Below are positions 1-64,000 of a DNA stretch of 64,000 nucleotides, one piece after another; position 1 is the first letter of the stretch; every line of letters starts with the position of its first letter. This stretch comes from an uncultured Gammaproteobacteria bacterium (GTDB lineage: Bacteria > Patescibacteriota > Patescibacteriia > CAZGFX01). Location of the stretch: positions 139,823 to 203,822 of the forward strand of contig CAZGFX010000001.1 of assembly GCA_964524845.1 (NCBI GenBank), written 5' to 3'. A program made the translations under genes and the position numbers. Under the pieces are notes generated by a model. The model made no database searches. It saw only the letters and a list, made by a program, of their open reading frames with translations, and was not told where the DNA came from.

Positions 1-3000
1 TCTTTTTTTGTGTTGTTTGTTTCTTTGTCATTGTTAGTGCGGGTTTCTGAGGATGTCCTGATGAAGATGATACTGATTGTTGTTTAAGAGGATCAAGTTC
101 AAGTGTGTCTGTGATATAGAGCATCTTGTCTTTTGTCTTATAATCTTTCTTTGGTGATGTGAGAGGAACAAATCCTTCTTTTTGCACGTTCACAGTATAT
201 GCCCCTGGAATTGCGGGCATCAAATACATTCCTTTTGGTGTTGAGAGGGTTGTATCGAGTGGACGACCATATTCAGCATCAAGTAAGCGTACGACCGCAT
301 AAGAAATACCTTTCTTATTTGTCTTTGTCTTGATAAATCCATACTTCACTCCCATTGTGCGACGTATGAAATAAGATATCGCTTTCGGCACAACAAGGTT
401 AACTATGAAGAGGATTAATGTAATATAATGAGGGGTGATTATAAATGCTATAGCACTCACCCATATACCAATTGTTGCAAGAGTTTTTGATAATGCATCT
501 CTCGAATACTCTTTTAATAACTTCTCTGTTTCTTCTTTTGTAAACTCTTCTTTATCAAGCGGGATCGGACGTATAAATGTAGTTTCGTTTTGTTTTATTG
601 TAACAGTTTCTCCTTTGTATATATTGAGGTACTGTCCATCATCGCTTGTACTAGCAAGCATTTTTGATGGGAAGACAAAGTGAGGTTTGCTTGCTTCTAT
701 ATAATAAGTTCCAGGTGGTAGTGTTAATACGTATTGTCCATTCTTATCTGTAACTTTTGTTGCAACGAGTTGTTTCTTGTTCTGTGTGATCTTATAAGCT
801 CTGATAGTTGATAATGGTAATGGTGCCTTCGTTCCTGAGTGATATACAACGCCGACCGAGATAGATCTTCTTCGTCTTGTAACAGCTGATGTTAATGCTG
901 TGAATAGTAATTGAATTGCTGGAAGCAGTGTTCCTGCTGATGCTGTTGCTGCCGCTGTGGCAGTTACAGCTCCTGCCGCTGCAATAGGAGCAGTGATCTG
1001 AGCTGTACGCTCTATAACAGGATTATCAAGCACTTCTTCTTGTATTGTGGTTAATGCTTTTTGTACAGGAGCTGGTGCTGATTTAATTATTTTTCTTATA
1101 CCAGCATCAATGTTTTTTGCTGTTGCAACAAATACTGAACCAATATTTCCTATTGGAGTTGATTCAACTATTGTTGTTACTTCTTCATAAGGACTTTCTT
1201 CTGTTGCTTCAAACAATCGTTCTGCGATAAGACCAAATACAGTGAAGTGATCCAGACGAGCTGATAATGTTTTTGTATTTGGATCAAATGTTGTTGGAAT
1301 TGTTGTAAGTGTTCCGTCATCTGCAACATATACGAGAGATAATGATTCCGGACGTATGTTTTCAAGAACTTTATCTGTTAATTGTATAGAGCATTCAATC
1401 GCTTTATCGTTAGCAAAATCAGTATAAATCTGATTTATATCCGTTTGAATTGCTGTTATATCAATAAATGTTCCGTCAATTGGATTTCTCATAAAATCAG
1501 AGTTTGTGAAAGCTATATCTGATAATGGTTTTTCATTAAATGAGAATGACAGAGGAACCGTAACTGTTCCTGGAATTGTAAGGGTATAAACGATACCTGA
1601 ACCAAGAAGAGCAGGAATAGCAATTGTCATTGGCTGTCCTTCAGATGGTGTATATAGCATATCAAGTGATAGTGGAGTCATATTTTCTCCGTATTGAGAC
1701 TCTGTTGTAGGACCTGTGAAACTGTCTATTAGTGTTTCAAAGAAGCCACCTTCATCACCTCCTGTTGTATCTCCACCTGTTGTGTCTCCTCCTTGATCTC
1801 CACCAGTGGTATCACCGCCCGTTGTATCTCCACCCGTAGTATCACCACCAGTAGTGTCACCTCCGGTTGTGTCTCCGCCTGTGGTATCGCCGCCTGTAGT
1901 ATCACCTCCTTCGTCACCACCTGTTGTGTCTCCTCCTTCATCACCTTGATCGCCCTGATCTCCATCATCGCCTTCATCTCCACCTGTTGTGTCGCCTCCT
2001 TCATCGCCCTCATCGCCGCCAGTTGTATCACCTCCTTCATCTCCACCGGTTGTATCACCGCCAGTATCTCCACCTGTATCACCACCAGTTGTTCCACCAC
2101 CAGTATCTCCTCCACCTGTTGAACCGCCACCGGAAGATCCGCCGCCTCCGCCGCCTCCGCCGCCACCTCCACCGCCACCGGATTGATATGTTGTTGTACC
2201 ATATGAACGAGCATTTAACGTCGTATATGGACCAAACAATGTTGGTGTCGATGTTCCATCAGAGTTTGAAAGTGTTACTTTAAACTGAATGTAAACCAGA
2301 TTCTGATTTGTGTTAAGTGGAGTTGAATAGTCAACAAATGTTCCTGAACACGTTGGCGACTCACACTGTCTGTATTGAAGTGCTATTGTCGTATTTGCAG
2401 GAGTCAATGATGTTGCTCCCATACTTGTTGTCTTCGTTGGATTTCCGACAAATAGCGGTCTGAATGTTACAGAGCCTGTGTTTGCTGCCGGATCTGTAAG
2501 ATTAAATACACCGCTTGCTGATACAGTTATATTTTCAAGCGTCGTTGTTTCAGTATTGTTCTGACTTATAAACGATGATGAGAGTGATAAATCTCCTGTA
2601 CTTGTTCTGGCTCGAACTGTAATGCTCTTTGTGCCGTATGAAGATGTGCCGCCTATTGCACTGCTTGTTATATTTACAACGGAGTTTGTCGTAACATCAA
2701 CTGCGGCTGGTGAGATTGTTTTTATAGCACCGAACGTCATACCATCGGCCGCAAAAGAAACTTGATCTATTGTTTCTCTGTTTGATTTCGCTATCAATGA
2801 AATAGTCGTATCGGCCGTAGATGTGGTTTCCGGTGGCATGACAGCACCTACAACAGGATCTGATGTACGCGTATCAGCACGTACCACATCTGATGGAGCT
2901 GAGTTTGAATGTGCTTCGCCGATAAGAGCAAATGACATTACACGATACTCATACACAAATCCTTTCACAATATCAGTATCTGCGTATGTGGTTGCGTTTT

Positions 3001-6000
3001 CTGCAGTATCACCAAGTGTAACATACGAAGATTCTCCCGCTTTTCTTCGTTCGACCGTATATCCATTTTCTCCAGCAACATCATCCCATGAAATATTTAC
3101 TCTGTTTATTGAATGGTCATATGACGCACTAACACCTGTTGGTGTTGGTGGGGCTGGGTTTGTAACAGGAATTGCAAGAGGAGGCGCCGAAGGAACTGAG
3201 TGAAGAGTAACCATACCTACCGTCTTATCCGCCATAATACGATAATTATACGTATTTCCTGAAACAACAGTACTATCATTGTATGATGTTACGTTTGCAT
3301 CACGAGTTACCAATGTAGTATATGAACCATCTGTGGAAAGTTTTCTTTCTATTGTATATCCTGTCTCATCGGCAGTATCATCCCACGATAATTCAACTCG
3401 ACTTAGCACGTCATTATAATCACCTGTAAAGTTTGTCGGCGTGGTTGGACCCGGAATAGCGTCATATGCTACGAATACGGCATCAAGTGTTGGAGTATCA
3501 CCAAACACATCAGCATCAAATGATGCGCGAATCCTCAAATCACTCGTAACTGTAAATGTCGCTTGAGTTGCCTGAGTTAATGGAACCCATGTGTTCCCTC
3601 CGTCTCTACTATATGAATATGTTATATCTGTGTCTGCTGGTTTTGAATCAACTACTGAGAGTGCTACGTTATTTGCATACGTACCACCAGGAAGAATATT
3701 TGATGTCGAAAGAGTACCTGTTCCTGAAAGATCGTTTGTTTGTACTAATCTTGAATAATTATTGTCTCTATCCCATGTCATAACGATCGTATCATTAAAC
3801 ACGACTTCATTAGAATAGTTTCGTGAATAATGTTCTACGCCAGGAGCAGACGTACCCGAAACAACGTCATATCCAACAACAGAGTCATCAGATGGTTTCA
3901 CCCATTGATGTGTAACGGTATTAAATTTACTAAGCACCGTATCAAATCGATCGCCCGGACTCTCTTCCCAGTACGTATACATTGAACCACCTATAACGAC
4001 TACATTACACCACCCATAATCTGAATTATTCTGTACAGTACTTGAAATAATATCATACCCAACTGTATCATCACTTGGTTTAATCCATGTATTATTGCTT
4101 GTTTTCAACTTTGAAACAAGAAGTTTTCTGTCATTCTCTGTCCAAAATACATGTAGTTCGTTATTATATACTACTGGACGCGCTCCAAAACTAGATATAT
4201 TACCTGTTTCTGCAACTTGATCAAAACCAACTGCTCCATTTGATGGTTTCACCCATGCGCCACCAGAAAGTTTTGATACTACTATATCATAGGAGTTGCT
4301 TGCCACGATAAACTGAGACCAAAACACATACACGCTTCCGTTGTGATATATTGGTCGTGGCATTTTTGGATTAGTACCAACTGTTCCCGGATTCAAAACA
4401 TCAAATCCCGATACTCCGTTTGATGGCTTCACCCATCCATGACCAATGTCATCGAGCTTCGTAAGACACACATGAGAATCATCTCCATCTATGGCACAAC
4501 CTGATGTTCCAATATATGGGACTCCATTTATATTGCTTATTGTCACGTCGCGCGCTGTCGCTCCAGTAATTGCATCTGGATTATTAAGAATATTTCCCGC
4601 AGGAGATCTCCACTCTGATCCATCGTATCTAATTACTTCTATATTATTTGTCGTGCTATTATACCAAGCAAAATACAAATATCCTCCTGCTTCTATCATG
4701 GACAAACCATCAGGATAAGCAGTCGGACTTTCTAGAATCATATCGCTTCCTATAATAGTAGGGGCTGATGGTTTTACAAATCCATCGAGAGTACTACTAT
4801 ATTTGCTTACAGATATATTATGGCTACCATATCCTTGCCATGCAATATACAACTCATTATTATATGTTCCAACCATTAGATCCTCGTATGGTCTCGGATC
4901 TATAACTGTATTTACAATCTCAAAATCATCTGACCCACCAGTACCAGTGATATAAGCATAATCTCCAGAAACAAAAACCGATATCGGATTATCAATAACC
5001 GATCCTCCGTCTCCATCTACAATATTATCTGCATGAACAGGAGCGGTTGGAACTGATATATTTACAACCTCAAGGGCATCTGAAAGTCTGCTAGCAATAT
5101 AAGCATAATTTCCTGATACGAATATTGATCTTGGATCATTGAGTAATGCTCCTCCGCTTCCATTCGAAAGCCTTCCTCTATGGATAGGATTTGCTTTGTT
5201 TGTCACATCTATTATATTCATCGTTCCTGATGCTGTAAGATATGCATAATTTCCAAATACGTACACTGATGTTGGAGATATAAAATTTACTCCACCATTC
5301 AGTTTTCCTGCATGAACAGGCGCAGTCGGAACTGATATGTTTATTATTTCAAGAGCATTTGATCCACCCACAACATAAGCATAGCTTCCTGACACATATA
5401 CTGATAGAGGATAAGATAAGGCTGCGCCACCAGTACCATCAGTAATGCTTCCCGCGTGTGAAATATTTAGAGGATCAGACACATTTATAATTTCAAGCGC
5501 ATCGTCTCCTCTAGCTGTTACGTATGCATAACCTCCTGATACGAACACCGAGGATGCATGACGAAGTAATGTAGGACCAGTATCACGATTCTTTATATAA
5601 TCAGCAATAATAGGATTTGCTGGATCTGATATATTAAATACATAAAGGGCTCCCCAATGAGACATGGTTAACGTGTCGTTTCCTCCTGTTGTTACATAAG
5701 CATAATTTCCTGAAACAAACACCGATGTTGGTTGTCCATAACCAAATTCCTCCCAAAAAGTAGGCTCTACTGAATTACCTCCAACATACACGGGATTTGC
5801 TGGATCTGATATATTTAATATCTTCAATAAATATGTATCGGACGTTGGCCCATCTCCCCCTGCAACATAAGCATAATTTCCTGAAACGAAAACCGCATAT
5901 CCTCCGTATTCGCTACTTCCTTTGTGTTCTACTCTTCTTTGTAAAATCGTTTCATCATACGTCGCAGCTGTTGGAAGTTTTACGTTTCCAGCACCTGTAT

Positions 6001-9000
6001 CAATAACTGTATTATCAGCAACAAGTGTTCCGTCGGGAGCATCAAACGATGTATCATACACTTGTGTCTTCGTGTAGAACGAAACAGTGTTTGAAGTTAC
6101 CGATTGAATAGGACCATTAACAGCGTATATACGAACAGCATATGTTGCACCGGCCGTAAGACCTGCAAGAGGAATAGACTCTACATCCTCTCCTGGAGTC
6201 GCACACGTTGAAAATCCTCCACCATTCACAGAACACTCCACAACGAAATTTTCTTCATCGTCTGAATTGTCAGTCCACGAAAGATCGATGCTAGTGTCGG
6301 TAATATTATCAAACGCTAAATTTGTCGGGGCATCTGGAGGAGTGATTATGTTCGCCGAGATAATAAGATTATCAAGAGAAGGACTCGTACTAAGCGCTGT
6401 TGATGATAAGTTAGCACGCACCCTAAGTGTTCTCGTTGGTGTCAAAGGTACGCTAACGGATGGAGTTATACTCGTCCATGACGATCCGCCGTTTGTTGAG
6501 TATTCATATGTTATATCAGTATCCACCGGTTTTGTTTCCGTAACTGTGATCAAAACCGAGTCTGCATATTGAACAGGACTTTGCGCAATCACATTATCTG
6601 TTGTAAGCGTTCCTGTCAGAGTAACATAAGGATTATTATATGATAATTTTTTCACAATAATATCTCCCGCGCTTGTGTCTCTATGAATAAGAGCTCCTGT
6701 ATTTCCAAAAAATACGAGGGTATTTGCTGTACCGCTTGCGCTGTGTGTATCAACAGAAATAGTATTAAAACCATTTGTTCCGTCAGATGGTTTTTTCCAC
6801 GCACTACCACTTCCCATAACAGAAAGCACCTGAACTGGTTGACCCACAACAGGTTCTTCAAACCAAGATACATAGAAACTTCCTTTCTGAATATTTACAG
6901 ACGGATGATAACTATCTTGTCCTGGGGTACTTGAAACAGAATCAAATCCCGTACTTCCGTCAGATGGTTTCTTCCACGAGTGATCACTTGAATCATAATA
7001 TGACACAACTATTTCGCGTGAACCACTTGCTCCTTCTTCCCATACTGCGTACATCGTATTGTTCCACGAGATAATATACGGATTAACACTTATTGCTGGA
7101 GTGTTTGAAATCGCGTCATATCCTGCCGTATCATCACTTGGTTTTACCCATGTGTGAGACGTTGTGTTAAATTTAGATATTACGATTTCAGTATTTCCAT
7201 CATCATTTATATCTCGATCCCGTATCAAATAAAGATCGCCGTTATGAGTCGTTAGACGAGGAAATTCATCCTCGTTTGCATCACTACCAATACTATCATA
7301 TCCTACCGTATCATCACTTGGTTTTACCCATGCTCCTCCTGAAAGTTTCGTTATACAAATATCAGGTTGTCCTCCTATCGTACACTGAGATGCTATATAT
7401 GGAACATTATTTACATCATATATAAATGGTTGTTGTGCTCCTACTGTATAAACAGTATCATTTCCTGCTAAACCAGTACTAGGAGCAACCCACGAAGTTC
7501 CATTAAATTTCGAAACATGGAGATCCGTATCATCAGCGACCCACATCACATATGCTTCGTTATTAACAGTACCAGCTGTCAAAAACGTGTAATCAATACC
7601 TCCTCCAGTGTTCGTGAGATTATCAAAACCGGCTATTGTTGGAGCAGTCGGTCTGGTCCATTCTGAAAATGCCGCGTTAGGACGCGAAACACGAACATCG
7701 TCACCCTGATTCCAAGCTGCAAAAACCATAGAAGATGTAGATCCAATAGAAACTTCTGACACAGTCGTTCCTGTTGTTATGTTTTTCGGTATTGTACTTA
7801 AGTTTATTATTTCAAGTCCGCCAAACTGAGAGATTCCATCCCCTGATTTTGTAACAGAAACATAATTTCCTGATACGAAAACCGATGTTGGAATCATCAT
7901 AGAAGCGCCACCTTCTCCATCGCTCACACTTTCCGCGTGTTTTGGATTTGCTGGATCTGATACATCTACAATCTCGAGAGCGCTTGAACTCTGACTTGCA
8001 ACATAAGCATAATTTCCTGAAACATAAACAGATACTGGTGTATCTAATAATGCTCCTCCTACTCCATTTACAATACTTCCCGCATGCACTGGATTTGCTG
8101 GATCTGATATATTAATAATTTCAAGTGCGTTTGAAACTTGACTCACAACATATGCATAACTTCCTGATACAAAAACTGAGCGAGGATAAATCAATAAGGA
8201 ACCACCTGACCCATGTGTTATATTTCCAACGTGTGTCGGATTTGCTGGATCTGATACATCGATTATTTCTAAGGCGTTTGAGTTTCGAGCTGTAACATAC
8301 GCATAATTTCCTGAAACATAAACTGAATTGGCATAATCCAACAACGCACCTCCTGTTCCGTGCGAGATACTTCCAACCTGTGTTGGATTTGCAGGATCCG
8401 ATACATCAAATATTCCTAAATTTCCTCCTATTCCAAACCAAGCATTCTCGTCAGTTGCAACATATGCGTAATTTCCCGACACGAAGACCGATTGAGGATT
8501 AATCAACGAGCCACCAAAAACACCTCCTGTGTGAGTCGGGTTTGTCGGATCTGACACATCAACAACCTCTAGATATCCTACACCAAATCCACTAGTTCCG
8601 CCTCCTACAACGTATGCGTAACCTCCTGATACAAAAACGGACAATGGCTCAAAAAGAAGCGAACCACCACCCAAATCTTCTCTTGTTAAACTTCCTGCAT
8701 GAACTGGATTTGCTGGATCTGATATATCAACGACCTTCAAAGCATTTGATACTGTGCTTGCTATATATGCATAATTTCCATCAACAAAAACAGAGTTTGG
8801 ATTTTCAAGTAATGATCCAATATCATTAGTAATACTTCCTACGTGTGTTGGATCTGTTGGATCAAAAACATTTAGTATTTCAAGTGCATTAGAGTTTGAA
8901 CTTGCAACATACGCCGTAGTTCCTGATACAAAAATAGAATAAGCATAATCTAACAGAGCTCCTCCCGACCCATGCGATATGCTTCCAAGAGGAGTTGGAT

Positions 9001-10129
9001 TTGAAGGGTCTGTCACATCAATAGTTGCTACGCCGTCAACATCAGGAAATGTTAGAAACGCAGTGCTTCCTGTAACATATACGGAAGTTGCATAGTCTCC
9101 ATCAAATCCTCCGGCATAAACCGGCGTCAATGGATCCGTAACATCTACAATACTAATTCCAGAACCATCAGTAAGATATGCATAATTATTAAAAACAAAA
9201 ACGTCTGTTGGACTACTAAGTCCATTATACGGACCTCCGACTGGCCCTTCTATTACTTTTGATGCATGTGTAGGATTTGCAGGATCTGATATATCAACAA
9301 TTTCAAGTCCTCTGTGTTCAGAATTTTGACCAGAACCCCTAACAGAAATATATGCATAATTTCCATCAACAAATACACTAGTAGCATCTATAAGTATTGC
9401 TCCATCAGTACCATCTACTATACTTCCTGAATGAACAGGAGCTGATGGATCTGATATATCGATAATCTCTAATGCTTGTGAATTATTGCTTGTAACATAT
9501 GCGTAACTTCCTGACACATAAACCGATGTCGTTCCATCTAGCATTGCTCCACCCTCACCATTCCATACGCTTCCTGCGTGAACTGGATTTGCAGGATCCG
9601 ATACATCAATAACCTCAAAAAAACCATTGTTCTGACCTATTACATAAGCATAATTTCCGGACACATAAACAGAGGAAGGACAAGAAAGATATGGCGTACT
9701 TCCTCCACCATCAATAATACTACCAGTGTGAGTAGGATTTGCTGGATCTGATACATCAACAATTTCGAGTGCATTTGAATTACAACTTACAACATATGCA
9801 TATGTTCCCGAAACAAAAACATCATAAGGATAATTAAGTAACGCACCATCACGAACCTGTTCAATATTACCTTCATGAGATGCGCTCTGCTCCACCACAA
9901 GATCATTGTACATCGCTGTCTTCTGAAGAGTTGCATTTCCTGATACCGTATCAATTGTAGTGCCGTTTGCCGATAGGTGCGCCGCACTACTCATAGTAAA
10001 TGTCGTATCGGCCGCACTCACAGGAAATAAATTGGAAAATAAAAATGTTCCCGGTAATAAAAATGTCGCCACTTTAATAAAAAAGAACAGAGCAATAACT
10101 AGAGTTGCTCCTACACCTATTTTTTTCAT
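1..10129 (-). CDS. Giant secreted/cell-surface repeat protein, partial (start ATG at 10129-10127; runs off window start, >3370 aa). Contains dozens of LVIVD-like beta-propeller repeats, FN3-like modules, a G/D/T-rich pentapeptide repeat plus poly-Gly region, and C-terminal Cna-B/CarboxypepD_reg-like modules.
   Basis: The minus-strand frame starting at complement ATG 10129 (preceded by AAGGAGAGAG, an SD-like sequence) has no reported stop. The ORF track shows no long minus ORF over 2300-10129, consistent with a single open frame leaving the window. Hand translation in frame at both ends: N-terminus MKKIGVGATLVIALFFF (signal/TM), window start reads ...GHPQKPALTMTKKQTTQKK with no stop. The DNA repeat ggatttgctggatctgatacatc (reverse complement encodes DVSDPANP) recurs more than 30 times. 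Each repeat resembles YAYV(x)SNALEIIDVSDPANPxHxGS, an LVIVD/PF08309-type repeat. Confidence 0.8.
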   Translation of the reverse strand, partial: MKKIGVGATLVIALFFFIKVATFLLPGTFLFSNLFPVSAADTTFTMSSAAHLSANGTTIDTVSGNATLQKTAMYNDLVVEQSASHEGNIEQVRDGALLNYPYDVFVSGTYAYVVSCNSNALEIVDVSDPANPTHTGSIIDGGGSTPYLSCPSSVYVSGNYAYVIGQNNGFFEVIDVSDPANPVHAGSVWNGEGGAMLDGTTSVYVSGSYAYVTSNNSQALEIIDISDPSAPVHSGSIVDGTDGAILIDATSVFVDGNYAYISVRGSGQNSEHRGLEIVDISDPANPTHASKVIEGPVGGPYNGLSSPTDVFVFNNYAYLTDGSGISIVDVTDPLTPVYAGGFDGDYATSVYVTGSTAFLTFPDVDGVATIDVTDPSNPTPLGSISHGSGGALLDYAYSIFVSGTTAYVASSNSNALEILNVFDPTDPTHVGSITNDIGSLLENPNSVFVDGNYAYIASTVSNALKVVDISDPANPVHAGSLTREDLGGGSLLFEPLSVFVSGGYAYVVGGGTSGFGVGYLEVVDVSDPTNPTHTGGVFGGSLINPQSVFVSGNYAYVATDENAWFGIGGNLGIFDVSDPANPTQVGSISHGTGGALLDYANSVYVSGNYAYVTARNSNALEIIDVSDPANPTHVGNITHGSGGSLLIYPRSVFVSGSYAYVVSQVSNALEIINISDPANPVHAGSIVNGVGGALLDTPVSVYVSGNYAYVASQSSSALEIVDVSDPANPKHAESVSDGEGGASMMIPTSVFVSGNYVSVTKSGDGISQFGGLEIINLSTIPKNITTGTTVSEVSIGSTSSMVFAAWNQGDDVRVSRPNAAFSEWTRPTAPTIAGFDNLTNTGGGIDYTFLTAGTVNNEAYVMWVADDTDLHVSKFNGTSWVAPSTGLAGNDTVYTVGAQQPFIYDVNNVPYIASQCTIGGQPDICITKLSGGAWVKPSDDTVGYDSIGSDANEDEFPRLTTHNGDLYLIRDRDINDDGNTEIVISKFNTTSHTWVKPSDDTAGYDAISNTPAISVNPYIISWNNTMYAVWEEGASGSREIVVSYYDSSDHSWKKPSDGSTGFDSVSSTPGQDSYHPSVNIQKGSFYVSWFEEPVVGQPVQVLSVMGSGSAWKKPSDGTNGFNTISVDTHSASGTANTLVFFGNTGALIHRDTSAGDIIVKKLSYNNPYVTLTGTLTTDNVIAQSPVQYADSVLITVTETKPVDTDITYEYSTNGGSSWTSITPSVSVPLTPTRTLRVRANLSSTALSTSPSLDNLIISANIITPPDAPTNLAFDNITDTSIDLSWTDNSDDEENFVVECSVNGGGFSTCATPGEDVESIPLAGLTAGATYAVRIYAVNGPIQSVTSNTVSFYTKTQVYDTSFDAPDGTLVADNTVIDTGAGNVKLPTAATYDETILQRRVEHKGSSEYGGYAVFVSGNYAYVAGGDGPTSDTYLLKILNISDPANPVYVGGNSVEPTFWEEFGYGQPTSVFVSGNYAYVTTGGNDTLTMSHWGALYVFNISDPANPIIADYIKNRDTGPTLLRHASSVFVSGGYAYVTARGDDALEIINVSDPLNISHAGSITDGTGGAALSYPLSVYVSGSYAYVVGGSNALEIINISVPTAPVHAGKLNGGVNFISPTSVYVFGNYAYLTASGTMNIIDVTNKANPIHRGRLSNGSGGALLNDPRSIFVSGNYAYIASRLSDALEVVNISVPTAPVHADNIVDGDGGSVIDNPISVFVSGDYAYITGTGGSDDFEIVNTVIDPRPYEDLMVGTYNNELYIAWQGYGSHNISVSKYSSTLDGFVKPSAPTIIGSDMILESPTAYPDGLSMIEAGGYLYFAWYNSTTNNIEVIRYDGSEWRSPAGNILNNPDAITGATARDVTISNINGVPYIGTSGCAIDGDDSHVCLTKLDDIGHGWVKPSNGVSGFDVLNPGTVGTNPKMPRPIYHNGSVYVFWSQFIVASNSYDIVVSKLSGGAWVKPSNGAVGFDQVAETGNISSFGARPVVYNNELHVFWTENDRKLLVSKLKTSNNTWIKPSDDTVGYDIISSTVQNNSDYGWCNVVVIGGSMYTYWEESPGDRFDTVLSKFNTVTHQWVKPSDDSVVGYDVVSGTSAPGVEHYSRNYSNEVVFNDTIVMTWDRDNNYSRLVQTNDLSGTGTLSTSNILPGGTYANNVALSVVDSKPADTDITYSYSRDGGNTWVPLTQATQATFTVTSDLRIRASFDADVFGDTPTLDAVFVAYDAIPGPTTPTNFTGDYNDVLSRVELSWDDTADETGYTIERKLSTDGSYTTLVTRDANVTSYNDSTVVSGNTYNYRIMADKTVGMVTLHSVPSAPPLAIPVTNPAPPTPTGVSASYDHSINRVNISWDDVAGENGYTVERRKAGESSYVTLGDTAENATTYADTDIVKGFVYEYRVMSFALIGEAHSNSAPSDVVRADTRTSDPVVGAVMPPETTSTADTTISLIAKSNRETIDQVSFAADGMTFGAIKTISPAAVDVTTNSVVNITSSAIGGTSSYGTKSITVRARTSTGDLSLSSSFISQNNTETTTLENITVSASGVFNLTDPAANTGSVTFRPLFVGNPTKTTSMGATSLTPANTTIALQYRQCESPTCSGTFVDYSTPLNTNQNLVYIQFKVTLSNSDGTSTPTLFGPYTTLNARSYGTTTYQSGGGGGGGGGGGGGGSSGGGSTGGGDTGGGTTGGDTGGDTGGDTTGGDEGGDTTGGDEGDEGGDTTGGDEGDDGDQGDQGDEGGDTTGGDEGGDTTGGDTTGGDTTGGDTTGGDTTGGDTTGGDTTGGDQGGDTTGGDTTGGDEGGFFETLIDSFTGPTTESQYGENMTPLSLDMLYTPSEGQPMTIAIPALLGSGIVYTLTIPGTVTVPLSFSFNEKPLSDIAFTNSDFMRNPIDGTFIDITAIQTDINQIYTDFANDKAIECSIQLTDKVLENIRPESLSLVYVADDGTLTTIPTTFDPNTKTLSARLDHFTVFGLIAERLFEATEESPYEEVTTIVESTPIGNIGSVFVATAKNIDAGIRKIIKSAPAPVQKALTTIQEEVLDNPVIERTAQITAPIAAAGAVTATAAATASAGTLLPAIQLLFTALTSAVTRRRRSISVGVVYHSGTKAPLPLSTIRAYKITQNKKQLVATKVTDKNGQYVLTLPPGTYYIEASKPHFVFPSKMLASTSDDGQYLNIYKGETVTIKQNETTFIRPIPLDKEEFTKEETEKLLKEYSRDALSKTLATIGIWVSAIAFIITPHYITLILFIVNLVVPKAISYFIRRTMGVKYGFIKTKTNKKGISYAVVRLLDAEYGRPLDTTLSTPKGMYLMPAIPGAYTVNVQKEGFVPLTSPKKDYKTKDKMLYITDTLELDPLKQQSVSSSSGHPQKPALTMTKKQTTQKK
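1740..2200 (-). repeat. Low-complexity coding repeat inside the giant protein: (T/E)GGD(T/E)-type pentapeptide repeats ending in a poly-Gly run of about 14 residues
   Basis: Visible DNA periodicity (ggtgatacaacnggcgg... and ccgcc x n). The plus ORF 1989..2186 (poly-P/S) and minus ORF 1729..2214 are alternate-frame artefacts of this repeat. Confidence 0.7.
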
Positions 10130-10589
10130 TCTCTCTCCTTTGATATATGAATATGTTGTTTCGCTTTTTCCTGTATCAGGATTCACACGAACGAGATTAA
10201 GTTCCTCATCTGTGTATTCACTAAACAAGTTGGGTATATTAATGATCGACGCGCACAAATAAAGCGCGAACTCTTGTACAGCAAGTAATATGTTAAGAAC
10301 AAAAGCCTTTTTCCCCGTTTGTTTTTTTAAACGAGCCCGTATTGTAATCGTCTTTTCAAGGGACGCATATAACAGGTTTTTTAATTTGGATAACATCATA
10401 TAAAAAATAGGTTTATTATATACCCATATTATACGATATTTCTTTATCTTTAGCCATATTCATATGACCCATACGTTGACAAATGGGCTAAAAACTGTGT
10501 TATTATGGCTAATAGTTATCAACAGCCCACCAATACAAAAAATTCGTCAATCGTTTCAATAAACGGATTCTTTTATATTGGCCAAGAAA

Positions 10590-11153
10590 TTATCTTTTTC
10601 TGTTATACACGCCCATGATTTCTGCGGATGCCAAAACATGCTCTTCAATCGCATCAAGCAAGTCCTGCCTTCCTGCTTTTCGATCAAGCGTAAGCATAGT
10701 ATCTAATGCGTAGAGCTTAAAAAAATATCTGTGTTCCTTATCAGGTGGACATGGACCATCATAAGAATAATCTCCACTTGTGTTTTTTCCTACAACAGCT
10801 CCGACAGGAAATGAGTTTTCTGGAATGTTATTAATTGAAGAAGGAATATTCCAAACAACCCAATGAATCCAGAGGCCATCCAACCTAGCAATACGAGGAA
10901 CGTCCGGGTCTTCGACAATCAAAACAAAACTTTTTACTCCATCCGGTACGTCGCTCCACGCAAGAGATGGGTTTATATTTCTCCCATCGCAAGTATGTGT
11001 GATCGGGATAGTTTCTCCTTGTTTAAATGAACTGCTTTTAATTATCATATTTGAAACATTAGACGATAAAGATGTATTCTCTTGTTTATTTTTTGGCACG
11101 GAACAACCGCACCAGATACAACAGAGCAAAAGTACAAAAATATATTTTTTCAT
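10590..11153 (-). CDS. PEBP (phosphatidylethanolamine-binding protein) family protein, YbhB/YbcL-like, with N-terminal signal/lipoprotein-like peptide
   Basis: Motifs ...SFVLIVEDPDVP..., WIHWVVWNIP, CPPDKEHRYFFKLYALD are typical of the bacterial PEBP/YbhB family. Hydrophobic N-terminus MKKYIFVLLLCCIWCGCS. Confidence 0.85.
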   Translation of the reverse strand: MKKYIFVLLLCCIWCGCSVPKNKQENTSLSSNVSNMIIKSSSFKQGETIPITHTCDGRNINPSLAWSDVPDGVKSFVLIVEDPDVPRIARLDGLWIHWVVWNIPSSINNIPENSFPVGAVVGKNTSGDYSYDGPCPPDKEHRYFFKLYALDTMLTLDRKAGRQDLLDAIEEHVLASAEIMGVYNRKR

Positions 11154-11243
11154 ATGATGTACGTGTATATTATAACACCGTTCTGCCTTATATTGTAATA
11201 TAAAAATTCTTGCTTTTATTCCTTGTTTTTATAGGATGAAGGT

Positions 11244-12830
11244 ATGAATATATCGGATTATCCATCGTTTCGAGATCTTGCGCGTAAGTTGATAATAAAA
11301 ATACTAGAAGGCAACGCGCTCACTCAAGAAGATGTACAAAAAATAAAACGCCGCGAGAAAATCACGGTGTCAAACTTGTTTGTGCTTGAGCGGTATAAGG
11401 AAGGCGTCGAAAAAGGAGAATTTCCCGAAGACAAAAGAATTAATACTCTTCTGATGAAACAGAAAACTCGTTCCGCATCCGGAATCACAGCGCTTGCTAT
11501 TTTAATGAAACCATTCGGGTGTCAAGGAAAATGCGTCTTCTGTCCAACAGAGGCGCGAATGCCGAAAAGCTATCTTTCTGGGGAGCCTGGCGTAATGCGT
11601 GCGGTACGAAACGATTGGGATGCGAAAAAACAAATTGAGACACGCATTCGCGCCTTACAAATGATGGGCCACTCAACAGACAAGAACGAGGTTATTATTC
11701 TAGGAGGAACTTTTTCAAATTATCCACGCGAGTATGTAAATGAATTTATTTTGAGTATGTACGAAGGTTTGAATGGAGAACCAAGCGCAACAATTGAAGA
11801 AGCTCAAATAAAAAACGAGTGTACAGAAAACAGGTGTATAGGCTTATCAATTGAAACGCGCCCTGATTGTATTACAGAAGAAGAGGCAATATACATCAGA
11901 TCGCTAGGCACAACGAAAATAGAACTAGGTGTTCAAACAATATATGAAGATGTTCTCGAAACAGTTCGTCGCGGACATACGATGGAAGCTGTGTATCAAG
12001 CAACAAAAATATTGAAAGACGCCGGATTTAAAATTCATTATCACATGATGCCCGGACTTCCTGGCTCATCTCTTACAAGAGATGAGAAAATGTTTGAAAT
12101 ACTTTTCGATGACGCGAGACTCAAACCGGATATGCTGAAAATTTATCCGTGCATACCGGTCGAGCACTCGGATTTAAAACAATGGGCAGAGGAAGGAAAA
12201 TATGTTTCATATACAGACGATGAAATAATTACGCTTCTAGCGCGTATCAAAACACTCATTCCTCCATATTGTCGCATTATGCGTCTAGGAAGAGACATTC
12301 CGGCTCCAGTTATAATACAAGGTATAAAAAGCTCTAACATACGCGAGATTGTGCATGAATATATGAAGAAACACAATATGAAATGTTCGTGTATTCGATG
12401 CAGAGAAATACATTTCAATCGCCCTCCAGATGACAAGTTGATAATAAAAGAAACGACATATGATGCGAGCGAAGGAAAAGAACATTTTATTGAATATGTA
12501 CATCCAACAACAGATACAATTTATGCGTTCGTTCGTATGAGAATACCTTCTCAATATTTTTCAGGACAAAAACACTTCATGCCAGAACTTAATGGCACAG
12601 CAATCATTCGAGAGCTCCACACATATGGTGCTTCGCTTCCTATCGGATCACACGATTTGGCAACGCAACACAAAGGACTTGGAAAAAAACTAATGACGGA
12701 AAGCGAACGCATCGCCCGAGATGTTTATGGAATAAAAAAAATGGCTGTAATCGCCGGTATAGGAACGAGGGAATATTACCGCAAACTCGGATATAAACTT
12801 GATGGAATGTACATGACAAAAAACATATAA
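11244..12830 (+). CDS. ELP3-like radical SAM enzyme with C-terminal GNAT acetyltransferase domain (tRNA U34 carboxymethyluridine synthase homolog)
   Basis: CxxxCxxC radical SAM motif (CQGKCVFCP), ELP3-like core and C-terminal GNAT motif (QHKGLGKKLM); 528 aa. Confidence 0.8.
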   Translation: MNISDYPSFRDLARKLIIKILEGNALTQEDVQKIKRREKITVSNLFVLERYKEGVEKGEFPEDKRINTLLMKQKTRSASGITALAILMKPFGCQGKCVFCPTEARMPKSYLSGEPGVMRAVRNDWDAKKQIETRIRALQMMGHSTDKNEVIILGGTFSNYPREYVNEFILSMYEGLNGEPSATIEEAQIKNECTENRCIGLSIETRPDCITEEEAIYIRSLGTTKIELGVQTIYEDVLETVRRGHTMEAVYQATKILKDAGFKIHYHMMPGLPGSSLTRDEKMFEILFDDARLKPDMLKIYPCIPVEHSDLKQWAEEGKYVSYTDDEIITLLARIKTLIPPYCRIMRLGRDIPAPVIIQGIKSSNIREIVHEYMKKHNMKCSCIRCREIHFNRPPDDKLIIKETTYDASEGKEHFIEYVHPTTDTIYAFVRMRIPSQYFSGQKHFMPELNGTAIIRELHTYGASLPIGSHDLATQHKGLGKKLMTESERIARDVYGIKKMAVIAGIGTREYYRKLGYKLDGMYMTKNI

Positions 12831-12965
12831 GGGTGGAAACTTCTCATAAAATTTTGTTTTATTATATATCGTTTTTCACACACCAATAACAAAATAACGT
12901 CATTGACCAAACGTCTTTTTTTGGCTATTATTTGTCTATTATAACGATCGTGTAACAATAACATA

Positions 12966-14480
12966 ATGGACATCGTTCGCGTAAAAAAACAACGCCCTCT
13001 GATCATATCAGAAAAACCTGTCAGTGCACCGATGGATGCGGAAAAAAGTTCAGACCAAAACCACGGAAACGCACACAGTACCACACCACCAACAACACAA
13101 AGACCACAAACTGATTTTTCATACTCAGAGAAAGAATCAAGACAGTTTTCAAAACAATCTCATACGAAAATTATAATAATCGCCTTAATGATAGCGATAA
13201 CGTTTTCTGTCTTCGGATATTGGTATTGGAAAAACGCAGTTCTTCTAAATACTCAAGGAGGAAATGAGCTTGGTTTTTTCCAACTTGTTGGACAAGTGAT
13301 CACTGGTGGTAATAGTATTCAAATAAAAGGAGAGAAGCGCGGACGTACAAATTTTTATCTAATGGGAATAGCGGACGAAAAACATGATGGATCAACATTG
13401 TCTGATAGTAATATTGTATTAAGTATTAATCACGAAACAAAAGAGCTCGCGATAATACACCTTCCGCGTGATATGGAGTTGAAAATAAATGGACTTGGAT
13501 ATCGCAAACTAAATTCAGTTCATGCTATCGGAGAAGCCATCCAAAAAGGATCAGGACCTGTTTATGCGTCAGAAATAATATCACAAACACTTTCATTACC
13601 AATTGATTATTATCTTAGGATTAATTTTTCCGGAGTGGTCGAAGTAATTGATGCGCTTGGAGGTGTTGGCGTCAATGTCGAGAACACATTCACAGATTAC
13701 AAATATCCTGACACAAATAATGGTTATATGACTGTAACGTTTAACGCAGGAAATCAGACCATGGACGGACAAACACTTCTTCAATATGTAAGATCAAGAC
13801 ACTCCGCAGAAAATAATGAGGGATCAGATTTTGCACGTGGAAAACGCCAGATGCGCGCCCTAGAAGCAGTCAAAAATAAAATTGAATCGCTTTCAATACT
13901 CACGGACTCCGATCTTATGTTATCAATCCTATCAATAATAAATAAATCAGCTAAGACAAATATGAAATCAGCTGAGGCGCTACGTTTGTATAATATTGTG
14001 AAAGACATACCTTCTGATCATATTTTCAGTACAGCACTTGATAATTCCGCATATGGACTCCTTATGGATGTTACAAACGATGATGGTGCTTATGCACTCA
14101 TCCCAACAGATAGCACTTACAATAAAATTCAAGAATATCTCCGCACTATATTCAGTTTAAACTCTCTTGAAAAAGAGAGGGCCAGTATCGTTGTGAGGAA
14201 CGGGAATGGTATTCCAGGAGAAGCTGGAGTTATCGGAAACAAGCTTGCGCGCAAAAATTTACGTGTTCTCAAGTCAGAAAATGCAGATAATTTTGATTAT
14301 ACGGAATCTGTTATTTATGATCTCTCAAACGGGAAAAAACCGGAAACACTCAAAACATTGAAAGAATTGCTTCCTCGTGTTAACGTGAGTTCTAATCCTC
14401 CGGATTTTATAAGAAATTCGGGCGATAATAGCAGTGATTTCGTTATCCTGCTTGGCAATGATCTTTCGTATCAAAATTAA
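12966..14480 (+). CDS. LytR-CpsA-Psr (LCP) family cell-envelope phosphotransferase with N-terminal TM anchor and C-terminal LytR_C-like domain
   Basis: TM helix IIIIALMIAITFSVFGYWYW. LCP core YLMGIADEKHDGSTLSDSNIVLSINHETKELAIIHLPRDMEL...KLNSVHAIG. Confidence 0.85.
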   Translation: MDIVRVKKQRPLIISEKPVSAPMDAEKSSDQNHGNAHSTTPPTTQRPQTDFSYSEKESRQFSKQSHTKIIIIALMIAITFSVFGYWYWKNAVLLNTQGGNELGFFQLVGQVITGGNSIQIKGEKRGRTNFYLMGIADEKHDGSTLSDSNIVLSINHETKELAIIHLPRDMELKINGLGYRKLNSVHAIGEAIQKGSGPVYASEIISQTLSLPIDYYLRINFSGVVEVIDALGGVGVNVENTFTDYKYPDTNNGYMTVTFNAGNQTMDGQTLLQYVRSRHSAENNEGSDFARGKRQMRALEAVKNKIESLSILTDSDLMLSILSIINKSAKTNMKSAEALRLYNIVKDIPSDHIFSTALDNSAYGLLMDVTNDDGAYALIPTDSTYNKIQEYLRTIFSLNSLEKERASIVVRNGNGIPGEAGVIGNKLARKNLRVLKSENADNFDYTESVIYDLSNGKKPETLKTLKELLPRVNVSSNPPDFIRNSGDNSSDFVILLGNDLSYQN

Positions 14481-14532
14481 ACTTCATTAATACAAAACGA
14501 AAAAACTTTTTTAATGTTTTTATTTAACAAGT

Positions 14533-15894
14533 ATGTTCAAGCCCCTTCCACAAGTAGCTCTCATAGGACGCCCGAATGTCGGAAAATCAACATTGTTTAA
14601 CAAACTTACCGAAACGAAAAAAGCAATCGTATCAAATATTCCCGGCACAACACGCGATCGTAACTTCCACACCGTTGAATGGAATGGTCTTTTGTTTGAA
14701 CTAGTAGACACAGGAGGAATCACAACCTCACGAGACGGCGACCATCTCGTGAAAGACATTGCCATACAAGCCACAAAAGCAGTAGAACACGCTGATTTGG
14801 TTTTGTTCATGATAGACGTCAGATCTGTCATAACAAAAGATGATGAAATAATTTTGAAAATATTGAAACGCGCACGAAAGAACACGATAGTAGTCGCAAA
14901 CAAGGCTGACACGAAAAAACTCAAAGACCAATCTATCGAATATGTGTCACTTGGTTTCGGTGATCCATTCCCCGTATCAGCAAGTAACGGATCAGGAACG
15001 GGAGATCTTCTGGATGAGGTCGTCACGATATTAAAGAAGACGAAAACTAAAAAACAGAAGTTTGTGCCAAAAGGAGAAATAAAAATAGGTATTATTGGCA
15101 GACCAAACGTAGGAAAATCAACACTCGTCAACGCAATTATGAATGATTCGATGCGTATCACATCGTCTACTCCGCACACAACGCGTGATGCCGCGACACT
15201 TCGTTGGAGTTACGGAGGATATTTATTTGCAATCACTGATACGGCCGGGATTCGACGCGGAAACAAGGCTCGCGCATTCGCTGAAAAAATTGAGAAGCAC
15301 AGCAGATCTCAGGCTCTTGAGACGATGAATCATTCTGATGTTGTTTTTCTTATGGTTGATATTTCCGAACGCATTTCTTTTCAGGACAAGCACTTGATTG
15401 CCGAAGCAGAGAGGGCTCATTGCGGTATAATTCTCGTAGGAAATAAGTGGGATTGCATCAAGGAAAAAAACACGAAAACAACACAAGTCTATATGAAAGA
15501 AATGGCAAAAGACTTCCCTTTCATTAATTGGGTTCCTAAATTATTCGTATCCGCTCTCACTCACCAACGCGTCACGACACTTCTTGATAAGGCTATAGAT
15601 ATATATGAGAAACGAAGCAAAACCGTTCCACAAAAAGAGCTGGATGCGTTTTTGGAAAGAATAATAGAACGACACAAACCATCCCGCGGAGGTGGTACGA
15701 AATATCCGAAACTTTATAAACTCGAGCAGACTTCATCCGCTCCACCACGTTTTACTCTGTATATGGACAAAGGGTCTGAACTCCACGCTTCATACATAGT
15801 TTATATTGAGAAGGCACTTCGAAACGATTTCGATTTCGAAGGAAGCAGCATAAGCGTCGATCTTGTTGCCGTATATAAACAGGATCTACACTAA
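14533..15894 (+). CDS. der: Ribosome-biogenesis GTPase Der (EngA), with tandem GTPase domains and a KH-like C-terminus
   Basis: Two P-loops GRPNVGKSTLFN and GRPNVGKSTLVN; two DTxG motifs (DTGG, DTAG); two NKxD motifs (NKAD, NKWD). Confidence 0.95.
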   Translation: MFKPLPQVALIGRPNVGKSTLFNKLTETKKAIVSNIPGTTRDRNFHTVEWNGLLFELVDTGGITTSRDGDHLVKDIAIQATKAVEHADLVLFMIDVRSVITKDDEIILKILKRARKNTIVVANKADTKKLKDQSIEYVSLGFGDPFPVSASNGSGTGDLLDEVVTILKKTKTKKQKFVPKGEIKIGIIGRPNVGKSTLVNAIMNDSMRITSSTPHTTRDAATLRWSYGGYLFAITDTAGIRRGNKARAFAEKIEKHSRSQALETMNHSDVVFLMVDISERISFQDKHLIAEAERAHCGIILVGNKWDCIKEKNTKTTQVYMKEMAKDFPFINWVPKLFVSALTHQRVTTLLDKAIDIYEKRSKTVPQKELDAFLERIIERHKPSRGGGTKYPKLYKLEQTSSAPPRFTLYMDKGSELHASYIVYIEKALRNDFDFEGSSISVDLVAVYKQDLH

Positions 15895-15921
15895 AAACAC
15901 CATTTACGATATTATACTTAT

Positions 15922-16491
15922 ATGAAACTAATCGTAGGACTTGGAAATCCGGGAAGCAATTACGAAAAAACACGGCATAATGTCGGGTTTCAAATTATTG
16001 ATATGTTTATAAAAGAAACGGAGTGTTCTTCTCGTTCCAATGCTTCTTTTAAATCAATCGTCGCTGAGTGCCGAACAACTGATGGTAAGTTACTTGTAAT
16101 AAAACCAGCTACCTTCATGAACAATTCAGGAGATGCTGTGAAAAGCATCGCTCAATTTTATAAAATATCATATTCTGACATCTGGGTCATTCATGATGAT
16201 AAAGATATCGAGATAGGGAAAATAAAAATAAATGTCGGAGGAGGATCTGCTGGACACAATGGCATCAATTCTCTCATTCAAGAACTCGGGTCTGATGAGT
16301 TTGTTAGATTTCGCGTCGGTATAAAAAACGACGCTGTTCAAGGTCAGATGGATACAGCTGCTTTCGTGCTCGCTCAATTTACAGGAGAAGAAGCTAGTCT
16401 CATACAAAAAGCTTGTGAACATACTGTGCAAGCAATAAAAAAAGCGCTCGAGATTGATATCCCAAGCGCTCAAAATGAGTTTAATCGATAA
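15922..16491 (+). CDS. pth: Peptidyl-tRNA hydrolase
   Basis: N-terminal MKLIVGLGNPGSNYEKTRHNVGF signature; 189 aa. Confidence 0.95.
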   Translation: MKLIVGLGNPGSNYEKTRHNVGFQIIDMFIKETECSSRSNASFKSIVAECRTTDGKLLVIKPATFMNNSGDAVKSIAQFYKISYSDIWVIHDDKDIEIGKIKINVGGGSAGHNGINSLIQELGSDEFVRFRVGIKNDAVQGQMDTAAFVLAQFTGEEASLIQKACEHTVQAIKKALEIDIPSAQNEFNR

Positions 16492-16502
16492 TAATATATC
16501 GA

Positions 16503-17441
16503 TTATTTTTTCTTATTAGTGACAATTTTATCCATCTTGTATGTCTCAGATGGATTTTTTTGTTTCCATTCTTTTAAAAAATTCGGATCTTTTTCAATGG
16601 CTCGCGCCACAAAATTCTGATCCTCATCGAATGAAATGAACTTCGTCACTCTCCGAGTCGTATCGGCATGTCCGGAAAGTCGATAAGCATCCGTGAACTC
16701 ATCGTAACCGAAGCCCCTAAGTACTTTTCCGTTGACCCAGAGGCGTGAATCGAATATACGATGCCCTATCAGAACCTCCTCGCTAGAGAAGAAAAACTCC
16801 TGAAGCGAAGAACCTGATTCGAAGTACGCTTCGAAGTCATAAATCATCTCTCCCGAAAGATTTACGAACATCATGGCTCCGTTTCTGGAAACCATTCCGC
16901 GATACGCGGCAACTGCGTAACTTCCCGGATTGATTCGGAACGCCCCCTTCAGGCAATCACTCATCACATATCGTTCTGTGATGATCTGATAACGAGACGA
17001 GTCTGTCGTAAGATCCGTCCAATCATCAAACCCAACGTTTGATAACAACTGACGAATCTGTTCCGGAAGTCCTGAGTTCCACTTTCTGAGTACGACGATT
17101 ATCGTATCCGTTTCCGCGTAATCAAATATGATCGCGGATGTGTACGTCCCGTCCGACAGAAAAGCGTATCCGTTCGGCTTCATCCATTGTACGAACAAAA
17201 CCTGACGATAAGATGTTTCACCGGGACGCTTATGTATAACCCATAAGTTCCCGTGCTGTTCCTGCAAGTTTTTTGCAATGCAGTACACCTGCCCGTTTAT
17301 CTCCATAAGATTTAAACGAACCGATGCCTGCGACGCATCAACCGCAAACATGGCTTTCGCTTCTTCTTTCGAGTCGATTAAAAAATCGCACGAAGTCGCA
17401 CAAAGCAACATAATAATTGAAATGAACATTAATGATTTCAT
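16503..17441 (-). CDS. Hypothetical secreted protein or lipoprotein
   Basis: Signal peptide MKSLMFISIIMLLCATSCDF; no recognisable domain. Confidence 0.6.
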   Translation of the reverse strand: MKSLMFISIIMLLCATSCDFLIDSKEEAKAMFAVDASQASVRLNLMEINGQVYCIAKNLQEQHGNLWVIHKRPGETSYRQVLFVQWMKPNGYAFLSDGTYTSAIIFDYAETDTIIVVLRKWNSGLPEQIRQLLSNVGFDDWTDLTTDSSRYQIITERYVMSDCLKGAFRINPGSYAVAAYRGMVSRNGAMMFVNLSGEMIYDFEAYFESGSSLQEFFFSSEEVLIGHRIFDSRLWVNGKVLRGFGYDEFTDAYRLSGHADTTRRVTKFISFDEDQNFVARAIEKDPNFLKEWKQKNPSETYKMDKIVTNKKK

Positions 17442-17598
17442 GACAAACCTCCCTTTCCCTTTCGGGTTTTTGTACGCGGTTTTGCCAATGGCACCCCGCT
17501 TTTGATTGTTTTTTTATTATAACTTATTTCATATATATTATATATGATATAAGCGATTTTGTCAAAGTATACTATTTATGCTACTTTTATAAGGTATT

Positions 17599-20500
17599 TT
17601 GGGTATGATTGAGAAACACACAAAGAACGTATTTGGAATAAAAAATGACACGATTCTCGCGTGGCACTTGTTTATAAGTGCACAAAACAATCCAAACAAA
17701 CGCTTCATACATATTTGTGAAAAAAACACTGTTATATACTCTATTTCATTTCTTTTATCTTTTTTTAATGAGTTGTACGAAAAACACATTTCTATTTCAA
17801 AACTCAAAAAAGATTCTTCCTCTTCTTCCGAAGTTTTTAATGTTTTTCAATCTTCTTCCTCTGGAATCATATTGCTTCACAGAGATTATTGTAACGAACA
17901 TTTCCCATCAACAAAAACAATCAATGAGTCATCTCTGAATATTGATACAAGAGAAAATTATTCTCCTCAAAAAATTGGAGAAAAACTTATCGTACTTGGA
18001 TATGAAAGAGTATCTCATACGCCAAATCATGGGGAGTTCTCAATACATGGATCATCAATAGAAATACGCGAATCAAACGAAAACAAGGATGAGAGAATTA
18101 GAATCTATTTTGATGAAAACAGTATAGAAAAAATTAATATAAACAACACTGATGTATCGAAAATTTCAATTCCTCCTCGTTTTATTGATAACTTACCACG
18201 CACAGAGTCTATTTTTTCAATAATTTCAGAAAATGACGAGATCTCTTTATATCAAAAGAGTGATGAAACATTATTTATGCTCCCAGACGATATAAAATGT
18301 ACTATATATTCCGAAACGAAAAACACAGAAGAAAAAAACACGATTCAAGACATAAAAAATACCCCACATCATGCAAAATTAATAATTGATGCAATAAAAG
18401 AAAAAATAAACGAGAAATGGCACGTAATAATATGTTGTACGGAAGAAAATGAGCGAAATGTTCGTGCGGCGTGCCGCAGGCACGACTTCGATCCCTCGAA
18501 ATATCTTCGTGTTCTTCCAGAAGACCAGATCATACTTATTAACTCGTTTAGTGATGCGGCACGCCGCACACTCCTAATTAGAGACACCTCTTTCGTATAC
18601 GGAGAATATCGAAACGAAAAAAAGAAACAAAGAATTGACACCGCATTTATAATGAGTATCAGACCACACGATTATGTCGTGCATAGCGATCATGGTATTG
18701 GTATTTTTCATGGTATGGTCATGGCGAGTGTTGAAAATATATATCGCGAATACTTCGATATAAGATACGCCGAAAACGATAAACTACTTCTCCCCATCGA
18801 TCAGGCTGAAAAAATATCACGATACATAGGAATTGAACATCCGAAGATACACAGACTTGGCGGAACATCTTGGCACGAGACTACATTAAAAATAAAAGAG
18901 GATGCGATTATCACTGCTCATACGATGTTGAAAAATCATGCTATTCGCACAATAACAAGTGCTAATTCTTTCAATAAATCTCATCCGGACGAACAATCAA
19001 TAACAACAGAGTTCCCTCACCCCGAAACGGATGATCAATTAAAAGCAATAAACGATGTTTATCGTGATCTCGCACAAACAACACCGATGGACCGACTCGT
19101 TTGTGGAGATGTTGGGTTTGGAAAAACAGAAGTAGCTGTACGCGCTGCCGCTCGTGTCGTATTTGCAAATTATCAAGTGGCATTAATATGCCCGACTACT
19201 ATTTTGGCCCAACAACATTTTGATACATTTACAGAACGTTTCTCAAAATACGGTGTAGAAATCGAGCTTTTGTCGAGATTTAGGTCGTCTTCTGAGCAGA
19301 AAGAAAGTGTCAAAAAAATAAAAGAAGGAACCAGTAAGATTGTTATAGGAACCCATCGTCTCCTTTCATCAGATATTCATTTCCATAACCTTGGACTTAT
19401 AATCATTGACGAGGAACAACGTTTCGGCGTTGAACACAAGGAACTTCTTAGACAAATCAAAACGGGAACACATGCTATGACGATGACAGCAACGCCAATA
19501 CCACGAACACTTCATCTTTCTCTCGCTGGAATTCGAGATATGTCAGTAATTCAAACACCTCCTCATGGAAGAAAAGAGATTATCACGGATATTGCTCATT
19601 ATGATTTATCAATTATAAAAGAAACGATAAATAGAGAGTTAGAAAGAAATGGACAGGTGTATTATCTTTTTAACTCTGTTGCGAATATTCCGATAAAAGT
19701 AAAGGAGTTGCAAAAACTTATTCCGGAAGCACGAATTGAAAGTGTCCACGGACAACTCCCAGAAGAAGACATAGCTCGTGTCATGCACGCATTTGATACA
19801 GGAGTCGTCGATGTTTTGGTTTGCTCGACAATTATAGAAAACGGACTTGATATTCCAAATGCGAACACATTAATCGTCGAACACGCGAACGACTTCGGAT
19901 TATCTCAACTTCACCAAATTCGCGGAAGAGTCGGACGCTCCGATCGTCAAGCATACGCATTATTTACATATGACAGCCAAATTCTGGTCGGAAACGCGTG
20001 GAAACGCCTTGAGGCTCTTTCCACCTCTTCTTCGCTTGGCGGAGGGTTCGAACTTGCTTTAAGAGACTTGGAAATACGCGGAGTCGGAAACCTTCTCGGA
20101 ACAGAACAGCATGGCCGCGTATCAGCAATCGGTATCACGATGTATAACAAGCTCATAACACATGCGATAAATGAGATTCAAAGCGGAGTACCACGCACAC
20201 GCTCCCACGATGTTGTTATTGATCTTCCAATAGAATATGGAATACCTTCTTCCTATATACACGACGAAATATATCGCTTGAAACTATATCAAGCTCTTGC
20301 GGGAATTGCGGACACCGATTCGCTCGCTGAAGAATTCCTTGCAATTGAGAAGAAATACGGCGCGCTCCCGCATCATATAACAAATCTTCACATGATTCTT
20401 AATATGAAACTTCGATGCCAAAACTCCCCCATCAAGTCTATCGAAATGAAAAAAATCCGCACCGCCGGAGATGAGATAAGAGAAAAAATAATCATTACAT

Positions 20501-20661
20501 TCATACATGATGTTCCTTATGATGCGCTCGCGCGCCTCCTAGATCACAATATTCATTGGACGGACAAGGGAAATCAAATAAAAATACTAAAAGAAAATCT
20601 AGCAAAGGACTGGCTTTCAGACATTTCAAAAACGATTGATTTTTTTGTGGGAAACACCTAA
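17599..20661 (+). CDS. mfd: Transcription-repair coupling factor Mfd, with a divergent N-terminal region
   Basis: Walker A GDVGFGKTEVA, DEEQRFGV, RGRVGRS, the TRG motif (LEIRGVGNLLGTEQHG) and about 245 aa of C-terminal extension after the helicase. This matches Mfd rather than RecG. Confidence 0.85.
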   Translation: MGMIEKHTKNVFGIKNDTILAWHLFISAQNNPNKRFIHICEKNTVIYSISFLLSFFNELYEKHISISKLKKDSSSSSEVFNVFQSSSSGIILLHRDYCNEHFPSTKTINESSLNIDTRENYSPQKIGEKLIVLGYERVSHTPNHGEFSIHGSSIEIRESNENKDERIRIYFDENSIEKININNTDVSKISIPPRFIDNLPRTESIFSIISENDEISLYQKSDETLFMLPDDIKCTIYSETKNTEEKNTIQDIKNTPHHAKLIIDAIKEKINEKWHVIICCTEENERNVRAACRRHDFDPSKYLRVLPEDQIILINSFSDAARRTLLIRDTSFVYGEYRNEKKKQRIDTAFIMSIRPHDYVVHSDHGIGIFHGMVMASVENIYREYFDIRYAENDKLLLPIDQAEKISRYIGIEHPKIHRLGGTSWHETTLKIKEDAIITAHTMLKNHAIRTITSANSFNKSHPDEQSITTEFPHPETDDQLKAINDVYRDLAQTTPMDRLVCGDVGFGKTEVAVRAAARVVFANYQVALICPTTILAQQHFDTFTERFSKYGVEIELLSRFRSSSEQKESVKKIKEGTSKIVIGTHRLLSSDIHFHNLGLIIIDEEQRFGVEHKELLRQIKTGTHAMTMTATPIPRTLHLSLAGIRDMSVIQTPPHGRKEIITDIAHYDLSIIKETINRELERNGQVYYLFNSVANIPIKVKELQKLIPEARIESVHGQLPEEDIARVMHAFDTGVVDVLVCSTIIENGLDIPNANTLIVEHANDFGLSQLHQIRGRVGRSDRQAYALFTYDSQILVGNAWKRLEALSTSSSLGGGFELALRDLEIRGVGNLLGTEQHGRVSAIGITMYNKLITHAINEIQSGVPRTRSHDVVIDLPIEYGIPSSYIHDEIYRLKLYQALAGIADTDSLAEEFLAIEKKYGALPHHITNLHMILNMKLRCQNSPIKSIEMKKIRTAGDEIREKIIITFIHDVPYDALARLLDHNIHWTDKGNQIKILKENLAKDWLSDISKTIDFFVGNT

Positions 20662-21122
20662 ATATCACGTATATCCGTGATAATTGAAGATCCTCCTAGG
20701 TGATCTGAGTGTATATATCCCAGTATCTCTGATGAGGGTTCTTGAACGTTGTTTCTAGCTATATGAGCTATAGCGGTATCGTTCATTGATAAATATATAT
20801 TCTCGTTTCCTGAGAGAATATCTTTATCAATCATAGGATTGATTTGTATCGTGTTTTCGATATATGTTTCAGGTTCATCTGTTCTTATTGCACGAGACGC
20901 TATACGCTCTCCCGATGGATCGTATGTGTAGGAGTATGTGTTTTTCTCTGTGTTGATTGTGGACATACGAAGAGTAGAGTCGTATACGAACTGTTTGTTT
21001 ATACATCCAAACCCTTCTTCTTCACATGTTTCAGATATCATGTTTCCTGCGTTATCGTATGCGAACGTCTTATTGAGAACGTCGTCTTTATACATACGAG
21101 TAGCGGCTTGTGGTTGACGCAT
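20658..21122 (-). pseudogene. Orphan truncated RHS core fragment (154 aa), paralogous to an internal segment of the RHS gene at 22448-22925. It stops exactly at the RHS-core point where the main gene continues (..ITDIRDI* vs ..ITDIRGTIQVQRDYYPFGE). It has no DPxG motif and no toxin tip.
   Basis: About 90% nucleotide identity over about 480 bp with 22448-22925. Protein identity is MRQPQA[A/V][T/A]RMYKDDVL...HSDHLGGSSIITDIR. Its stop codon abuts the mfd stop (convergent). Confidence 0.7.
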
Positions 21123-21140
21123 GCCATACTCAAAACGTTC
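20665..21140. repeat. Direct repeat copy B of the RHS core segment (copy A is at 22448-22925)
   Basis: Aligned by eye; homology begins at acgtatatccgtgataattgaag, immediately at the mfd stop, and ends near 21135. Confidence 0.75.
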
Positions 21141-21142
21141 TT

Positions 21143-21529
21143 TTATTTTTTTATTATTTTATTATTTTTTCTTAAAATCCTATAATTTCTAATCAGGAAA
21201 AACAATAATAAAACAAGAGGGCCAAATCCGATGAACAACTGACACATAATTTCTCCAGAACAAATTTTATACACACAAGTAGTAGCCAAATAATATGTGG
21301 TTGGTATTAGATAGAACAGGCCGGTTATCATAAAAACCTGTTTTTGATCTTTGTGTTTTTTAAGTAAATAAAAAAATATTAAAATTGTGATAAGAGTAAA
21401 AGGTATTATAATAACAAGATATGATATATACCACCACCCTCCTAGAAGATCTGAAATTAACAAAAACATTATTATTGGAATTAATAAAATAAATCCAATA
21501 AAATAAATAAAAAACTTGTTATTTTGCAT
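21143..21529 (-). CDS. Small multi-pass membrane protein (128 aa, 3-4 TM helices), a candidate immunity protein for the RHS C-terminal toxin
   Basis: ATG lies 3 nt downstream of the RHS stop (21533-21535), giving tight translational coupling. Very hydrophobic, no known domain. Position is typical of RHS/CDI immunity genes. Confidence 0.6.
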   Translation of the reverse strand: MQNNKFFIYFIGFILLIPIIMFLLISDLLGGWWYISYLVIIIPFTLITILIFFYLLKKHKDQKQVFMITGLFYLIPTTYYLATTCVYKICSGEIMCQLFIGFGPLVLLLFFLIRNYRILRKNNKIIKK

Positions 21530-21532
21530 ATA

Positions 21533-24500
21533 TTATCGTGATTTTTTTATAAACTGATTCCAAACATTAGTATTATGCATATTAAGATGTTTAACAATTC
21601 CTCTTAAAACCGGAAGAATTATTTTATTTGCAGATGCATTTACTTCTATATTCTTTGCATTTTTTTCAGAGCGCTTTTGTCCGGTTTTTGTAAAATCTAC
21701 AAAACCCAAAACATTTAAGCCATAATCAATGGAAGCAAAACCACCCTGAACATTTTCCTTTGGATCATATACATTATAAATGTTTTTTACTGACGATGGA
21801 TTTTTTATAGTATATTCATCTCTCACAGGAACAGCGAGTAAAATTAACTTGTCTACGCTTTTCTTTAAGCCTCTATTTATTGTTTCTATAGCAACATTTC
21901 CTCCGTGACTAAAGCCTATAATATTTAATTCTTCGTCCTCAGCAAACTTATAATCATTAATGTAATTAGCAACTCCAATAGCCGCTTCTGAGCGCGCGGT
22001 CGGATTATTGTCTCCAGACCAACTCAATACAGTATACGCATATTTTTCGTTTAAATCTTTTGCGCTTTGTTGAATAAAAATATCATCAAAAGATTCTTTT
22101 CCACAATCAGTACAATCTTTTTTAAGTGGTTGAGTGCCGTTTAAAGCAATTGTTAACTCTCCAGTCGGATCCACAAACTTAACAGGATTATTCCTCGCAT
22201 ACGCGTAAGCATTCCATTGCTGAGGATCTGTGAAGTAGTTTTCACTTGATGTTAAACGAGCAACAGGATCCACACTTATAAACCTCCCAATCTCAGGGTG
22301 ATAATAGCGTGCGTGGTAGTAGTATAAGCCTGTTCCTTCATCTTTTTCTTGTCCTGTGAATTGGTACTTGGTGTTGAAGTCCGGTGTTCCTAGAGATTCA
22401 TCAATTCTAGTCTCTCCAAAGGGATAATAGTCCCTTTGCACTTGTATTGTACCACGTATATCCGTGATAATTGAAGATCCTCCAAGATGATCTGAGTGTA
22501 TGTATCCCAGTGTCTCTGATGAGGGTTCTTGGACGTTGTTTCTTGCTATATGAGCTATGGACGTATCATTCATAGATAGATATATGTTCTCATTTCCTGA
22601 TAACAAGTCCTTATCAATCATTGGATTGATTTGGATAGTGTTTTCGGTGTATGTTTCAGGTTCATCTGTTTTTATTGCACGAGATGCTATACGCTCTCCA
22701 GATGGATCGTATGTGTAGGAATATACAGTTTTCTCTGTGTTGATTGCGGACATACGAAGAGTAGGGTCGTATACGAACTGTTTGTTTATACATCCAAATC
22801 CTTCTTCTTCACATGTTTCTGATATCATGTTTCCTGCGTTATCGTATGCGAAGTTTTTATAAAGAACGTCGTCTTTATACATACGCGCAACGGCTTGTGG
22901 TTGTCGCATGCCATACTCAAAACGCGTATTTCCTTTCGTTAATATGTTTCCTGTTTTTGAGTATGAGAAACGAGTAGACTGGTCTGTTTCTCCTGCAACA
23001 ACGTGTTCTGATTCTAGACGATCAAGGTCATCATATATGTATTCAGCTTTTTTCGCTGTTAGATTATCAACTTTGTTTATTATGTTTGTGATATTTGCGT
23101 TTTGATCATATGAATATGATATATCTTGCAATACTTCTCCTCTAGTGTTTGTTGTTATCTTGCGTGTAAGGCGATAATCTGTGTTTGCGGAGCGAGTGAA
23201 CGATTCTGTGTCTCCGTTGCCATATACGATATTGGAAACTTGTCCTGTTGGTTCATAAGAGACTTGGGAAATGATTATGTTTTCATCTTTTATCAGTGAT
23301 GTGAGTTTTCCATAATCATCGTATTCATACGAAACGACTGTTCCTAAAGTATCAGGAAGAGTTATTGTTAATAATCTGTCTAAATGATCGTATATAGCCG
23401 TACTTTGATATGATTCATTATCAATCGTCTTTATTTCGTTAATGATATTACCGTGAGTATCATACTGATATCTGATATCAATATCAGGAGTTATTATTCT
23501 TATTGGTTTTCCAATTTCAAGTCCATCGGTTCCATAAAAATATGTTGTATAATCAATTCCATTTCTGCTTTCTTTTGTTGGTCTGTTTAAAATATCATAC
23601 TCATATGAAATTACGTTTCCATTGGGATCGGTAGATGAGATTATGTTATTGTTTACATCATAAGCATAATGCCACGCCCGAACTAGTCCCGGTCCGCCCT
23701 CCATAAATCCTCCAGAAAGCTCCGTTGCGTATGTTCTTCTTCCATATCCATCATACCCGAATGAACGAGTATTTCCTTCGGCGTCTTGAAATCCGACAAG
23801 AAGTCCTTTTGCATCGTGTCTATATATTGTGTTTTGTTCTACTTCTTTATTGTATTCGGTAAGTGTCATAATGTTTCCATAAGCATCTGTAATCGTCTTT
23901 GAATTGATTCCACGAGGGTTTGTAACGATTGTTTCAAATCCATTATACGCATACGATGTTGTTCCTGTCTGTGTTGCAACTGTCAAAGGTCTTGTGAGCG
24001 CATCGTATGTTGTGGTTGTTCCCGGGCGAATTGTAGACCAGTTTGCAGTATCAAACGAATCAGACGAGTTAAAATAAGGATGAGATGAGTATATGGTATT
24101 CCCTTTTTCATCATAATGAGTATCTGTAACAACATAACTCGATGGTGAAAACTGTTGTTTTGATTCAAGTGTTCTGCCAAACCCATCTCTATGTGTAATA
24201 GCACGAACATAAGAAGAAGGATTGTTTACATGTATATGTGTTCGAACTTCCGTATTTTGAGGAATTACAGTATCCCTATACACATAAGTATTTTTAAGAA
24301 CAGGAGTTTCCGTTGAACTTATATCTGAAACAGAGTACGAGAGAGCGCGTCCGAGTCCATCGTACGAATACCAAGCGGTAAGGCCTGTTGGAGCAGTTAC
24401 AGACAAAGGATGACCAAATGAATACTCCCATGTATATGTGGTAACTAGATCTGGACTTGCTGATCCCCCGTTTTCATTTGATTCGGTAACGAAATAATGA

Positions 24501-27500
24501 TGAATCGGATCGTATTCAACAACTGTAATCGCTCCGTTTGGACGAGTTATTTGTATTACATTTCCATATGAATCATATTCATATTGTGTGGAACGATCAG
24601 ATGGAGTAATAAAATCGTATTCTTTTTCAATTGTCTTGTCTCCGATGTTTATATTTCCAAGCGTCTCAAATCCATCGTAGAAATATTCGGATCGCGCAAC
24701 ACGATTTACATACCAATCATAAAGTTCCTGCCATGATGGATATGCGATAATATGTGCTGATTCGTTGAGTGCATATCCTGTTTTTGTTGTGCGAGTGTCT
24801 CCTGAAATATCAGAGAACGTACCGGCAGATGAATTATAATTCACTTTTCCGTATTCTGTTTTTTCAGTAACACGAGCAAACGAATCATACGTATATCCTA
24901 CCGCAACTGATGAGGAGTCCTTTGTTGAGATATCATACTCAGATCCTATGGCAACGTCTCCGTTATTTAGAGATATTAAATTATGACGTGTATAGGATGT
25001 TGAAAGCATAGAACCTGTACTTGAATACATCTCTGTCTTATAAGAAGTTTTCAAAAGCCTGTAATCATCAATACCCTCGTCTCCTGTTGCTCCATTTCCT
25101 TGATGAAAATACGAAACGGAATAAGTACCATCTCCATATACTTCTTTTGTTAATCCAAACCCTGCAAACTCCGATCTCATAGCCATATCGTATGAATTAG
25201 GACCATCTTCAAAATACCATACTCCGTTTTTATACTGATATGTCGTTGTCATTGGAGATCCGAACCCGGTATCAACCGTCATCTGTTCGACAGTCTGAAT
25301 AACTCTCGGTAGATTAGGATTTGAAAGACTCCCGTTCGCTTCTTTGTAATGAGATGATGGTTTATATGAAAGAGCAATACTTCCTCCCTTGCCGTTTGAT
25401 ACGTTCGTCATGATATCTGGGAGTTTGTATTTATGGAGTAATGAATACATCTTTCTATTATAATTTCCCGTGTTTGGGCTTAAATAATCAGAATCATAAG
25501 TATCATGAACCCCCATAAGCACATCAACAAGACCATCTGCGTTTATGTCAATATGCTCTGATCCACCAAATTGATAATATGCACCATTTACCATGAGTTT
25601 ATTTAAAAACATATATATCCACTGTCCGCTTCCACCATACAAAAAGTTCCAACCATTAACAGTGTTATTTATATATAAAGCATTGTATCCGACCAAATCA
25701 GGATATCCATCTCCATTCCAATCAATAATTTCAACCGCTTGTGTTCCGGCTGTCGAACCAGAATCATAAAAAGTTGGGACAGGTGCTTGCCATAAAGATG
25801 TTTCAACAAATTTTGACCCATTATTTAAGAGAGTTTTTCTAATAGCCGTATTATTTAGAGTATAAGAAATAACTACATCCTCTAGACCATCGGCATTCAC
25901 ATCCATATACCGTGTTCCACCCTCTCTAAAATAATCATTTTGATTAAAAACAGGATTAAAATATTCTTGTTTCCATGACATTTCTGTACCCCTATAACCA
26001 AATGTCATTCCCCATGACATATTTTCTCTATTAAGAGCAAAGCCCTCTTGGTTATTTGAAAAACCCTGATAATATTGATTATGAATAAAATCAAGAAGAT
26101 TATCACCGTTTAAATCAACGCTGTTTACACCAGAACTACTATAATTACCTTCAAAAAACGAGAATAAATAATTTGTTGCTCCATTCTGTCCCGATGGCGT
26201 ACAAGTATTCCAATCAATTTTTTGAGAATTCGAACCAACGGACATTTCCGGAACAGTATCATTATCAACATCAATATATTCATAACCACCATATTCGTGA
26301 TTATCTGAATTTAAATAAAGATATTTATTTGTACTAAAATAAGGAATTTGGGAAATATTACATTGATTTGTAATATTTGTGAAACCGTCCGTTGTTTGTG
26401 TCGTGAGTTCAGGAATTCTAGTCCATACTGTATTGTTTTTGTATACGCTTTTTCTGTTTGATATAGGATTATTGTTTTGATGAGGATAAATTGAATTGTT
26501 ATATGAGTTGTGGGAATACAAAATATCAGGATATGCATCCCCATTTATATCAATAAAACGAGCCGGACGAGAATTATTTCCATAAGTGACGGTTTCAGGC
26601 ATCACCTCAAGAGAATAATTATATGCCGTTGGAGACGCGTCTCCTTGTTGGTATGTTAGATTTGTTTCAGGAAGCGCCGAAAAACCACCGGTTCCATTAG
26701 ACATGTATGGATGAACGGATGACAAAAGATATCTGTTTGTTTCGTTTGATTTGGTGTATGTGATATCCCAGTAATATTTCACTATATTATCATATACGTA
26801 TGATATTTTATTTACCTGGTACTTAAAATATCTTTTAAACCCAGCGTTGTAACTAACTCTCTTATCGGGTCGCTCGTTCGCAACACTTGTCCCTTCATAA
26901 AAAGGACTGAATCTTATTTCATAAGAATTAGATCCGCCAAAAACGATTTGTTTCGGATAAGCGACACCTTCTTCTATATGATAATTATATGTAATTGTGT
27001 TTCCGTGTGTATCAATTACTTGATCAAGAAGCCATTCGTATGCTCCATCATAAATTACTGATGGGTTAATTGGATTTAATGGTATGTTTGGTTTTATCTG
27101 TTTATTATTCGTTCCGAAAACATATCTTGTGCCATTTCCATCAATCACTTCAAATGTTCCCGAGTTTGTTGAACCAGCTTGATAATTAAATAATATTTTA
27201 TAATTAGCATTATTATTTCCTGTGATTGAGAAATCATTTTTATATGCCAAAGTACCAGAATCTATTGAACAACCATTTGTTTGATCATATTTTTCTTTAA
27301 ATTCAAAAGAACCTGATGGAAGTTGTGCTGTAAAATAAGAACAGTTTGAGCTCTGAGTACCAGATACGTTATATAATTGATCTGTCCCACGATTGTTTTT
27401 AAGAGTAATTTTTGGCATTGATACATCCCACCCGTGTGCAATTGTTGTAAAGTCATTCGAATTTGATGAGTCATAGAAAAGCGCAACAGAAGGTGTTATT

Positions 27501-27958
27501 GATGAAACATTTTCCGGTATAGGAAATCCTAATGTGTAATTAAAAGAACCCGTTGCTTTATCAACCCCATAAGTCTCTTTTATCTCCATCGGCGAATACG
27601 AGTTCTTCTTTACACCCGTATTTACAGGAGTATAAAGCTCTCCAATATCTATGCCATTTGGGTTTGTTTCTGTTGGAAGACTCTCCGTTTCGTTTTGTGT
27701 TTGTTCTGTATTTTGGTTTTGATCATCCTGACCATTTTCTTCTCCTTGTGTATTATTCGTCTCATTATTCGATAAATCAACGTTTGTTTGGTTTGTTTCA
27801 GCCAATTGATCGGTGGAATTTCCTGACGATTGTGCTGTTTCATTAACTACTGGATCACTTACAATTGGTGTTTCATCCGTAGCAAATGATGCATACGGAA
27901 AAATAAATGTCGGTATAATAATAATATACACGATCATTCGAATAATTTGTTTTGGCAT
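21533..27958 (-). CDS. RHS/YD-repeat polymorphic toxin (2141 aa). It has a signal peptide, an N/Q/T-rich low-complexity linker, FG-GAP/VCBS-like beta-propeller repeats, many YD repeats, an RHS core ending in PVKFVDPTGE (the PxxxxDPxG autoproteolysis motif), and a C-terminal alpha/beta-hydrolase (GFSHGG) predicted lipase/esterase toxin domain of about 230 aa.
   Basis: YD repeats (YTYDALTRPLT, YEYDILNRP, YQYDTHGN, YSYDQNANI, YIYDDLDRL...). FG-GAP-like DINGDAYPDIL, DLNGDNLLDF, DVNADGLEDV, DWNGDGYPDL, DINADGLVDV. Core end ...YYHARYYHPEIGRFISVDP...NPVKFVDPTGE. C-terminal GxSxG nucleophile elbow NIIGFSHGGNVA with downstream candidate Asp/His residues. Confidence 0.9.
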   Translation of the reverse strand: MPKQIIRMIVYIIIIPTFIFPYASFATDETPIVSDPVVNETAQSSGNSTDQLAETNQTNVDLSNNETNNTQGEENGQDDQNQNTEQTQNETESLPTETNPNGIDIGELYTPVNTGVKKNSYSPMEIKETYGVDKATGSFNYTLGFPIPENVSSITPSVALFYDSSNSNDFTTIAHGWDVSMPKITLKNNRGTDQLYNVSGTQSSNCSYFTAQLPSGSFEFKEKYDQTNGCSIDSGTLAYKNDFSITGNNNANYKILFNYQAGSTNSGTFEVIDGNGTRYVFGTNNKQIKPNIPLNPINPSVIYDGAYEWLLDQVIDTHGNTITYNYHIEEGVAYPKQIVFGGSNSYEIRFSPFYEGTSVANERPDKRVSYNAGFKRYFKYQVNKISYVYDNIVKYYWDITYTKSNETNRYLLSSVHPYMSNGTGGFSALPETNLTYQQGDASPTAYNYSLEVMPETVTYGNNSRPARFIDINGDAYPDILYSHNSYNNSIYPHQNNNPISNRKSVYKNNTVWTRIPELTTQTTDGFTNITNQCNISQIPYFSTNKYLYLNSDNHEYGGYEYIDVDNDTVPEMSVGSNSQKIDWNTCTPSGQNGATNYLFSFFEGNYSSSGVNSVDLNGDNLLDFIHNQYYQGFSNNQEGFALNRENMSWGMTFGYRGTEMSWKQEYFNPVFNQNDYFREGGTRYMDVNADGLEDVVISYTLNNTAIRKTLLNNGSKFVETSLWQAPVPTFYDSGSTAGTQAVEIIDWNGDGYPDLVGYNALYINNTVNGWNFLYGGSGQWIYMFLNKLMVNGAYYQFGGSEHIDINADGLVDVLMGVHDTYDSDYLSPNTGNYNRKMYSLLHKYKLPDIMTNVSNGKGGSIALSYKPSSHYKEANGSLSNPNLPRVIQTVEQMTVDTGFGSPMTTTYQYKNGVWYFEDGPNSYDMAMRSEFAGFGLTKEVYGDGTYSVSYFHQGNGATGDEGIDDYRLLKTSYKTEMYSSTGSMLSTSYTRHNLISLNNGDVAIGSEYDISTKDSSSVAVGYTYDSFARVTEKTEYGKVNYNSSAGTFSDISGDTRTTKTGYALNESAHIIAYPSWQELYDWYVNRVARSEYFYDGFETLGNINIGDKTIEKEYDFITPSDRSTQYEYDSYGNVIQITRPNGAITVVEYDPIHHYFVTESNENGGSASPDLVTTYTWEYSFGHPLSVTAPTGLTAWYSYDGLGRALSYSVSDISSTETPVLKNTYVYRDTVIPQNTEVRTHIHVNNPSSYVRAITHRDGFGRTLESKQQFSPSSYVVTDTHYDEKGNTIYSSHPYFNSSDSFDTANWSTIRPGTTTTYDALTRPLTVATQTGTTSYAYNGFETIVTNPRGINSKTITDAYGNIMTLTEYNKEVEQNTIYRHDAKGLLVGFQDAEGNTRSFGYDGYGRRTYATELSGGFMEGGPGLVRAWHYAYDVNNNIISSTDPNGNVISYEYDILNRPTKESRNGIDYTTYFYGTDGLEIGKPIRIITPDIDIRYQYDTHGNIINEIKTIDNESYQSTAIYDHLDRLLTITLPDTLGTVVSYEYDDYGKLTSLIKDENIIISQVSYEPTGQVSNIVYGNGDTESFTRSANTDYRLTRKITTNTRGEVLQDISYSYDQNANITNIINKVDNLTAKKAEYIYDDLDRLESEHVVAGETDQSTRFSYSKTGNILTKGNTRFEYGMRQPQAVARMYKDDVLYKNFAYDNAGNMISETCEEEGFGCINKQFVYDPTLRMSAINTEKTVYSYTYDPSGERIASRAIKTDEPETYTENTIQINPMIDKDLLSGNENIYLSMNDTSIAHIARNNVQEPSSETLGYIHSDHLGGSSIITDIRGTIQVQRDYYPFGETRIDESLGTPDFNTKYQFTGQEKDEGTGLYYYHARYYHPEIGRFISVDPVARLTSSENYFTDPQQWNAYAYARNNPVKFVDPTGELTIALNGTQPLKKDCTDCGKESFDDIFIQQSAKDLNEKYAYTVLSWSGDNNPTARSEAAIGVANYINDYKFAEDEELNIIGFSHGGNVAIETINRGLKKSVDKLILLAVPVRDEYTIKNPSSVKNIYNVYDPKENVQGGFASIDYGLNVLGFVDFTKTGQKRSEKNAKNIEVNASANKIILPVLRGIVKHLNMHNTNVWNQFIKKSR
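22448..22925. repeat. Direct repeat copy A (inside the RHS gene) of the segment duplicated at 20665-21140
   Basis: See copy B. Confidence 0.75.
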
Positions 27959-28137
27959 AATGGGTTTTAATAAAAATTAAACATGTCTATTATCATATAT
28001 TCATCAAAACTCTCAAGCGCCGTCGGTGGATAAGTTAAATAAATAAGCCAAAAATTGGCAATAGTTTTCCACAGTGGGAAAAGCATCTTATTTTTTATTT
28101 CAATTCGTATCAAAATATATGATTAAAAAGAATTTAT

Positions 28138-29226
28138 ATGTTTAATCATCTTGATATCAAACACAGAAATATTCTCGTTGCACTTAACTCAATAAACGGT
28201 CTTGGACCACGAACACTTCGAGTATTGTGCGAAGAAACAGAAATGTCGGTCATATACATATATGAGTCCGCCACAAGGACCGAACTCCAAAACATTGGTA
28301 TCAATAATAGAACAGTTGAAAACATATTCGAAGCAAGAAAGATTGGATACGAAAAAATAATTTCATCGATTGAAAAAAACAATATCAAAATGACCACGCT
28401 TTATGATTCAAACTATCCACCGCTTCTAAAAGAGATTCCGTATCCTCCTGTTATGCTTTTTTACAAAGGATCACTTCCCTCTTGGGAAGAATATACTATT
28501 TCGAGTATCGTCGGAACCAGACAGTCAACTACTTATGGTGAACGAGTGACTGACATGCTCTGCGATGAGCTCGTTGCGCACGGAGATATCATAGTGAGCG
28601 GACTAGCTTATGGAATAGACGCGTGCGCTCATCGAGCAACAATAAAATACGGAGGAAAAACAATAGCAGTTCTTCCAACAAGCCTCTCCGAAATAGTACC
28701 TCGTTCACACGAACGACTTGCACAAGACATAATAGAACATGGCGGATCGATCATAAGCGAAATATCCGCGAGTGGTAGTGTGTGCAAAGGATCATTTCCA
28801 CAGAGAAACAGAATTATCGCAGGTATTGCACATAGGACATTCATAATCGAAGCGGGAGAAAAATCAGGAGCGCTTATTACGGCTCATGATGCTCTCAATA
28901 TACATCGAGACATATATGTGGTTCCTGGGAATATTACAAATCCGACATCAGCAGGATGTAATTCACTAATTGCGGATGGGTCATACATATATAGAGGGCC
29001 TGGAAGTATATATCCTATACAATCAAAAAATCCTGTTTCTTTGCAATTTAATTCAACAGACGAGAAAGAAATATATGAATATATAAAGACAAATGAACCA
29101 ATTACAACGGATTCACTTTTAAGATGTTTTTCCTCGTATCGCATATCAGATCTAAATATAATTTTATCAACGCTTGAATTGAGACAACTGCTTCGTTATA
29201 CAAACGGACAATGGATGGTTGTATAA
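28138..29226 (+). CDS. dprA: DNA processing protein DprA (Smf), a competence/recombination mediator
   Basis: Rossmann-like core IVSGLAYGIDACAHRATIKYGGKTIAVLPTSL...YVVPGNITNPTSAGCNSLIADG with a C-terminal winged-helix-like tail. Confidence 0.85.
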   Translation: MFNHLDIKHRNILVALNSINGLGPRTLRVLCEETEMSVIYIYESATRTELQNIGINNRTVENIFEARKIGYEKIISSIEKNNIKMTTLYDSNYPPLLKEIPYPPVMLFYKGSLPSWEEYTISSIVGTRQSTTYGERVTDMLCDELVAHGDIIVSGLAYGIDACAHRATIKYGGKTIAVLPTSLSEIVPRSHERLAQDIIEHGGSIISEISASGSVCKGSFPQRNRIIAGIAHRTFIIEAGEKSGALITAHDALNIHRDIYVVPGNITNPTSAGCNSLIADGSYIYRGPGSIYPIQSKNPVSLQFNSTDEKEIYEYIKTNEPITTDSLLRCFSSYRISDLNIILSTLELRQLLRYTNGQWMVV

Positions 29227-29298
29227 CCAAAAACAGATATTGAGAAAAAACATATGTTTGATATATAATATATATGTAAGTACTAATACAATAATTAT

Positions 29299-29541
29299 AT
29301 GACACCACATCGAAATCAAATAACAGACGATGAGGAAATAGGTTCATATCCTTATGATAAAGACGAAATCGACGCTCGTACACTAGAACAAGAAGAATTA
29401 GACGAAGTTGGCATGAATATTGTTGGAGAAGATCCCGAAGACTTAATTGAAAATGATGATGACGTATCCAATGCGCCAAAAAAAGGTGGAAAAACAAGAC
29501 AATCAGATCCAGGATCATTTCCTGAAGACGAAGATTTTTGA
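29299..29541 (+). CDS. Small (80 aa), extremely acidic hypothetical protein; D/E-rich and possibly a DNA mimic or unstructured protein
   Basis: ORF MTPHRNQITDDEEIGSYPYDKDEIDARTLEQEELDEVG...SFPEDEDF. No clear SD. A terminator follows at about 29660-29688. Confidence 0.4.
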   Translation: MTPHRNQITDDEEIGSYPYDKDEIDARTLEQEELDEVGMNIVGEDPEDLIENDDDVSNAPKKGGKTRQSDPGSFPEDEDF

Positions 29542-29659
29542 TTTGACTTAAATTCGAATATAAGACGTTTTTTTAAACAAGTTGATTTAATTTTGTTTTT
29601 ATTCACCCGTACGTATAAAAAAGTCTGGATAATGAAAAAACCATTTGTTTCAAATACAA

Positions 29660-29688
29660 AAAACACCTTTTATAAGGTGTTTTTCTTT
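29660..29688 (+). terminator. Rho-independent terminator (acaccttttataaggtgt followed by a T-run)
   Basis: Perfect 7-bp stem with a T-run, located upstream of topA. Confidence 0.7.
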
Positions 29689-29783
29689 ATAAAAATACAA
29701 AATATATCGAAAATATGTTTGACAAGATTATCAAAACAATTCATCATTATTAACAGTGTTTTTACGTTTTAAAAAATAAACAG

Positions 29784-32012
29784 ATGCCAAACCTAGTTAT
29801 TGTCGAGTCTCCTACGAAAGCCAAGACCATCCAGAAATTTCTTGGTGCTGATTTTATTGTAACATCATCATATGGACACATACGCGATCTTCCGACAAAT
29901 AAACTCGGTGTTGACGTAACTGCCCAATTTGAACCGACATATGTCGTTCCGGAAAAAGCCGAAAAAGTGATACGTGAACTGAAAAAACTTGCGAAAACAA
30001 CCGACGCAATATATTTTGCAACAGATCCTGATCGCGAAGGAGAAGCGATCGCTTGGCACCTCGCTTTCCTTCTTGGAATAAAAGAAGATAAGGCGCTTCG
30101 CATTACTTTTCATGAAATAACAAAAGAAGCTATTACAGATTCATTAAAAAACATCGAGCGCATTAATATGAATCTTGTTAATGCACAACAAGCGCGTCGC
30201 GTACTGGATAGGCTTGTTGGATATGAGCTTTCTCCATTATTGTGGAAAAAAATATATTATGGGCTTTCCGCCGGACGCGTTCAATCCGTGGCCGTTCGTC
30301 TTATAGTAGAAAGAGAGGAGGAAATAAAAAAGTTCATACCCGAAGAATACTGGTCAATTGATGGTATTTTTAATACTGAAAAAAACGAAACTCTGGAAGC
30401 GCGGCTGATCACAGCATACGGAGAAAAACTCGATAAAATGAGCATAAAAGATCAGGCTTCGGCGGATAAACTTCTCGATAATGTCACAAAAGCAACATAT
30501 CGCATTGGAGAAATTATAAACAAAGAATCAAGACAAAATCCATATGCGCCATTTACAACATCCACACTTCAACAAGACGCAAACAAAAAACTAGGTTTCT
30601 CAGCGAAACAAACAATGATGATTGCTCAGCACTTGTATGAAGGTATTTCCATAAATAAAAAAGAAGCAAAAGGCCTCATTACTTACATGCGTACAGATTC
30701 TGTGCAACTTTCGAGCTCATTTATTACACATGCTTGCGAATTCATAAAAAAGCAATATGGGAAAGAGTATGCGACGCAAGGCGTTCATTATGCGAACAAA
30801 TCAAAAAACGCTCAGGAAGCTCACGAAGCCATTCGTCCTACAGATGTTTCGCTCACGCCTGAAATGATCAAGAAAAATCTTAAGCCGGACGAATATGAAT
30901 TATATAATCTAATCTGGAGACGAGCTATCGCATCGCAAATGGTTCCAGCAATCAAAGATACTACGAGCATTGATGTTTCCTCTTCTGAAGATCAGTTTGT
31001 TTTTCGAGCGACAGGCACGGTTATTAAGTTCCTCGGATTTTTGACAGTGTATCAAGATATAATAAATGAAAAGATACTTCCTGCGCTTTCCAAAAACGAT
31101 CCAGTTACAATACGAGAAATTCAACCACACCAGCATTTTACAGAGCCACCGGCAAGATATACTGAAGCGAGCCTTGTCAAACAACTTGAGGAGCTCGGGA
31201 TCGGTCGTCCGTCAACATATGCTCCGACAATCAGTACAATAATTGCAAGAAAATACGTCGAAAAGGAAGGAAAAGCACTCAAACCAACAGAGACAGGAAC
31301 ACTTGTTAATTCTTTTCTTGCAAAACACTTTCACGATATTGTTGATTATAATTTCACAGCACACTTTGAACAAGAGCTAGACGATGTTTCAACCGGATCA
31401 ATAGAATGGCATAAGGTTATCAATGAATTCTATGGACCATTCAAGGAAAAGATTCTAGTTAAGGACAAAGAAATTTCGAAAAAGGATTTTTCTGAACAAG
31501 AAACGGACTTTGTTTGCGAAAAATGCGGGAAAAAAATGATTATGAAGTTTGGTCGATTCGGAAAGTTCCTAGCCTGCTCAGGATATCCTGAGTGTACATT
31601 TACACAAGAGCTCACAAAAGAAGGTATTCCAGAACCAGAAGAGACAGTTGAAGAACCGTGTCCGACTTGTGGAGCTCCAATGGCAGTTAAACGCGGAAGG
31701 TTCGGTAAGTTTATCGCGTGCACAGAATACCCGAAATGCAAAACAATTTTGAAAAAAGAAATAGGAACCGGCGTACAATGCCATGTATGTAAACAAGGAG
31801 AATTTATAGAGAAAAAATCTCGTTTTGGAAAAATATTTTATTCATGTAACCGATACCCTGATTGCAAAACAGCAATTTGGGCCAAACCAATTAACCAATT
31901 ATGTTCGCTTTGCTCTTCGCCTCTTGTTAAAGATGATAAAGAGCGCATAAGATGTTCCAATAAAGAATGTTCGGAATATCCAATCAAGAAAGAAAAGAAA
32001 GAAGAAAAATAA
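29784..32012 (+). CDS. topA: DNA topoisomerase I with four C-terminal C4 zinc ribbons
   Basis: Toprim LVIVESPTKAKTIQKFLG; active-site region GLITYMRTDS; four CxxC...CxxxxC ribbons at the C-terminus. Confidence 0.95.
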   Translation: MPNLVIVESPTKAKTIQKFLGADFIVTSSYGHIRDLPTNKLGVDVTAQFEPTYVVPEKAEKVIRELKKLAKTTDAIYFATDPDREGEAIAWHLAFLLGIKEDKALRITFHEITKEAITDSLKNIERINMNLVNAQQARRVLDRLVGYELSPLLWKKIYYGLSAGRVQSVAVRLIVEREEEIKKFIPEEYWSIDGIFNTEKNETLEARLITAYGEKLDKMSIKDQASADKLLDNVTKATYRIGEIINKESRQNPYAPFTTSTLQQDANKKLGFSAKQTMMIAQHLYEGISINKKEAKGLITYMRTDSVQLSSSFITHACEFIKKQYGKEYATQGVHYANKSKNAQEAHEAIRPTDVSLTPEMIKKNLKPDEYELYNLIWRRAIASQMVPAIKDTTSIDVSSSEDQFVFRATGTVIKFLGFLTVYQDIINEKILPALSKNDPVTIREIQPHQHFTEPPARYTEASLVKQLEELGIGRPSTYAPTISTIIARKYVEKEGKALKPTETGTLVNSFLAKHFHDIVDYNFTAHFEQELDDVSTGSIEWHKVINEFYGPFKEKILVKDKEISKKDFSEQETDFVCEKCGKKMIMKFGRFGKFLACSGYPECTFTQELTKEGIPEPEETVEEPCPTCGAPMAVKRGRFGKFIACTEYPKCKTILKKEIGTGVQCHVCKQGEFIEKKSRFGKIFYSCNRYPDCKTAIWAKPINQLCSLCSSPLVKDDKERIRCSNKECSEYPIKKEKKEEK

Positions 32013-32081
32013 ATGCGTGAGGCCCAATAGCATGACGAGCATAAAATAAAACTTTTGTTATTCGTCGTGTAAAAAGCATCT

Positions 32082-33533
32082 ATGAAAGAACTTACAATAC
32101 AAGATATTATCAATTTACTGAATTCTTACCACAGAGAACCAGATTGTGATATTGTAAAATATGCCTACGAGTTTGCAGAAAACGCTCATAGTGGTTATGT
32201 TCGTGCATCAGGAGAACCATATATTGTTCACTCCCTCGCAACAGCCCACACTCTAACCCGTATGAATCTAGATACCGAGACAATTGTCGCCGGTTTGCTT
32301 CATGATGTTCCGGAAGACACTGATATAACAATAGAAATGATAGGAAAAGAATTCGGTAATGATGTCATGGCTCTTGTTCAAGGTGTTACAAAACTCGGAC
32401 AAATCAAGTACAGAGGAATAGAGAGATATGCTGAGAATCTTCGTAAAATGTTCCTCGCCATGGCGGAAGATGTTCGTATTATTTTTATAAAATTTGCTGA
32501 TCGAATACATAATCTCGAAACACTTGAACACTTACCACAAGAAAAGCAAAAAAGAATCGCTATAGAATCATTGGAAATATACTCATCCATCGCTCACAGA
32601 CTCGGCATGGGAGAAATGAAAAACAGACTAGAACAACACGCCTTCCCTTTCGCATATCCGGAAGCTTATGAGGAAACAAAAAAAGCACTCGAATCAAGAG
32701 TTAAATCAAATAAAAACGTACTCGAAAAAATGAGTTTTCAGATCAAACAACTTTTGGAAAAAAATAATATTCCTTTTTTTGAAATTGATAAACGCTATAA
32801 AGGAATGTATTCTTTGTATAAAAAAATGGTAGTGAAACATACGGACATAAATGAAATATATGATCTTAATGCACTTCGCATCATCACGGATATGAATGAT
32901 CATTGTTATAATATCCTCGGCATCATTCACGCGAACTGGAAACCGCTTCCGGGTCGTATAAAGGATTATATCGCTATGCCTAAAATAAATGGTTATCAAT
33001 CACTCCATACGACCGTTTTTTCGGAAAAAAACAATATGATAGAAATACAAATACGAACCAAGGAAATGCATGAACAAGCTGAATTTGGTATTGCTCCACA
33101 TTATTATTATAAAGAAAAAGGAAAAAGCACATTTCTGCCGAACACAGCACAATGGATAAAAGATGTTCTTTTACTCCAAAAAGACATCAAAGATAATGAA
33201 AATTATTTAAAAAGAATTCGTCTTGATATTTTTCAAGATAGAATCTTTGTGTTTACACCGCGCGGAGATGTTATCGATTTACCAGAACAAGCAACTATCG
33301 TTGATTTTGCATATGAACTTCATTCCGACATCGGAGATAAGTGCGAGAGAGCAAAAATAAACGGGAAACTAGTTGCTCTCGATACGATATTAAAAAGTGG
33401 AGACGTAGTAGAAATAGAAACTAACAAAAACAGAAAAAAACCAAATTCTGATTGGCTTCTTTTCGTAAAAACACACAAGGCGCAGCTTCATATAAGACAA
33501 GCGAACGAGAATAAAAAAAACAAACAAGACTGA
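32082..33533 (+). CDS. rel: Compact bifunctional (p)ppGpp synthetase/hydrolase of the RelA/SpoT family (HD + synthetase + TGS domains; no ACT domain)
   Basis: HD motif HSLATAHTL...LHDVPEDT; synthetase motif DYIAMPKINGYQSLHTTV; TGS domain IFVFTPRGDVIDLPEQATIVDFAYELHSDIG. Confidence 0.9.
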   Translation: MKELTIQDIINLLNSYHREPDCDIVKYAYEFAENAHSGYVRASGEPYIVHSLATAHTLTRMNLDTETIVAGLLHDVPEDTDITIEMIGKEFGNDVMALVQGVTKLGQIKYRGIERYAENLRKMFLAMAEDVRIIFIKFADRIHNLETLEHLPQEKQKRIAIESLEIYSSIAHRLGMGEMKNRLEQHAFPFAYPEAYEETKKALESRVKSNKNVLEKMSFQIKQLLEKNNIPFFEIDKRYKGMYSLYKKMVVKHTDINEIYDLNALRIITDMNDHCYNILGIIHANWKPLPGRIKDYIAMPKINGYQSLHTTVFSEKNNMIEIQIRTKEMHEQAEFGIAPHYYYKEKGKSTFLPNTAQWIKDVLLLQKDIKDNENYLKRIRLDIFQDRIFVFTPRGDVIDLPEQATIVDFAYELHSDIGDKCERAKINGKLVALDTILKSGDVVEIETNKNRKKPNSDWLLFVKTHKAQLHIRQANENKKNKQD

Positions 33534-33546
33534 TTATTTTCCTTTT

Positions 33547-34437
33547 TTAACGCTTCAAAATACTTGATATTCTTCTCAAATCTCCTGGAGTCGAATATGT
33601 TATAGAAACACTTCCTTTTCCGTTCTTGTCATTAATAACTACTTTTGTTCCAAGTGATCGTGAAAACTCCTTTTCCAAAAGAACGAGGTCTGCTCGCTTA
33701 ATATTAAGTATTGATACCGAGGATTTTGCATCATGTTTTTTTATAACCTTCTCAGTATCACGGACCGTCATTCCGGCCGCAAGTATTTGTTTGTATAATT
33801 GAATTCGTTCTATATCATTTCCTATTGCGAGAATGAGTTTTGCATGAGCAAATGTCAGACGTCCTTCTGCAAGAGCCTTCTGAATCTCTCCTGGTAGCTC
33901 GAGAACGCGAAGTGTGTTCGCTACGGTCGAACGTTTCTTTCCAAGACGTTTCGCCGCTTCGTCTTGTGTAAGACCGAATTCATCAATCAATTGTTTATAA
34001 CTTTGAGCAAGTTCTATAATATTAAGATCCTGACGTTGTATATTTTCAATGAGTGCGAGTTCCAACTTCTCCATCTCTTCCGCTCGTTTGAGAATCACCG
34101 GCACCGTTTCAAGTCCGGCTTCACGAGCGGCGCGTAGACGACGCTCACCTGATATGAGCTGTACTTTATCCGAATGAGGATCTTTTGAAACAACTAACGG
34201 CTGAATAATTCCGTGCTGTTTGATTGATTCTACAAGACCCGATAATTCCTCTTGATCAAAATTGCGGCGCGGCTGATATGGATTAACATCAATATTATCA
34301 ACTGGGATATATAAAATGTTTTGTTCGTTCTTTTTTCCTGTTGGAAGAATAATCCGATCTATCTGTGTTTCGGCTGTTTTTATTCTGTGCGGGATAAGAG
34401 ATCCTAGTCCTTTTCCAAGCGGAGATTTGTTATTCAT
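33547..34437 (-). CDS. parB: Chromosome partitioning protein ParB (Spo0J)
   Basis: ParB box GERRLRAAREAGLETVPV with an HTH region; 13 nt downstream of parA. Confidence 0.9.
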   Translation of the reverse strand: MNNKSPLGKGLGSLIPHRIKTAETQIDRIILPTGKKNEQNILYIPVDNIDVNPYQPRRNFDQEELSGLVESIKQHGIIQPLVVSKDPHSDKVQLISGERRLRAAREAGLETVPVILKRAEEMEKLELALIENIQRQDLNIIELAQSYKQLIDEFGLTQDEAAKRLGKKRSTVANTLRVLELPGEIQKALAEGRLTFAHAKLILAIGNDIERIQLYKQILAAGMTVRDTEKVIKKHDAKSSVSILNIKRADLVLLEKEFSRSLGTKVVINDKNGKGSVSITYSTPGDLRRISSILKR

Positions 34438-34448
34438 ATATATAAATT

Positions 34449-35228
34449 TTATGTTTCGTTTTTTTCCATTGCGATTATTTCTTTTGCAAGCGCCTCATAC
34501 GCAGCCGCGCCGCGAGACGAAGCATCATAAAGTGAGATCGGCTTCCCAAAAGAAGGCGCTTCAGCGAGTTTCACGTTACGCGGAACCACTGATGAAAAAA
34601 TTCTATCAGGAAAATGATTTTTTAGCTCTTCAAACACAGCCTCCGAAAGTTTGTTTCGCCCGTCGTACATAGTAAGTACAGCGCCCAGAATACCTACTTT
34701 TGGTTGAAGATGCTTTTGAACTAGATATATCGTATGAAGTAATTGTCCTAGTCCTTCAAGCGCATAATATTCACATTGAACAGGTACTAGAATTTCTCTA
34801 GCCGCAACAATTCCATTAATTGTTAGAAGTCCTAGTGTCGGCGGACAATCAATAATAATATAATCATAAAAACTCTCTATTTCTTTCAAACAATCCTCTA
34901 GACGAAATTCTCTTCGGGCCTCTTCAACAAGTTCAATATTCGCTCCAGCGAGATTCGGAGTACTTGGAGCAAGATGTAATCCATCAATTGTTGTAAGTTT
35001 CAACACATCTCTCATCTTCACACCACCGTTAGTAGTCATGACTTCATACATACCCTCGCCGACCGAAGCATGATCAATACCAAATCCCGAGCTCGCGTTT
35101 GCTTGTGGATCAAGATCAACTACCAACACTTTCTTTCCAAGTGTCGCTAGATATGCGGACACATTAATTGCGGTCGTGGTCTTCCCGACCCCGCCTTTTT
35201 GATTTACAATAGCTATTGTTCTAGGCAT
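34449..35228 (-). CDS. parA: Chromosome partitioning ATPase ParA (Soj)
   Basis: Deviant Walker A NQKGGVGKTTTAINVSAYLA. Confidence 0.95.
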   Translation of the reverse strand: MPRTIAIVNQKGGVGKTTTAINVSAYLATLGKKVLVVDLDPQANASSGFGIDHASVGEGMYEVMTTNGGVKMRDVLKLTTIDGLHLAPSTPNLAGANIELVEEARREFRLEDCLKEIESFYDYIIIDCPPTLGLLTINGIVAAREILVPVQCEYYALEGLGQLLHTIYLVQKHLQPKVGILGAVLTMYDGRNKLSEAVFEELKNHFPDRIFSSVVPRNVKLAEAPSFGKPISLYDASSRGAAAYEALAKEIIAMEKNET

Positions 35229-35401
35229 GATAGAACTTTAAAAGTATTATGTGGCCTTATCTTACTAAAAAATCATAATTTATTCAACGACGGAAACACC
35301 ATTTCAAGGCGTGATTAACACATATAAAAAGAGTTGATTTAATTGGCTAACATAGTATACTTTCTATCGTTAGAAATGAATGCTTTTATTAATTTATACA
35401 T

Positions 35402-35779
35402 GCCCGGATGGCGGAACTGGTATGCCTGATCTAGTTTATCCCGTTCGCGGGACTTTGCGGGATACCAGGCAGGCATTCTGCAATCAGATGCGGCCTCCGC
35501 CGCAATCTAACATTTGGCCCTCGTTTGCTTCGCGCACTCGGGATGCAGTAGGCCTGATCCCGCTTTGCGGGATACCTGGCAGGCATTCTGCAAGAGGATC
35601 CCGCCACCGCGGGAATCTAACATTTGGCCCTCGTTTGCTTCGCGCACTCGGGATGCAGTAGGCCTGATCCCGCTTTGCGGGATACCTGGCAGGCATTCTG
35701 CAAGAGGATCCCGCCACCGCGGGAATCTAACATTTGGCCCTCGTTTGCTTCGCGCACTCGGGATGCAGTAGACGCGCAG
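35402..35779 (+). repeat. Interrupted partial copy of tRNA-Leu. Nucleotides 1-21 (35402-35422) and 22-30 (gacgcgcag, 35771-35779) are split by a GC-rich array of 3 tandem units of 129, 110 and 110 bp at 35423-35770. Units 2 and 3 are identical; unit 1 is diverged with compensatory hairpin changes.
   Basis: Direct sequence reading. The units begin gcctgatcc... and end ...cactcgggatgcagtag. Predicted plus ORFs 35380..35872 are repeat artefacts. About 10 nt of 5' leader is also duplicated (tttatacatGCCCGG vs ttttacatGCCCGG). Confidence 0.85.
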
Positions 35780-35822
35780 AATAAAAAGAAGTACATTATT
35801 AGAAAGAGTTTATATTTTACAT

Positions 35823-35910
35823 GCCCGGATGGCGGAACTGGTAGACGCGCAGGACTCAAAATCCTGTTCTAGATAATAGAGTGAGAGTTCGATTCTCTCT
35901 CCGGGCACCA
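35823..35910 (+). tRNA. tRNA-Leu(CAA), class II with a long variable arm and encoded CCA
   Basis: Folded by hand: acceptor GCCCGGA/TCCGGGC, 3-bp D stem GCG/CGC, anticodon stem CAGGA/TCCTG, loop CTCAAAA, T arm GAGAG-TTCGATT-CTCTC, discriminator A, CCA. Confidence 0.9.
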
Positions 35911-36052
35911 GCCTTCGCTCTGCGAGCTACGGCTGGCGCAGCCAGTCGTAAAGCGAGCAGCTAAGAGAAGTGCTAGTCCTTCCGAAGTTCCGCGAAGTGG
36001 AACGAAGGAGGACACAATTCTTTTTTTGTACAACAAAACATTTCTCACACAT

Positions 36053-36128
36053 GGCTAGGTAGCTCAGTTGGTAGAGCACAGGACTCATAAGCCTGCGGTC
36101 GCGAGTTCAAGCCTCGCCCTAGCCACCA
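36053..36128 (+). tRNA. tRNA with CAT anticodon, elongator Met type (possibly tRNA-Ile2/lysidine); G1-C72 paired; encoded CCA
   Basis: Acceptor GGCTAGG/CCTAGCC, D arm GCTC-AGTTGGTA-GAGC, anticodon loop CTCATAA, T loop GTTCAAG. Confidence 0.85.
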
Positions 36129-36130
36129 AT

Positions 36131-36165
36131 TAAAAAACACCCTTTGCAGGATGTTTTTTTATTTT
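36131..36165. terminator. Bidirectional rho-independent terminator (aacaccctttgcaggatgtt flanked by A-run and T-run)
   Basis: Hairpin with one mismatch followed by T7. The reverse complement gives a hairpin plus T-run for the convergent minus-strand gene ending at 36184. Confidence 0.7.
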
Positions 36166-36183
36166 CAAAAAATTTTTCTTATA

Positions 36184-37335
36184 TCACTCAGAATTATCTT
36201 CTTCCCAGGCGCCATTTCTGAATCTAATTACATTAAGCGTTCTTTTCGAATTTCCTTTTTCATTAAATTTCAATGATCCGGAAATACCGTTGTAATTGGT
36301 TTTCAATAACTGATTAGCAATACATTGTGAGTCTCTTATTTTTCCTTCTTTCTTACACGCAGAAATTGCATCAGTCAAAACATATATATCGTCATACATA
36401 TATGCCACATCAGCCGCTGGCTTTCGTCCATATTTCGCTTGATATTTCAGAGAAAAATCTTTTTGTTCTTGGTTGAAACCAGTTTCTGTAACCCAGTGCC
36501 AAACACTTACTGATTTATTTTCTTCAAAAAGCGCTTTCGTATCATCGGTATTTGCAACAGGAAGAAACGGAGCAATCCAATGTAATATCGGGGTATTTAT
36601 CATTCCCATTTCTTTTACTTGTTTCATTAGAATATGCTCGTGTCTCCATGCACATACTACAATTGCCTCGGATTTCATTTCTTTTATCTTTAATAATGGC
36701 GTCTTGAGATCCGTGCTTGTTGAATTGTATGTTTCTTTACCAACAAGAGTCACTCCATTTCCTTTTATACCATCCATAAACCCTTGTTCATATTGTAAGC
36801 ACTGATCACTTACTTCAGATAGAAAAGCAATGTTTTTATACCCTTTTTTTATTACAGTTTCAGCCACTAATGATCCGCTGTCTCCTGCATCGAAATAATC
36901 TCTAAAAAACAAAGGGTTGCTTTCTGCAATATCACGAACGGTTGATGCATAAAACATTACTTTATTATTATCTGCAACTATTGTTTTAACCGCATTTGTA
37001 ATGTTTGTAAAAGCTGAAATAATAATATCAGCTTTATCAACAGTAAGCATTTTCGAAACTGTGCTAGCAGCTTGTTTCGGTTCGCCAGCATTATCTTCTG
37101 TTACAAGTTTAATAGGCGTTCCATCAATTCCTCCTTTTGCATTTATTTCTTCAACTGCCATACTCATTCCATGAAATTCCGCCTCACCTATATATGCCAA
37201 ATTACCAGATAAGGCCAATGTCGCTCCTATAACAATTGGTTTTTCGGTTTCGTTGTTTTTTGTATCCTTAAAAAACACATATCCTACAACAATTACTATA
37301 ATAATACCTAGAACAATAACAATTTTTTTATTCAT
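36184..37335 (-). CDS. ABC transporter substrate-binding protein, periplasmic-binding type I (branched-chain amino acid LivJ/LivK-like), membrane-anchored
   Basis: N-terminal TM helix, then IVIGATLALSGNLAYIGEAEFHGMSMAVEEINAKGGIDGTPIKLVTEDNAGEP, typical of the PBP1/Leu-Ile-Val-binding family. Confidence 0.85.
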   Translation of the reverse strand: MNKKIVIVLGIIIVIVVGYVFFKDTKNNETEKPIVIGATLALSGNLAYIGEAEFHGMSMAVEEINAKGGIDGTPIKLVTEDNAGEPKQAASTVSKMLTVDKADIIISAFTNITNAVKTIVADNNKVMFYASTVRDIAESNPLFFRDYFDAGDSGSLVAETVIKKGYKNIAFLSEVSDQCLQYEQGFMDGIKGNGVTLVGKETYNSTSTDLKTPLLKIKEMKSEAIVVCAWRHEHILMKQVKEMGMINTPILHWIAPFLPVANTDDTKALFEENKSVSVWHWVTETGFNQEQKDFSLKYQAKYGRKPAADVAYMYDDIYVLTDAISACKKEGKIRDSQCIANQLLKTNYNGISGSLKFNEKGNSKRTLNVIRFRNGAWEEDNSE

Positions 37336-37570
37336 AACTATTTATAAATGTATAATATTTATAGTATACGCTCTTTTCCACAAAAAATATATTTTATCCC
37401 CTAGTATCAAAACGAAAAAACATATATAATTTCGAAGCCCTGATAACAATTAGGGATCAATTCTTTTGTGTGGTAGTCTCAAACATCTACCCACCGGCAC
37501 CGCTTAGCGGTGGTGCCGTATACAAACAAATTTTTAGGAAACGAACGACTTATTTTACAATTAAGGTTTT

Positions 37571-39001
37571 TTAATAAATCATTTCCCCATCCGCATATTT
37601 AACCAACTCCTCCTCTGATGTTGTTATTACCTTTTTCCAATCAAAACGACGATTTGTAAATGCCTGGGCACTCGCAATTGCATGTTTAATTCCTCCGTCT
37701 ATATAATAAACCGAAGATCTTCCTTTGGTTTTTACAAGAGATCCATTTGGTAACTCCGCTGGATATATAGTGAGTCCTTCTGTATATACGTCTAATGATT
37801 CTGGAGGAAGAGTCACAATATCATACCAATCATATCCGAGAGAAAGAAAGGCTCGTTCAGATACAAAGGGTCTCTTCATACCATTTTCTATTCTATATAC
37901 AGTTGGTGTATAAAATCCTTTCACAATTGTTCCGTTTTTTTGTTTCTGGGTAAGAGGAGTGTAATCTGAAGAAACGGAGTATTTGCTAAATTCAAGTTCC
38001 CCTACAGTATCTGCTGTTTTTTCGTATTCACGAGCTGAGTTTTGATCGGCAACTATACGAGCAACACCATCTTCGATGCGATACACCGAAGACTGGTCTT
38101 CTTTCACAATTATAGAGCCTGTTGGACGCTCTATGAAATCTCCATCGAGAATTTGAAGTGTTTTTTTCATAAAATTATCATCTCGAGTACGCTCCGGATA
38201 TAAAAGTTCCTGACCATTAATAGTGAAATATAGTTCGTGTGCTCCTGATTTTGAAAAATACCCATCATATATGAAATCAATATATTCACTTCCTTCTAGA
38301 GGGTTTGAAAGTGTCGGAAGCGAGCGCGAAAATGTAGGAGACGCGGAAGTCTCTATAAACGATGGAAAATATTTATCAATAAACATGAATGGAGTAGAAA
38401 AAGGCATTGGAGCCCCATCGTTACGTACACGAACTATAAGTTTAATCGGTTCATATGAATGTACATTTGCAATTGGTTTCGTAAATATATCATCAATTGC
38501 CAAATCTACTTTTGCTCCAAAAGATAAATTTGGAACACCAACAGGAACGAAGTGCGTAAATTTGTTATTCTCTTTATTTCTCTCATAAACCTGTGTCGTC
38601 GGATCAAATGTAAAAGTCACGAAATGATATCCTTTTTCTGCAAAAACACCCTCTACAATAATATCAAAATAAGCTCCTGTACGAAGCGGAGTGTTCTGAT
38701 CAATACGCAAAAAAGTACCTAGACGAGGAGTTCCTATCATTTCAAAACCATCGGCCTCAACCGATACATTGTCTATTCCTCTACCTGAATATAAATATCC
38801 TCCATTGTTCACAATACGATATGCGATGATTGTTTTTTCTCCTGGTACTGGAGCAAGTGGTGTTAATGTCACTTGAGACACTACAAAATCAGGATCCGCA
38901 TCCACGGCTCGCGCAATCTGTATCTGCATCGCAAATGCAAATGCAAGAAAAAATGTAAGATAAATAATTTTATGTATATTCATATCGTACTTTCTTACCA
39001 C
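37571..39001 (-). CDS. Hypothetical secreted protein (476 aa)
   Basis: Signal peptide ...YLTFFLAFAFAMQIQIARAVDA; no recognisable domain by eye. Confidence 0.6.
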   Translation of the reverse strand: MVRKYDMNIHKIIYLTFFLAFAFAMQIQIARAVDADPDFVVSQVTLTPLAPVPGEKTIIAYRIVNNGGYLYSGRGIDNVSVEADGFEMIGTPRLGTFLRIDQNTPLRTGAYFDIIVEGVFAEKGYHFVTFTFDPTTQVYERNKENNKFTHFVPVGVPNLSFGAKVDLAIDDIFTKPIANVHSYEPIKLIVRVRNDGAPMPFSTPFMFIDKYFPSFIETSASPTFSRSLPTLSNPLEGSEYIDFIYDGYFSKSGAHELYFTINGQELLYPERTRDDNFMKKTLQILDGDFIERPTGSIIVKEDQSSVYRIEDGVARIVADQNSAREYEKTADTVGELEFSKYSVSSDYTPLTQKQKNGTIVKGFYTPTVYRIENGMKRPFVSERAFLSLGYDWYDIVTLPPESLDVYTEGLTIYPAELPNGSLVKTKGRSSVYYIDGGIKHAIASAQAFTNRRFDWKKVITTSEEELVKYADGEMIY

Positions 39002-39219
39002 ATTCTATTAAAAAAGTCAATGTGTGACCTGTATAAAAAGACATGAAAACATCGCTTTTCCCCTGTTTTAAGCCAAAAACTACCTGTGTATTTATATGTA
39101 TGAAAAAACTTATAAATCCTTTTTATGTGTACCAACAACAAAAAACCGAAGAGCTCGGCGTGGTATATAATATAATATAATAAAATAAAACAAGTTCGCA
39201 AAGCGTGTATATATAGATT

Positions 39220-40038
39220 CTACTTTTTTTTAGAAATCATTACTTTCATAGGCCAATTTAAAGAATACAAGCCGGTTTTCTCTTCTATTCCTAGAATTTC
39301 TTCTGCACCTTTAAGACACTCTTGAGGCGTTGTTTTGGTCATTGCATGAATTTTATACAAGAATGTTCCAATCTCATCTTTGTTTTTAAATTTCCACTTA
39401 ATATCAAGGTAATATATTTTTGGCTTTTCTAAATTTGATAAAAAACAAAGGCTTTCTGCAAATTCATCTGTCCAAAAGGCGACTTCGTGTCCTGTCACAC
39501 AAAATTTTGCGACCTTGTCATCAAAGTGTTTTGCCAGTTTTGATCCATGCCAAACATCAACAATAACTAATCTTCCGTTCTTTTTTAGTATTCTTGCAAA
39601 ATTTTGGAAAGACTTTGTTTTATTAAAACAATGATGCATCGCACCAAAAGACCAAATAGCATCAACGACTTCTTTTTCTAATGTTAGAACATCTGCACCC
39701 TCTTCAACTAATTTTACGTTTTTCTTTTGTAACTTTTTAACCTCTTCTAATTGTTCACTCGATGGATCTGATACGATAAGTTTTTTTACCATATTAGATA
39801 AGGTTTCTGAAAAAAAACCACTTCCGGCTCCAATCTCTAGAACAATTTCGTCCTCTTTTGGCGCAAGATATTTTTTCATAACCTCAATATCTTCATCTCT
39901 TGCGTGAGGAAATTCTCTTAAACACTCTTTATATAAGCTAGCTCTAATACCACTAAATTCTGCCATAATATTTCGATAATCCCTAAGTTTTATAAAAACA
40001 TTACTGCCCCTGTGGAGTAAGTGAACACCCTTGCTCAA
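39220..40038 (-). CDS. Class I SAM-dependent methyltransferase
   Basis: Motif I VLEIGAGSGFFSETL. Confidence 0.8.
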   Translation of the reverse strand: MSKGVHLLHRGSNVFIKLRDYRNIMAEFSGIRASLYKECLREFPHARDEDIEVMKKYLAPKEDEIVLEIGAGSGFFSETLSNMVKKLIVSDPSSEQLEEVKKLQKKNVKLVEEGADVLTLEKEVVDAIWSFGAMHHCFNKTKSFQNFARILKKNGRLVIVDVWHGSKLAKHFDDKVAKFCVTGHEVAFWTDEFAESLCFLSNLEKPKIYYLDIKWKFKNKDEIGTFLYKIHAMTKTTPQECLKGAEEILGIEEKTGLYSLNWPMKVMISKKK

Positions 40039-40495
40039 AACCCTTCTCTGTAATTTTATAAAGTCCCGGAACAGGAAGCTCTGAATCTTTTATGCCTTTT
40101 TCCAAATAAAAACACACTTCATACTTATCCTTGTCAGGAGAAATACCAAATGAATAATTACATGATTTTGCAACACCATTATAACAAACCTGTGTTCCTG
40201 ACGGATCGTTGTATGCACCAAGTTGGATAAATTGTGAAACCTCCTGATCATCACACGCGGATAGGGCTGCACCGGCAACACATGCTCCTGCCTGACTCTT
40301 CAGTGCATACGTGCCTTTCGTATTAAAAAACATTGAGAATCCAGCTCGCACTTCGCGCATGTGTGCGATGCGCACGACATCTCGTGTTGTTGTGCGCGAC
40401 ATGGTTGAAGTAAGAACGACCACAGAGATACAAATACCGACGAATATTATAACGCCCGCCAGTACATAAAGTTTTTTCTTTAAAGAATCATCCAT
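40001..40495 (-). CDS. Membrane-anchored, Cys-rich extracytoplasmic protein (164 aa); possibly pseudopilin-like or PilN/PilO-like, given its placement downstream of pilM
   Basis: Single N-terminal TM helix (VLAGVIIFVGICISVVVL) followed by RDVVRIAHMREVRAGFSMFF, which resembles the post-TM segment of CPR pilins and pseudopilins. There is no canonical G|F prepilin cleavage site. Confidence 0.5.
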   Translation of the reverse strand: MDDSLKKKLYVLAGVIIFVGICISVVVLTSTMSRTTTRDVVRIAHMREVRAGFSMFFNTKGTYALKSQAGACVAGAALSACDDQEVSQFIQLGAYNDPSGTQVCYNGVAKSCNYSFGISPDKDKYEVCFYLEKGIKDSELPVPGLYKITEKGFEQGCSLTPQGQ

Positions 40496-40508
40496 AAATG
40501 AATTATTA

Positions 40509-40874
40509 TTATAAAAATTTTTTAGCCATAGTTATTACTTCAGCAGGAAGAAAGTGTTGCTTGATAACATATTCACACGCTCCTTCATCAAGACATTCGC
40601 TGATAACATTTCTGTCTGTCATATCAGTATAGATAATTACCGGTATCTTCTTTGGTCGTGCGCATCGCGCGATCTCAATTCCATCAATCTGCCCTGGTAT
40701 GTGTTCTGTCAAAATCAATGAAATTCCTTCTTCGTCAATTGTTCGAAGTGCTTTTTCTGTATCGTGAACGTGTTTTATATCTACTAATTCTTCGGAAAAA
40801 TATTCTCTATATATATCAGGAAGAATCGGGTCATTATCAACGATCAAAACTGTTTTTGTTGTTTCTCCTGACAT
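40509..40874 (-). CDS. Stand-alone response regulator receiver (CheY-like) domain protein
   Basis: VLIVDNDP...; conserved phospho-acceptor and K region (SLILTEHIPGQIDGIEI...KKIPVIIYT). Confidence 0.85.
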   Translation of the reverse strand: MSGETTKTVLIVDNDPILPDIYREYFSEELVDIKHVHDTEKALRTIDEEGISLILTEHIPGQIDGIEIARCARPKKIPVIIYTDMTDRNVISECLDEGACEYVIKQHFLPAEVITMAKKFL

Positions 40875-40877
40875 AAA

Positions 40878-41942
40878 TCATTCCTTTATTTGGCGCAGCG
40901 CCAATCCAATAGGTACAGCAAGTGTCGGACCAAGCTCCAAAAGAAGGTTTTGGAGTTCCGCGTCATATCGAATAAAAGCCCACGGATTACCAATAAAACA
41001 AGGCAGATCGAAAAATTGAGAAAGCACCGATGGCAAGTATGGAACAAACGCTGTTCCACCGGTCAAAATAATCTTCTCGATAAATATTCCACGTTTATTT
41101 CTATATAGATCAAATATATATTTAATCTCATTAAAAAACGGACCTAATGCCTGCATAAACGGTTCAGGCATTTCTTTCATCTTTTCAAAAGTATTGGTCG
41201 AGAGACACAAGTCAACTTTGTATTGTTCGGCAATATCCTGTTCGACTCCCAGTGTGCGTGCGATAAGATCAGTGATTCGTTTGCCTCCAAAATTAATACT
41301 TCGAGTAAATATTGGTATACCACCATCAACAACAATAATATCAGTCGAATTATTTCCAAGATCAACTATAATAGAAGGTGTTTTCTCATTACCCATCAGA
41401 CTCCTGACAAGAGCAAACGGCTCTGATTCAAGAGCTATCAGCTTTAAACCAATTTTTTCGAATATACGTGCGTAGCGAGCAATAAGTTTTTTCGGTGCGG
41501 CAGTCACAAGTATTTTCAAGTCCTGTTTCGATACTGTTTTTTTATCAGTTATCGGATTTGAAACAAGTTTCCAATCAACGGTCACATCTTCAATCGGAAG
41601 CGGAATCAGTTTCGCTATCTCTGTTTTAATAGCTCGCTCAATATCTTTTTCCTCCATCAGCGGAATGGATATAAGAGAATTAAATACCGCAAACGTTGGA
41701 AGCGCCGCAACACATTCTTTTGTTTTTACGTTCGATTTTATAATAAGTTTTTTTATTATTTCCACAATCTCGTCTTGTTTTTTCGGATCATTGTTTCGAA
41801 TAACATCAGCATCAACCACGGCCGTCCCATATGTTGATAAACTTGGGCGACGTTTTTCAATAGCAAGCTCGACAAGCGCAATGCTTGACGAACCAATTGT
41901 TAGACCAAGATATGTCTGTTCTTTTGAAGAGAAAAAACCCAT
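40878..41942 (-). CDS. pilM: Type IV pilus assembly ATPase-like protein PilM (actin fold)
   Basis: N-terminus YLGLTIGSSSIALVEL plus the ASKHA/actin-like fold pattern; 354 aa. Confidence 0.85.
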   Translation of the reverse strand: MGFFSSKEQTYLGLTIGSSSIALVELAIEKRRPSLSTYGTAVVDADVIRNNDPKKQDEIVEIIKKLIIKSNVKTKECVAALPTFAVFNSLISIPLMEEKDIERAIKTEIAKLIPLPIEDVTVDWKLVSNPITDKKTVSKQDLKILVTAAPKKLIARYARIFEKIGLKLIALESEPFALVRSLMGNEKTPSIIVDLGNNSTDIIVVDGGIPIFTRSINFGGKRITDLIARTLGVEQDIAEQYKVDLCLSTNTFEKMKEMPEPFMQALGPFFNEIKYIFDLYRNKRGIFIEKIILTGGTAFVPYLPSVLSQFFDLPCFIGNPWAFIRYDAELQNLLLELGPTLAVPIGLALRQIKE

Positions 41943-42083
41943 ATATTAAGCGCTTTTATTATATCACATACTTTTTTCTTTTACTTCATAATTATCCTGT
42001 TTATACCCACATCATTTGTTTTGTACATTAAAAGTACGAAAAATAACGAGAGTTAATATAGGTATGGACAAATCTTATTTTCT

Positions 42084-44648
42084 GTGCTATATTCGAAGTA
42101 TATGAGTAATATATTTTCAAAGTTTACAAAACATTATAAGAAAATTCTTGAATCAAGCGAAAAAATAGCCGAGGAACTTGGGCACGATAAAATTCTCCCT
42201 GTTCATCTCCTATATACACTTTCAATTGAAACAGGGGCTGTTGGTTTTGATATTCTTCACAAACTTGGTCTCACATCAGACAAAATCAGACAATTTATAC
42301 CTGAATCATATACGAAGACTCCGCGAACAACTTCTCCACAAATATCAAAAGAAGTGAAAGATATTATTGTTTATTCCGTTAAGGTCGCTTTTGAATATGA
42401 ACACAAGTATGTTGGAACAGAGCACCTTCTTGCAGCAATACTTAATTTTAATGATGACACTATCAAAAATATTCTCAATACATTCTCAATCACTACTGAA
42501 AACATCAAAAATCAAATTGATCAACTCCTTGCAAGCACTTCAAAATTCAATTATATAATAGATCAAGAAGACACTCCTCATGCATTAAGCAAAGAAAGGG
42601 ATGCGCGAAATTCATCCTCTCAAGGAATTTTTGGTGCGGGAGGTATACCAGGAATCGGAGGAATACCAAAAGAAGAAATGTTGGAACTTTTCGCAAACGA
42701 TCTCACAGATGCCGAACTCCAAGAAACAATCGATCCTGTCGTTGGTAGAGAGTTTGAGATCGAAAGATTAATTCAAATCCTTTCTCGACGAACAAAAAAC
42801 AATCCTGTTCTTATTGGCGAACCGGGAGTTGGCAAAACCGCCATCATTGAAGGACTCGCGAAGAAAATACTCGCAGGAGATGTACCGTCCGTTCTTATTG
42901 GTAAAAAAATATATGCCCTCGATTTAGGGCTTATGATTGCAGGAACAACATATAGAGGAGAATTTGAAAACAGACTCAAACAATTCATCGAGGAGATAAA
43001 AAATCAGGGAAATGTAATTCTTTTCATTGATGAGCTTCATACAATAGTCGGAACAGGGTCGACATCTGGATCTCTTGATGTAGCAAACATGCTCAAACCC
43101 GAACTTGCACGTGGCGATGTTCGTATTATAGGAGCAACTACGCCAGCAGAATACAAAAAACACATTGAAGACGATCGAGCCTTGGAACGACGCTTCCAAA
43201 CTATTTTTATTGATGAACCAAACACCTCTGCTACAATCACAATACTTAAAGGAATAAAAAACAATTACGAAAAATACCATCGTGTCGCTATCACCGACTC
43301 CGCGATCGAAGCGGCGGTACATCTTAGTGCCAGATATATCACAAACAACCAGCTTCCGGACAAGGCAATTGATTTAATAGATGAAGCGGCGGCGAAAATC
43401 AAAATAAAAAGCGGAGCTACAACAGTGTTTTCAAAAATTCAACGACTTGAAAAACAACTTGATGATCTAGAGGCCGAGAAAGAAGCTTTAATTCTAAATA
43501 ACGATTTTAACTCAGCGCTTTCCGTAAAACAAAAAGAGCACGATGTACGAATCAAGCTTGCTTCATTATATAAACAACACGAATCGGAAAAAGAGAAAAT
43601 GATCGGTAAAATAACCGAACAAGATATTGCCGAAATTATCTCGTGCATGTTTAAAATTCCACTCGAAGAAATTACATCTACATCTTCTACAAATATCGCA
43701 CTACTTTCAAAAAACTTAAAAGAATGTATTATCGGACAGGAAGAAGCTATTGATGAGATTGTTCATACTATCAAACGAGCAAAAGCCGGTATAAACAATC
43801 CTCACAAACCACTCGCATCGTTCGTGTTCCTAGGTCCTTCAGGAGTTGGAAAAACTGCAACGGCAAAAGCAATTGCACGACAGATTTTCAATGACGAAAA
43901 AGCACTTATCCAAATAAACATGACCGATTTCTCTGAGGGTTTCACCGTATCGAAGCTTGTCGGTTCCCCTGCCGGATATGTCGGATACAAAGAGTCCGCC
44001 CTGCTTACCGATTCTGTAAGGAAAAAACCATATTCTGTTGTATTATTTGATGAGATCGAAAAAGCTCATCCGGACGTTTTTAATATACTTCTTCCTATCC
44101 TAGAAGAAGGAGAAATTACAGACGCCACAGGAAGAACTGTTAATTTCAGAAATACGATTATTATAATGACATCTAATATCGGATCAGATGATTTCAATAG
44201 ATATCAGCGAGAAGTCGGTTTCTCTGTCAAAGTTTCCGACACACCAAAAACTCCATTATCGCGTGATTTTGAAACGTTACAAAATAATGCATTAAAAGAG
44301 CTTAGAGACAGATTTCGACCAGAATTTTTAAATCGAATAGACCAAATTATAGTTTATCACCCACTCAATACAAATTCTCTAAAGAAAATTATAAAGAAAG
44401 AGCTTGGTGATCTGAAAAACCGTATCCTAAAACAAAAAATAGAGCTTTCATATGACAATTCTGTCATTTCTCATATTTTTGAACACACCGACCTCACCCA
44501 TGAAGGTGCACGAAACGTCGGAAAGACAATAGATCGCGAAATTACCACATTAATCGCGGATCGTATCTTGCAATCAGCTCTAAAACCGGAAAAAATGATT
44601 ATAACAACTGATAAAAAAACAAATCTCATACGCGTCACCTCTGGATAA
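42084..44648 (+). CDS. clpC: Clp/Hsp100 AAA+ chaperone, ClpC-type (two Clp_N repeats, two AAA domains, short M-domain)
   Basis: Walker A GEPGVGKTAI (domain 1) and GPSGVGKTATAKAIA (domain 2); short coiled-coil between them; 854 aa. Confidence 0.9.
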   Translation: MLYSKYMSNIFSKFTKHYKKILESSEKIAEELGHDKILPVHLLYTLSIETGAVGFDILHKLGLTSDKIRQFIPESYTKTPRTTSPQISKEVKDIIVYSVKVAFEYEHKYVGTEHLLAAILNFNDDTIKNILNTFSITTENIKNQIDQLLASTSKFNYIIDQEDTPHALSKERDARNSSSQGIFGAGGIPGIGGIPKEEMLELFANDLTDAELQETIDPVVGREFEIERLIQILSRRTKNNPVLIGEPGVGKTAIIEGLAKKILAGDVPSVLIGKKIYALDLGLMIAGTTYRGEFENRLKQFIEEIKNQGNVILFIDELHTIVGTGSTSGSLDVANMLKPELARGDVRIIGATTPAEYKKHIEDDRALERRFQTIFIDEPNTSATITILKGIKNNYEKYHRVAITDSAIEAAVHLSARYITNNQLPDKAIDLIDEAAAKIKIKSGATTVFSKIQRLEKQLDDLEAEKEALILNNDFNSALSVKQKEHDVRIKLASLYKQHESEKEKMIGKITEQDIAEIISCMFKIPLEEITSTSSTNIALLSKNLKECIIGQEEAIDEIVHTIKRAKAGINNPHKPLASFVFLGPSGVGKTATAKAIARQIFNDEKALIQINMTDFSEGFTVSKLVGSPAGYVGYKESALLTDSVRKKPYSVVLFDEIEKAHPDVFNILLPILEEGEITDATGRTVNFRNTIIIMTSNIGSDDFNRYQREVGFSVKVSDTPKTPLSRDFETLQNNALKELRDRFRPEFLNRIDQIIVYHPLNTNSLKKIIKKELGDLKNRILKQKIELSYDNSVISHIFEHTDLTHEGARNVGKTIDREITTLIADRILQSALKPEKMIITTDKKTNLIRVTSG

Positions 44649-44756
44649 ACACTACGCGCGCAAAAAAACAACCCAGAACGACACCTCATAAACATGTTAT
44701 GATATAAAAATCATAAACATAGCAGGTGTCGTGTTTTTTTATAACAAATAAACAAT

Positions 44757-45458
44757 ATGATTATCTCTTTCATAAAAAATTTTTGTAAAAACATTTCTTT
44801 ATATATAGCTCCGCGACGATGTGTTTTGTGTAGGCGCGAAATCGAATCATCATCGCTCTGTGAAATGTGTTTATCGTCTCTGGCTCTCGCGCCGCGCGGC
44901 TCGACACATGGTATTGTGCACAAAAACAATATAGATGATTTTGTCATTGGTACGCCATTTTCAACAAATGGCATACAAGAATTAGTTCATGCTATAAAAT
45001 ATGAATCTCGTGAAGATTGTGTTCCATATATTGCGGAAATACTTCTGCGCGAGCTCGCGCGGCGCGTGAATCTTTTATCAAAAAAACAAGAAGTAGTACT
45101 GGTTCCACTTCCTCTTCATCCCAGAAGACTTCGCGAACGTGGATTCAATCAAGCTGAACTTATAGCAAAATACATATCCGAAAAAACACATGTTCGATAT
45201 AGGACGGATATTGTAACAAGAAAAAAATATACTACTCCGCAAGCTTCTTTAAATGGTGTTGAGCGTTCATCAAATATATCAGGAGCATTCTCTGTATGCG
45301 CCACGGTGGCTGACGAACTGTTTTTCAAATCAAAAATAACATTTATTATTGTTGATGATGTTATTACAACCGGTGCAACCGCAAACGAGTTAGCAGGAAC
45401 TATCAAATCAATATACAAAAACGCCACAGTGGTTTGTGCCACCGTGGCGCATGAATAG
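44757..45458 (+). CDS. comFC: ComF family protein (ComFC-like phosphoribosyltransferase with N-terminal zinc finger)
   Basis: CVLC...CEMC zinc finger; PRTase motif IIVDDVITTGAT. Confidence 0.85.
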   Translation: MIISFIKNFCKNISLYIAPRRCVLCRREIESSSLCEMCLSSLALAPRGSTHGIVHKNNIDDFVIGTPFSTNGIQELVHAIKYESREDCVPYIAEILLRELARRVNLLSKKQEVVLVPLPLHPRRLRERGFNQAELIAKYISEKTHVRYRTDIVTRKKYTTPQASLNGVERSSNISGAFSVCATVADELFFKSKITFIIVDDVITTGATANELAGTIKSIYKNATVVCATVAHE

Positions 45459-45461
45459 TTT

Positions 45462-46016
45462 TTATATTTTAAAAATCCTTGAAAATGCTTCTGAAAAAGG
45501 AATATCGTCTTTTTCCTTATCTTCTTTCACAATGTCAATTAAAAAAGCTCTAATAGATACGGGATCCATGTCTTCAAGTCCTAGCCTAAGTCTTGAACGA
45601 AAACCATAAAAATCAACATATAAATCCTTTACATATGGTGGTTCATAAATAATATAAAATGATTTCATCGTCGAATACGGAATCAGTTTTTCATTGTAAT
45701 ATAAGCCCTCATCTGTAAAAATAACCGAGATCACGTCCGGTCCTTTCTTATGACCAAGAAAAATCGCAGCGGCACCGAGTACAACAATAATTGCGAATAA
45801 AAAATTCTCATCAATAAACGCATAAACCAAAAGAAGTATTGTAATAAAAGAAGCAATAACATACCACCACACCCCTCTGTCGTGATAATGAAATTCATCT
45901 GTAAGCCACGCAAAAAACACTTCTGTTTTTGTTTTTTTCAATATATCCTCTAGACGTTCTTCTGCGTTTTGTATTCGTTCTTCGCGATCTTTCTCGCGTT
46001 GTTCTTTATTAAACAT
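45462..46016 (-). CDS. Hypothetical membrane protein (2 TM helices)
   Basis: ORF with hydrophobic helices; no known domain. Confidence 0.6.
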   Translation of the reverse strand: MFNKEQREKDREERIQNAEERLEDILKKTKTEVFFAWLTDEFHYHDRGVWWYVIASFITILLLVYAFIDENFLFAIIVVLGAAAIFLGHKKGPDVISVIFTDEGLYYNEKLIPYSTMKSFYIIYEPPYVKDLYVDFYGFRSRLRLGLEDMDPVSIRAFLIDIVKEDKEKDDIPFSEAFSRIFKI

Positions 46017-46103
46017 AGGGTGATTATTATTAATGCTATATATAGTATACCAAAAAACAGTGTAATAGCATAGATATTGGTTTGGAGGAAAATAACAAAT
46101 AAA

Positions 46104-46703
46104 TTAGGAAATATCGTCAAATCTTTTCATTATTTCAGACTGTTTTTCTGATGAAATAATGTATCTTTCCATATTTGGCATTCTCTGTCTTGTTACCTCA
46201 TACATACACAGGGCCGCCGTGACAGAAAGATTTAGGCTCTGAATCATTCCTCTCATAGGGATGAAGATTGTTCTATCACAAAGCGAACGAGCCGTATCAG
46301 AAAGACCAGCGTGCTCGTTTCCAAAAACAAGAGCTATGGAATTATTATCAAAACGCGCCGAAAAAATATTTTCCGCGCTTTCATCAAGCGCGGTACCGAT
46401 GATCGTATACCCGTTCTTTTTTAAATCATTAAAACATTCTTTTGTCGTAGCATACTCATGAAAATTGAGCCACTTGTTCGCAGTTGCTGAACTTGCAGCG
46501 CCTTTTTTCTTAGGATTAAATCGATCTGTTTCCTCAAAAATAAAATAGACATCATCAATTCCGAATGCGTCACACGATCTGCACACTGCTTGAGCATTAT
46601 GCGGATCAGAAATATTTTCTATTACAACCACAATTCCTTTTTGTCTTTTGGATACAACTTGTTCGTACTTTTTCTTTCTTTCCGATGTAATCATATTTTT
46701 CAA
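46104..46703 (-). CDS. SpoU/TrmH family RNA 2'-O-methyltransferase
   Basis: VVVIENISDPHNAQAVCRSCDAFG...LVFGNEHAGLS...IPMRGMIQSLNLSVTAALCMYE. Confidence 0.85.
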   Translation of the reverse strand: MKNMITSERKKKYEQVVSKRQKGIVVVIENISDPHNAQAVCRSCDAFGIDDVYFIFEETDRFNPKKKGAASSATANKWLNFHEYATTKECFNDLKKNGYTIIGTALDESAENIFSARFDNNSIALVFGNEHAGLSDTARSLCDRTIFIPMRGMIQSLNLSVTAALCMYEVTRQRMPNMERYIISSEKQSEIMKRFDDIS

Positions 46704-47485
46704 AGAAGCTTACTTGTTCGAACATTTATTCTATCTTCTGTTTCTTTCGCAGATTTGCGATACGCACAATAATCACAAGATTGGGATGATTCAGGAATTA
46801 TTGAGCTTGTCAGACATTTTTTTATATCAAAAATTGTCGGTTCAATCCACGCATCATTCCCTATGTGTGGTAAAACAACTATGTCAAACTCGAGCTTTCC
46901 ATCAAATGCTTTTGCGTCTGTATTTCCGTTACAATAAACGAAATATCCTTTTTCAGCGACCGTGTATCCATTTCTACGAAGAAGCCATTGATAAAACTCC
47001 ATCTGTCTTTTATATCCTATTTGCCATGGTGCGTCTATCGATAACTCCTCTTCTTTTGAGGTTGCCTTATAATCGACTACAATTAACTCTCCTTCTGGAG
47101 TAATCCATATATCATCCGGAGCTCCCGTCAAAAGAAAGTTCGTTTCTTTATGAAAATACTCTACACCTCCCTTAAGCGCATCTCTCCACTTATTCATGTC
47201 CTTGTGCGCGAATGGCACGGCATCAATTCCATATGTTTGCATTAGAGGATGAGCGGTATTATCAGCCCTGTGAATATCAAATTCTTTTTTAAGAAGAGTA
47301 TCAACAGCTGAATTAAGATTAAAAGGAAAGCTCGGTGGACGATCAATTCCGCACCTGCGATCTAGATAAAAACACCGCTGACAATTCATAAAAAGTTCTA
47401 TCCGAAACCTGCTCAACTTATACGGTTCAGATGATTCGGGATTAAATACATTTCTAGTTCGTTTCGGATTATAATATGTTGACAT
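46700..47485 (-). CDS. PD-(D/E)XK nuclease superfamily protein with four Cys (Cas4/RecB-like fold, putative Fe-S); stand-alone
   Basis: Motif LIVVDYKAT (the D/EYK signature), N-terminal CQRC and C-terminal CDYC cysteine pairs. It overlaps the downstream SpoU gene by 4 nt (operon). Confidence 0.6.
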   Translation of the reverse strand: MSTYYNPKRTRNVFNPESSEPYKLSRFRIELFMNCQRCFYLDRRCGIDRPPSFPFNLNSAVDTLLKKEFDIHRADNTAHPLMQTYGIDAVPFAHKDMNKWRDALKGGVEYFHKETNFLLTGAPDDIWITPEGELIVVDYKATSKEEELSIDAPWQIGYKRQMEFYQWLLRRNGYTVAEKGYFVYCNGNTDAKAFDGKLEFDIVVLPHIGNDAWIEPTIFDIKKCLTSSIIPESSQSCDYCAYRKSAKETEDRINVRTSKLL

Positions 47486-47515
47486 AAAAATTCTTCTGGT
47501 ATCGCCCGTTAATAA

Positions 47516-48481
47516 TTACACGCGACTTTTAAACCATTCGATTGTTTTTTTGAGCCCTGTTTCAAAATCAACGATTGGTTTATATCCTAAAATTTTTTTT
47601 GCCTTCGATATATCAGCATGTGAATGACTTATGTCCCCTGAACGTGAGGGACGATTCTCGAGATCAAGTGGTTGATCGGTGTATGTTTCTATTAATTTCT
47701 TAATTTTGATGAGATCGACTCGATCTCCGCATGATATATTAAAAACATCTCCTCCAAACCGATTCGGATAAAGCATGGCTAGCTCAAGTGCGTGAATAAC
47801 ATTATCAACATAACAAAAGTCTCTCGATTGAGATCCATCGCCTTCCAAAAAAGGTTTTTTTTCATTTTTAATATACATGTTTTCAAGCCACGCAGAAAGA
47901 ACGGTCGCATATGAGGAATCGCCATACTGCCCTGGACCGAATACATTAAAAAAACGAAAACATACCGTATCAATATCAAATAAAGAGCTGAATATTTTAC
48001 AAAAAGTCTCTGCGGCATGTTTGTGTAAGCCATATGGTGTTTGTGGACTTGGAGAATGCGTATGTTCTGCGACAGGAAGAACTTCCGTATTACCATACAC
48101 GGCAGCCGACGAAGAAAACAAAAAACGTTTCACTCCATGATCACGTGCCTTTTCTAAAACATTGACTGTTCCAAAAACATTAACATGCGTTGTATGCGCA
48201 GGATGTTCTACGCTGTATGATACTTGCGGAAGCGCCGCCAAGTGTATAACATACTCTGGTTTATGCACACGAAAAATAGCCTCAAGATAATCGTCGTCAC
48301 ATATAGACCCTTCGTAAAATACAATGTCTTGATCACACCTGTCCCTTTTTCCAGTAGAGAAATCATCTATACCAATAATTGTCGTTTTTGGAAAACGATT
48401 TTTTAAATACGCCACAAGATTACTACCGATAAAACCGGCGCATCCGGTAACTAAAATTGTCTTAGGATCTGTCATAAACAC
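47516..48481 (-). CDS. NAD-dependent epimerase/dehydratase (extended SDR, GalE/UDP-sugar epimerase-like)
   Basis: ILVTGCAGFIGSNLV Rossmann motif and PYGLHKHAAE (YxxxK). Confidence 0.9.
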   Translation of the reverse strand: MFMTDPKTILVTGCAGFIGSNLVAYLKNRFPKTTIIGIDDFSTGKRDRCDQDIVFYEGSICDDDYLEAIFRVHKPEYVIHLAALPQVSYSVEHPAHTTHVNVFGTVNVLEKARDHGVKRFLFSSSAAVYGNTEVLPVAEHTHSPSPQTPYGLHKHAAETFCKIFSSLFDIDTVCFRFFNVFGPGQYGDSSYATVLSAWLENMYIKNEKKPFLEGDGSQSRDFCYVDNVIHALELAMLYPNRFGGDVFNISCGDRVDLIKIKKLIETYTDQPLDLENRPSRSGDISHSHADISKAKKILGYKPIVDFETGLKKTIEWFKSRV

Positions 48482-48563
48482 CTTATTATAAGCACACTAC
48501 ACGAAAGTAAACAAGTAATAATCAGTGCTTTTTATTAAATAATGCTTTATTTATCACAGTTAA

Positions 48564-49004
48564 TCACCTCCAGAAAAAATACCACGAAATAATTGCCACA
48601 ATAACTCCAACAACATATCCAAATGGAATAATTTTCTTTCCTTTTATCTTTATCCAGGGATAATAATCCGAGAAATCACTCCAAAACTCCTTAAAACGTA
48701 CGACGGGATTTACGCAATACCAACCAAAATCCTCAACAATTAACCCAATTGCATACGCCGAAACAAGAATACCGAAAAGTCTCGCATCCCATCCATAAAT
48801 AACCAATGGCAATGATAGAAGTAATGGGAACATTATGAAGAAAAGGAAAAAATGATATCCTGAAAGAACAAATCTTTTGCCAATGCGCAAACTCCATCCC
48901 AACTTCTCTTTGTTCCACGCATTTCTACCTTCAACATACGCCTCCCAAAAAGAAGTGGCGAACATCGCTAGACACACCCACAAAATAATTAAAAATGTAT
49001 GCAT
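48564..49004 (-). CDS. Hypothetical small membrane protein
   Basis: ORF with 3-4 hydrophobic helices. Confidence 0.55.
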   Translation of the reverse strand: MHTFLIILWVCLAMFATSFWEAYVEGRNAWNKEKLGWSLRIGKRFVLSGYHFFLFFIMFPLLLSLPLVIYGWDARLFGILVSAYAIGLIVEDFGWYCVNPVVRFKEFWSDFSDYYPWIKIKGKKIIPFGYVVGVIVAIISWYFFWR

Positions 49005-49016
49005 AAAAAATTAATA

Positions 49017-49577
49017 TTATATCTTCCTGCTGTCGTAAGCCCAGTGTAACAATGCTTGTCTCTGACGTCTATGACAATCCCATTCCATCGGATGACAGTT
49101 GTTTTTAATTTGAGATATGTGTCGCCTCATTGCTCTCCACCTCTTGATCTGTCTCGCATCTTCTTTAGGAATCCTGCGCCCCATATAATATCTGCAATAC
49201 CACTGAAACCAACCCCTAGGATCCTCATGGTGTATCCATCCTTTTTTTCTCCACACAGAAAGAGGTTGACTTGCGTTAACTCCAAAAAAATTAAGTTTCG
49301 GATCATGTTTTTCGTGACACAATTTGGCCTTCGAAAACCAGGTTTTTGGAAATTCTTTCTTGCAATCAGTCATATACTTCCCTCCGAAAACTCCTAAAAC
49401 AAGCATTTCTTGTGGAGTTAGGTCTGGATCAAAATCATCAGCGAAGTTTTTACCGACAGGCTCGATACATGTGTACTTATAATTTTTTTGCATTATATCA
49501 TTAACGACAACAACTCGTGGTTTGACACGTGACATATTATTTTTTCTTTTTATTATATTCTCCAAACACCTCAACAA
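49017..49577 (-). CDS. Hypothetical basic protein. The likely true start is the internal ATG at 49535 (MSRVKPRVVVV), which would place it immediately after the stop of the upstream ORF.
   Basis: Conserved-looking aromatic/Arg motif GWFQWYCRYYMGRRIPKEDARQIKRW. No family recognised by eye. Confidence 0.55.
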   Translation of the reverse strand: MLRCLENIIKRKNNMSRVKPRVVVVNDIMQKNYKYTCIEPVGKNFADDFDPDLTPQEMLVLGVFGGKYMTDCKKEFPKTWFSKAKLCHEKHDPKLNFFGVNASQPLSVWRKKGWIHHEDPRGWFQWYCRYYMGRRIPKEDARQIKRWRAMRRHISQIKNNCHPMEWDCHRRQRQALLHWAYDSRKI

Positions 49578-49902
49578 ATTTTTTAAGGTGTGGATGCTCC
49601 TTTTCTTCCGGACCCCACCTTACACAACTGATTTCGTCTTCTGTTAAAGACTCTCCGAACAGTTGTTCCAATAAATTAATAGAAGTACCACCAAAAGACC
49701 GAACACGTTCATAATCATCCCAATTAATTGAAGCTTCCGATCCATCATCTAGGAAGCGTATTAGTCTCGGACCGAAAGATTGTGCCCACCTACCATCTAT
49801 TTTTATGATATCAAGCGCATTTGGGTGAGGTGTTTCAGTAAATATATCTTTGTTTTCTATACCCATAAAATATTTAATGTTTTTTAAAACACTATAAAAC
49901 AC
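49537..49902 (-). CDS. Hypothetical protein (121 aa), translationally coupled to the downstream ORF
   Basis: ORF only; stop adjacent to the next ATG. Confidence 0.5.
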   Translation of the reverse strand: MFYSVLKNIKYFMGIENKDIFTETPHPNALDIIKIDGRWAQSFGPRLIRFLDDGSEASINWDDYERVRSFGGTSINLLEQLFGESLTEDEISCVRWGPEEKEHPHLKKFVEVFGEYNKKKK

Positions 49903-49926
49903 TAACTACAAAACACTACCAAAACA

Positions 49927-50514
49927 CTACTTTGTCGCGAGCGCATGCACGCGCGCGAGCATGCGCTCGCGATCCTGATCCGTCTTTTTTCTCATCACAT
50001 CAAACAGTGTAAACGATTTTATTTTAATTCCACAGAAAGAAAGTGTTTTTTTGAAAATCTTTTTAAAAGGGCTGCCGATTAAAAAATAATAAAACGCTGG
50101 ACCATCACACGTCATAAATATACGAGCTGTTTTCCCCTTAAGAAGTCCAATTAGACGTCCGTTCTGGCTATATTTAAATGCGAAACCACTTGAAAAATTT
50201 ATATCAAAAAAATTTTTCATTACAGAAGGAACGTTCATCCACCACATAGGACAAACGAAGACAAGTTCATCAGCATCAGTAATTTTCTTCTGCAATATTT
50301 GTTTAACCGAATCATTTGGCAATTCACGAGCATTTTCAAACTTCAAAAAATCCTGCTTATATTCATTCGAGTAAAGATCTACTATTTCAAAATTACCTCC
50401 TTTTTCTCTTACTCCGCTTGAGTATTTTTCAGCAATCAGGTGTGTAAAACCTTTTGAAGAAGGGTGTGCTGTAATAATCAGTGTTTTCATAATTGTAATA
50501 ATTAACATCTTCAT
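49927..50514 (-). CDS. Flavodoxin-like fold NAD(P)H-dependent FMN oxidoreductase (NQO/AzoR-like). An alternative start sits at the third Met (about 50490).
   Basis: MKTLIITAHPSSKGFTHLIAEKY... is typical of the flavodoxin_2/NAD(P)H dehydrogenase (quinone) family. Confidence 0.75.
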   Translation of the reverse strand: MKMLIITIMKTLIITAHPSSKGFTHLIAEKYSSGVREKGGNFEIVDLYSNEYKQDFLKFENARELPNDSVKQILQKKITDADELVFVCPMWWMNVPSVMKNFFDINFSSGFAFKYSQNGRLIGLLKGKTARIFMTCDGPAFYYFLIGSPFKKIFKKTLSFCGIKIKSFTLFDVMRKKTDQDRERMLARVHALATK

Positions 50515-50596
50515 TGTATCAAATCACAGTAATATACAAAAACCCGCCTCAGTCCTTGATTTTACATCGTTTTTCATATATTCTATCAATGTTTTT

Positions 50597-50819
50597 CATG
50601 GAGAGGTGGCCCTGATACGTTCTAGCTAGCGCCAGAACTACAGGACAAAACCTTTCTAAAAAGTTTCTACTAGGAATTATTTGTTCTTTATAATATTATT
50701 TCATCATATGGAGAGGTGGCCCTGATACGTTCTAGCTAGCGCTAGAACTACAGGGCAAAACCTTTCTAAAAAGTTTCTACTAGGAATTATTTGTTCTTTA
50801 TAATATTATTTCATCATAT
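50597..50819 (+). repeat. Two tandem 111-bp and 110-bp units preceding tRNA-Ser. Each unit starts with the first 12-14 nt of the tRNA (atGGAGAGGTGGCC) and then 97-99 nt of non-tRNA sequence ending in a TATAAT-containing promoter-like segment.
   Basis: Direct reading: units at 50597-50707 and 50708-50817, with 2 mismatches between them. The third iteration is the intact tRNA. Confidence 0.85.
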
Positions 50820-50910
50820 GGAGAGGTGGCCGAGTTGGCTGAAGGCACCACATTGCTAACGTGGCAGGGAGTAAAATCCCTCGGAGGTTCGAATCCTCTC
50901 CTCTCCGCCA
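50820..50910 (+). tRNA. tRNA-Ser(GCT), class II with a long variable arm and encoded CCA
   Basis: Acceptor GGAGAGG/CCTCTCC, anticodon loop TTGCTAA, variable arm CAGGGAGTAAAATCCCTCG, T loop TTCGAAT, discriminator G. Confidence 0.9.
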
Positions 50911-51011
50911 TAGATTTGACAGGCTCGCCGTAGGTGAGGCTATCAAATCTATTGATAGGATAGAGAGGATGAGAAGTTTATGCCCGGAGTCACGAAGTGA
51001 CGAACGGGTAA

Positions 51012-51035
51012 ATCCTCTCCTCTCCGCCATAGATA
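51012..51035 (+). repeat. Exact 24-nt duplicate of the tRNA-Ser 3' end (aatcctctcctctccgccatagat; the original is at 50892-50915), 120 bp downstream. This resembles an att-like 3' fragment or a further tandem-repeat unit.
   Basis: Direct reading. The intervening 96 nt contains hairpins (gtcacgaagtgac). Confidence 0.85.
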
Positions 51036-51097
51036 TTTATTATCGGAGTTGTCCTATATACATAGGTATGTAGTGCGACATAGATACATAAATAATG

Positions 51098-51128
51098 GAA
51101 AACAAAAATACACGAGTAGTTCGTGTTT
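51098..51128 (+). terminator. Rho-independent terminator (acacgagtagttcgtgt followed by T7)
   Basis: Hairpin with T-run downstream of the tRNA-Ser array. Confidence 0.7.
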
Positions 51129-51232
51129 TTTTAAACAAAAATAATATTACTTTTAAACAGTTTTTTATATAAAACAATAGCAAAATATTAAAAGTCTGAT
51201 TTTTGTGATATTATGGTCTTAATCTATTACAT

Positions 51233-51661
51233 ATGACGAACGAGCAAAAACATACCGAGGTCGTTGTTGGTGTGTGCATATACAATGAACACGAAGAAGT
51301 TTTTCTTGCGCGATGCCCGAAATGGGAAAATAAATGGAATGTTCCAGGCGGACATCTTGAGTACGGAGAAAAAATAGAAGAGTGTGTAAGGCGCGAGACA
51401 AAAGAAGAGACAAATCTTGATGTAACGGATATTAGAATCGTTGATGTTCAAGAGTCTGTGTTTTCAAAAGAATATAAAAAAGGAGAACAGCATATGATTT
51501 TAATCGGATGCTGTTGTAAGAAAACGAGCGACGAAATTATTCTCAACGAAGAATTAGAAGAATACAAATGGATCGAGCCAAAAAAAGCATTAGAAACGCT
51601 TGATATGCCATCAAACGCGAAACAACTCATCAGAAATTTTATTAAATTTATTGCAAAATAA
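51233..51661 (+). CDS. NUDIX hydrolase
   Basis: Nudix box GGHLEYGEKIEECVRRETKEETNL. Confidence 0.85.
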   Translation: MTNEQKHTEVVVGVCIYNEHEEVFLARCPKWENKWNVPGGHLEYGEKIEECVRRETKEETNLDVTDIRIVDVQESVFSKEYKKGEQHMILIGCCCKKTSDEIILNEELEEYKWIEPKKALETLDMPSNAKQLIRNFIKFIAK

Positions 51662-51780
51662 AAAAACACCAATTATTAACACAACAAAAAACCACTAAAA
51701 CAACTTGCTTTTTCGGCTTAAAGAGTGTAGACTTCGCACAATGCTAATAAAACACAACTTAATCAAATATATTATTTTAT

Positions 51781-52341
51781 ATGGGAAATTTTCAAGGAGG
51801 GGGCAGTAGAAGGGGAGGTTTTGGTGGTGGCAGACCAAGTTTTCAAAAAAAGAGCTGGGGAAATGATAGAGGGGGTGGAGACAGAGGAGATAAAACTCTA
51901 TTTAGAGCTACATGTAGCGACTGTGGACAGTCTTGTGAAGTTCCTTTTCGTCCAACAGGTGAGAAACCAGTATATTGCTCTAATTGTTTTAGCAGTAAGA
52001 GAGGCGGTGGTGATCGAGGATCGCGCCAAGATTTTGGTAGCCGCGGACCAAAAAGAGAATATAATGACAGACCAGCACCACGTGCTGATTTCGCACAAGC
52101 ACCCGCACATGATGATGTTAAAAAGCAGTTAGGAGAAATTCGTATTAAACTTGATCGTCTTATCGGTGCGATAGAAAAATTAACAGGAACAAAAACAGAA
52201 ACACGAGCCGAAACAAAGACTGAAGCAAAGAAAGATGTGCCCGTTGAAAAAAACACTCCTGTGGTTGTTTTAAAAGAAAAAACAAAAAAAGCATCTGTTA
52301 AGTCTGTCACTAAGAAAAAGACGGCGGCAAAAAAGAAATAA
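51781..52341 (+). CDS. RGG/Gly-Arg-rich protein with a CxxC...CxxC zinc ribbon and a Lys-rich tail; putative RNA-binding protein
   Basis: N-terminal GGGSRRGGFGGGRP, ribbon CSDCGQSCEVPFRPTGEKPVYCSNC, C-terminal K-rich tail. The overlapping ORFs 51821..52132 and 51843..52403 are alternate-frame artefacts. Confidence 0.65.
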   Translation: MGNFQGGGSRRGGFGGGRPSFQKKSWGNDRGGGDRGDKTLFRATCSDCGQSCEVPFRPTGEKPVYCSNCFSSKRGGGDRGSRQDFGSRGPKREYNDRPAPRADFAQAPAHDDVKKQLGEIRIKLDRLIGAIEKLTGTKTETRAETKTEAKKDVPVEKNTPVVVLKEKTKKASVKSVTKKKTAAKKK

Positions 52342-52357
52342 TAATCGTCTTTTATAG

Positions 52358-52390
52358 TAAAAACCCTCGTGTGAGGGTTTTTGTTTTTTG
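52358..52390 (+). terminator. Rho-independent terminator (aaccctcgtgtgagggtt followed by a T-run)
   Basis: Hairpin with T-run after the RGG gene. Confidence 0.7.
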
Positions 52391-52484
52391 GTAAATATTT
52401 CAATTATGATAAAGCTTTCCCGATTTTTTTCGAATATCCAATATATTTCGACAAACACTATTTTTTGCGATAAACTATAATTAT

Positions 52485-53708
52485 ATGAATAAAAACAAGC
52501 AACCAATCGGCCCAGATTTTTCAGGCTTGGGCATCGCACCAAACCTAATGAATATTGTGGCCCAATTAAATTACAAAATTCCCACTCCGATTCAACGTCA
52601 AGCAATTCCAATCGCTTTGCAAGGCAAGGATCTCGTTGGAATAGCACAAACCGGAACAGGCAAAACCTTGGCTTTTGGTATTCCGTTGATTCAACTCCTT
52701 CATCAAACAAATACCGATGGTGGTTTGATCGTTGTACCTACTCGTGAATTAGCACTTCAGGTCGATGAAACATTACGTAAAGTTGGTTCAAAACTCGGAT
52801 TAAAAACTGTTGTGCTTATCGGCGGCACTCCTATACGTCCACAAATTCAAGCTCTCAATCGTAATCCGCATGTTATCATCGCCACCCCAGGAAGACTCAA
52901 TGATCATCTTGAACAAAGAACTGTTGGCCTAAAACATATTAAAATGGTCGTTTTAGATGAGGCGGATCGTATGCTCGATATGGGTTTTGCTCCGCAAATT
53001 AAGAAAATTTTTCAAGCATTACCAGCCGAAAGACAAACAATGCTTTTCTCCGCCACACTTGCACCTGAAATCATGAAGATGGCGACCAGTTTTTTAAAAC
53101 TACCGATTCGCATTGAAATTGCGCCAACCGGATCAATAGCCGAACATCTCACTCAGGAAATATTTATTATTCATAAAGATGATAAAGTGAGGTTAGTGGA
53201 AAAACTTTTACAACAATATGTGGGTGCGACTCTTATTTTTACAAGAACGAAATACGGCGCAAAAAAACTAACCCGAGCAATCATGGATATGGGCCATAAA
53301 GCAGTAGAAATTCATTCCAATCGCTCTCTCTCTCAACGCAGAGATGCTATGGCTGGTTTTAAATCTGGCAAGTATCGTGTTTTAATAGCTACTGATATAG
53401 CTTCTCGCGGTATTGATGTTACCGGAATCGAGTTGGTTATCAATTTTGACTTGCCTACCAATACCGAGGATTATGTTCATCGAATAGGTCGCACCGCCAG
53501 AGCTGGAATTACAGGTCATGCCATATCCTTGGCGACTCGCGAACAACGCAAAGAATTGCGCGATATTGAACGCCTGATCAGAAAAACACTTCCGATTTCT
53601 CCGATACCTGAACTACCACCAAAACGACAACATAAGTTTGTACCGGAAGACAGACCAAATCAGCGCTCATTCCATCCTCAGGGTCGAGGTCGCGGAAGAA
53701 GAAGATAG
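52485..53708 (+). CDS. DEAD-box ATP-dependent RNA helicase
   Basis: Q motif, AQTGTGKT, DEAD, SAT, HRIGRTARAG, and a short RGRGRRR tail. Confidence 0.95.
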   Translation: MNKNKQPIGPDFSGLGIAPNLMNIVAQLNYKIPTPIQRQAIPIALQGKDLVGIAQTGTGKTLAFGIPLIQLLHQTNTDGGLIVVPTRELALQVDETLRKVGSKLGLKTVVLIGGTPIRPQIQALNRNPHVIIATPGRLNDHLEQRTVGLKHIKMVVLDEADRMLDMGFAPQIKKIFQALPAERQTMLFSATLAPEIMKMATSFLKLPIRIEIAPTGSIAEHLTQEIFIIHKDDKVRLVEKLLQQYVGATLIFTRTKYGAKKLTRAIMDMGHKAVEIHSNRSLSQRRDAMAGFKSGKYRVLIATDIASRGIDVTGIELVINFDLPTNTEDYVHRIGRTARAGITGHAISLATREQRKELRDIERLIRKTLPISPIPELPPKRQHKFVPEDRPNQRSFHPQGRGRGRRR

Positions 53709-53732
53709 ATATAATTAAAATATGAACGCAAT

Positions 53733-54083
53733 ATGTATTCAAAAATACTTGTTTTAGTCTTAATCTTTGTTGGTGAGGCATTGGCGATTTATGCGGAAAT
53801 GATTGGAGCGCGAACCCACCATATTGCCTCACAACCACTTTTACAAATATTTTTAAAAATGTTTTTATTAAGCACTATAGCAGGTGGTTTTTTAATTGCA
53901 GGATATATTTTTGGCTTTAAAGCATTCAAAAACATTTGGATTGTAAGCGCCGTTTCGATAACTTCAATTCTAATAATCGAACCCATTCTTGCTTGGACCA
54001 TATTTCAGCAAACACCAACAACAGGGGCTATAATCGGATTCGTTTTGGGAACTGTTGGAATCCTTTTTTCTATCTTTTTATAA
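53733..54083 (+). CDS. Small integral membrane protein, possible partner of the adjacent lycopene-cyclase-domain protein
   Basis: Four hydrophobic helices; 24 nt upstream of the next gene. Confidence 0.5.
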   Translation: MYSKILVLVLIFVGEALAIYAEMIGARTHHIASQPLLQIFLKMFLLSTIAGGFLIAGYIFGFKAFKNIWIVSAVSITSILIIEPILAWTIFQQTPTTGAIIGFVLGTVGILFSIFL

Positions 54084-54095
54084 ATTAGTCCATTT

Positions 54096-54407
54096 ATGTT
54101 TGAATATCTTATAGTTTTGATTATATTATTGTTAGTGACAATAATACTTGAAAAAACCCAACATATTAATCTTTATTTTAATCGAAAAGAGAGACTCGAG
54201 GTTGTTGGATTGTTTTTTATTATCGGTGTATTGTGGGATACTTTTGCAATTTGGAGAGGTCACTGGTTTTTCCCTCCGGATAGAAATATCGGAATTACCA
54301 TAGGCCTGATGCCTTTAGAAGAATACTTATTTATGCTTATACTTCCCTATTTTATTATTACAATATATAAATTAATCGATTCGAGGTTTAAAAAAAATAT
54401 TAAGTAA
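54096..54407 (+). CDS. Lycopene cyclase domain-containing small membrane protein (CrtYcd-like)
   Basis: GLMPLEEYLFML (the PxEE(Y/F) motif of the lycopene cyclase domain); 103 aa with 3 TM helices. Confidence 0.55.
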   Translation: MFEYLIVLIILLLVTIILEKTQHINLYFNRKERLEVVGLFFIIGVLWDTFAIWRGHWFFPPDRNIGITIGLMPLEEYLFMLILPYFIITIYKLIDSRFKKNIK

Positions 54408-54427
54408 AATTTATTTATAACTCAAAA

Positions 54428-54463
54428 TAAAAAAACACCGGCTCGTAGCAGGTGTTTTTTTGT
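54428..54463. terminator. Bidirectional terminator between convergent genes (acaccggctcgtagcaggtgt followed by T7)
   Basis: Hairpin with A-run and T-run flanks. Confidence 0.6.
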
Positions 54464-54480
54464 TTCTTTATTTATTTTTG

Positions 54481-55218
54481 TTACTTCTTTACAAAGCCCT
54501 CAAGTGCTTTTAGAATTTCCATAGGTACCATATAAACAACCGTGTTCGACTGGTCAGACGACATATCATTAATGGATTGTAGTGTGCGAAGATGAAGTGC
54601 TCCTGGAGACTGCGCAAGTATCGTAGCCGCTTTAGACATGTTTTGCGCGGCTGCTAACTCACCTTCCGAAGTGATTATGACAGCTCTCTTTTCGCGTTCA
54701 GCCTCAGCTTGTTTACCAATGGTTCTCTCCATATCAGCCGGTAAACTGACATCTTTGAGTTCAACATTTTGGACTTTGAGACCCCAAGCGTCGGTTTCTT
54801 TATCAACTATCTCTCTTATACGATCGGCAATCTTGTCTCGGCTTCCAAGTAATTCATCAAGTGTCACTTCTCCTACAATATTACGCATTGTCGTCTGAGC
54901 ATATTGAGATATAGCATATCTGAAATCTTCTACTTCAATAATTGCTTTTTCAGCATTGTTCACCTTGTAATATATCACGGCGTTAACTTTCACAACCACG
55001 TTATCTCTTGTAATAGCGTTTTGATCCGGAACATCCACCGCTTTTACACGAATATCAACCTTTTGATATGTTTGAACAATAGGTAAAACAACTCTCCATC
55101 CTGGCTCCATAATTGATGTAAACTTACCAAAAGTAAATCTTACCCCTCGTTGATACTGATTAATCTGACGGATACTTATTAATACAAGAATTATGATAAT
55201 AATTATAAAATAATACAT
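54481..55218 (-). CDS. SPFH/band-7 (stomatin/prohibitin-like) membrane protein
   Basis: N-terminal TM helix then the SPFH core (...RGVRFTFGKFTSIMEPGWRVVLP...). Contains the segment VSLPADMERTIGKQAEAEREKRAVIITSEGE. Confidence 0.9.
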   Translation of the reverse strand: MYYFIIIIIILVLISIRQINQYQRGVRFTFGKFTSIMEPGWRVVLPIVQTYQKVDIRVKAVDVPDQNAITRDNVVVKVNAVIYYKVNNAEKAIIEVEDFRYAISQYAQTTMRNIVGEVTLDELLGSRDKIADRIREIVDKETDAWGLKVQNVELKDVSLPADMERTIGKQAEAEREKRAVIITSEGELAAAQNMSKAATILAQSPGALHLRTLQSINDMSSDQSNTVVYMVPMEILKALEGFVKK

Positions 55219-55299
55219 ATAAAAATTATTAAATTAATACTGCGTTCAAAGTATACTCTACTTGTTAATTTAGTAAACAATTGTTTTGAATTAAAATAA

Positions 55300-55340
55300 A
55301 AATGAAAAACGCCTCATTTTTTTGAAGCGTTTTATTTGTA
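55300..55340. terminator. Terminator hairpin (aacgcctca...tgaagcgtt) with T-runs on both strands; it serves the minus-strand gene ending at 55360
   Basis: 8/9-bp stem followed by a T-run on the minus strand. Confidence 0.6.
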
Positions 55341-55359
55341 TTTATCAAATAATGAACAA

Positions 55360-55989
55360 TTAATCTGTTTCACCGATCTGGTCAGATTTTATCGTACCAG
55401 ACTCAATAAGTGCCTTATAATGATCCGGGCGTGTATTTTTTATATACACATGCACTTTTCCAAGAACGGAAACCAAATCTATGCCACGTGATTTTGCAAA
55501 ATCAATAATTTCCTGAAGTGCGCCCTCAATATCGCTTTCGCTTTTTACCATGCGTTCTATTTCCGCAACTGAATATGTGTAATCTGTGCCTGAGTACGTC
55601 ACATGATCGATGTCTATCAAAAATAATCCGTTGCGATACTTGGTGCGTGTTGTCGTGCACTCACAAAATACAGAGAAGCCGGCCTGCACGAGAACATTAT
55701 TGAATTCACTTTTGCTTGATAATTTAAGAAACTCTCGTATGTGTTTCTCTTCTTTTATTTCTTCGTAGCGATCAGCGAACTTATCCTTATTTTGACTTAA
55801 GGATACTTTTAATTCCCACGCCCCCGCCCTGTTCCGAAGCCACAAATCATTGATTGTAAGTGAAAAATTGTCAGTGTCATAATACGAATCCATAAATGTT
55901 TTTGTGTTTATCAACTCCGCACCTTCAATAAGACGATTTTCAACGCCTTCGCTGAGAACGAATTTCTTTTCGACTTCGATGTCTTGCAT
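55360..55989 (-). CDS. CYTH-domain protein (triphosphate tunnel metalloenzyme, CyaB/thiamine-triphosphatase-like)
   Basis: N-terminal IEVEKKFVL, which matches the ExExK signature of CYTH. Confidence 0.6.
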   Translation of the reverse strand: MQDIEVEKKFVLSEGVENRLIEGAELINTKTFMDSYYDTDNFSLTINDLWLRNRAGAWELKVSLSQNKDKFADRYEEIKEEKHIREFLKLSSKSEFNNVLVQAGFSVFCECTTTRTKYRNGLFLIDIDHVTYSGTDYTYSVAEIERMVKSESDIEGALQEIIDFAKSRGIDLVSVLGKVHVYIKNTRPDHYKALIESGTIKSDQIGETD

Positions 55990-56150
55990 TTTTTCTCCTT
56001 CGTTTTTTAATTTTAGTTATTGTTTATTAATTATTTTTCTAAACATATTTTTCATCTCATTTAATCATAATCCATTAAATATGTCAAATCCACATACATG
56101 ATGGTAAAAAAGTGTTATAATTAGTATATCTTAATAAAGATTTTATTTAT

Positions 56151-58367
56151 ATGAAAAAGATTCACATAATATCTATAATTGTTGGTGTAGCGACAATCGC
56201 TGTAATTGCCGGAGCGATTGTTTTCTTTACACGAAACGTAGTGGCATTAACATTCGGATCAGGGACTGATTATGCCACCGGAGTCGGACCACGAACTATA
56301 GCGATTGCCGATTTTGATGAGGACGGAAAAAATGATTTTGCTGTACCTATGTATACTGATAATACAGTAGAAATATATCTTAACCAAGGTGTCGGAATAT
56401 TCGGTGCGGCCACGACAGTTCTTGCGACAACAGGCAGAGGCGCTCAACCACTTATTCACGATGATTTTAATAATGATGGGCACGTTGATCTTGCCGTAGG
56501 AAATCGAGACGATGCAACGATTGATATTTTCCTTGGAAATGGGGATGGTACGTTTGCAATCTCAAGCACAGAATCAGTCGGGGATGATCCACTAGATCTA
56601 GCCACAGGAGATTTTGATAGTGATGGAAATAAAGATTTGGTAAGTGTTGACCTAAGTGGTCAGACAATCAGTGTTCTTATCGGACGAGGAGATGGAACAT
56701 TCGGTGGAGCGGCCACATATGCAACAGGTAGTTACCCAACAAGCATAAAAACAGCGGATTTCGACGGAGATCGAGTACTTGATATTGTTGTATCTGACTC
56801 GTGTGCCGGATGTTTTGTTCCATACAGCGCTGGAGGAATTTCCGTATTTATTGGACGAGGAGACGGAACATTTGGGGCCGCTACAGCATATGCGACAGCA
56901 AGAGGAGCCGTTGATATAACTATGGGAGATTTCAATAACGATGGAAATCAGGATATTGTAGCGGCAATACGCAATAACAATGTTGTTCAAACACTTCTTG
57001 GAAGAGGAGATGGTAGTTTCAGCAGTCTTGGAACATATTCTTCTGGCGGAACACAACCAATGGTAATAGAAGGAAAAGACATAAATGAAGATGGAATACT
57101 CGATATCACCGTTGGTAATGGATCTGGAAATATAATTGGATCTATGACTGGAATTGGAGACGGATCATTTGATGTTCCAAGAGCACGTAATATAGGAGCA
57201 TACCCGACGGATATCAAATTTTCTGATTTTGATGGGAGCGGAAAAGACGATATGATTATAAGCAAACACACATCAGATATAGTCACAATCTATTTTGAGA
57301 GCACGGCTCCAACGATAACAAATTTAAGTCCTTCAAGTGCATCAGCCGGATCTGGAGAAAGAATTATTACTGTAACCGGAGCTGGATTTTTATCAAACTC
57401 TACTGTTCGTGCGGACGGAAGCAATATTCCAACAACATATATAAATGCCACCACACTAAACGGAACCCTAAGTTCAACACTTACACAATCTGAAAAAACA
57501 ATGGATATTACAGTATATAATCCGACTGCTCAATCAGAATCATCTGAATTACAATTCTCTGTAACATCTGCTTCTGGAACAAGCGGCGGAGGTGGAGGCG
57601 GCGGAGGAACATTATCAATTTCTCTTATGCCACCAACCATGCCAGCGGAAGGATTTGATTTATTATTAAATGACGGAGCACTAACAACAACAGACAGTAA
57701 AGTAAGTGTAAAATTCATTTATACATCTCCTGAGCAGGTCGAACCAATAGCAAAACAATATGCGATTTCAAATTCTCCTGAATTTCCAAATAGCAATCTC
57801 ATACCTCTTGATGGTGTGCCGACAGATGGTTTAGTATGGAATATTTGTGATGAAGGATCAGAATGTTTAGGTGGAGATTATACCGTCTATGTCAAATATT
57901 ATACGGAATGGGGTAAAACATCTGATGTAATATCAAAAACAATCACCTATTCACCTTTGACCAACACAACATTACCTACCACAACACCAACAATTGTTCC
58001 GACTCTTGAAAAGCCAGTACTTCCGACTACCACGGTACTTCCAACTCCTCCGGCACCAACAACTCCAAAAGTTTCAGAAATACAGAAATCAAAAATCACC
58101 TTTGCATCAGATTTACGTTTTGGTATGTGGGGAGATGATGTAAAGAAACTACAAACCACCCTTAATTCACTTGGTTTTACAGTTGCAGAAAAAGGAGCTG
58201 GTTCTTCAGGAAAAGAAACAAATTATTTCGGATATGCGACGCTTGCTGCTGTCAAAAAATTTCAAACCGCATATGCAAATGACATTTTAACTCCAAATGG
58301 CATTTCTAAAGCAACAGGAAACTTTGGAACAAACACAAGAAACAAAATGAACGAACTATTAAAATAA
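56151..58367 (+). CDS. Membrane-anchored FG-GAP/VCBS repeat beta-propeller protein with a Thr/Pro-rich linker and a C-terminal peptidoglycan-binding domain (PG_binding_1)
   Basis: Seven repeats of the type DFDEDGKNDFAV, FNNDGHVDLAVG, DFDSDGNKDLVS, DFDGDRVLDIVV, DFNNDGNQDIVA, DINEDGILDITV, DFDGSGKDDMII. C-terminal GMWGDDVKKLQTTLNSLGF...LAAVKKFQ. Confidence 0.85.
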   Translation: MKKIHIISIIVGVATIAVIAGAIVFFTRNVVALTFGSGTDYATGVGPRTIAIADFDEDGKNDFAVPMYTDNTVEIYLNQGVGIFGAATTVLATTGRGAQPLIHDDFNNDGHVDLAVGNRDDATIDIFLGNGDGTFAISSTESVGDDPLDLATGDFDSDGNKDLVSVDLSGQTISVLIGRGDGTFGGAATYATGSYPTSIKTADFDGDRVLDIVVSDSCAGCFVPYSAGGISVFIGRGDGTFGAATAYATARGAVDITMGDFNNDGNQDIVAAIRNNNVVQTLLGRGDGSFSSLGTYSSGGTQPMVIEGKDINEDGILDITVGNGSGNIIGSMTGIGDGSFDVPRARNIGAYPTDIKFSDFDGSGKDDMIISKHTSDIVTIYFESTAPTITNLSPSSASAGSGERIITVTGAGFLSNSTVRADGSNIPTTYINATTLNGTLSSTLTQSEKTMDITVYNPTAQSESSELQFSVTSASGTSGGGGGGGGTLSISLMPPTMPAEGFDLLLNDGALTTTDSKVSVKFIYTSPEQVEPIAKQYAISNSPEFPNSNLIPLDGVPTDGLVWNICDEGSECLGGDYTVYVKYYTEWGKTSDVISKTITYSPLTNTTLPTTTPTIVPTLEKPVLPTTTVLPTPPAPTTPKVSEIQKSKITFASDLRFGMWGDDVKKLQTTLNSLGFTVAEKGAGSSGKETNYFGYATLAAVKKFQTAYANDILTPNGISKATGNFGTNTRNKMNELLK

Positions 58368-58395
58368 GTTATTTTGATACGGTTTTTGTGTAAAA

Positions 58396-58428
58396 GTAAA
58401 AAGCTCTTATAAAAAGAGCTTTTTATTA
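58396..58428 (+). terminator. Rho-independent terminator (aaaagctcttataaaaagagctttt)
   Basis: Perfect 8-bp stem with a T-run. Confidence 0.75.
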
Positions 58429-58473
58429 ATATATAAAGGTGTATAATCGTGATATAAACTATTATATAATCAT

Positions 58474-58920
58474 ATGTCAGAAGAAAAAAAGAAAGTTGGC
58501 GCAGGGTTTGGAGTTATGATGATGAAAGATGGAAAAGTCTTATTAGGAAAAAGACACGAGGATCCAGAAAAAGCTGATAGCGAACTAAGTGGAGAAGGAA
58601 CGTGGACCATGCCTGGTGGAAAAATAGAATTTGGCGAATCATTTGAAGAAGGGGCCATGCGCGAAGTACGAGAAGAAACAGGAATAACGCTGAAAGACGT
58701 CTCTGTTATATGTGTTAACAACGACATGACGGATAAGGCTCATTTTGTAACTATTGGTTTGTTCTCAGAAAATTTTTCAGGAGAACCACGAGTTATGGAA
58801 CCAGATGAGATCACAGAATGGGGATGGTTTAATATTGATGAATTACCTGCCCGTGTGTTTTTTCCAAGCGCAAAAGTTTTGGAAAATTATAAACAGAAAA
58901 GGTTTTATATCTCCAAATAA
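58474..58920 (+). CDS. NUDIX hydrolase (second copy in the window)
   Basis: Nudix box MPGGKIEFGESFEEGAMREVREETGI. Confidence 0.85.
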   Translation: MSEEKKKVGAGFGVMMMKDGKVLLGKRHEDPEKADSELSGEGTWTMPGGKIEFGESFEEGAMREVREETGITLKDVSVICVNNDMTDKAHFVTIGLFSENFSGEPRVMEPDEITEWGWFNIDELPARVFFPSAKVLENYKQKRFYISK

Positions 58921-58942
58921 TTCCGTTATTTTAAATTTATAT

Positions 58943-59416
58943 ATGAAATCAATTATTATATATTACTCATTAACCGGAAACACTAGACTTATCGCGGAAA
59001 CAATCGCTAATGAAACCAGAGGAGATATTATGGAATTGAAAACAAAAGAAGAAAAAATACAACCAACTGGTTTCATGAAATACGTATGGGGAGGAAGACA
59101 GGTCATATTCAGAAAAAAACCAGAGCTTCTGCCACTAAATAAAGACATTTCAACATATGACATGATTTTTATAGGAACCCCGGTATGGGCTTTTACATAT
59201 ACTCCTGCATTAAGGACTTTTTTTGATATGATAAATATTCGTGATAAAAAAATTATATTATTTTGCACTCATGAAGGAGGTAAAAGAAACACTCTTCAAG
59301 ATATGCGCGAAAAATTAAAAGGAAACACAATTGTCAAAGAGATTGATTTTTTTAATGTTGCTAAAAATAAAACAGAAAACATAGAAAAAGCAAAACAACT
59401 AGCTAGAGAATTTTAA
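58943..59416 (+). CDS. Flavodoxin
   Basis: MKSIIIYYSLTGNTRLIAETIA is a flavodoxin N-terminal signature. Start chosen at ATG 58943 rather than the track's 58754, which overlaps the NUDIX gene. Confidence 0.8.
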   Translation: MKSIIIYYSLTGNTRLIAETIANETRGDIMELKTKEEKIQPTGFMKYVWGGRQVIFRKKPELLPLNKDISTYDMIFIGTPVWAFTYTPALRTFFDMINIRDKKIILFCTHEGGKRNTLQDMREKLKGNTIVKEIDFFNVAKNKTENIEKAKQLAREF

Positions 59417-59476
59417 ATAAAAAACCGAATCTAAAAACCTTCCAGATAATTCCTATAAATAAAAACAAAAGAATTC

Positions 59477-60463
59477 TTATCCTTTTATGAAGGAATAAAC
59501 TAAATATGCTATATAAAATAAGATGAAAATAGCACCGTGGTGTCGTTCAAGAAAATATTTTTTTCCTGAAAGTATACATATAAACAATAAAACAGTTGCT
59601 ATAACCCCAATTAAAATATCAAAATTTACACCTGAAATCGGTGATAACGAATGAATACATGCGCTGATACCAAGTACATACAGTAAATTAAATAGATTCG
59701 ATCCTATGATGTTTCCTATTGCTATGCCGCTTGATCCGCGAAAAATAGCTGTAATTGAAGCGGCGAGCTCGGGAAGAGACGTTCCTATTGCCACCACAGA
59801 AAGCGCTATTGCTCGCTCTGATATACCAATTTCCCTAGCCAAGTGCACAGCTCCATCAACAACCCAGTTTCCTCCTATTCCAAGCATGCATAAACCAATA
59901 ACAATAAAAAACAGTGCTTGCCACGATGTTTTTTCAGTATGTTTCAAAACAGCGGCGTGTTTTTCGTGAAAATTTCTTTTTGCAATAACTATCGTGTAGT
60001 AGATAAACAACGCAAAGAAAGCAAGCAGTATCAATCCGTCATACTGAGTCAATTCAGATCGCGCGCCACCGTCGAAAAGCGCATCATTGGATAATACAAA
60101 TAATATTCCGTATGACAGAATAAGAAACGGAAGCTCTCTCCAGACGGTGGCGCGCACCATGGCAATCGGATAAGAAATAGACGCAATACCTCCTATAAGC
60201 AAAATATTTGCGATGTTTGATCCTAAGATATTTCCAAAAACAATACCCTCCTCTCCTCTAATAGATGCCAAAATATTTACAATAAGTTCCGGAGCGCTTG
60301 TTCCAATTGCAACAATCGTTAATCCAACAACAAATTCGGACAATCCGTGACGACGCGCTATTGAAACAGATCCATCAACAAGCCATCGAGCTCCATACAA
60401 TAAAAACAAAAATCCAAGTACAAAACTTATATATATAAAAAATGATGAGTTTAATAAATCCAT
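59477..60463 (-). CDS. CaCA family cation/Ca2+ antiporter (YrbG-like)
   Basis: Two alpha-repeats, GTSAPEL and GTSLPEL; about 10 TM helices. Confidence 0.9.
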   Translation of the reverse strand: MDLLNSSFFIYISFVLGFLFLLYGARWLVDGSVSIARRHGLSEFVVGLTIVAIGTSAPELIVNILASIRGEEGIVFGNILGSNIANILLIGGIASISYPIAMVRATVWRELPFLILSYGILFVLSNDALFDGGARSELTQYDGLILLAFFALFIYYTIVIAKRNFHEKHAAVLKHTEKTSWQALFFIVIGLCMLGIGGNWVVDGAVHLAREIGISERAIALSVVAIGTSLPELAASITAIFRGSSGIAIGNIIGSNLFNLLYVLGISACIHSLSPISGVNFDILIGVIATVLLFICILSGKKYFLERHHGAIFILFYIAYLVYSFIKG

Positions 60464-60500
60464 ACAATAATAAGTATTGGCCGTTATTGCAATATTAACA

Positions 60501-61319
60501 CTATCTTATACACCTTGTTGTTACTCTTCCTTCCTGAATAATATGACCAATCTCGTTTCCATAAACACCACAACGTCCTTTTATACCGTGACACTGAAGA
60601 ATTACGCATCCATTAAGAATTGTGGCGCATCCGAAATACCCCAGATCTTCAGATGTTGTATTACAATTAAATTCACAGTCAGTATCTGAAATACACTCTT
60701 TTCCAAAATCAACTGGCACATATTTGCAATCAACCAATACCCACCCGCCTTGGGAATAACGATATTTTCCTGTCTGACCGTTCGGACAGTTTGGGTCTTG
60801 ATTATATGACTGTTGAATTGGTTTATAATTTTCAGGATTTTCTTTTTTTGAAAATTCTTTTTGATATTTGAAATCAAAAACATTTCTTTCCTGAGGAAGA
60901 AGTTGATTTAATGAAAAAGAAAGATTTTTCTCATTTACATTCATCTCGTATTTTTGTTGATTGGACTCGTACGAAATAATATTATCATTTCTTTTAATCG
61001 GGCCTAATACTGAGAATCCGGCAACATGAACGAAGACATCTTTCGCAAAAACAGATGCCGGAATACGCACAATACCAAACTGATCCGATACACCATTAAA
61101 TAAAATTGAATATTCACACGTTCCAAGATCTTTATTATCGCATGTATATGTGTTTGTAATGATAATAGCTCTATTTGGAACAATATCGCTTGCAATTGTA
61201 TTAAGTAATACAAAAGAATACTCACCTTGTTCGCTTATTGAAGAATTAAAACATCCCGTAAGTAAAGTACTTGTGAGAAAAAGAATAAGTAAATATATTC
61301 GCACAGGATATAATTTCAT
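60501..61319 (-). CDS. Hypothetical lipoprotein with a Cys-rich C-terminal domain
   Basis: Lipobox LLTGC; ten or more Cys in the last 100 aa. Confidence 0.6.
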   Translation of the reverse strand: MKLYPVRIYLLILFLTSTLLTGCFNSSISEQGEYSFVLLNTIASDIVPNRAIIITNTYTCDNKDLGTCEYSILFNGVSDQFGIVRIPASVFAKDVFVHVAGFSVLGPIKRNDNIISYESNQQKYEMNVNEKNLSFSLNQLLPQERNVFDFKYQKEFSKKENPENYKPIQQSYNQDPNCPNGQTGKYRYSQGGWVLVDCKYVPVDFGKECISDTDCEFNCNTTSEDLGYFGCATILNGCVILQCHGIKGRCGVYGNEIGHIIQEGRVTTRCIR

Positions 61320-61413
61320 GAAACTATCGATTTCTACTCTATCATAGCACGAATTCGCCGTTCAATCGAGGGTATTTTTTCAAATAAATATTATCGTAAA
61401 ACAACATATATAA

Positions 61414-61443
61414 TTGACAAAAAAACACAAATGCGTGTATAAT
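61414..61443 (+). promoter_or_regulatory. Sigma70-like promoter for tRNA-fMet: TTGACA, 18 nt, TATAAT, with the tRNA 5' end 13 nt downstream
   Basis: ttgacaaaaaaacacaaatgcgtgTATAAT read directly from the sequence. Confidence 0.7.
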
Positions 61444-61456
61444 GCGTTTTGTTCGT

Positions 61457-61533
<77 letters not shown>

Positions 61534-61726
61534 TTCTTCGCTCGTTAGAGTGAAATTACGAACGATATAACTATAAGAATTTATTCTACAAAGCATTTTT
61601 GCTTTGTTTTTTTGTGCTAAATTAAGCCTTTTTATATATTATTCAACCATACTATTGACTTTTCTGTAAGTGTATGATATTATCATACGATTAAAACAAA
61701 ACCAAAATAAAATAAGGAGAATTGAA

Positions 61727-62440
61727 ATGAAAAAAGTTCATGCTCAAAAAACAGAAGATGAACCGGATGTTAAAAAACTTTTTCCTTTCGTGTTTTTTCT
61801 TGAAAAAACAACGCCTGTTCTGGGAAAAAAATCGACCCCTGGCACTGAAACACACGCGACAGCAACAAAACACGAAGGAGTTCCAGATTGGAAAGAGGAA
61901 GAAGACAGTTATTTAAATTTTATCAAAAAAAATACCACGCAGTTTGTTCCAATCGAAGAATGTGGTGATTCACCAGAACAAACAGTTCTGGAAAAAATAG
62001 ACAAGCTTTTCTTTCTTCGGAGTCTCGCATATTCGTCAACAAAAAATCATGAGGCAAAAAAAATCATTGAGCACATGATACACGATCTTGCCGAATACGA
62101 AGACCTTCTTTCCTTTGTGGATTATATGAAAACGGAAAATATTGGATCGTTTTTAAAAAATCCTCAACTGGCACAAGAGATAATCTGTATATACAATATT
62201 CTTCAAGTGTATGCCATCGAAAACGATTATATTAATACATTTGAGAAAGTGGATCTAAAAAACGTAATGTATGAATTGAAGAAAGGTTCCACAAAAACCA
62301 GTAAGAACAAGCCCGCTCGAAAAAAAACACAAAAAATCAATTGCGGCCACAAAAACCAACAACCACAAGAGAAAAGCGGTGTATGGGGAAAGAAAAAAAA
62401 TAAAAATTATCACCTCGCAAAAAAATCACTTTTATTTTAA
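61727..62440 (+). CDS. Hypothetical protein with a Lys-rich C-terminus
   Basis: Start chosen at the ATG with SD AAGGAGA (61714-61720); the longest ORF begins at 61670. A terminator follows. Confidence 0.55.
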   Translation: MKKVHAQKTEDEPDVKKLFPFVFFLEKTTPVLGKKSTPGTETHATATKHEGVPDWKEEEDSYLNFIKKNTTQFVPIEECGDSPEQTVLEKIDKLFFLRSLAYSSTKNHEAKKIIEHMIHDLAEYEDLLSFVDYMKTENIGSFLKNPQLAQEIICIYNILQVYAIENDYINTFEKVDLKNVMYELKKGSTKTSKNKPARKKTQKINCGHKNQQPQEKSGVWGKKKNKNYHLAKKSLLF

Positions 62441-62445
62441 ACTAA

Positions 62446-62480
62446 CAAAAAAACCGCTCTACTCTTTAGAGCGGTTTTCT
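62446..62480 (+). terminator. Rho-independent terminator (aaccgctctactctttagagcggtttt)
   Basis: 9-bp stem with a T-run. Confidence 0.8.
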
Positions 62481-62714
62481 CGTTAAAAAACGTTTGCAAA
62501 TCAAATAAGAATAATATAGTATAAAATCAATAAAAAATAATAATTCAAAAAACAAAAATAAGAAGGTGCCCAATGAAAAAACAAAGAAAAAAACATTGTA
62601 AAAACCAGAAAAAGAAAAAACAAAACAAAAATAGCAAAGTAAAAAACACAGGATCATATTTTATTCCTGAAAACACCAACGAAGAACCTTCAAAAAAACC
62701 AAAAATGATTTTTA

Positions 62715-62755
62715 ACTAAAAAATCGCCCCGAGCACCATGCTCGGGGATTTTATT
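62715..62755. terminator. Bidirectional terminator (ccccgagcaccatgctcgggg with A-run and T-run flanks); it serves trxB on the minus strand
   Basis: 8-bp GC-rich stem. Confidence 0.8.
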
Positions 62756-62767
62756 TATCTTATAAAT

Positions 62768-63697
62768 TTATTTTTTCTGATCGAGATACCTCTGTGCATC
62801 AATTGCCGCCATACATCCGGATCCAGCTGCGGTAATAGCTTGTCTGTATTTATAATCAAACACATCTCCTGCCGCAAAAACACCAGGTACTGACGTTTCG
62901 GTTGAAAATGGTTTTTTAATTGTAATATACCCCTTCTCCATCTCTATCTGCCCCTCGAGAAATCCAGTTGCAGGCGCATGTCCTATGGCTACAAAAACAC
63001 CCTTTATATCAGGTAATTCAAATGTTTCATTCGTCTTATTATTAATTAATGAAACACCTTGAACGGAATCTGCACCATTAATTTCTTTTATTTCTGTATT
63101 ATATAAAATTTCTATTTTTGGATTCTCCTCCGCTTGTTTTAACATAAAAGTGCTCGCGCGCGCGCGGTCACTTCTTACAAGTATTGTAACTTTCGGACAG
63201 AATGTTGAAAGCACATGTGCATCCTCCATCGCAACATCGCCTCCTCCGACAACAATTACCTCTTTTCCTTTAAAGAAAAAACCGTCACATGTAGCGCACG
63301 CTGAGACACCCTTTCCGCGAAGTCTTTGTTCCGATGGAATACCAAGCCATTTCGCTTCCGCACCGGTCGCGATAATGACCGCGCGCGCGCGATACTCTTC
63401 TCCATCGCACTCAATTATAAGATTTTCAGGGTCTTTAAAATTAACTTTAGAAACGTTTTTTTCCATTATTTTTGCCCCAAATCTCTCACATTGTTTTCTC
63501 ATTGCGCTCATAAGTTCGGGCCCTTTGACTCCGTCCGGAAATCCCGGAAAATTCTCTATATCACTGGTCCACATAAGCTGTCCTCCTATCTGTTCCCCAG
63601 CAAAAATAACTGGCTCAAAACCAGCACGAGCAGTATAAACACCGGCCGTATAACCCGCCGGACCGGAACCGATAATAACTATTGAGACTTCTTTCAT
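62768..63697 (-). CDS. trxB: Thioredoxin-disulfide reductase
   Basis: FAD motif GSGPAGYTAGVY, redox CATCDG, NADPH motif GGGDVAME. Confidence 0.95.
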   Translation of the reverse strand: MKEVSIVIIGSGPAGYTAGVYTARAGFEPVIFAGEQIGGQLMWTSDIENFPGFPDGVKGPELMSAMRKQCERFGAKIMEKNVSKVNFKDPENLIIECDGEEYRARAVIIATGAEAKWLGIPSEQRLRGKGVSACATCDGFFFKGKEVIVVGGGDVAMEDAHVLSTFCPKVTILVRSDRARASTFMLKQAEENPKIEILYNTEIKEINGADSVQGVSLINNKTNETFELPDIKGVFVAIGHAPATGFLEGQIEMEKGYITIKKPFSTETSVPGVFAAGDVFDYKYRQAITAAGSGCMAAIDAQRYLDQKK

Positions 63698-63821
63698 ATG
63701 ATATGCAATTAATTACGTATACATATAATAAACGGTATTCACATATTAGGCAATCACTTAATATTTAACAAAAAAACAAAGGCGGTCATCCTTTGTTTTT
63801 TGAATAATAATTAAGTTTTAT

Positions 63822-64000
63822 TTATTCACTAGTCACACCATCAAAGTGTTCTTCTTGCGACATGGCATCCTGTTTTGTCGCACGAATAGTTCCGTCCTTG
63901 TGCTCAGGTGGCGAATATACCGTATATAGCTTCATGGGCGCCGATGTCGATGTGTTTATAATATTGTGTTTTGTTCCAGCCGGGATAACGACAGCGAACT
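63822..64000 (-). CDS. Partial CDS (C-terminal 58 aa only): possible cupin-fold protein, running off the window end
   Basis: Hand translation ...AVVIPAGTKHNIINTSTSAPMKLYTVYSPPEHKDGTIRATKQDAMSQEEHFDGVTSE* with the stop at 63822-63824. Confidence 0.35.
   Translation of the reverse strand, partial: FAVVIPAGTKHNIINTSTSAPMKLYTVYSPPEHKDGTIRATKQDAMSQEEHFDGVTSE

Follow-up and report, generated by a model that had tools for sequence, protein, structure and literature searches.

An RHS polymorphic toxin locus with a predicted lipase-like C-terminal domain and a candidate membrane immunity gene

Organization of the RHS locus

The 64-kb window analysed here (the whole stretch of DNA) contains a genuine and fairly ordinary bacterial polymorphic toxin locus that has the form expected of an rhs locus. 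All of its features lie on the minus strand, and their coordinates are counted along the window. The locus consists of a gene for a 2141-aa RHS/YD-repeat protein (21533..27958; identified by ORF calling, Pfam, NCBIfam, and relatives in the PDB), an ORF for a 128-aa polytopic membrane protein that is the candidate cognate immunity gene (21143..21529; ORF call, position, hydrophobicity, and AlphaFold), and a 154-aa ORF for an RHS core fragment that lacks a toxin tip (20658..21122; ORF call). All three ORFs had been listed in a first-pass annotation of this DNA, and the ORF calls placed them at the same coordinates. As a whole explanation, to which we assign a probability of roughly 0.6, we propose that the locus encodes a Sec-exported toxin with an RHS/YD shell, a lipase-like tip, and a membrane immunity partner, and that the cassette was gained by recombination. 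The proposal builds on the observed architecture, fold, family distribution, repeat divergence, and synteny pattern.

The genes are tightly packed. The 128-aa ORF starts 3 nt after the RHS stop codon, the ATG of the core fragment follows 20 nt after the stop codon of the 128-aa ORF, and the fragment ORF and the convergent mfd gene share a 4-nt overlap. The segment running from the tip through the 128-aa ORF into the fragment (21036..22482) is 100% identical in two independent read-set assemblies, fragment-specific variants included; because both assemblies contain the same junction, an assembly artefact was ruled out. Genetic code 25 (UGA read as Gly) was also rejected, as four of 35 ORFs end in TGA and table 11 leaves the long ORFs unbroken. 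Housekeeping genes (mfd, dprA, topA, relA, and parAB) flank the locus. No T6SS or TcA genes were found among the flanking genes, and neither the tip nor the candidate immunity gene nor the RHS core has an additional copy in the 64-kb window. A consensus scan identified the promoter-like site TTGAGA-16-GATAAT (27989..28016; 10/12 matches) upstream of the RHS gene; it is a candidate promoter only, as this region contains fewer such sites than its shuffles.

Domain architecture of the RHS protein

The RHS protein is predicted to begin with a Sec-type signal peptide (residues 1-26, MPKQIIRMIVYIIIIPTFIFPYASFA, with cleavage before TDE; 27881..27958), recognized by eye from a basic n-region, a hydrophobic core, and a small-x-small cleavage site. 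A low-complexity linker, rich in N, T, E, and Q by composition count (residues ~27-115; 27614..27880), precedes an SpvB/TcB-N-terminal-like domain (residues 135-334; 26957..27556; Pfam PF03534, E 6.7e-8, above the gathering score) and FG-GAP beta-propeller repeats (residues 686-762; 25673..25903; Pfam FG-GAP_3 1.6e-11 and FG-GAP 1.3e-4). The YD/RHS repeat shell, whose boundaries are approximate (~residues 1100-1843; 22430..24661), was delimited using a motif scan, Pfam/TIGR repeats, and alignment to Rhs cores in the PDB. Ten YD motifs were identified between residues 1126 and 1703, and the repeats matched RHS_repeat (PF05593; 3.9e-28, four stretches) in Pfam and YD_repeat_2x (TIGR01643; 1.7e-26, five stretches) in NCBIfam. 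The protein thus carries the multiple YD/RHS repeats that define an RHS polymorphic toxin, its PDB relatives are Rhs and TcB-TcC proteins, and its 6.4-kb reading frame is fully intact; its RHS identity is far beyond chance. By analogy with the solved Rhs and TcB-TcC structures, the TcB-like front (SpvB plus FG-GAP propeller) and the YD shell would form a carrier that encloses the C-terminal domain.

The shell is followed by an Rhs-associated core domain (residues 1844-1933; 22160..22429; TIGR03696, 1.1e-23) with both conserved Asp motifs, RYYHPEIGRFISVDP and PVKFVDPTG. The second of these is the PxxxxDPxG junction motif (residues 1925-1933; 22160..22186), which a regular expression found only once in the protein and which closes the core as first described. 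With the core ending in this motif and the conserved autoprotease Asp residues in place, the core is predicted to act as an aspartyl autoprotease that would cut after PVKFVDPTG and free the 208-aa tip. A Pfam scan of the protein yielded neither a PAAR nor a VgrG domain. Given the predicted signal peptide and the lack of flanking T6SS or TcA genes, export by Sec appears to be the simplest route of delivery.

The C-terminal domain is a predicted serine hydrolase

The C-terminal toxin domain (residues 1934-2141; 21536..22159) is predicted to be a minimal alpha/beta hydrolase of lipase/esterase-like type. It had been described as about 230 aa containing GFSHGG; the motif is present, but the domain that follows the junction motif is 208 aa long. 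GFSHG (residues 2015-2019) is the only GxSxG sequence in the whole RHS protein. The predicted nucleophile, Ser2017 in GFSHGGN (codon 21908..21910; family alignment and model), occupies a column that holds Ser in 150 of 151 tip-family sequences and lies between a strand (78-83) and a helix (85-95) of the tip model. The predicted catalytic acid, assigned from an hmmalign column count, the model, and a profile match, is Glu2068 (codon 21755..21757). This column holds Asp in 147 of the 151 sequences, and Glu is unique to the window tip. Glu2068 follows strand 124-131 of the model and is aligned in the profile match with the SDY segment (YSTSDYIV) of the lipase 6nkc, the Asp of which we take to be that lipase's catalytic acid, like Asp133 in Bacillus subtilis LipA. 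Ser-His-Glu triads are functional in other alpha/beta hydrolases, such as cholinesterases and the Geotrichum lipase. The predicted catalytic histidine, His2124 (codon 21587..21589; family alignment), falls in a column with His in 123 of 125 aligned family members; its location inside a predicted helix of the model, not a loop, counts against the triad assignment. The remaining signature residues of the family are all retained. The tip therefore has the strand-nucleophile-helix elbow of an alpha/beta hydrolase, with an acid and a histidine in canonical order, and the sequence and model together predict a serine hydrolase with the triad Ser2017/Glu2068/His2124.

When the family profile and the predicted structure of the tip were compared with known proteins, each independently ranked the same minimal lipase first, a match at the level of family profile and fold only (~12% identity). 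These results agree with the initial assignment of the tip as an alpha/beta hydrolase with a serine nucleophile elbow. The window tip has no significant Pfam family (best PGAP1, E 0.029), no match to Tle models even at E <= 10, and no match to DUF7379 (PF24096). Among 24 tip relatives, DUF7379 was matched by seven (best 5.1e-5) and the Tle3 Pfam model weakly by five (best 1.4e-5). DUF7379 is also a precomputed domain on some homologues; since relatives match, DUF7379 and the tip family overlap, with the window sequence beyond the reach of that model. The top phmmer match in the PDB, a phage Hoc-like protein (4.2e-5), was discarded as spurious because the family profile did not reproduce it. 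Of the earlier suggestion of a Tle-like lipase or esterase, the lipase-like fold has thus held up, while Tle serves as a working analogy only, there being no Tle model match and no T6SS nearby.

The matches to PGAP1 and to palmitoyl-thioesterase-like proteins would also suit a tip that is not a lipase and instead cleaves a different ester or thioester of the envelope, such as the O-acetyl or D-alanyl esters of peptidoglycan and teichoic acids or the acyl groups of lipoproteins. We regard such a target as unlikely, because profile and structure place the same lipase first independently of each other, because tip-family members match the Lipase_2, Lipase_3, and Tle3 models, and because integral-membrane immunity partners best suit a membrane-lipid target. 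The favoured view remains that of a minimal serine hydrolase nearest to the small LipA-type lipases, which would presumably be toxic and most likely hydrolyses the esters of membrane lipids on the outer side of the cytoplasmic membrane in a neighbouring cell.

Distribution of the tip family and the candidate immunity gene

A word-indexed homologue search with the tip alone returned no matches, and an exhaustive HMMER search was used instead, resulting in 528 tip-family representatives. At least 83 of the top 150 homologues are located directly after an RHS DPxG junction, in carriers of 200-3200 aa, and others among these 150 follow VENN-type junctions. The tip is thus a variable C-terminal domain shared with unrelated carriers, and its joining to many unrelated RHS and VENN-type proteins, a hallmark of polymorphic toxin domains, bears out the initial reading of the protein as an RHS polymorphic toxin with a variable tip. 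Among the tip-bearing loci examined, the closest RHS cores are from Patescibacteria (Altimarinota and Uhrbacteria) and are ~30-33% identical, compared with ~40% for the tips. Homologues of the tip occur in Saccharibacteria, Gracilibacteria, Peregrinibacteria, Nomurabacteria, and Rickettsiales, and the family is abundant among the free-living Paenibacillus, Acidobacteriota, and Bacteroidota, in every case beside a small ORF.

The 128-aa ORF encodes three strongly hydrophobic segments in a Kyte-Doolittle scan, four helices in a low-confidence AlphaFold model, and a basic tail, consistent with the three to four transmembrane helices first noted for the ORF that starts 3 nt past the RHS stop. It is an ORFan in a search of 5.8 billion proteins. 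Its conservation elsewhere without an RHS neighbour, named in the first-pass annotation as grounds for doubt, was not found; homologues were seen only in the same arrangement. At 79 genome loci, the next ORF after a tip homologue is usually small and close (-20 to +150 nt). It encodes a polytopic membrane protein at the tip loci of Patescibacteria, Paenibacillus, Acidobacteriota, Campylobacterales, and Rickettsiales, with the ORFs of Altimarinota and Gracilibacteria called under table 11, possibly the wrong code there, and a lipoprotein-like protein at those of Bacteroidota. The 128-aa protein showed no similarity to the downstream proteins of other tip loci by BLAST clustering or phmmer, hhalign probabilities against five cluster alignments of these proteins were below 2%, and seven representatives of these downstream proteins had no match in Pfam. 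The membrane or lipoprotein-like ORFs behind tip homologues suggest that immunity acts in the envelope and not in the cytoplasm. Their recurrence in other phyla strengthens the original nomination of the small ORF as an immunity candidate and supports, by analogy, an envelope-located role for it. Judging from its position and this analogy, the 128-aa protein probably protects the producer; co-transcribed with the toxin, the four-helix protein would bind or exclude the tip at the producer's own membrane.

The same distribution could also be read as that of a host-directed effector. The producer would be a lipid-auxotrophic episymbiont of the Patescibacteria, the hydrolase would open the host membrane or free fatty acids and lysolipids, and the membrane protein would shield the symbiont's scavenged membrane. 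Circumstantial hints of such a lifestyle (the first-pass annotation spoke of a probable episymbiont) come from the patescibacterial RHS cores, from the tip homologues in Saccharibacteria, Gracilibacteria, Peregrinibacteria, Nomurabacteria, and Rickettsiales, from the small, low-GC contig of 368 kb, and from PilM, an LCP enzyme, and giant surface proteins encoded in the window. However, the family is abundant in free-living bacteria, an adjacent small ORF is the signature of a sibling-directed toxin/immunity pair, and scars left by tip displacement are characteristic of loci used in competition (PMC2935791), and we accordingly give a host-directed role only a small chance. Also improbable is a scheme in which an ultrasmall lipid-auxotrophic episymbiont uses a Sec-exported TcB/TcC-like cocoon, with neither TcA nor a T6SS, to put a minimal lipase on the host membrane as a feeding or parasitism device and not as a weapon against siblings; the four-helix ORFan would then represent a new class of intramembrane lipase inhibitor that guards the membrane scavenged by the symbiont.

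A displaced core fragment downstream of the toxin

A direct repeat links the RHS gene to the downstream fragment. Copy A lies inside the RHS gene (residues 1679-1837; 22450..22924; repeat search, DNA alignment, and tblastn), and copy B (20663..21137; repeat search and DNA alignment) is the displaced core fragment at the DNA level. The copies are spaced 1787 bp apart and are ~90% identical in a DNA alignment, or 91.7% over 157 aa by tblastn. Homology in copy B starts 5 nt past the stop codon of the immunity gene (21143-21145) and extends to 1 nt from the stop codon of mfd (20659-20661). The 154-aa fragment differs from RHS residues 1684-1837, which shortly precede the Rhs-associated core domain, at 15 of 154 aa and 49 of 462 nt, with a dS of 0.39 and a dN/dS of 0.134. 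It had been described as a copy of the core segment adjoining the toxin junction; it is indeed a diverged duplicate, but its source lies ~96 residues upstream of that junction.

The dS and dN/dS values indicate that the two copies diverged as parts of functional genes, and on the same values a recent in-place tandem duplication was rejected as the origin of the fragment. An orphan module would combine a core fragment with an alternative tip and immunity gene, and only the core fragment is present at the locus. Since the fragment stops before the associated core and abuts mfd, it appears to be a scar and not a usable orphan module. The most fitting interpretation is a scar left by C-terminal displacement, for which a model of circular intermediates and displaced tips has been put forward (PMC2935791). 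In such a history, a 1787-bp cassette (475-bp core fragment, associated core, tip, and immunity gene) would have been gained by homologous recombination, leaving a second, diverged 475-bp core copy downstream; later loss of the old tip would have produced the tip-less 154-aa fragment that abuts mfd. The direct repeats 1787 bp apart and the drop in GC content in the tip (0.32) and the 128-aa ORF (0.238), relative to the window (0.375), count in favour of acquisition. When metagenomes were scanned with the core segment for a sibling allele that might still have the lost old tip, a single distant relative (41% identity) was the only match.

That the locus is instead decaying or inactive, with an enzyme crippled by the Asp-to-Glu change, a pseudogene for a fragment, and a fortuitous AT-rich frame in place of an immunity gene, is very improbable. 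In its favour, no other sequence among the 151 has Glu as the predicted acid, the 128-aa ORF has 23.8% GC and no homologues, and the fragment is without core and tip. Against it, the RHS gene retains an unbroken 6.4-kb frame, several enzymes of this fold function with a Ser-His-Glu triad, the other family signature residues are all kept, and a stop-free frame of 128 codons located 3 nt past the RHS stop and encoding four helices and a basic tail follows the pattern beside homologues.

Comparison with known systems

The locus shares a predicted signal peptide, YD shell, DPxG core, variable tip, immediately downstream candidate immunity gene, and lack of a T6SS with the Sec-exported WapA-type toxins of monoderms (Bacillus subtilis; Streptococcus suis WapA, PMC12704120). 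It differs from them in the SpvB domain and FG-GAP propeller that precede the shell, in a predicted alpha/beta-hydrolase tip rather than a nuclease, and in an immunity candidate that is an integral membrane protein. The SpvB domain, FG-GAP propeller, and RHS shell are common to the TcB-TcC cocoon of Tc toxins (TcdB2-TccC3 and YenB-YenC2), and the associated core aligns to TccC3/YenC2 with E values of 1e-12 to 1e-15. Here, all of these parts are in one chain, as in the engineered TcdB2-TccC3 fusion, and the chain carries a predicted Sec signal peptide. No TcA partner gene was seen in the 21 of ~35 larger window ORFs that were scanned, and with its downstream immunity-like gene and its displacement scar the locus looks more like an interbacterial system than an insecticidal one.

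As in the T6SS lipase effectors Tle1-Tle5 and their Tli partners, a GxSxG serine hydrolase would serve as an envelope-directed toxin and be countered by an envelope immunity protein. The tip here is ~200 aa compared with 400-650 aa for Tle1-Tle5 and has an RHS shell as its carrier; the candidate immunity protein is polytopic, whereas Tli is a periplasmic protein or lipoprotein. Neither a model match of the window tip nor T6SS-linked delivery (VgrG, PAAR, or Hcp) places it among the Tle proteins, the neighbours being housekeeping genes and the protein having a predicted signal peptide instead. The minimal lipases of the Bacillus subtilis LipA family (Lip_vut1, PDB 6nkc) are only ~12% identical, with AHSMGG in 6nkc against HSHGGN here; the family-specific motifs WSG.N...AR, GTP.R.DY, and D.VQ are present, and the tip is a toxin module instead of a secreted digestive enzyme.

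Alpha/beta-hydrolase tips on classical polymorphic toxins were predicted in silico in 2012, with Tox-ABhydrolase-3 reported to be closest to lipases (Zhang et al., PMC3482391). Going by the text descriptions in that paper, Tox-ABhydrolase-2 and -3 are linked to soluble SUKH, Imm66, and Imm69 proteins, in contrast to the membrane or lipoprotein ORFs, absent from Pfam, that accompany the family described here. This family is a large alpha/beta-hydrolase toxin family found in many phyla, with no experimentally characterized member in the literature searched, and its partners are apparently envelope-embedded immunity proteins, at least three families of which are absent from Pfam. A single characterized toxin/immunity pair would provide annotation for hundreds of genes and would show how a small membrane protein neutralizes a lipase. 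An earlier paper noted RHS toxins in Saccharibacteria (PMC6031116), and if the host of the locus is a Patescibacterium, the toxin would be a candidate effector at the poorly understood epibiont-host interface.

Organization and integrity of the RHS locus

ORF calling placed three consecutive genes on the minus strand of the window, exactly where the first-pass annotation had put them: a 2141-aa RHS protein (21533..27958), a 128-aa ORF (21143..21529) that begins 3 nt past the RHS stop codon, as previously described, and a 154-aa fragment ORF (20658..21122) that begins 20 nt past the stop codon of the 128-aa ORF. Both motifs on which that annotation relied were recovered as single matches in the RHS protein, PxxxxDPxG as PVKFVDPTG at residues 1925–1933 and the nucleophile-elbow GxSxG as GFSHG at residues 2015–2019. 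The tip past the first motif is 208 aa long (residues 1934–2141) rather than the approximately 230 aa estimated earlier; the overall interpretation was essentially right. Two read-set assemblies made independently (SRR12133404 and SRR12133403; Logan loci L001 and L002) match the window with 100% identity across the junction of the tip, the 128-aa ORF, and the beginning of the fragment, ruling out an assembly chimera. Both assemblies end at 21036, beside a 26-nt exact repeat (21040–21065 = 22827–22852); as this repeat breaks short-read assemblies, assembly of this kind of locus from metagenomes is probably incomplete.

The RHS protein matched the models for RHS_repeat (best stretch residues 1433–1463, E 3.9e-28), YD_repeat_2x (best stretch residues 1381–1409, E 1.7e-26), Rhs_assc_core (TIGR03696, residues 1844–1933, E 1.1e-23), FG-GAP_3 (residues 686–756, E 1.6e-11), and SpvB (residues 135–334, E 6.7e-8), and the relatives with solved structures comprise Rhs proteins of the T6SS and TcB-TcC cocoons. 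By inspection, the N-terminus (MPKQIIRMIVYIIIIPTFIFPYASFA/TDE) carries a Sec-type signal peptide followed by an N/T/E/Q-rich linker, and the associated core retains both Asp motifs, RYYHPEIGRFISVDP and VDPTG. The window ORFs scanned included no T6SS, T7SS, or TcA gene. Read most simply, these features point to a WapA-like RHS toxin, exported by Sec and equipped with a TcB-like front end.

The tip belongs to a large family of predicted hydrolase toxins

Searched alone against Pfam, the tip gave only sub-threshold matches (PGAP1 0.029, Palm_thioest 0.034, and Abhydrolase_1 0.12), and a word-indexed homologue search found no relatives. Exhaustive searching of 1.84 billion representatives with HMMER identified 528 relatives at E ≤ 1e-3, including 85 at E ≤ 1e-10, with the best at 2.4e-22 and 44% identity. 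In at least 83 of the best 150, the domain directly follows an RHS ...NNP....DPxG junction, in proteins of 200–3229 aa, and in several others it is preceded by a VENN or ANN(L/A)T junction, as is typical of CdiA/MafB-type carriers. The latter arrangement was observed in homologues P0007, P0016, P0064, P0072, P0092, P0100, and P0115, indicating that the tip is also borne by CdiA/MafB-type carriers and not by RHS proteins alone. Occurrence on such diverse carriers is what defines a polymorphic-toxin tip.

Individual members of the family matched the Pfam HMMs for PGAP1 (16 of 24), Abhydrolase_1 (14), Palm_thioest (10), DUF7379 (7), Tle3 (5), Lipase_3 (4), and Lipase_2 (2). When the family profile was compared with the PDB, the minimal lipase Lip_vut1 (6nkc) ranked first (E 3.6e-4), with the nucleophile Ser aligned and the conserved acid of the family opposite the lipase SDY segment, followed by Pseudomonas and Bacillus LipA-type lipases. 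An AlphaFold2 model built from a 45-sequence alignment (mean pLDDT 82.5, pTM 0.83) contains a strand-Ser-helix elbow (strand 78–83, helix 85–95) and places the acid after strand 124–131, and among the 50 Foldseek matches listed, every one whose function is stated is an alpha/beta hydrolase (best E about 1e-4). On these results, the assignment of the tip as an alpha/beta hydrolase is well supported. In the earlier suggestion of a Tle-like lipase or esterase, the comparison with Tle serves as an analogy only; the tip of the window matches no Tle model. A lipase is the leading guess, though not an exclusive one.

The family shares the signature GT ... WSG.N...AR ... (H/F)SHGGN ... GTP.R.DY ... 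D.VQ ... R....N ... H.....W. Column counts over 151 aligned sequences showed Ser84 (S2017 of the full protein) in 150, His85 in all 151, Asp at acid position 135 in 147, and His191 (H2124) in 123 of the 125 sequences aligned there. The single replacement of the nucleophile, by Cys, is found in homologue P0019. The tip of the window is alone among the 151 sequences in having Glu at the acid position (E2068, codon 21755–21757 on the minus strand). The substitution of Glu for Asp as predicted catalytic acid is conservative, yet an oddity; Glu is known as the catalytic acid in other alpha/beta hydrolases.

Predicted envelope-located partners of the tip family

A search of 5.8 billion clustered proteins with the 128-aa ORF returned no homologue other than itself, on contigs with the same arrangement, and hence no copy kept elsewhere apart from an RHS neighbour. 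The three to four transmembrane helices attributed to it previously correspond to three strongly hydrophobic segments, with the fourth helix appearing in a low-confidence, single-sequence model (helices 3–29, 31–58, 62–91, and 102–127, plus a basic tail).

For comparison, the next same-strand ORF was inspected in 79 fetched genome loci encoding tip homologues. In most, a small ORF starts −20 to +150 nt from the toxin stop codon, and these ORFs belong to mutually unrelated families. In Paenibacillus and relatives (18 loci; L027–L078), the next ORF encodes 175–218 aa with three TM segments, and in an Acidobacteriota-centred cluster (12 loci; L005–L014) the core members are about 120 aa, also with three TM segments. 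The Bacteroidota ORFs (12 loci; L017–L077) encode about 137 aa and are lipoprotein-like, with a signal peptide and Cys, in the two sequences inspected. Patescibacteria, Campylobacterales, and Rickettsiales encode individual polytopic proteins of 94–139 aa, the Altimarinota and Gracilibacteria ORFs having been called under table 11, possibly not the genetic code of these lineages. None of the representative downstream proteins scanned matched a Pfam model, and no resemblance to the 128-aa ORF was found among the downstream ORFs of the tip homologues. What recurs in these sequences is a partner located in the envelope, embedded in the membrane in several lineages and resembling a lipoprotein in Bacteroidota. 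This pattern supports the 128-aa ORF as the putative cognate immunity protein, and a predicted site of action for the tip at the membrane or envelope, not in the cytoplasm. The downstream families of the Paenibacillus group, Acidobacteriota, and Bacteroidota are candidate new immunity families for a hydrolase toxin.

The core fragment as a probable scar of cassette displacement

The fragment had been described as a copy of the core segment adjoining the toxin junction; it is indeed a copy of RHS residues 1684–1837, but it ends just before the Rhs-associated core domain, approximately 96 residues upstream of the junction. It lies in a 475-bp direct repeat (20663–21137 and 22450–22924; spacing 1787 bp, about 90% identity), the copies of which bracket the associated core, tip, and immunity gene. 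Copy B extends from 5 nt past the immunity stop codon (21143–21145) to 1 nt from the convergent mfd stop codon. No alternative tip or immunity gene follows the fragment, and no other RHS pieces were found in the window. Between the copies, 49 of 462 nt and 15 of 154 aa are different; a dS of 0.39 and dN/dS of 0.13 indicate divergence under purifying selection within functional genes, as opposed to a recent local duplication.

Against a GC content of 0.375 for the window, the tip has 0.319 and the immunity gene 0.238; the lowest 1-kb bin of the window (21001–22000, 0.299) coincides with the tip/immunity cassette. The repeat, divergence, and GC data fit the C-terminal displacement model, in which the resident gene takes up, by recombination, a circle bearing a core fragment, a new tip, and an immunity gene, so that its old end is displaced downstream (PMC2935791); orphan recombination has also been described (PMC3967940). 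For the present locus, this model implies a circle of 1787 bp and later deletion of the displaced old tip. The fragment is most plausibly a scar, through which recombination between the repeats could still delete the cassette.

Proposed mechanism and relation to known systems

We propose that the RHS protein would be exported by Sec, with the tip held inside a YD shell closed by the propeller, and that the associated core would cut after the DPxG junction. On contact with a neighbouring cell, the roughly 200-aa hydrolase would be released, reach the target cell at the outer face of its cytoplasmic membrane, and cleave lipid esters there, while the four-helix membrane protein would shield the producing cell and its kin. 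Three readings compete with this proposal: a toxin aimed at the host, should the organism be an episymbiont; a hydrolase whose substrate is an ester other than a lipid; and a locus that is inactive.

A 2012 study predicted alpha/beta-hydrolase tips on polymorphic toxins, named Tox-ABhydrolase-1 to -3, and linked Tox-ABhydrolase-2 and -3 to soluble SUKH, Imm66, and Imm69 partners (PMC3482391), which differ from the predicted membrane partners of the present family. The closest functional analogue is Tle1–5/Tli, but the T6SS link is absent for the RHS locus. RHS toxins in Saccharibacteria have already been remarked on (PMC6031116). The locus adds a member to a known kind of system, and its tip to a large family of uncharacterised hydrolase toxins, for which full-text literature searches turned up no experimental work. 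Of moderate interest are the apparently novel membrane immunity partners, the unique acid substitution, and the clean displacement scar.

Genomic surroundings

The RHS locus is flanked on one side by genes for a radical-SAM enzyme, an LCP enzyme, Der, Pth, one unassigned ORF, and Mfd, and on the other by those for DprA, TopA, RelA/SpoT, ParB, and ParA, with PilM, ClpB, and surface proteins encoded farther off. The ORF between pth and mfd (16503–17441, minus strand, 312 aa) has no Pfam match at E ≤ 1e-5. The standard genetic code is used, with TGA as the stop codon in 4 of 35 ORFs, and the contig carrying the window is 368 kb long. Among the fetched tip-bearing loci, the closest RHS cores are from Patescibacteria (Altimarinota and Uhrbacteria; 30–33% identity), which is suggestive only as a hint on the organism. 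A further frame, stop-free over at least 3486 aa and open at the left window end (2–10459, minus strand), encodes a giant surface protein with an N-terminal hydrophobic segment followed by many '...YAYV.S..S.ALEIVDVSDPANP...' repeats (LVIVD-like propeller blades). Another large surface protein, of 738 aa (56151–58367, plus strand), contains four FG-GAP repeats, a TIG domain, and a C-terminal peptidoglycan-binding domain.

Follow-up and report, generated by a model that had tools for sequence, protein, structure and literature searches.

A GC-rich hairpin array within a disrupted 5′ copy of tRNA-Leu(CAA) upstream of parAB, possibly a locally amplified palindromic module of REP/BIME-like form

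Results

Organization of the locus between parA and the tRNA-Leu/tRNA-Met operon

The locus lies in a 64-kb stretch of DNA that was analyzed as a whole and is called the window below. The minus strand carries parA (34449-35228) followed by parB (33547-34437), and divergent from parAB the plus strand carries an operon of an intact tRNA-Leu(CAA) (35823-35910) and a tRNA-Met(CAT) (36053-36128), both identified by ARAGORN and Rfam, with a terminator-like hairpin after tRNA-Met (36128-36163). Upstream of the live tRNA-Leu gene on the plus strand is a dead 5′ copy of it, recognized by direct-repeat comparison as 13 nt of leader plus tRNA nucleotides 1-21 (35389-35422), and this copy is separated from its remainder, tRNA nucleotides 22-30 (gacgcgcag; 35772-35780), by a tandem array of three units. 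An earlier sequence-only reading of this DNA had described the same order of parts, with nucleotides 1-21 and leader at 35402-35422 and units of 129, 110 and 110 nt, and we confirmed it in the sequence; the spacer before the live gene, however, is 42 nt (35781-35822) and not 43 nt. That reading had also placed a ∼58% GC array 170-550 bp upstream of parA in an AT-rich genome, and we found 58.7% GC for the array versus 37.5% for the window, with the array 195-543 bp and the dead tRNA fragment 173 nt from the parA start.

TRF reported a single array (35453-35771; period 110, 2.9 copies, 95% matches, score 575). Its plus-strand units are unit 1 (35423-35551, 129 nt), in which hairpin 1 is longer by a 19-nt insertion and hairpin 2 is another allele, unit 2 (35552-35661, 110 nt) and unit 3 (35662-35771, 110 nt), the last two being identical over all 110 nt. 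In unit 2, hairpin 1 spans 33 nt (35552-35584; GCCTG-AT-CCCGC TTT GCGGG-AT-ACCTGG-CAGGC) and hairpin 2 lies at 35597-35617 (GAT-CCCGC CACC GCGGG-A-ATC), and a 48-nt constant part ends in GCAGTAG. Folded as DNA, hairpin 1 reaches −15.3 kcal/mol (z −4.6; 0 of 200 shuffles folded as stably) and hairpin 2 has a z of −2.9. Neither strand of the unit resembles tRNA-Leu.

The boundaries of the units coincide with a short motif shared with the tRNA. GTAG stands immediately 5′ of hairpin 1 in units 2 and 3 (35548-35551 and 35658-35661), and the unit-to-unit junctions read GCAGTAG/GCCTGAT (the slash marks the junction). Unit 1 has GTAT instead of GTAG, formed by the GGTA of the tRNA plus T, and its tRNA-derived 5′ flank CTGGTAT pairs with ATACCAG. 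At the other end, the terminal GTAG of unit 3 merges with the D-loop GTAG of the tRNA. The outer junctions of the array are CTGGTA/TGCCTGAT and GCAGTAG/ACGCGCAG, where the tRNA itself reads CTGGTAG/ACGCGCAG; therefore, the array consists of complete units only, with the D-loop GTAG at its borders. The insertion point is exactly the D-loop GTA/G, and the units themselves end in GTAG.

Differences between unit 1 and units 2 and 3 had been read as compensatory changes in both hairpins. For hairpin 2 this was correct: the stem in unit 1 (GCGGC-CTCC-GCCGC, 35487-35507) differs from cccgc-cacc-gcggg by two pairs flipped from G-C to C-G (alignment columns 68-81 and 70-79), and the chance that four random stem substitutions would keep five of five pairs is ∼0.005. 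For hairpin 1, the proposed change from cccg-ttcg-cggg to cccgc-ttt-gcggg is instead a 19-nt indel, which in unit 1 makes an extra hairpin while the 3′ arm ctttgcggga is kept. The broader claim, that conserved pairing is a signature of selection, depends on two base pairs in one comparison, and complementary stem variants are also typical of REP and other palindromic repeat families (PMC3733652). Because there are only two distinct unit sequences, covariation statistics do not apply (shuffle control, 134/500). Both hairpin stems consist of Watson-Crick pairs throughout, with no G-U, so nothing in them favors RNA over single-stranded DNA, and fold strength is nearly equal on the two strands (z −1.9 and −2.1).

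The array is recovered in an independent assembly

A tandem array with two identical units could be an assembly artefact, for instance through collapse or expansion of repeats or through the tandem joining of strain variants. The number of units is open to this doubt since units 2 and 3 are identical and cannot be counted by short reads, and two independent Logan contigs (SRR12133403) both break within the 48-nt constant part. However, these contigs reproduce unit 1 and both unique outer junctions, the left one running from tRNA nucleotide 21 into unit 1 and the right one (L099) from the unit end into acgcgcag. Such breaks are what a true repeat yields in a k-mer graph, the transition from unit 1 to unit 2 requires at least two different units in tandem, and the tRNA-Ser structures described below were likewise recovered in Logan contigs. 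We conclude that the repeat is real, although the count of identical units is not fixed by the Logan contigs, and that an artefact is barely credible as an explanation of the array.

The dead copy marks the ancestral position of the tRNA gene

The direct repeat that relates the dead copy to the live gene is 34 nt long (35389-35422 versus 35810-35843) and 91% identical, with 10 of 13 leader positions and all 21 tRNA positions matching. Over the whole dead fragment identity with the live gene is 30/30 while the leader has diverged, and selection on the fragment could account for this. The 42-nt leader of the live gene is collinear, with deletions, with 35324-35401, the DNA 5′ of the dead copy; the alignment score of 46.3 compares with 31.1±3.5 for shuffles (p = 0.0005) and also exceeds that of 111 of 111 AT-rich control windows. 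On these scores, the live leader is a shortened homologue of that DNA. A sigma-70-like match in that upstream DNA (TTGATT-16-TATACT, 35334-35361, plus strand) is a candidate for the ancestral tRNA-Leu promoter; it comes from a consensus scan that gave 4 sites in the region versus 1.7 expected, which is weak evidence. No plus-strand terminator is predicted between this match and the live tRNA at 35823.

In the relatives L012, L013, L014, L091, L093/94, L095 and L096, tRNA-Leu(CAA) lies 71-221 bp upstream of parA and divergent from it. It is therefore the dead fragment, at 173 bp from parA, that occupies the original site of the gene, and the live gene is the copy that was displaced. Relatives with matching synteny have leaders of 14-45 nt and no array, and in L093 the leader is 140 nt and GC-rich. 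The 142-nt spacer between tRNA-Leu and tRNA-Met (35911-36052, plus strand) includes ∼100 nt of GC-rich (59%), strongly structured DNA (z −4.0); because the relative L096 has just 14 nt at this place, the spacer is probably a separate insertion.

A covariance analysis of homologous arrays, as the sequence-only reading had suggested, found nothing to work on in the collections searched. A ParA scan of GTDB genomes together with a ParA homologue search gave no close relative (best identity 63-65%), so there is no orthologous array to compare and a covariance model is not worthwhile. The search for the 110-bp unit elsewhere was equally negative: a 25-mer of the unit had 0 matches in GTDB species genomes, a 20-mer had 9 matches in JGI metagenomes, all of them chance matches of 20-26 nt, and the unit pattern had 0 matches in IMG/VR. 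The array showed no coding signal, and the open frames of both strands, translated, matched nothing among 5.8 billion predicted proteins. Neither the unit nor its hairpin motifs recur in the remaining 63.6 kb of the window, where shuffles expect 0-0.3 matches.

Parallel duplications at tRNA gene ends

Similar structures flank tRNA-Ser(GCT), 15 kb from the Leu array. Upstream of this gene are two tandem 110-nt units, 98% identical (50598-50817, plus strand), each beginning with AT plus tRNA-Ser nucleotides 1-12 followed by a hairpin (CCTGATAC-GTTCTAGC-TAGC-GC(C/T)AGAAC-TA-CAGG); the unique junctions of this array were confirmed by Logan contigs. A tandem promoter amplification was considered for these units and rejected, as a scan found no plus-strand promoter inside them. 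At the 3′ end of the gene, a 24-nt direct repeat flanks 95 nt of hairpin DNA (50892-51034, plus strand; z −5.6), is contiguous with it in an independent Logan contig, and consists of the 3′ 19 nt of tRNA-Ser, from T-loop to CCA, plus 5 nt of trailer. Among the relatives, L015 has a tRNA-Leu 5′ pseudo-fragment with two small inserts and L096 a duplication of the tRNA-Met 3′ end. Tallied together, there are five such events (three in the 64 kb, two in relatives) among ∼18 non-redundant tRNAs, and none at the 13 tRNAs of non-Patescibacteria loci once matches to neighboring tRNAs were excluded. The Leu unit, the tRNA-Ser 5′ unit, the tRNA-Ser 3′ insert and the post-Leu spacer have no significant similarity to one another, so their shared CCTGAT foot and equal 110-nt period are not evidence of homology.

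L015 also contains a dispersed palindromic family (CTCCCCC-TAAA-GGGGGAG) with at least 12 copies in 6.9 kb. Like the hairpins of the Leu array, its members are GC-rich, lie in AT-rich intergenic DNA, cluster between parA and tRNA-Leu(CAA), and adjoin a disrupted 5′ pseudo-copy of tRNA-Leu(CAA). Their sequence is unrelated, however, and the L015 copies are ∼19 nt long and dispersed, without 110-nt units.

Comparison with known repeat systems

The closest formal parallel is with REP sequences and their composite BIME units, which are reiterated in tandem along with flanking DNA (PMC3733652). In the E. coli ppc-argE BIME array, which we analyzed for this purpose, GTAG-tagged REPs occur two per unit with a period of 123 bp, 2.8 copies and 97% identity. 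The Leu array likewise is a tandem of composite units on a ∼110-123 bp scale with more than one GC-rich imperfect palindrome each, is close to the ppc-argE array in copy number and identity (2.9 at 95% versus 2.8 at 97%), has GTAG directly before a first palindrome with a bulged stem, whose 33 nt fall within the 20-40 nt typical of REPs, and at the foot of this palindrome (GTAGGCCTGAT) agrees with the E. coli REP (GTAGGCCGGAT) at 10 of 11 positions. In contrast to REPs, it is not dispersed but confined to one locus in 64 kb; GTAG-tagged hairpins number 6 in the window versus 3.7±2.0 expected, which is chance level. Successive REPs of a BIME alternate in orientation; hairpin 2 is near symmetric and followed by CTAAC, not CTAC, so that it lacks an inverted GTAG tag and has no definite orientation. 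REPs are found mostly downstream of genes, but the array occupies a tRNA pseudo-fragment on the upstream side of one, and the genome is small, AT-rich and Patescibacteria-like, unlike that of the proteobacterium E. coli. A scan of 20 unassigned window ORFs against Pfam revealed neither a Y1/HUH transposase (RAYT) nor an integrase.

A second parallel is the E. coli tyrT-tyrV operon (rtT/rttR, tpr), in which we found 3.1 copies of a 178-bp repeat, each terminated by the last 19 nt of tRNA-Tyr, from T-loop to CCA. In both cases tandem GC-rich units directly adjoin a tRNA gene and have copies of a tRNA end at their borders, and co-transcription with the tRNA is predicted here. The resemblance is closer at tRNA-Ser, where the 3′ duplication begins at the T-loop position of the tyrT-tyrV repeat (AATCC...CCA, 19 nt) and the 5′ array has a tRNA fragment in every unit, as in the rtT type. 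The Leu array, unlike rtT, has tRNA pieces at its two outer edges only and none at internal boundaries, it lies 5′ and not 3′ of the gene, and neither the Rfam rtT model nor other sequence similarity was detected (E≤10, 35250-36200).

Four other identities were considered and rejected. A CRISPR array does not fit because the units are head-to-tail without unique spacers and units 2 and 3 are identical. ATCTAAC fits the RYYYAAC of an integron attC site, but ∼0.2 chance matches are expected and no partner GTTRRRY is present. The hammerhead-like CUGAU...GCGGGAUAC has a core without GA/GAAA, and no ribozyme model matched. The cumulative GC skew does not turn at the array, as it would at an origin of replication.

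Discussion

The sequence-only reading had offered a structured RNA, partition sites and the footprint of a small mobile element that targets tRNA genes as possible identities. The last of these, widened to include duplicative elements, fits best, given the ancestral gene position, the insertion at GTA/G and the parallel tRNA-end duplications. We tentatively favor the explanation that the array is a locally amplified GC-rich palindromic module, REP/BIME-like in form, within a dead 5′ remnant of tRNA-Leu(CAA), a reading that we hold at a little less than even confidence. The array does not look like a centromere or a known RNA; it looks like one of several rearrangements in this lineage that duplicated tRNA gene ends.

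The proximity of parAB raises the possibility that the palindromes are duplex binding sites (ParB sites, centromere-like iterons or operators). Plasmid centromeres such as sopC are tandem repeats with inverted repeats, and the array offers six to seven palindromes of 17-21 bp at 195-543 bp upstream of parA. Yet no sequence in or near the array comes within ≤3 mismatches of the 16-bp parS palindrome (TGTTNCACGTGAAACA), the best matches in the window (2-3 mismatches) being elsewhere. The half-sites moreover change between unit 1 and units 2 and 3 with pairing kept, the opposite of what a sequence-specific dimer needs; since the flips alter both half-sites, what is conserved is a single-strand hairpin and not a duplex site. 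Relatives with parA-parB-relA synteny have nothing comparable 5′ of parA, and embedding in a tRNA fragment points to insertion and not to a component of the par locus. We therefore regard partition or operator sites as very improbable. A stronger case, though one we still consider unlikely, can be made for the array as a functional RNA structure within the leader of the tRNA-Leu/tRNA-Met operon. Its hairpins would then be selected as RNA, whether for processing or stability, for control of tRNA output or as part of a stable small RNA that RNase P sets free. The array lies between the promoter match and the tRNA with no terminator predicted, its hairpins are strong, hairpin 2 has the two compensatory flips (P ∼0.005), further GC-rich structured inserts occur by tRNAs (the post-Leu spacer and the 140-nt leader of L093), and E. 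coli rtT is an earlier example of an RNA that derives from repeats and is set free from a tRNA operon. Against this, only tRNAs reached the gathering thresholds of Rfam 15 (the best match of the array was RsmY, 10.8 bits, E 6.4), both strands fold equally well, G-U pairs that would mark the transcribed strand are absent, and no collection searched contained a homologue. Relatives of the same synteny lack the array, which is thus not a conserved part of the operon, and the fact that units 2 and 3 are exactly alike speaks for recent amplification and not for long selection.

Alternatively, the 421-bp block made up of the array, tRNA nucleotides 22-30, the new leader and tRNA nucleotides 1-21 could be the remnant or miniature of a site-specific integrative element that targeted the 5′ half of tRNA-Leu(CAA) and rebuilt the 5′ end of the gene, with the direct repeats (35389-35422 plus 35772-35780 versus 35810-35852) as att sites and the array as cargo or recombinase-binding DNA. 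Tyrosine integrases commonly cross over in the anticodon-stem region, and the dead copy ends there (nucleotides 30-41) in the window and in L015 alike. Each repeat combines a tRNA end with a short stretch of flanking sequence (34+9 nt for Leu, 14 and 24 nt for Ser, similar in L015 and L096), with one dead and one live copy as in att duplications, and tRNA gene fragments usually stem from the integration of mobile elements (PMC9897764). Several features are nonetheless at odds with this model. The array interrupts the att-like copy itself, which would require either a secondary origin of the array or a permuted element; without the array only 29-42 nt lie between the repeats, and in the other cases 95-165 nt. 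Near-complete loss of a large island, several times over, is improbable. It is the 5′ end and leader that are duplicated and not the 3′ end, the repeats are 72-421 bp apart without integrase or cargo genes, and the ORFs within the 421 bp have no homologues. The att-like strings of the tRNA-Leu and tRNA-Ser repeats had 0 matches in IMG/VR. To our knowledge, integrases regenerate the 3′ part of a tRNA and not a 5′ part with its promoter. The homologous old and live leaders fit a local duplication equally well, and we consider the integrative element a rather improbable source of the block.

If the array is an amplified palindromic module, a series of steps can be proposed. Synteny shows that the gene first stood ∼70-220 bp upstream of parA, divergent from it. 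A head-to-tail duplication of ∼110 bp, comprising some 78 nt of upstream DNA and tRNA nucleotides 1-30, would then have left a dead 5′ copy at the old site and an intact gene downstream, and the second leader may later have lost ∼36 nt. A hairpin module of 110-129 bp would next have joined the dead copy at the D-loop GTA/G, and as the module ends in GTAG, the join would have used 3-4 nt of microhomology or a GTAG-directed enzyme acting on single-strand DNA. We infer the order, duplication before insertion, from viability: insertion into the live copy would abolish the tRNA, and the module is tolerable in the dead copy only. The module was reiterated in tandem, as the identity of units 2 and 3 shows, with unit 1 an older or different allele whose hairpin 2 was replaced as a block. 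The array is probably co-transcribed: the candidate ancestral promoter would place a ∼450-nt leader on the tRNA-Leu/tRNA-Met precursor; this leader RNA, predicted to be removed by an RNase P cut, would be a by-product like that of E. coli rtT, with no required host function. On this amplification model the hairpins would persist because spread or expansion of the module, or hairpin-templated repair, acts on folded single strands. No homologue was found in GTDB, JGI metagenomes, IMG/VR or predicted proteins, and any mobility of the module is therefore hypothetical.

A bolder proposal, which we think doubtful, is that Patescibacteria harbor an undescribed class of ∼110-bp duplicative insertions that would home in on tRNA genes at the D-arm or T-arm (here of the class II tRNAs Leu and Ser) and restore the gene end that they interrupt, unusually even the 5′ end with its leader. 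The GTAG-tagged hairpins would be the recognition structures of a trans-acting single-strand DNA recombinase, and the Leu array would be an active element multiplied at its own GTAG end and not a relic.

The finding has practical consequences, as such tRNA-linked structures interrupt short-read assembly, every Logan contig ending at one of them, and are liable to mis-annotation as tRNA pseudogenes or ncRNAs. The recurring tRNA duplications and their ∼110-bp scale point to a systematic process at the tRNA genes of the lineage, either replication slippage or an unknown recombinase. If our preferred explanation of an amplified module is correct, a dead tRNA fragment would be a safe landing pad that records insertion events, and even the very small, streamlined genomes of Patescibacteria would gather hairpin modules and short tRNA-gene duplications.

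Results

Anatomy of the Leu array

The Leu array consists of three tandem GC-rich hairpin units that split a dead duplicate of the tRNA-Leu(CAA) 5′ end. The dead copy and the intact tRNA-Leu(CAA) gene (35823-35910) share a 34-nt direct repeat (35389-35422 and 35810-35843), made up of 13 nt of leader (10 of 13 identical) and tRNA-Leu nt 1-21 (21 of 21). Unit 1 (35423-35551, 129 nt, set in register) is followed by units 2 (35552-35661) and 3 (35662-35771), which are identical and 110 nt long; Tandem Repeats Finder placed a single array at 35453-35771 (score 575, period 110, 95% matches over 2.9 copies). Directly 3′ of the array is tRNA-Leu nt 22-30 (gacgcgcag, 35772-35780), separated from the intact tRNA-Leu by 42 nt of AT-rich DNA. 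The array is a whole number of units set exactly at the D-loop GTAG, between GTA and G, and the units themselves end in GTAG. The identity of units 2 and 3 points to recent tandem reiteration.

This arrangement (tRNA fragment, units of 129, 110 and 110 bp, nt 22-30 and intact tRNA) is the one described in an earlier sequence-only reading, and it was borne out, as were a GC-rich array in an AT-rich genome (58.7% GC versus 37.5% for the window) and its placement upstream of parA (195-543 bp). parA (34449-35228) and parB (33547-34437) lie on the strand opposite to tRNA-Leu. Two Logan contigs, from an independent assembly of SRR12133403, recovered the junctions on both sides: tRNA nt 21 to unit 1 on the left and the unit end to acgcgcag on the right. 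Both contigs end within the unit's constant 48 nt, as true repeats make contigs of a k-mer graph do. The repeat is genuine, with the Logan support covering its junctions rather than the number of identical units. With the tRNAs and one low-complexity coding stretch set aside, no GC-rich islands of the 64 kb stand out more than the array and the spacer that follows tRNA-Leu. That coding stretch, repeat-rich and at 1780-2200 (minus strand) inside a giant ORF of >3,400 aa running off the window start, is the strongest GC island (up to 71% GC) and is unrelated to the array.

Hairpins of the unit

The 110-nt unit comprises hairpin 1, hairpin 2 and a 48-nt part that is unchanged in all three units and forms only a weak hairpin. 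Hairpin 1 (GCCTG-AT-CCCGC TTT GCGGG-AT-ACCTGG-CAGGC) is a bulged palindrome of 33 nt and directly follows the GTAG that closes the preceding unit; hairpin 2 is GAT-CCCGC CACC GCGGG-A-ATC. Folded as single-stranded DNA, hairpin 1 gave a z of −4.6 and hairpin 2 a z of −2.9 to −3.4. Because the whole unit folds almost equally on both strands (z −1.9 and −2.1) and all stem pairs of both hairpins are Watson-Crick, RNA and single-stranded DNA are indistinguishable here, as is the strand.

Compensatory changes between unit 1 and units 2 and 3 had been claimed for both hairpins. The claim holds for hairpin 2, in which two pairs are flipped from G-C to C-G (estimated P = 0.005 for four random stem substitutions preserving all five pairs), but not for hairpin 1, in which unit 1 carries an indel, a 19-nt insertion that forms a small extra hairpin yet leaves the unit-2 hairpin's 3′ arm in place. 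A shuffle control for compensatory change (134 of 500) is uninformative with just two distinct unit sequences. Unit 1 departs from units 2 and 3 mainly within 20 columns (9 of which differ) that lie beside 48 identical bases, a pattern that looks like replacement of a hairpin block rather than scattered mutation.

Several identities for the array were rejected. A known RNA was discarded because Rfam recognised only tRNAs at its gathering thresholds and, even at E ≤ 10, no credible family in the array. A coding array was discarded as well, since a search of 5.8 billion predicted proteins turned up no relatives of its open frames and the period of 110 is not divisible by three. The unit is unrelated in sequence to tRNA-Leu, and no skew turning point lies at the array. 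The sequence-only reading had proposed looking for the unit elsewhere; it was not found in GTDB species genomes, JGI metagenomes or IMG/VR, and nine metagenome matches were 20-26-nt chance matches.

Displacement of tRNA-Leu

In the host, which is Patescibacteria-like, the genes run topA, relA, parB, parA. No orthologous array was available for comparison, because the closest ParA relatives, several of them labelled Uhrbacteria, Komeilibacteria or Patescibacteria, are only 63-65% identical. At related loci (L012, L013, L014, L091, L093/94, L095 and L096), tRNA-Leu(CAA) lies 71-221 bp upstream of parA and divergent from it. In the window the dead fragment is 173 nt from parA and the live tRNA-Leu 594 nt, and thus the dead fragment marks the ancestral position, from which the live gene was pushed 421 bp. 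The live gene's leader (35781-35822, 42 nt) can be aligned in collinear order, allowing deletions, with the 78 nt that precede the dead copy (35324-35401); the score is 46.3 versus 31.1±3.5 for shuffles (p = 0.0005) and above all 111 AT-rich control windows. This alignment fits an original head-to-tail duplication of ∼108 bp, comprising upstream DNA and tRNA nt 1-30.

The gap between tRNA-Leu and tRNA-Met (36053-36128) is 142 nt in the window. Because the same gap is just 14 nt in L096, this strongly structured spacer is probably a further, separate insertion. The spacer (35911-36052) contains ∼100 nt at 59% GC with two long hairpins (z −4.0) and one G-T pair on the plus strand.

Duplications of tRNA ends

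All tRNAs of the window and the compared loci were scanned for copies of their own ends. Two end duplications accompany tRNA-Ser(GCT) (50820-50910) in the window. Upstream are two tandem 110-nt units (50598-50817, 98% identical), in each of which AT and tRNA-Ser nt 1-12 come first and a hairpin (CCTGATAC-GTTCTAGC-TAGC-GC(C/T)AGAAC-TA-CAGG) comes next. These units differ at 50633 (C/T) and 50645 (A/G), and the C-to-T difference in the hairpin converts an A-C mismatch to an A-T pair. Downstream (50892-51034), a 24-nt direct repeat (AATCCTCTCCTCTCCGCCATAGAT), consisting of the last 19 nt of tRNA-Ser (T-loop to CCA) and 5 nt of trailer, brackets 95 nt of strongly structured hairpin DNA (z −5.6). 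Independent Logan contigs confirmed all unique tRNA-Ser junctions and the entire 3′ duplication, the latter contiguously within one contig.

A related MAG contig (L015, JAACEG010000012.1), labelled Lysobacteraceae but AT-rich and with a tRNA-Leu 86% identical to that of the window, carries upstream of its live tRNA-Leu(CAA) a 5′ pseudo-copy (nt 1-8, 15-36 and 37-41) broken by two small inserts, in the D-arm and the anticodon loop, both starting CCCAGCAC (features at 5196-5345, minus strand, and 5760-6000). Its 805-bp parA-tRNA interval is filled with dispersed palindromes (CTCCCCC-TAAA-GGGGGAG). They belong to a REP-like family, CTCCCCC-(T/A)3-4-GGGGGAG, which occurs at least 12 times across three intergenic regions (3405-3500, 5773-5960 and 6775-6900) of the 6.9-kb locus in this Patescibacteria-like genome. 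In L096 (1905-2179; synteny parA-parB-relA), a second copy of the tRNA-Met 3′ end (CAAATCCGGCCCCC) lies 163 nt further downstream than the gene, and the DNA in between is richer in GC. No end duplications were found at 13 tRNAs of non-Patescibacteria loci, matches to neighbouring tRNA genes being set aside.

The inserts at tRNA-Leu, at tRNA-Ser and in the spacer are unrelated in sequence, and the CCTGAT foot and 110-nt period common to the Leu and Ser arrays are therefore unexplained coincidences, not homology. A scale of ∼110 nt is common to both 110-nt arrays, to the presumed Leu duplication (78 + 30, ∼108 nt) and to the 3′ duplication at tRNA-Ser (119 nt); we know of no mechanism that sets this length.

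Two other related loci have structures near their tRNA genes. In L093, two copies of a hairpin element with a long AT-rich stem and GC-rich loop (2530-2590 and 2880-2960; caaatttctgctt-gggccggagcgaagcggagg-ttaagcagaaatttg and cagttttgcgctt-aactccgctacgcggagccc-aagcgcaaaactg) flank tRNA genes, and the tRNA-Leu leader is ∼140 nt and GC-rich. The L092 contig (1-157) stops 157 nt upstream of parA, within an opposite-strand tRNA-Met, and between the two lies a tRNA-3′-end-like piece (ggttcaaatcccgctctacaa), possibly another tRNA fragment.

Comparison with E. coli repeats

For direct comparison, we retrieved the tyrT-tyrV and ppc-argE loci of E. coli K-12. In the region annotated rttR/tpr, downstream of tyrV, a 178-bp unit occurs in 3.1 copies, and every copy closes with the last 19 nt of tRNA-Tyr, from the T-loop to CCA. 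The window's tRNA-Ser structures have the same design, whereas the Leu array is alike in part only, having tRNA pieces at its outer edges alone. ppc-argE contains a BIME array (2.8 copies of a 123-bp unit, 97% identity) in which the unit holds two GTAG-tagged REPs in opposite orientation (GTAGGCCGGATAAGGCGC...). The Leu array resembles it in its GTAG tag, bulged GC-rich palindrome and composite unit, is close in period, copy number and identity, and has a hairpin foot, GTAGGCCTGAT, that matches at 10 of 11 positions. REP subfamilies include complementary stem variants and undergo tandem reiteration with flanking DNA (PMC3733652), and RAYT transposases recognise GTAG plus a hairpin on single-stranded DNA (PMC8266576). 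The Leu array is BIME-like in form but cannot be filed as a BIME, because the 64-kb window has no other copies of the unit, its GTAG-tagged hairpins are at chance level (6 versus 3.7±2.0 expected), hairpin 2 is untagged, and no transposase or integrase was found among the 20 unassigned ORFs of the window that were scanned.

Discussion

The history that we favor, tentatively and at a little under even chances, begins with a ∼110-bp duplication of upstream DNA and tRNA nt 1-30 that would have made the dead 5′ copy. A hairpin module may then have joined this copy at GTAG, either through microhomology or by a single-strand enzyme directed to GTAG; had the live copy been joined in this way, the tRNA would have been lost. 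Unequal exchange or slippage could have amplified the module locally. A promoter match at 35334-35361 and the lack of a predicted terminator before 35823 suggest that the array is transcribed as a ∼450-nt leader, which RNase P would cut off.

Among the alternatives, a functional leader RNA seems unlikely, and somewhat more so the remnant of an integrative element, or a miniature one, that rebuilds the tRNA 5′ end. The sequence-only reading had offered a structured ncRNA, ParB or iteron sites, or a small tRNA-targeting mobile element, and it is borne out in part: a small tRNA-associated element fits best of these three, and a centromere does not fit. A parS centromere was rejected since no parS-like site (≤3 mismatches) lies in or near the array, and a sequence-specific duplex-binding protein is unlikely because the hairpin half-sites change between units while their pairing stays, so that ParB or operator sites appear very improbable. 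Least probable is an assembly artefact, given that both unique junctions recur in the independent contigs.

The array is a variation on two familiar designs, the BIME-like palindromic array and the tRNA-linked repeat, in an unusual host and position. The main point of interest is that short duplications of tRNA ends, and the ∼110-bp scale, recur in this lineage.

Follow-up and report, generated by a model that had tools for sequence, protein, structure and literature searches.

The 64-kb stretch of DNA analysed here (the window) comes from a Patescibacteria (CPR) bacterium and contains an intact tRNA-Ser(GCT) gene, with its CCA encoded, that is preceded by a tandem array carrying copies of its own 5' end and followed by a partial copy of its 3' end (Table 1). 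The upstream array has a period of 110 nt over 2.1 copies (98% identity, TRF score 454). Each module consists of two leader nucleotides, nucleotides 1-12 of tRNA-Ser, a hairpin and 63 nt of AT-rich sequence that forms a new leader. The shared opening, ATGGAGAGGTGGCC (the two leader nucleotides plus nt 1-12 of the tRNA), occurs three times at 110-nt spacing, in agreement with the first-pass annotation, which had described units opening with the first 12-14 nucleotides of the tRNA. That annotation was also correct in recognising two tandem units, although both are 110 bp long rather than 111 and 110 bp.

The second module differs from the first by two substitutions, one of which makes the stem of the inner hairpin a perfect 8 bp. 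This inner 20-nt palindromic hairpin lies within a larger hairpin, closed by CCTG...CAGG, that starts immediately where the tRNA fragment ends (DNA fold z -1.9 in copy 1 and -4.8 in copy 2). No recognisable continuation of the tRNA follows the hairpin in the Ser fragment (P 0.82), whereas most of the canonical modules described below do continue. The AT-rich part of the unit bears no resemblance to the native leader that precedes the first unit (P 0.61), and simple duplication in tandem of the leader with the start of the tRNA therefore offers no explanation for it; the module leader appears to be of foreign origin, which we count in favour of the cassette reading developed below. Each module also contains a TATAAT box, a possible -10 element without a good -35.

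On the 3' side, AATCCTCTCCTCTCCGCCATAGAT is found exactly at 50892 and again at 51011, a spacing of 119 nt that places the second copy 101 nt past tRNA-Ser and leaves 95 bp between the repeats; the perfect 24-nt repeat of the tRNA 3' end reported previously is thus real. As it comprises 19 nt of the tRNA 3' end together with 5 nt of trailer, copying at the DNA level is indicated. A long hairpin follows the CCA directly, and a second, GC-rich hairpin lies inside a pseudo T-arm, at the position of the T-loop. The insert on the 5' side is unrelated to that on the 3' side. A terminator-like hairpin further downstream likely ends the tRNA-Ser transcription unit. Perfect GNA-triloop hairpins are too few for any statement on a genome-wide family.

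Table 1. Features of the tRNA-Leu(CAA) and tRNA-Ser(GCT) loci, in window coordinates
Feature	Position	Strand	Basis
Promoter-like site upstream of displaced Leu fragment	35334-35361		
Displaced 13 leader nt + tRNA-Leu(CAA) nt 1-21, single copy	35389-35422	+	repeat search, blastn
Three GC-rich tandem units (128, 110, 110 nt) in D-loop of displaced fragment	35423-35770	+	TRF
Leu tandem array	35453-35771		TRF
Displaced tRNA-Leu resumes, nt 19-30	35768-35779	+	blastn
AT-rich spacer, 43 nt, before intact tRNA-Leu	35780-35822		
Intact tRNA-Leu(CAA)	35823-35910	+	ARAGORN, Rfam
Structured trailer of tRNA-Leu	35911-36010	+	fold z -4.4
tRNA-Met after Leu trailer	36053-36128	+	
Ser tandem array	50598-50831		TRF
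Ser module copy 1 (110 bp)	50598-50707	+	TRF + repeat search
Displaced tRNA-Ser nt 1-12	50600-50611; second copy 50710-50721	+	blastn of tRNA against window
Ser 5' hairpin, CCTG...CAGG closure	50611-50644; second copy 50721-50754	+	DNA fold
Inner 20-nt palindromic hairpin	50619-50638		
TATAAT box, 15 nt before next tRNA start	50689-50694; second copy 50799-50804	+	
Ser module copy 2 (110 bp)	50708-50817	+	98% identical to copy 1
Intact tRNA-Ser(GCT), CCA encoded	50820-50910	+	ARAGORN; Rfam tRNA 50.9 bits
Long hairpin right after CCA, outer arm with trailer TAGAT, loop C(GTA)G	50910-50952	+	DNA fold z -7.2
Pseudo T-arm, GAGAGGAT paired with ATCCTCTC	50963-51019	+	MFE structure
GC-rich hairpin 2, inside pseudo T-arm	50982-51009		
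Displaced tRNA-Ser nt 73-91 + 5 nt trailer	51011-51034	+	exact repeat of 50892-50915
Terminator-like hairpin + T run	51110-51126	+	

The tRNA-Leu(CAA) locus of the window is related to the Ser locus. The two had been annotated as having the same architecture, and a displaced 5' fragment and a period of 110 nt (2.9 copies in TRF) are indeed present at Leu, but there is one displaced fragment only and the three units lie within it. The Leu units are therefore an expansion inside one displaced tRNA fragment, and do not each start with a tRNA fragment. Every Leu unit opens with a hairpin whose stem, TGCCTG/CAGGCA, corresponds to the inner part of the canonical palindrome introduced below, and the half-site GGCAGGCA occurs in the window only in these three units (0.63 occurrences expected for the whole window); the Leu locus keeps half of that palindrome. 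The motif CCTGAT, proposed earlier as a shared junction sequence, does occur at the junctions of both loci, but local alignment of the Ser and Leu inserts reveals no significant similarity (P about 0.39).

The junctions are also seen in short-read contigs from SRR12133403, which are interrupted within the repeats, so that the junctions are independently supported and the copy number derives from this assembly alone. Exact-protein matches to the window's proteins were obtained from one sequencing run only.

A GIY-YIG nuclease cassette beside tRNA genes

The same architecture recurs in other genomes, where it is linked to a nuclease gene and a palindrome. The full cassette consists, in order, of the native leader, the 5' part of a tRNA interrupted by CCTGCCTGCCGGCAGGCAGG, an ORF encoding a GIY-YIG nuclease of 77-83 aa (Pfam PF01541, E 1e-17 to 1e-21) and the intact tRNA. 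CCTGCCTGCCGGCAGGCAGG is the canonical 20-bp palindrome and forms a GC-rich hairpin within a tRNA loop of the displaced copy. Full cassettes are found in CPR loci at tRNA-iMet (L034) and tRNA-Leu (L054, L057, L065, L087 and L094), and beyond the CPR in Sphingobacteriales (L090/L091) and at tRNA-Arg on a viral contig (L084). A mirror cassette, located 3' of the tRNA, is present in L086; in this form the palindrome is inserted in the T-loop. Elsewhere the palindrome is a clean 20-bp insertion after nucleotide 12, 15 or 23, or in the anticodon loop, and in 27 of 41 loci the displaced part begins with 10 nt that match the adjacent tRNA without a mismatch.

We collected 80 metagenomic loci with the nuclease ORF, 11 of which are cut by contig ends, leaving 69 that could be evaluated. 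A tRNA-Leu lies within the locus of about 2 kb in 68 of these 69 and directly against the nuclease in 59, a dominance that partly reflects query bias. The tRNA-Leu begins 0-24 nt after the ORF stop codon in 44 of the 80 loci, while in 15 it is situated just upstream of the ORF, with the palindrome-bearing tRNA copy after it; the other 10 are variants, 9 of them with tRNA-Leu. No tRNA-Ser-associated nuclease cassette was found in the loci collected, including the 80 metagenomic ones.

The nuclease family counts more than 7,000 members. The ORFs of CPR and Bacteroidota share about 70% identity, whereas the TopA encoded in the window reaches no more than 55% identity with the CPR TopA proteins found in the genome collection. 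The cassette is also patchy at a syntenic site: among 22 tRNA-Leu(CAA) genes of TopA-linked CPR loci, three have the ORF cassette, five (including the window) have gene-less fragments and 14 are clean, so that the Leu site of the window is occupied by a full cassette in three CPR genomes. These sequence comparisons suggest that the cassette has spread horizontally and, as indirect evidence, would agree with a homing nuclease that cleaves the cassette-free allele and is copied into it. The palindrome is common, as an exact 20-mer, to CPR, Bacteroidota and viral contigs. In the last of these it occurs in 35 stretches, almost always without a nuclease gene or tRNA within 900 nt, and hairpin insertion may therefore be a separate process.

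Gene-less modules exist beside the gene-bearing loci (L145, 117 nt; L155, 100 nt; L171), with further examples in L062 (at tRNA-Ile, 98 nt, also with a tRNA-Val 3' copy), L070 and L072. The 110-nt period of the window falls within the size range of such modules elsewhere (about 98-117 nt). Two tandem displaced fragments are present in L199, tandem arrays of ORF-bearing modules in L148, L160 and L198, and a nuclease ORF with an in-frame stop in L142. Pseudo-tRNAs such as that in L072 contain four different hairpin insertions, and in L094, L135 and L179 the palindrome is nested within itself. In a census of tRNAs in CPR loci, 14 of 75 genes had a self-copy of 12 nt or more no further than 600 nt away, where we estimate that roughly 0.4 would be expected by chance. 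The first-pass proposal of a recurring process tied to tRNA ends, rather than one-off slippage, is borne out by these fragments; the pattern extends to other tRNA loci and to relatives.

Eight cassette loci searched against curated RNA families contained only tRNAs above the Rfam threshold, and the searchable literature yielded no description that includes the palindrome sequence or a small tRNA-associated GIY-YIG cassette; a matching paper on Tn7 proved unrelated.

Origin of the window repeats

The window shares several features with these cassettes. A partial, same-strand copy of the adjacent tRNA's own end is present at Ser (twice on the 5' side and once on the 3' side) and at Leu, and in each case a GC-rich hairpin interrupts the copy within a loop or arm of the tRNA, namely after nt 12 at the Ser 5' side, in the T-loop at the Ser 3' side and after nt 21 at Leu. 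The breakpoints match those of nuclease-bearing loci: Ser is interrupted after nt 12, and its 3' copy begins in the T-loop. Other searches were negative. The canonical palindrome CCTGCCTGCCGGCAGGCAGG has no match in the window with up to 3 mismatches allowed, and the Ser hairpin has only the 4+4-nt ends CCTG/CAGG in common with it. No GIY-YIG ORF or remnant was detected in the Ser and Leu spacers, the family HMM giving E values of 23 and 38 against the six frames, neither of them a top hit. No homologue of the Ser and Leu units was detected, either elsewhere in the window or among the roughly 2 Mb of fetched loci. As the Ser units contain neither a detectable nuclease remnant nor the canonical palindrome, their link to the cassette is one of architecture only.

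Several other identities were considered and rejected. Short peptides in the Ser unit (TFLKS..GI) and the Leu spacer (NKKKYIIRK) recall the C-terminus of the nuclease by eye, a likeness that the six-frame HMM search does not support. A MITE or other transposon does not fit, given flanking repeats of 14 and 24 nt, unrelated inserts and the lack of other copies in the window or the 2 Mb of loci. RtT RNA (RF00391) scores 20.3 bits against a threshold of 45 (E 0.27). Only tRNAs in the window reach the Rfam threshold, weak RtT and hammerhead-like matches falling far below it, and at both loci a search of the known RNA families, including self-cleaving ribozymes, gives tRNAs only, at gathering as at permissive thresholds.

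On balance we think it probable, by a modest degree, that the Ser array consists of gene-less leftovers of a selfish, tRNA-invading cassette, made up of a GIY-YIG gene and a GC-rich hairpin, that have been amplified in tandem. Among the origins suggested by the first-pass annotation, a small non-autonomous element accompanied by tRNA 5'-end duplication comes closest to the comparative data, the autonomous form carrying the nuclease gene and the palindrome.

Purely local rearrangement, by slippage or unequal crossing-over between short repeats and with no mobile element ever involved, seems to us unlikely. The step from one module to two needs nothing beyond 14-nt repeats, and the lack of homologues for the units in the window or fetched loci, like the absence of a nuclease remnant, is in keeping with such an origin. 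However, the first module is left unexplained, as it places a 96-nt insert unlike the native leader between two copies of the tRNA start. Local events also do not account for the mirror structure at the 3' end of the same tRNA-Ser gene, for an architecture that exceeds chance so clearly in the CPR census, or for breakpoints that lie in tRNA loops beside GC hairpins as they do in the nuclease-bearing cassettes.

It is also conceivable, but in our judgement quite unlikely, that the hairpin itself is the mobile entity, with GC-rich palindromes entering tRNA loops and provoking partial duplications, while the GIY-YIG gene accompanies them only at times, as partner or passenger, and was never part of the modules in the window. 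The viral-contig palindromes, almost always remote from GIY-YIG genes and tRNAs, would fit this, as would self-nesting, the pseudo-tRNAs with four different insertions and the existence of gene-less modules. In tRNA contexts, however, the palindrome almost always lies within 30-60 nt of a nuclease ORF; its insertions into pseudo-tRNAs are clean, 20 bp long, and by themselves bring about no tRNA duplication; and it is the ORF, not the hairpin, that is flanked by the duplicated tRNA segment.

An adaptive role, whether as tandem promoter modules that raise tRNA-Ser expression or as functional leader and trailer RNAs, is very improbable. The TATAAT in each unit is 15 nt from a tRNA start, similar to the 13 nt seen at the canonical promoter of the window's tRNA-iMet, and the Ser 3' trailer (50911-51020) has a very stable RNA fold (z -7.3). 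The position of the box thus agrees with the promoter-like element proposed earlier, but an acceptable -35 is lacking, the scan for promoters yields no + strand call at the Ser locus, and the hexamer is frequent (135 occurrences in the 64-kb window). Moreover the 5' unit folds weakly as RNA (z -1.8), no Rfam family matches, and the same architecture is elsewhere filled by a nuclease gene. Promoter-module duplication, another of the first-pass suggestions, is better regarded as a consequence of module amplification than as its origin, the box being a bare TATAAT.

Least credible of all are integrase att footprints, also suggested at first, which would be attL/attR copies left by a tRNA-targeting element that inserted and was later deleted: a 24-nt direct repeat running past the CCA into the trailer does look like an integrase crossover site, and in att duplications too a direct repeat of the tRNA end flanks the insert and the incoming copy restores the tRNA, but here the inserts measure just 95-96 bp and are bounded by repeats of different length (14 and 24 nt), the D-arm-broken 5' fragments and breakpoint hairpins go unexplained, and the records for the neighbouring genes, to a distance of about 10 kb each way, list no integrase, recombinase or transposase domain.

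Proposed mechanism, related systems and significance

Under the reading of the repeats as cassette leftovers, the cassette would cut a tRNA gene and bring a replacement copy of the severed end, so that the tRNA stays functional. The old end would be pushed aside, still joined to the native promoter or terminator, and the hairpin inserted in this displaced end may persist by breaking up the direct repeat and hindering deletion of the cassette by recombination. At Ser, the AT-rich stretch of about 63 nt would now act as a leader, either for the next copy or for the real gene, with the module TATAAT perhaps used as a promoter, and the 24-nt downstream copy would represent a mirror-image module in which the hairpin occupies the T-loop position before the displaced 3' end. 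The nuclease gene is presumed to have been lost at both the Ser and the Leu locus of the window. Unequal recombination or slippage between short direct repeats (14 nt at Ser) would then have produced two module copies at Ser, while at Leu the hairpin-bearing insert would have been amplified to three.

As a wider generalisation, which we put forward tentatively and rate at somewhat below an even chance, the window repeats may be decayed members of an undescribed, phylum-spanning group of selfish elements that combine a mobile 20-bp palindrome with a bare GIY-YIG nuclease of the SLX1/UPF0213 type. Such elements would invade mainly tRNA-Leu, but also iMet and Arg and, we infer, Ser and Ile, rebuilding the gene with a spare end and leaving hairpin-marked fragments, and would in this way rewrite leaders and promoters at roughly one fifth of Patescibacteria tRNA loci.

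There are parallels in fungal mitochondria, where GIY-YIG and LAGLIDADG ORFs (e.g. in Allomyces atp6) carry a replacement gene end that keeps the host gene intact with a partial duplicate beside it. The cassette differs in that its targets are bacterial tRNA genes rather than an organellar protein gene, in its loop breakpoints and in the 20-bp palindrome of the displaced copy. Short GC-rich palindromic inserts in AT-rich DNA near mobile ORFs are likewise known as the GC clusters of yeast mitochondria and the double-hairpin elements of Allomyces, although sequences and hosts are different and the palindrome described here is an exact 20-mer over CPR, Bacteroidota and viral contigs. The tyrT repeats of Escherichia coli and RtT RNA (RF00391) resemble the Ser locus in that the repeats downstream of the tRNA gene finish with a copy of its 3' end. 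However, the weak Rfam match rests on this tRNA-derived end, and tyrT has no 5' counterpart or T-loop hairpin.

Among phages, T4 provides the free-standing GIY-YIG nuclease SegB, whose gene lies in a tRNA cluster; it cuts the tRNA region of a relative that lacks SegB and is preferentially inherited (PMC2330249). The likeness is that a small GIY-YIG nuclease gene is lodged among tRNA genes, while SegB has a DNA-binding part and neither duplicated tRNA ends nor a palindrome is reported for it. The cassette nuclease, in contrast, is a bare catalytic domain of 77-83 aa, its nearest solved relatives being UPF0213 proteins and SLX1; genes of this family lie on the chromosomes of bacteria from two or more phyla, and the window contains no nuclease gene.

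If the cassette interpretation is correct, odd tRNA fragments and short tandem repeats beside the tRNAs of CPR and Bacteroidota would have one recognisable cause that could be flagged in annotation. The module repeats break short-read assemblies, as in the SRR12133403 contigs. With its 77-aa nuclease, 20-bp palindrome and tRNA target, the cassette would make a compact test system, which could reveal by what means a domain-only GIY-YIG enzyme locates its target and how an essential single-copy gene is spared. The Ser and Leu repeats would then be inert-looking leftovers rather than a new RNA gene or regulatory device, and tRNA transcription in these reduced genomes would often proceed from element-derived leaders.

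Displaced tRNA ends at the Ser and Leu loci

Four tRNA genes are called in the window by both ARAGORN and Rfam. The repeat array reported around tRNA-Ser(GCT) in the first-pass annotation is real: 5' of the gene, Tandem Repeats Finder identifies a 110-bp period (2.1 copies, 98% identity), although both units are 110 bp long, rather than 111 and 110 bp. Each opens with ATGGAGAGGTGGCC, which comprises two leader bases followed by tRNA-Ser nt 1-12. The exact 24-nt copy of the tRNA 3' end described downstream was also recovered, AATCCTCTCCTCTCCGCCATAGAT being present at 50892 and again at 51011. As this 24-mer runs 5 nt past CCA, it was copied as DNA and the mature tRNA was not the template. All Ser and Leu junctions are reproduced by short-read contigs of one public run (SRR12133403) and are therefore real; these contigs stop within the repeats, and the copy number is that of this assembly alone.

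Features of the tRNA-Leu and tRNA-Ser loci and the other tRNA genes
Feature	Position	Source or remark
Displaced Leu copy (13 leader nt + tRNA-Leu nt 1-21)	35389-35422	
Three GC-rich Leu units (128, 110 and 110 nt)	directly 3' of the 35389-35422 copy	
tRNA-Leu nt 19-30 (sequence picks up again)	35768-35779	then 43-nt AT-rich spacer and intact gene
tRNA-Leu(CAA)	35823-35910	ARAGORN, Rfam
tRNA-Met	36053-36128	ARAGORN, Rfam
Ser module copy 1	50598-50707	Tandem Repeats Finder
Ser module copy 2	50708-50817	Tandem Repeats Finder
tRNA-Ser(GCT)	50820-50910	ARAGORN, Rfam
Initiator tRNA-Met	61457-61533	ARAGORN, Rfam

The Ser 5' fragment ends after nt 12, one of the positions of palindrome insertion in the comparison loci, and its breakpoint is the exact start of a hairpin closed by CCTG...CAGG, the interior of which (8-bp stem, 4-nt loop) has the same geometry as the canonical 20-bp palindrome CCTGCCTGCCGGCAGGCAGG. 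The 3' copy starts in the T-loop behind a GC hairpin, like the mirror form of the cassette described below, and the 100 nt separating it from tRNA-Ser contain two strong hairpins (RNA fold z -7.3), the first of which has z -7.2 when folded as DNA. The AT-rich part of the Ser unit has no copy relationship to the native leader (P 0.61), so the first module cannot be a simple duplication of leader and tRNA start, and some 96 nt of other DNA must have come to lie between two tRNA-start copies. The promoter-like element ascribed to each unit exists as a TATAAT 15 nt from the tRNA start (similar to the 13 nt at the window's canonical initiator-tRNA promoter), but it is bare, an acceptable -35 being absent. 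Integrase att footprints, also proposed initially, are unsupported because no recombinase is located nearby and the insert is just 95 bp.

The Leu locus, considered at first to share the Ser architecture, is related but differs in its order of parts, which indicates a single displaced tRNA 5' fragment with its D-loop split by an internally amplified insert. The first hairpin of every Leu unit has the stem TGCCTG/CAGGCA, corresponding to the inner part of the canonical palindrome, and the half-site GGCAGGCA is confined to the Leu units within the 64 kb; the complete palindrome does not occur in the window. The CCTGAT junction motif is common to both loci, but the Ser and Leu inserts otherwise show no significant similarity. 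No homologues of either insert were found in approximately 2 Mb of fetched loci, and no nuclease remnant was detectable in the Ser or Leu spacers, a by-eye likeness of spacer sequence to the nuclease being dropped on this account. Rfam contains no family for the fragment-plus-palindrome region of the cassette loci described below. The E. coli tyrT/RtT repeats, one of the near parallels, match only weakly (20.3 bits; threshold 45).

The tRNA-Leu and initiator tRNA-Met trailers (35908-35925 and 61531-61548) both open with (C/T)CTTCGCTC, immediately after CCA. C(GNA)G triloop hairpins are common to the tRNA-Leu and tRNA-Ser trailers (35911-36010 and 50982-51009), which have a similar layout (outer stem, GA, inner stem, GAA, inner stem, GAA). 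The fold of the Leu trailer has z -4.4, and this trailer is not followed by a tRNA-Leu 3' copy. CTTCGC/GCGAAG-type hairpins are repeated in the Leu units and also occur in inserts at the comparison loci L070, L072 and L090.

The flanking genes (Mfd, TopA, RelA/SpoT, ParAB and ClpB) are ordinary cellular genes and the closest TopA relatives, at no more than 55% identity, are from Patescibacteria MAGs; the host is a sparsely sampled CPR lineage. Elsewhere in the window, a 147-nt tandem repeat (7943-8409; 3.2 copies, 73% identity) and dense 9-63-nt, CCACC/CCTCC-rich repeats in ORFs near the window start (1754-2180) are probably repetitive surface-protein coding sequence. The host, a CPR bacterium with a small genome, also encodes a polymorphic toxin-like protein of 2141 aa with SpvB, FG-GAP and RHS-repeat domains (21533-27958, minus strand).

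A GIY-YIG nuclease cassette at tRNA genes

The suggestion that an element-like process recurs at tRNA ends was partly right: 14 of 75 tRNAs in TopA-linked CPR loci have self-copies (exact, at least 12 nt, no more than 600 nt away and outside annotated tRNAs), against a chance expectation, by our own rough estimate, of about 0.4 in total. The recurrent design opens with the native leader, followed by a partial tRNA copy from the 5' side, a GC-rich hairpin in the D-arm (frequently exactly CCTGCCTGCCGGCAGGCAGG), a little more tRNA, an ORF of 77-83 codons and, only a few bases beyond its stop codon, the intact tRNA. The ORF encodes a GIY-YIG catalytic domain and nothing else (Pfam E 1e-17 to 1e-21); among solved structures, its nearest relatives are UPF0213 proteins and SLX1, a structure-specific nuclease. 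More than 7,000 proteins of the collection belong to this family, with names that point to CPR, Bacteroidales, Sphingobacteriales, Ignavibacteriales and others. Gene context showed that Harrisonbacteria, Kerfeldbacteria, Sphingobacteriales and a viral contig (at tRNA-Arg) share the design. Gracilimonas possesses a mirror form, whereby the intact tRNA and its terminator are followed by the ORF and a tRNA 3' copy with the palindrome in its T-arm, the terminator being duplicated.

A scan of metagenome contigs for the nuclease ORF yielded 80 loci. In 44 a tRNA-Leu begins 0-24 nt beyond the ORF, and in 15 a tRNA-Leu lies immediately 5' of the ORF with a palindrome-bearing tRNA copy 3' of it; the others are variants (10, nine with tRNA-Leu in the locus) or are cut off at contig ends (11). 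The cassette has two orientations of one design, tightly associated with tRNA genes. Most displaced fragments are of local origin, matching the adjacent tRNA with zero mismatches over the first 10 nt in 27 of 41 readable loci. The palindrome interrupts the tRNA copy cleanly, as 20 bp inserted in the anticodon loop or after nt 12, 15 or 23, and in the mirror form in the T-loop (TTCGA, palindrome, TTCC); further forms include CCCGCC...GGCGGG-type GC hairpins, nested palindromes and double insertions. No cassette adjoining tRNA-Ser was found with a query biased to the tRNA-Leu subfamily.

The distribution is patchy. Among 22 tRNA-Leu(CAA) genes at TopA-linked CPR loci, three have the full cassette, five, including the window, have gene-less fragments and 14 are clean, a pattern that a mobile element gained and lost would give. 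Nuclease ORFs from CPR-labelled contigs and from Bacteroidales/Sphingobacteriales are 70-74% identical over their full length (P0011, P0031 and others compared with the L054 ORF). This suggests recent horizontal spread, since it far exceeds the identity expected of housekeeping proteins between these phyla.

Gene-less, tandem and palindrome-only forms

Decayed, gene-less and tandem forms of the cassette exist. At three loci (L145, L155 and L171) the nuclease-bearing module is followed by a second module without an ORF, consisting of fragment, palindrome and AT-rich leader and spanning 100-117 nt between the starts of fragment and tRNA; the Ser period of 110 nt lies inside the gene-less size range. 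L199 has a tandem pair of displaced fragments, whole modules form tandem arrays in L148, L160 and L198, and the ORF of L142 has an in-frame stop. These variant loci bridge the full cassette and the repeats of the window. L062 has a 98-nt gene-less module standing alone at tRNA-Ile, together with an 18-nt copy of the tRNA-Val 3' end that follows a GC hairpin. L070 has gene-less modules, with neither nuclease ORF nor canonical palindrome, at two tRNA-Ile genes (ARAGORN anticodons TAT and GAT; reverse-complement coordinates 18590-18750 and 13860-14015). Each of these genes is preceded by a copy of its own first 17-18 nt and then by a two-hairpin insert of about 77 nt; at the second, a leader of about 60 nt is duplicated too.

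More elaborate arrangements also occur. A nearly full-length pseudo-tRNA-Leu 3' of an intact tRNA-Leu (L072:9240-9465) carries hairpin insertions at four separate places: the anticodon loop, the variable region, the T-loop and, there as the canonical palindrome, ahead of the acceptor 3' strand. In L050:15270-15535, L051:15840-16080 and L052:6750-6945 a second tRNA-Leu, distinct in its acceptor stem, is divided into 5' and 3' halves that enclose an intact tRNA-Leu(CAA). The outer tRNA of L050 is split exactly in the anticodon loop, and the sequences on either side of the inner gene can pair with each other.

Exact copies of CCTGCCTGCCGGCAGGCAGG are present in 35 viral-contig stretches (L095-L129), as well as at L015:1279 and L072:9429. 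The viral copies are mostly intergenic-looking, and some have flanking direct repeats of 7-8 nt (e.g. CACAGAGA in L097 and TTGCGGA in L113); several may share a contig (three in L101, four in L115). In these contigs the palindrome behaves like a tiny mobile insert. As a tRNA or a GIY-YIG gene almost never lies within 900 nt of it, hairpin insertion may be a process separable from the nuclease cassette. In two viral loci (L096:8570-8660 and L119:2240-2330) a tRNA-Met that otherwise looks intact carries the palindrome in its variable-loop position, and ARAGORN still calls a tRNA in L119; the insert may be tolerated as an extra arm.

Origin of the repeats

The best explanation, which for Ser we consider somewhat more probable than not, is that tRNA-invading GIY-YIG cassettes left the repeats behind as gene-less footprints, and that these were then amplified through the repeats they had created. 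The same origin is likelier for the Leu repeats: the Leu locus is the better supported, the Ser assignment resting on architecture. By analogy with GIY-YIG homing endonucleases such as T4 SegB, the nuclease would cut cassette-free tRNA genes and repair would copy the cassette in. The design suggests that the cassette brings a replacement tRNA end, by which the essential gene would survive, while the old end would be shoved aside together with its promoter or terminator. The hairpin may persist in the displaced copy because its interruption of the direct repeat flanking the ORF would hinder precise deletion. In this genome the ORF would have been lost, and the leftover 14-nt repeats could have given rise to the two Ser copies and three Leu insert units.

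Mobile ORFs of fungal mitochondria, which supply a new gene end as they move in and leave a partial copy of the gene behind, are a near parallel to the cassette, and mitochondrial GC clusters to the hairpin inserts. Another near parallel is phage T4, which has free-standing GIY-YIG homing endonucleases lodged between its tRNA genes (e.g. SegB; PMC2330249). The full-text literature covered, outside which many subscription papers fall, contained neither the palindrome nor a tRNA-linked small GIY-YIG cassette. The feature in the window itself looks inert, and the cassette family is the more interesting result.
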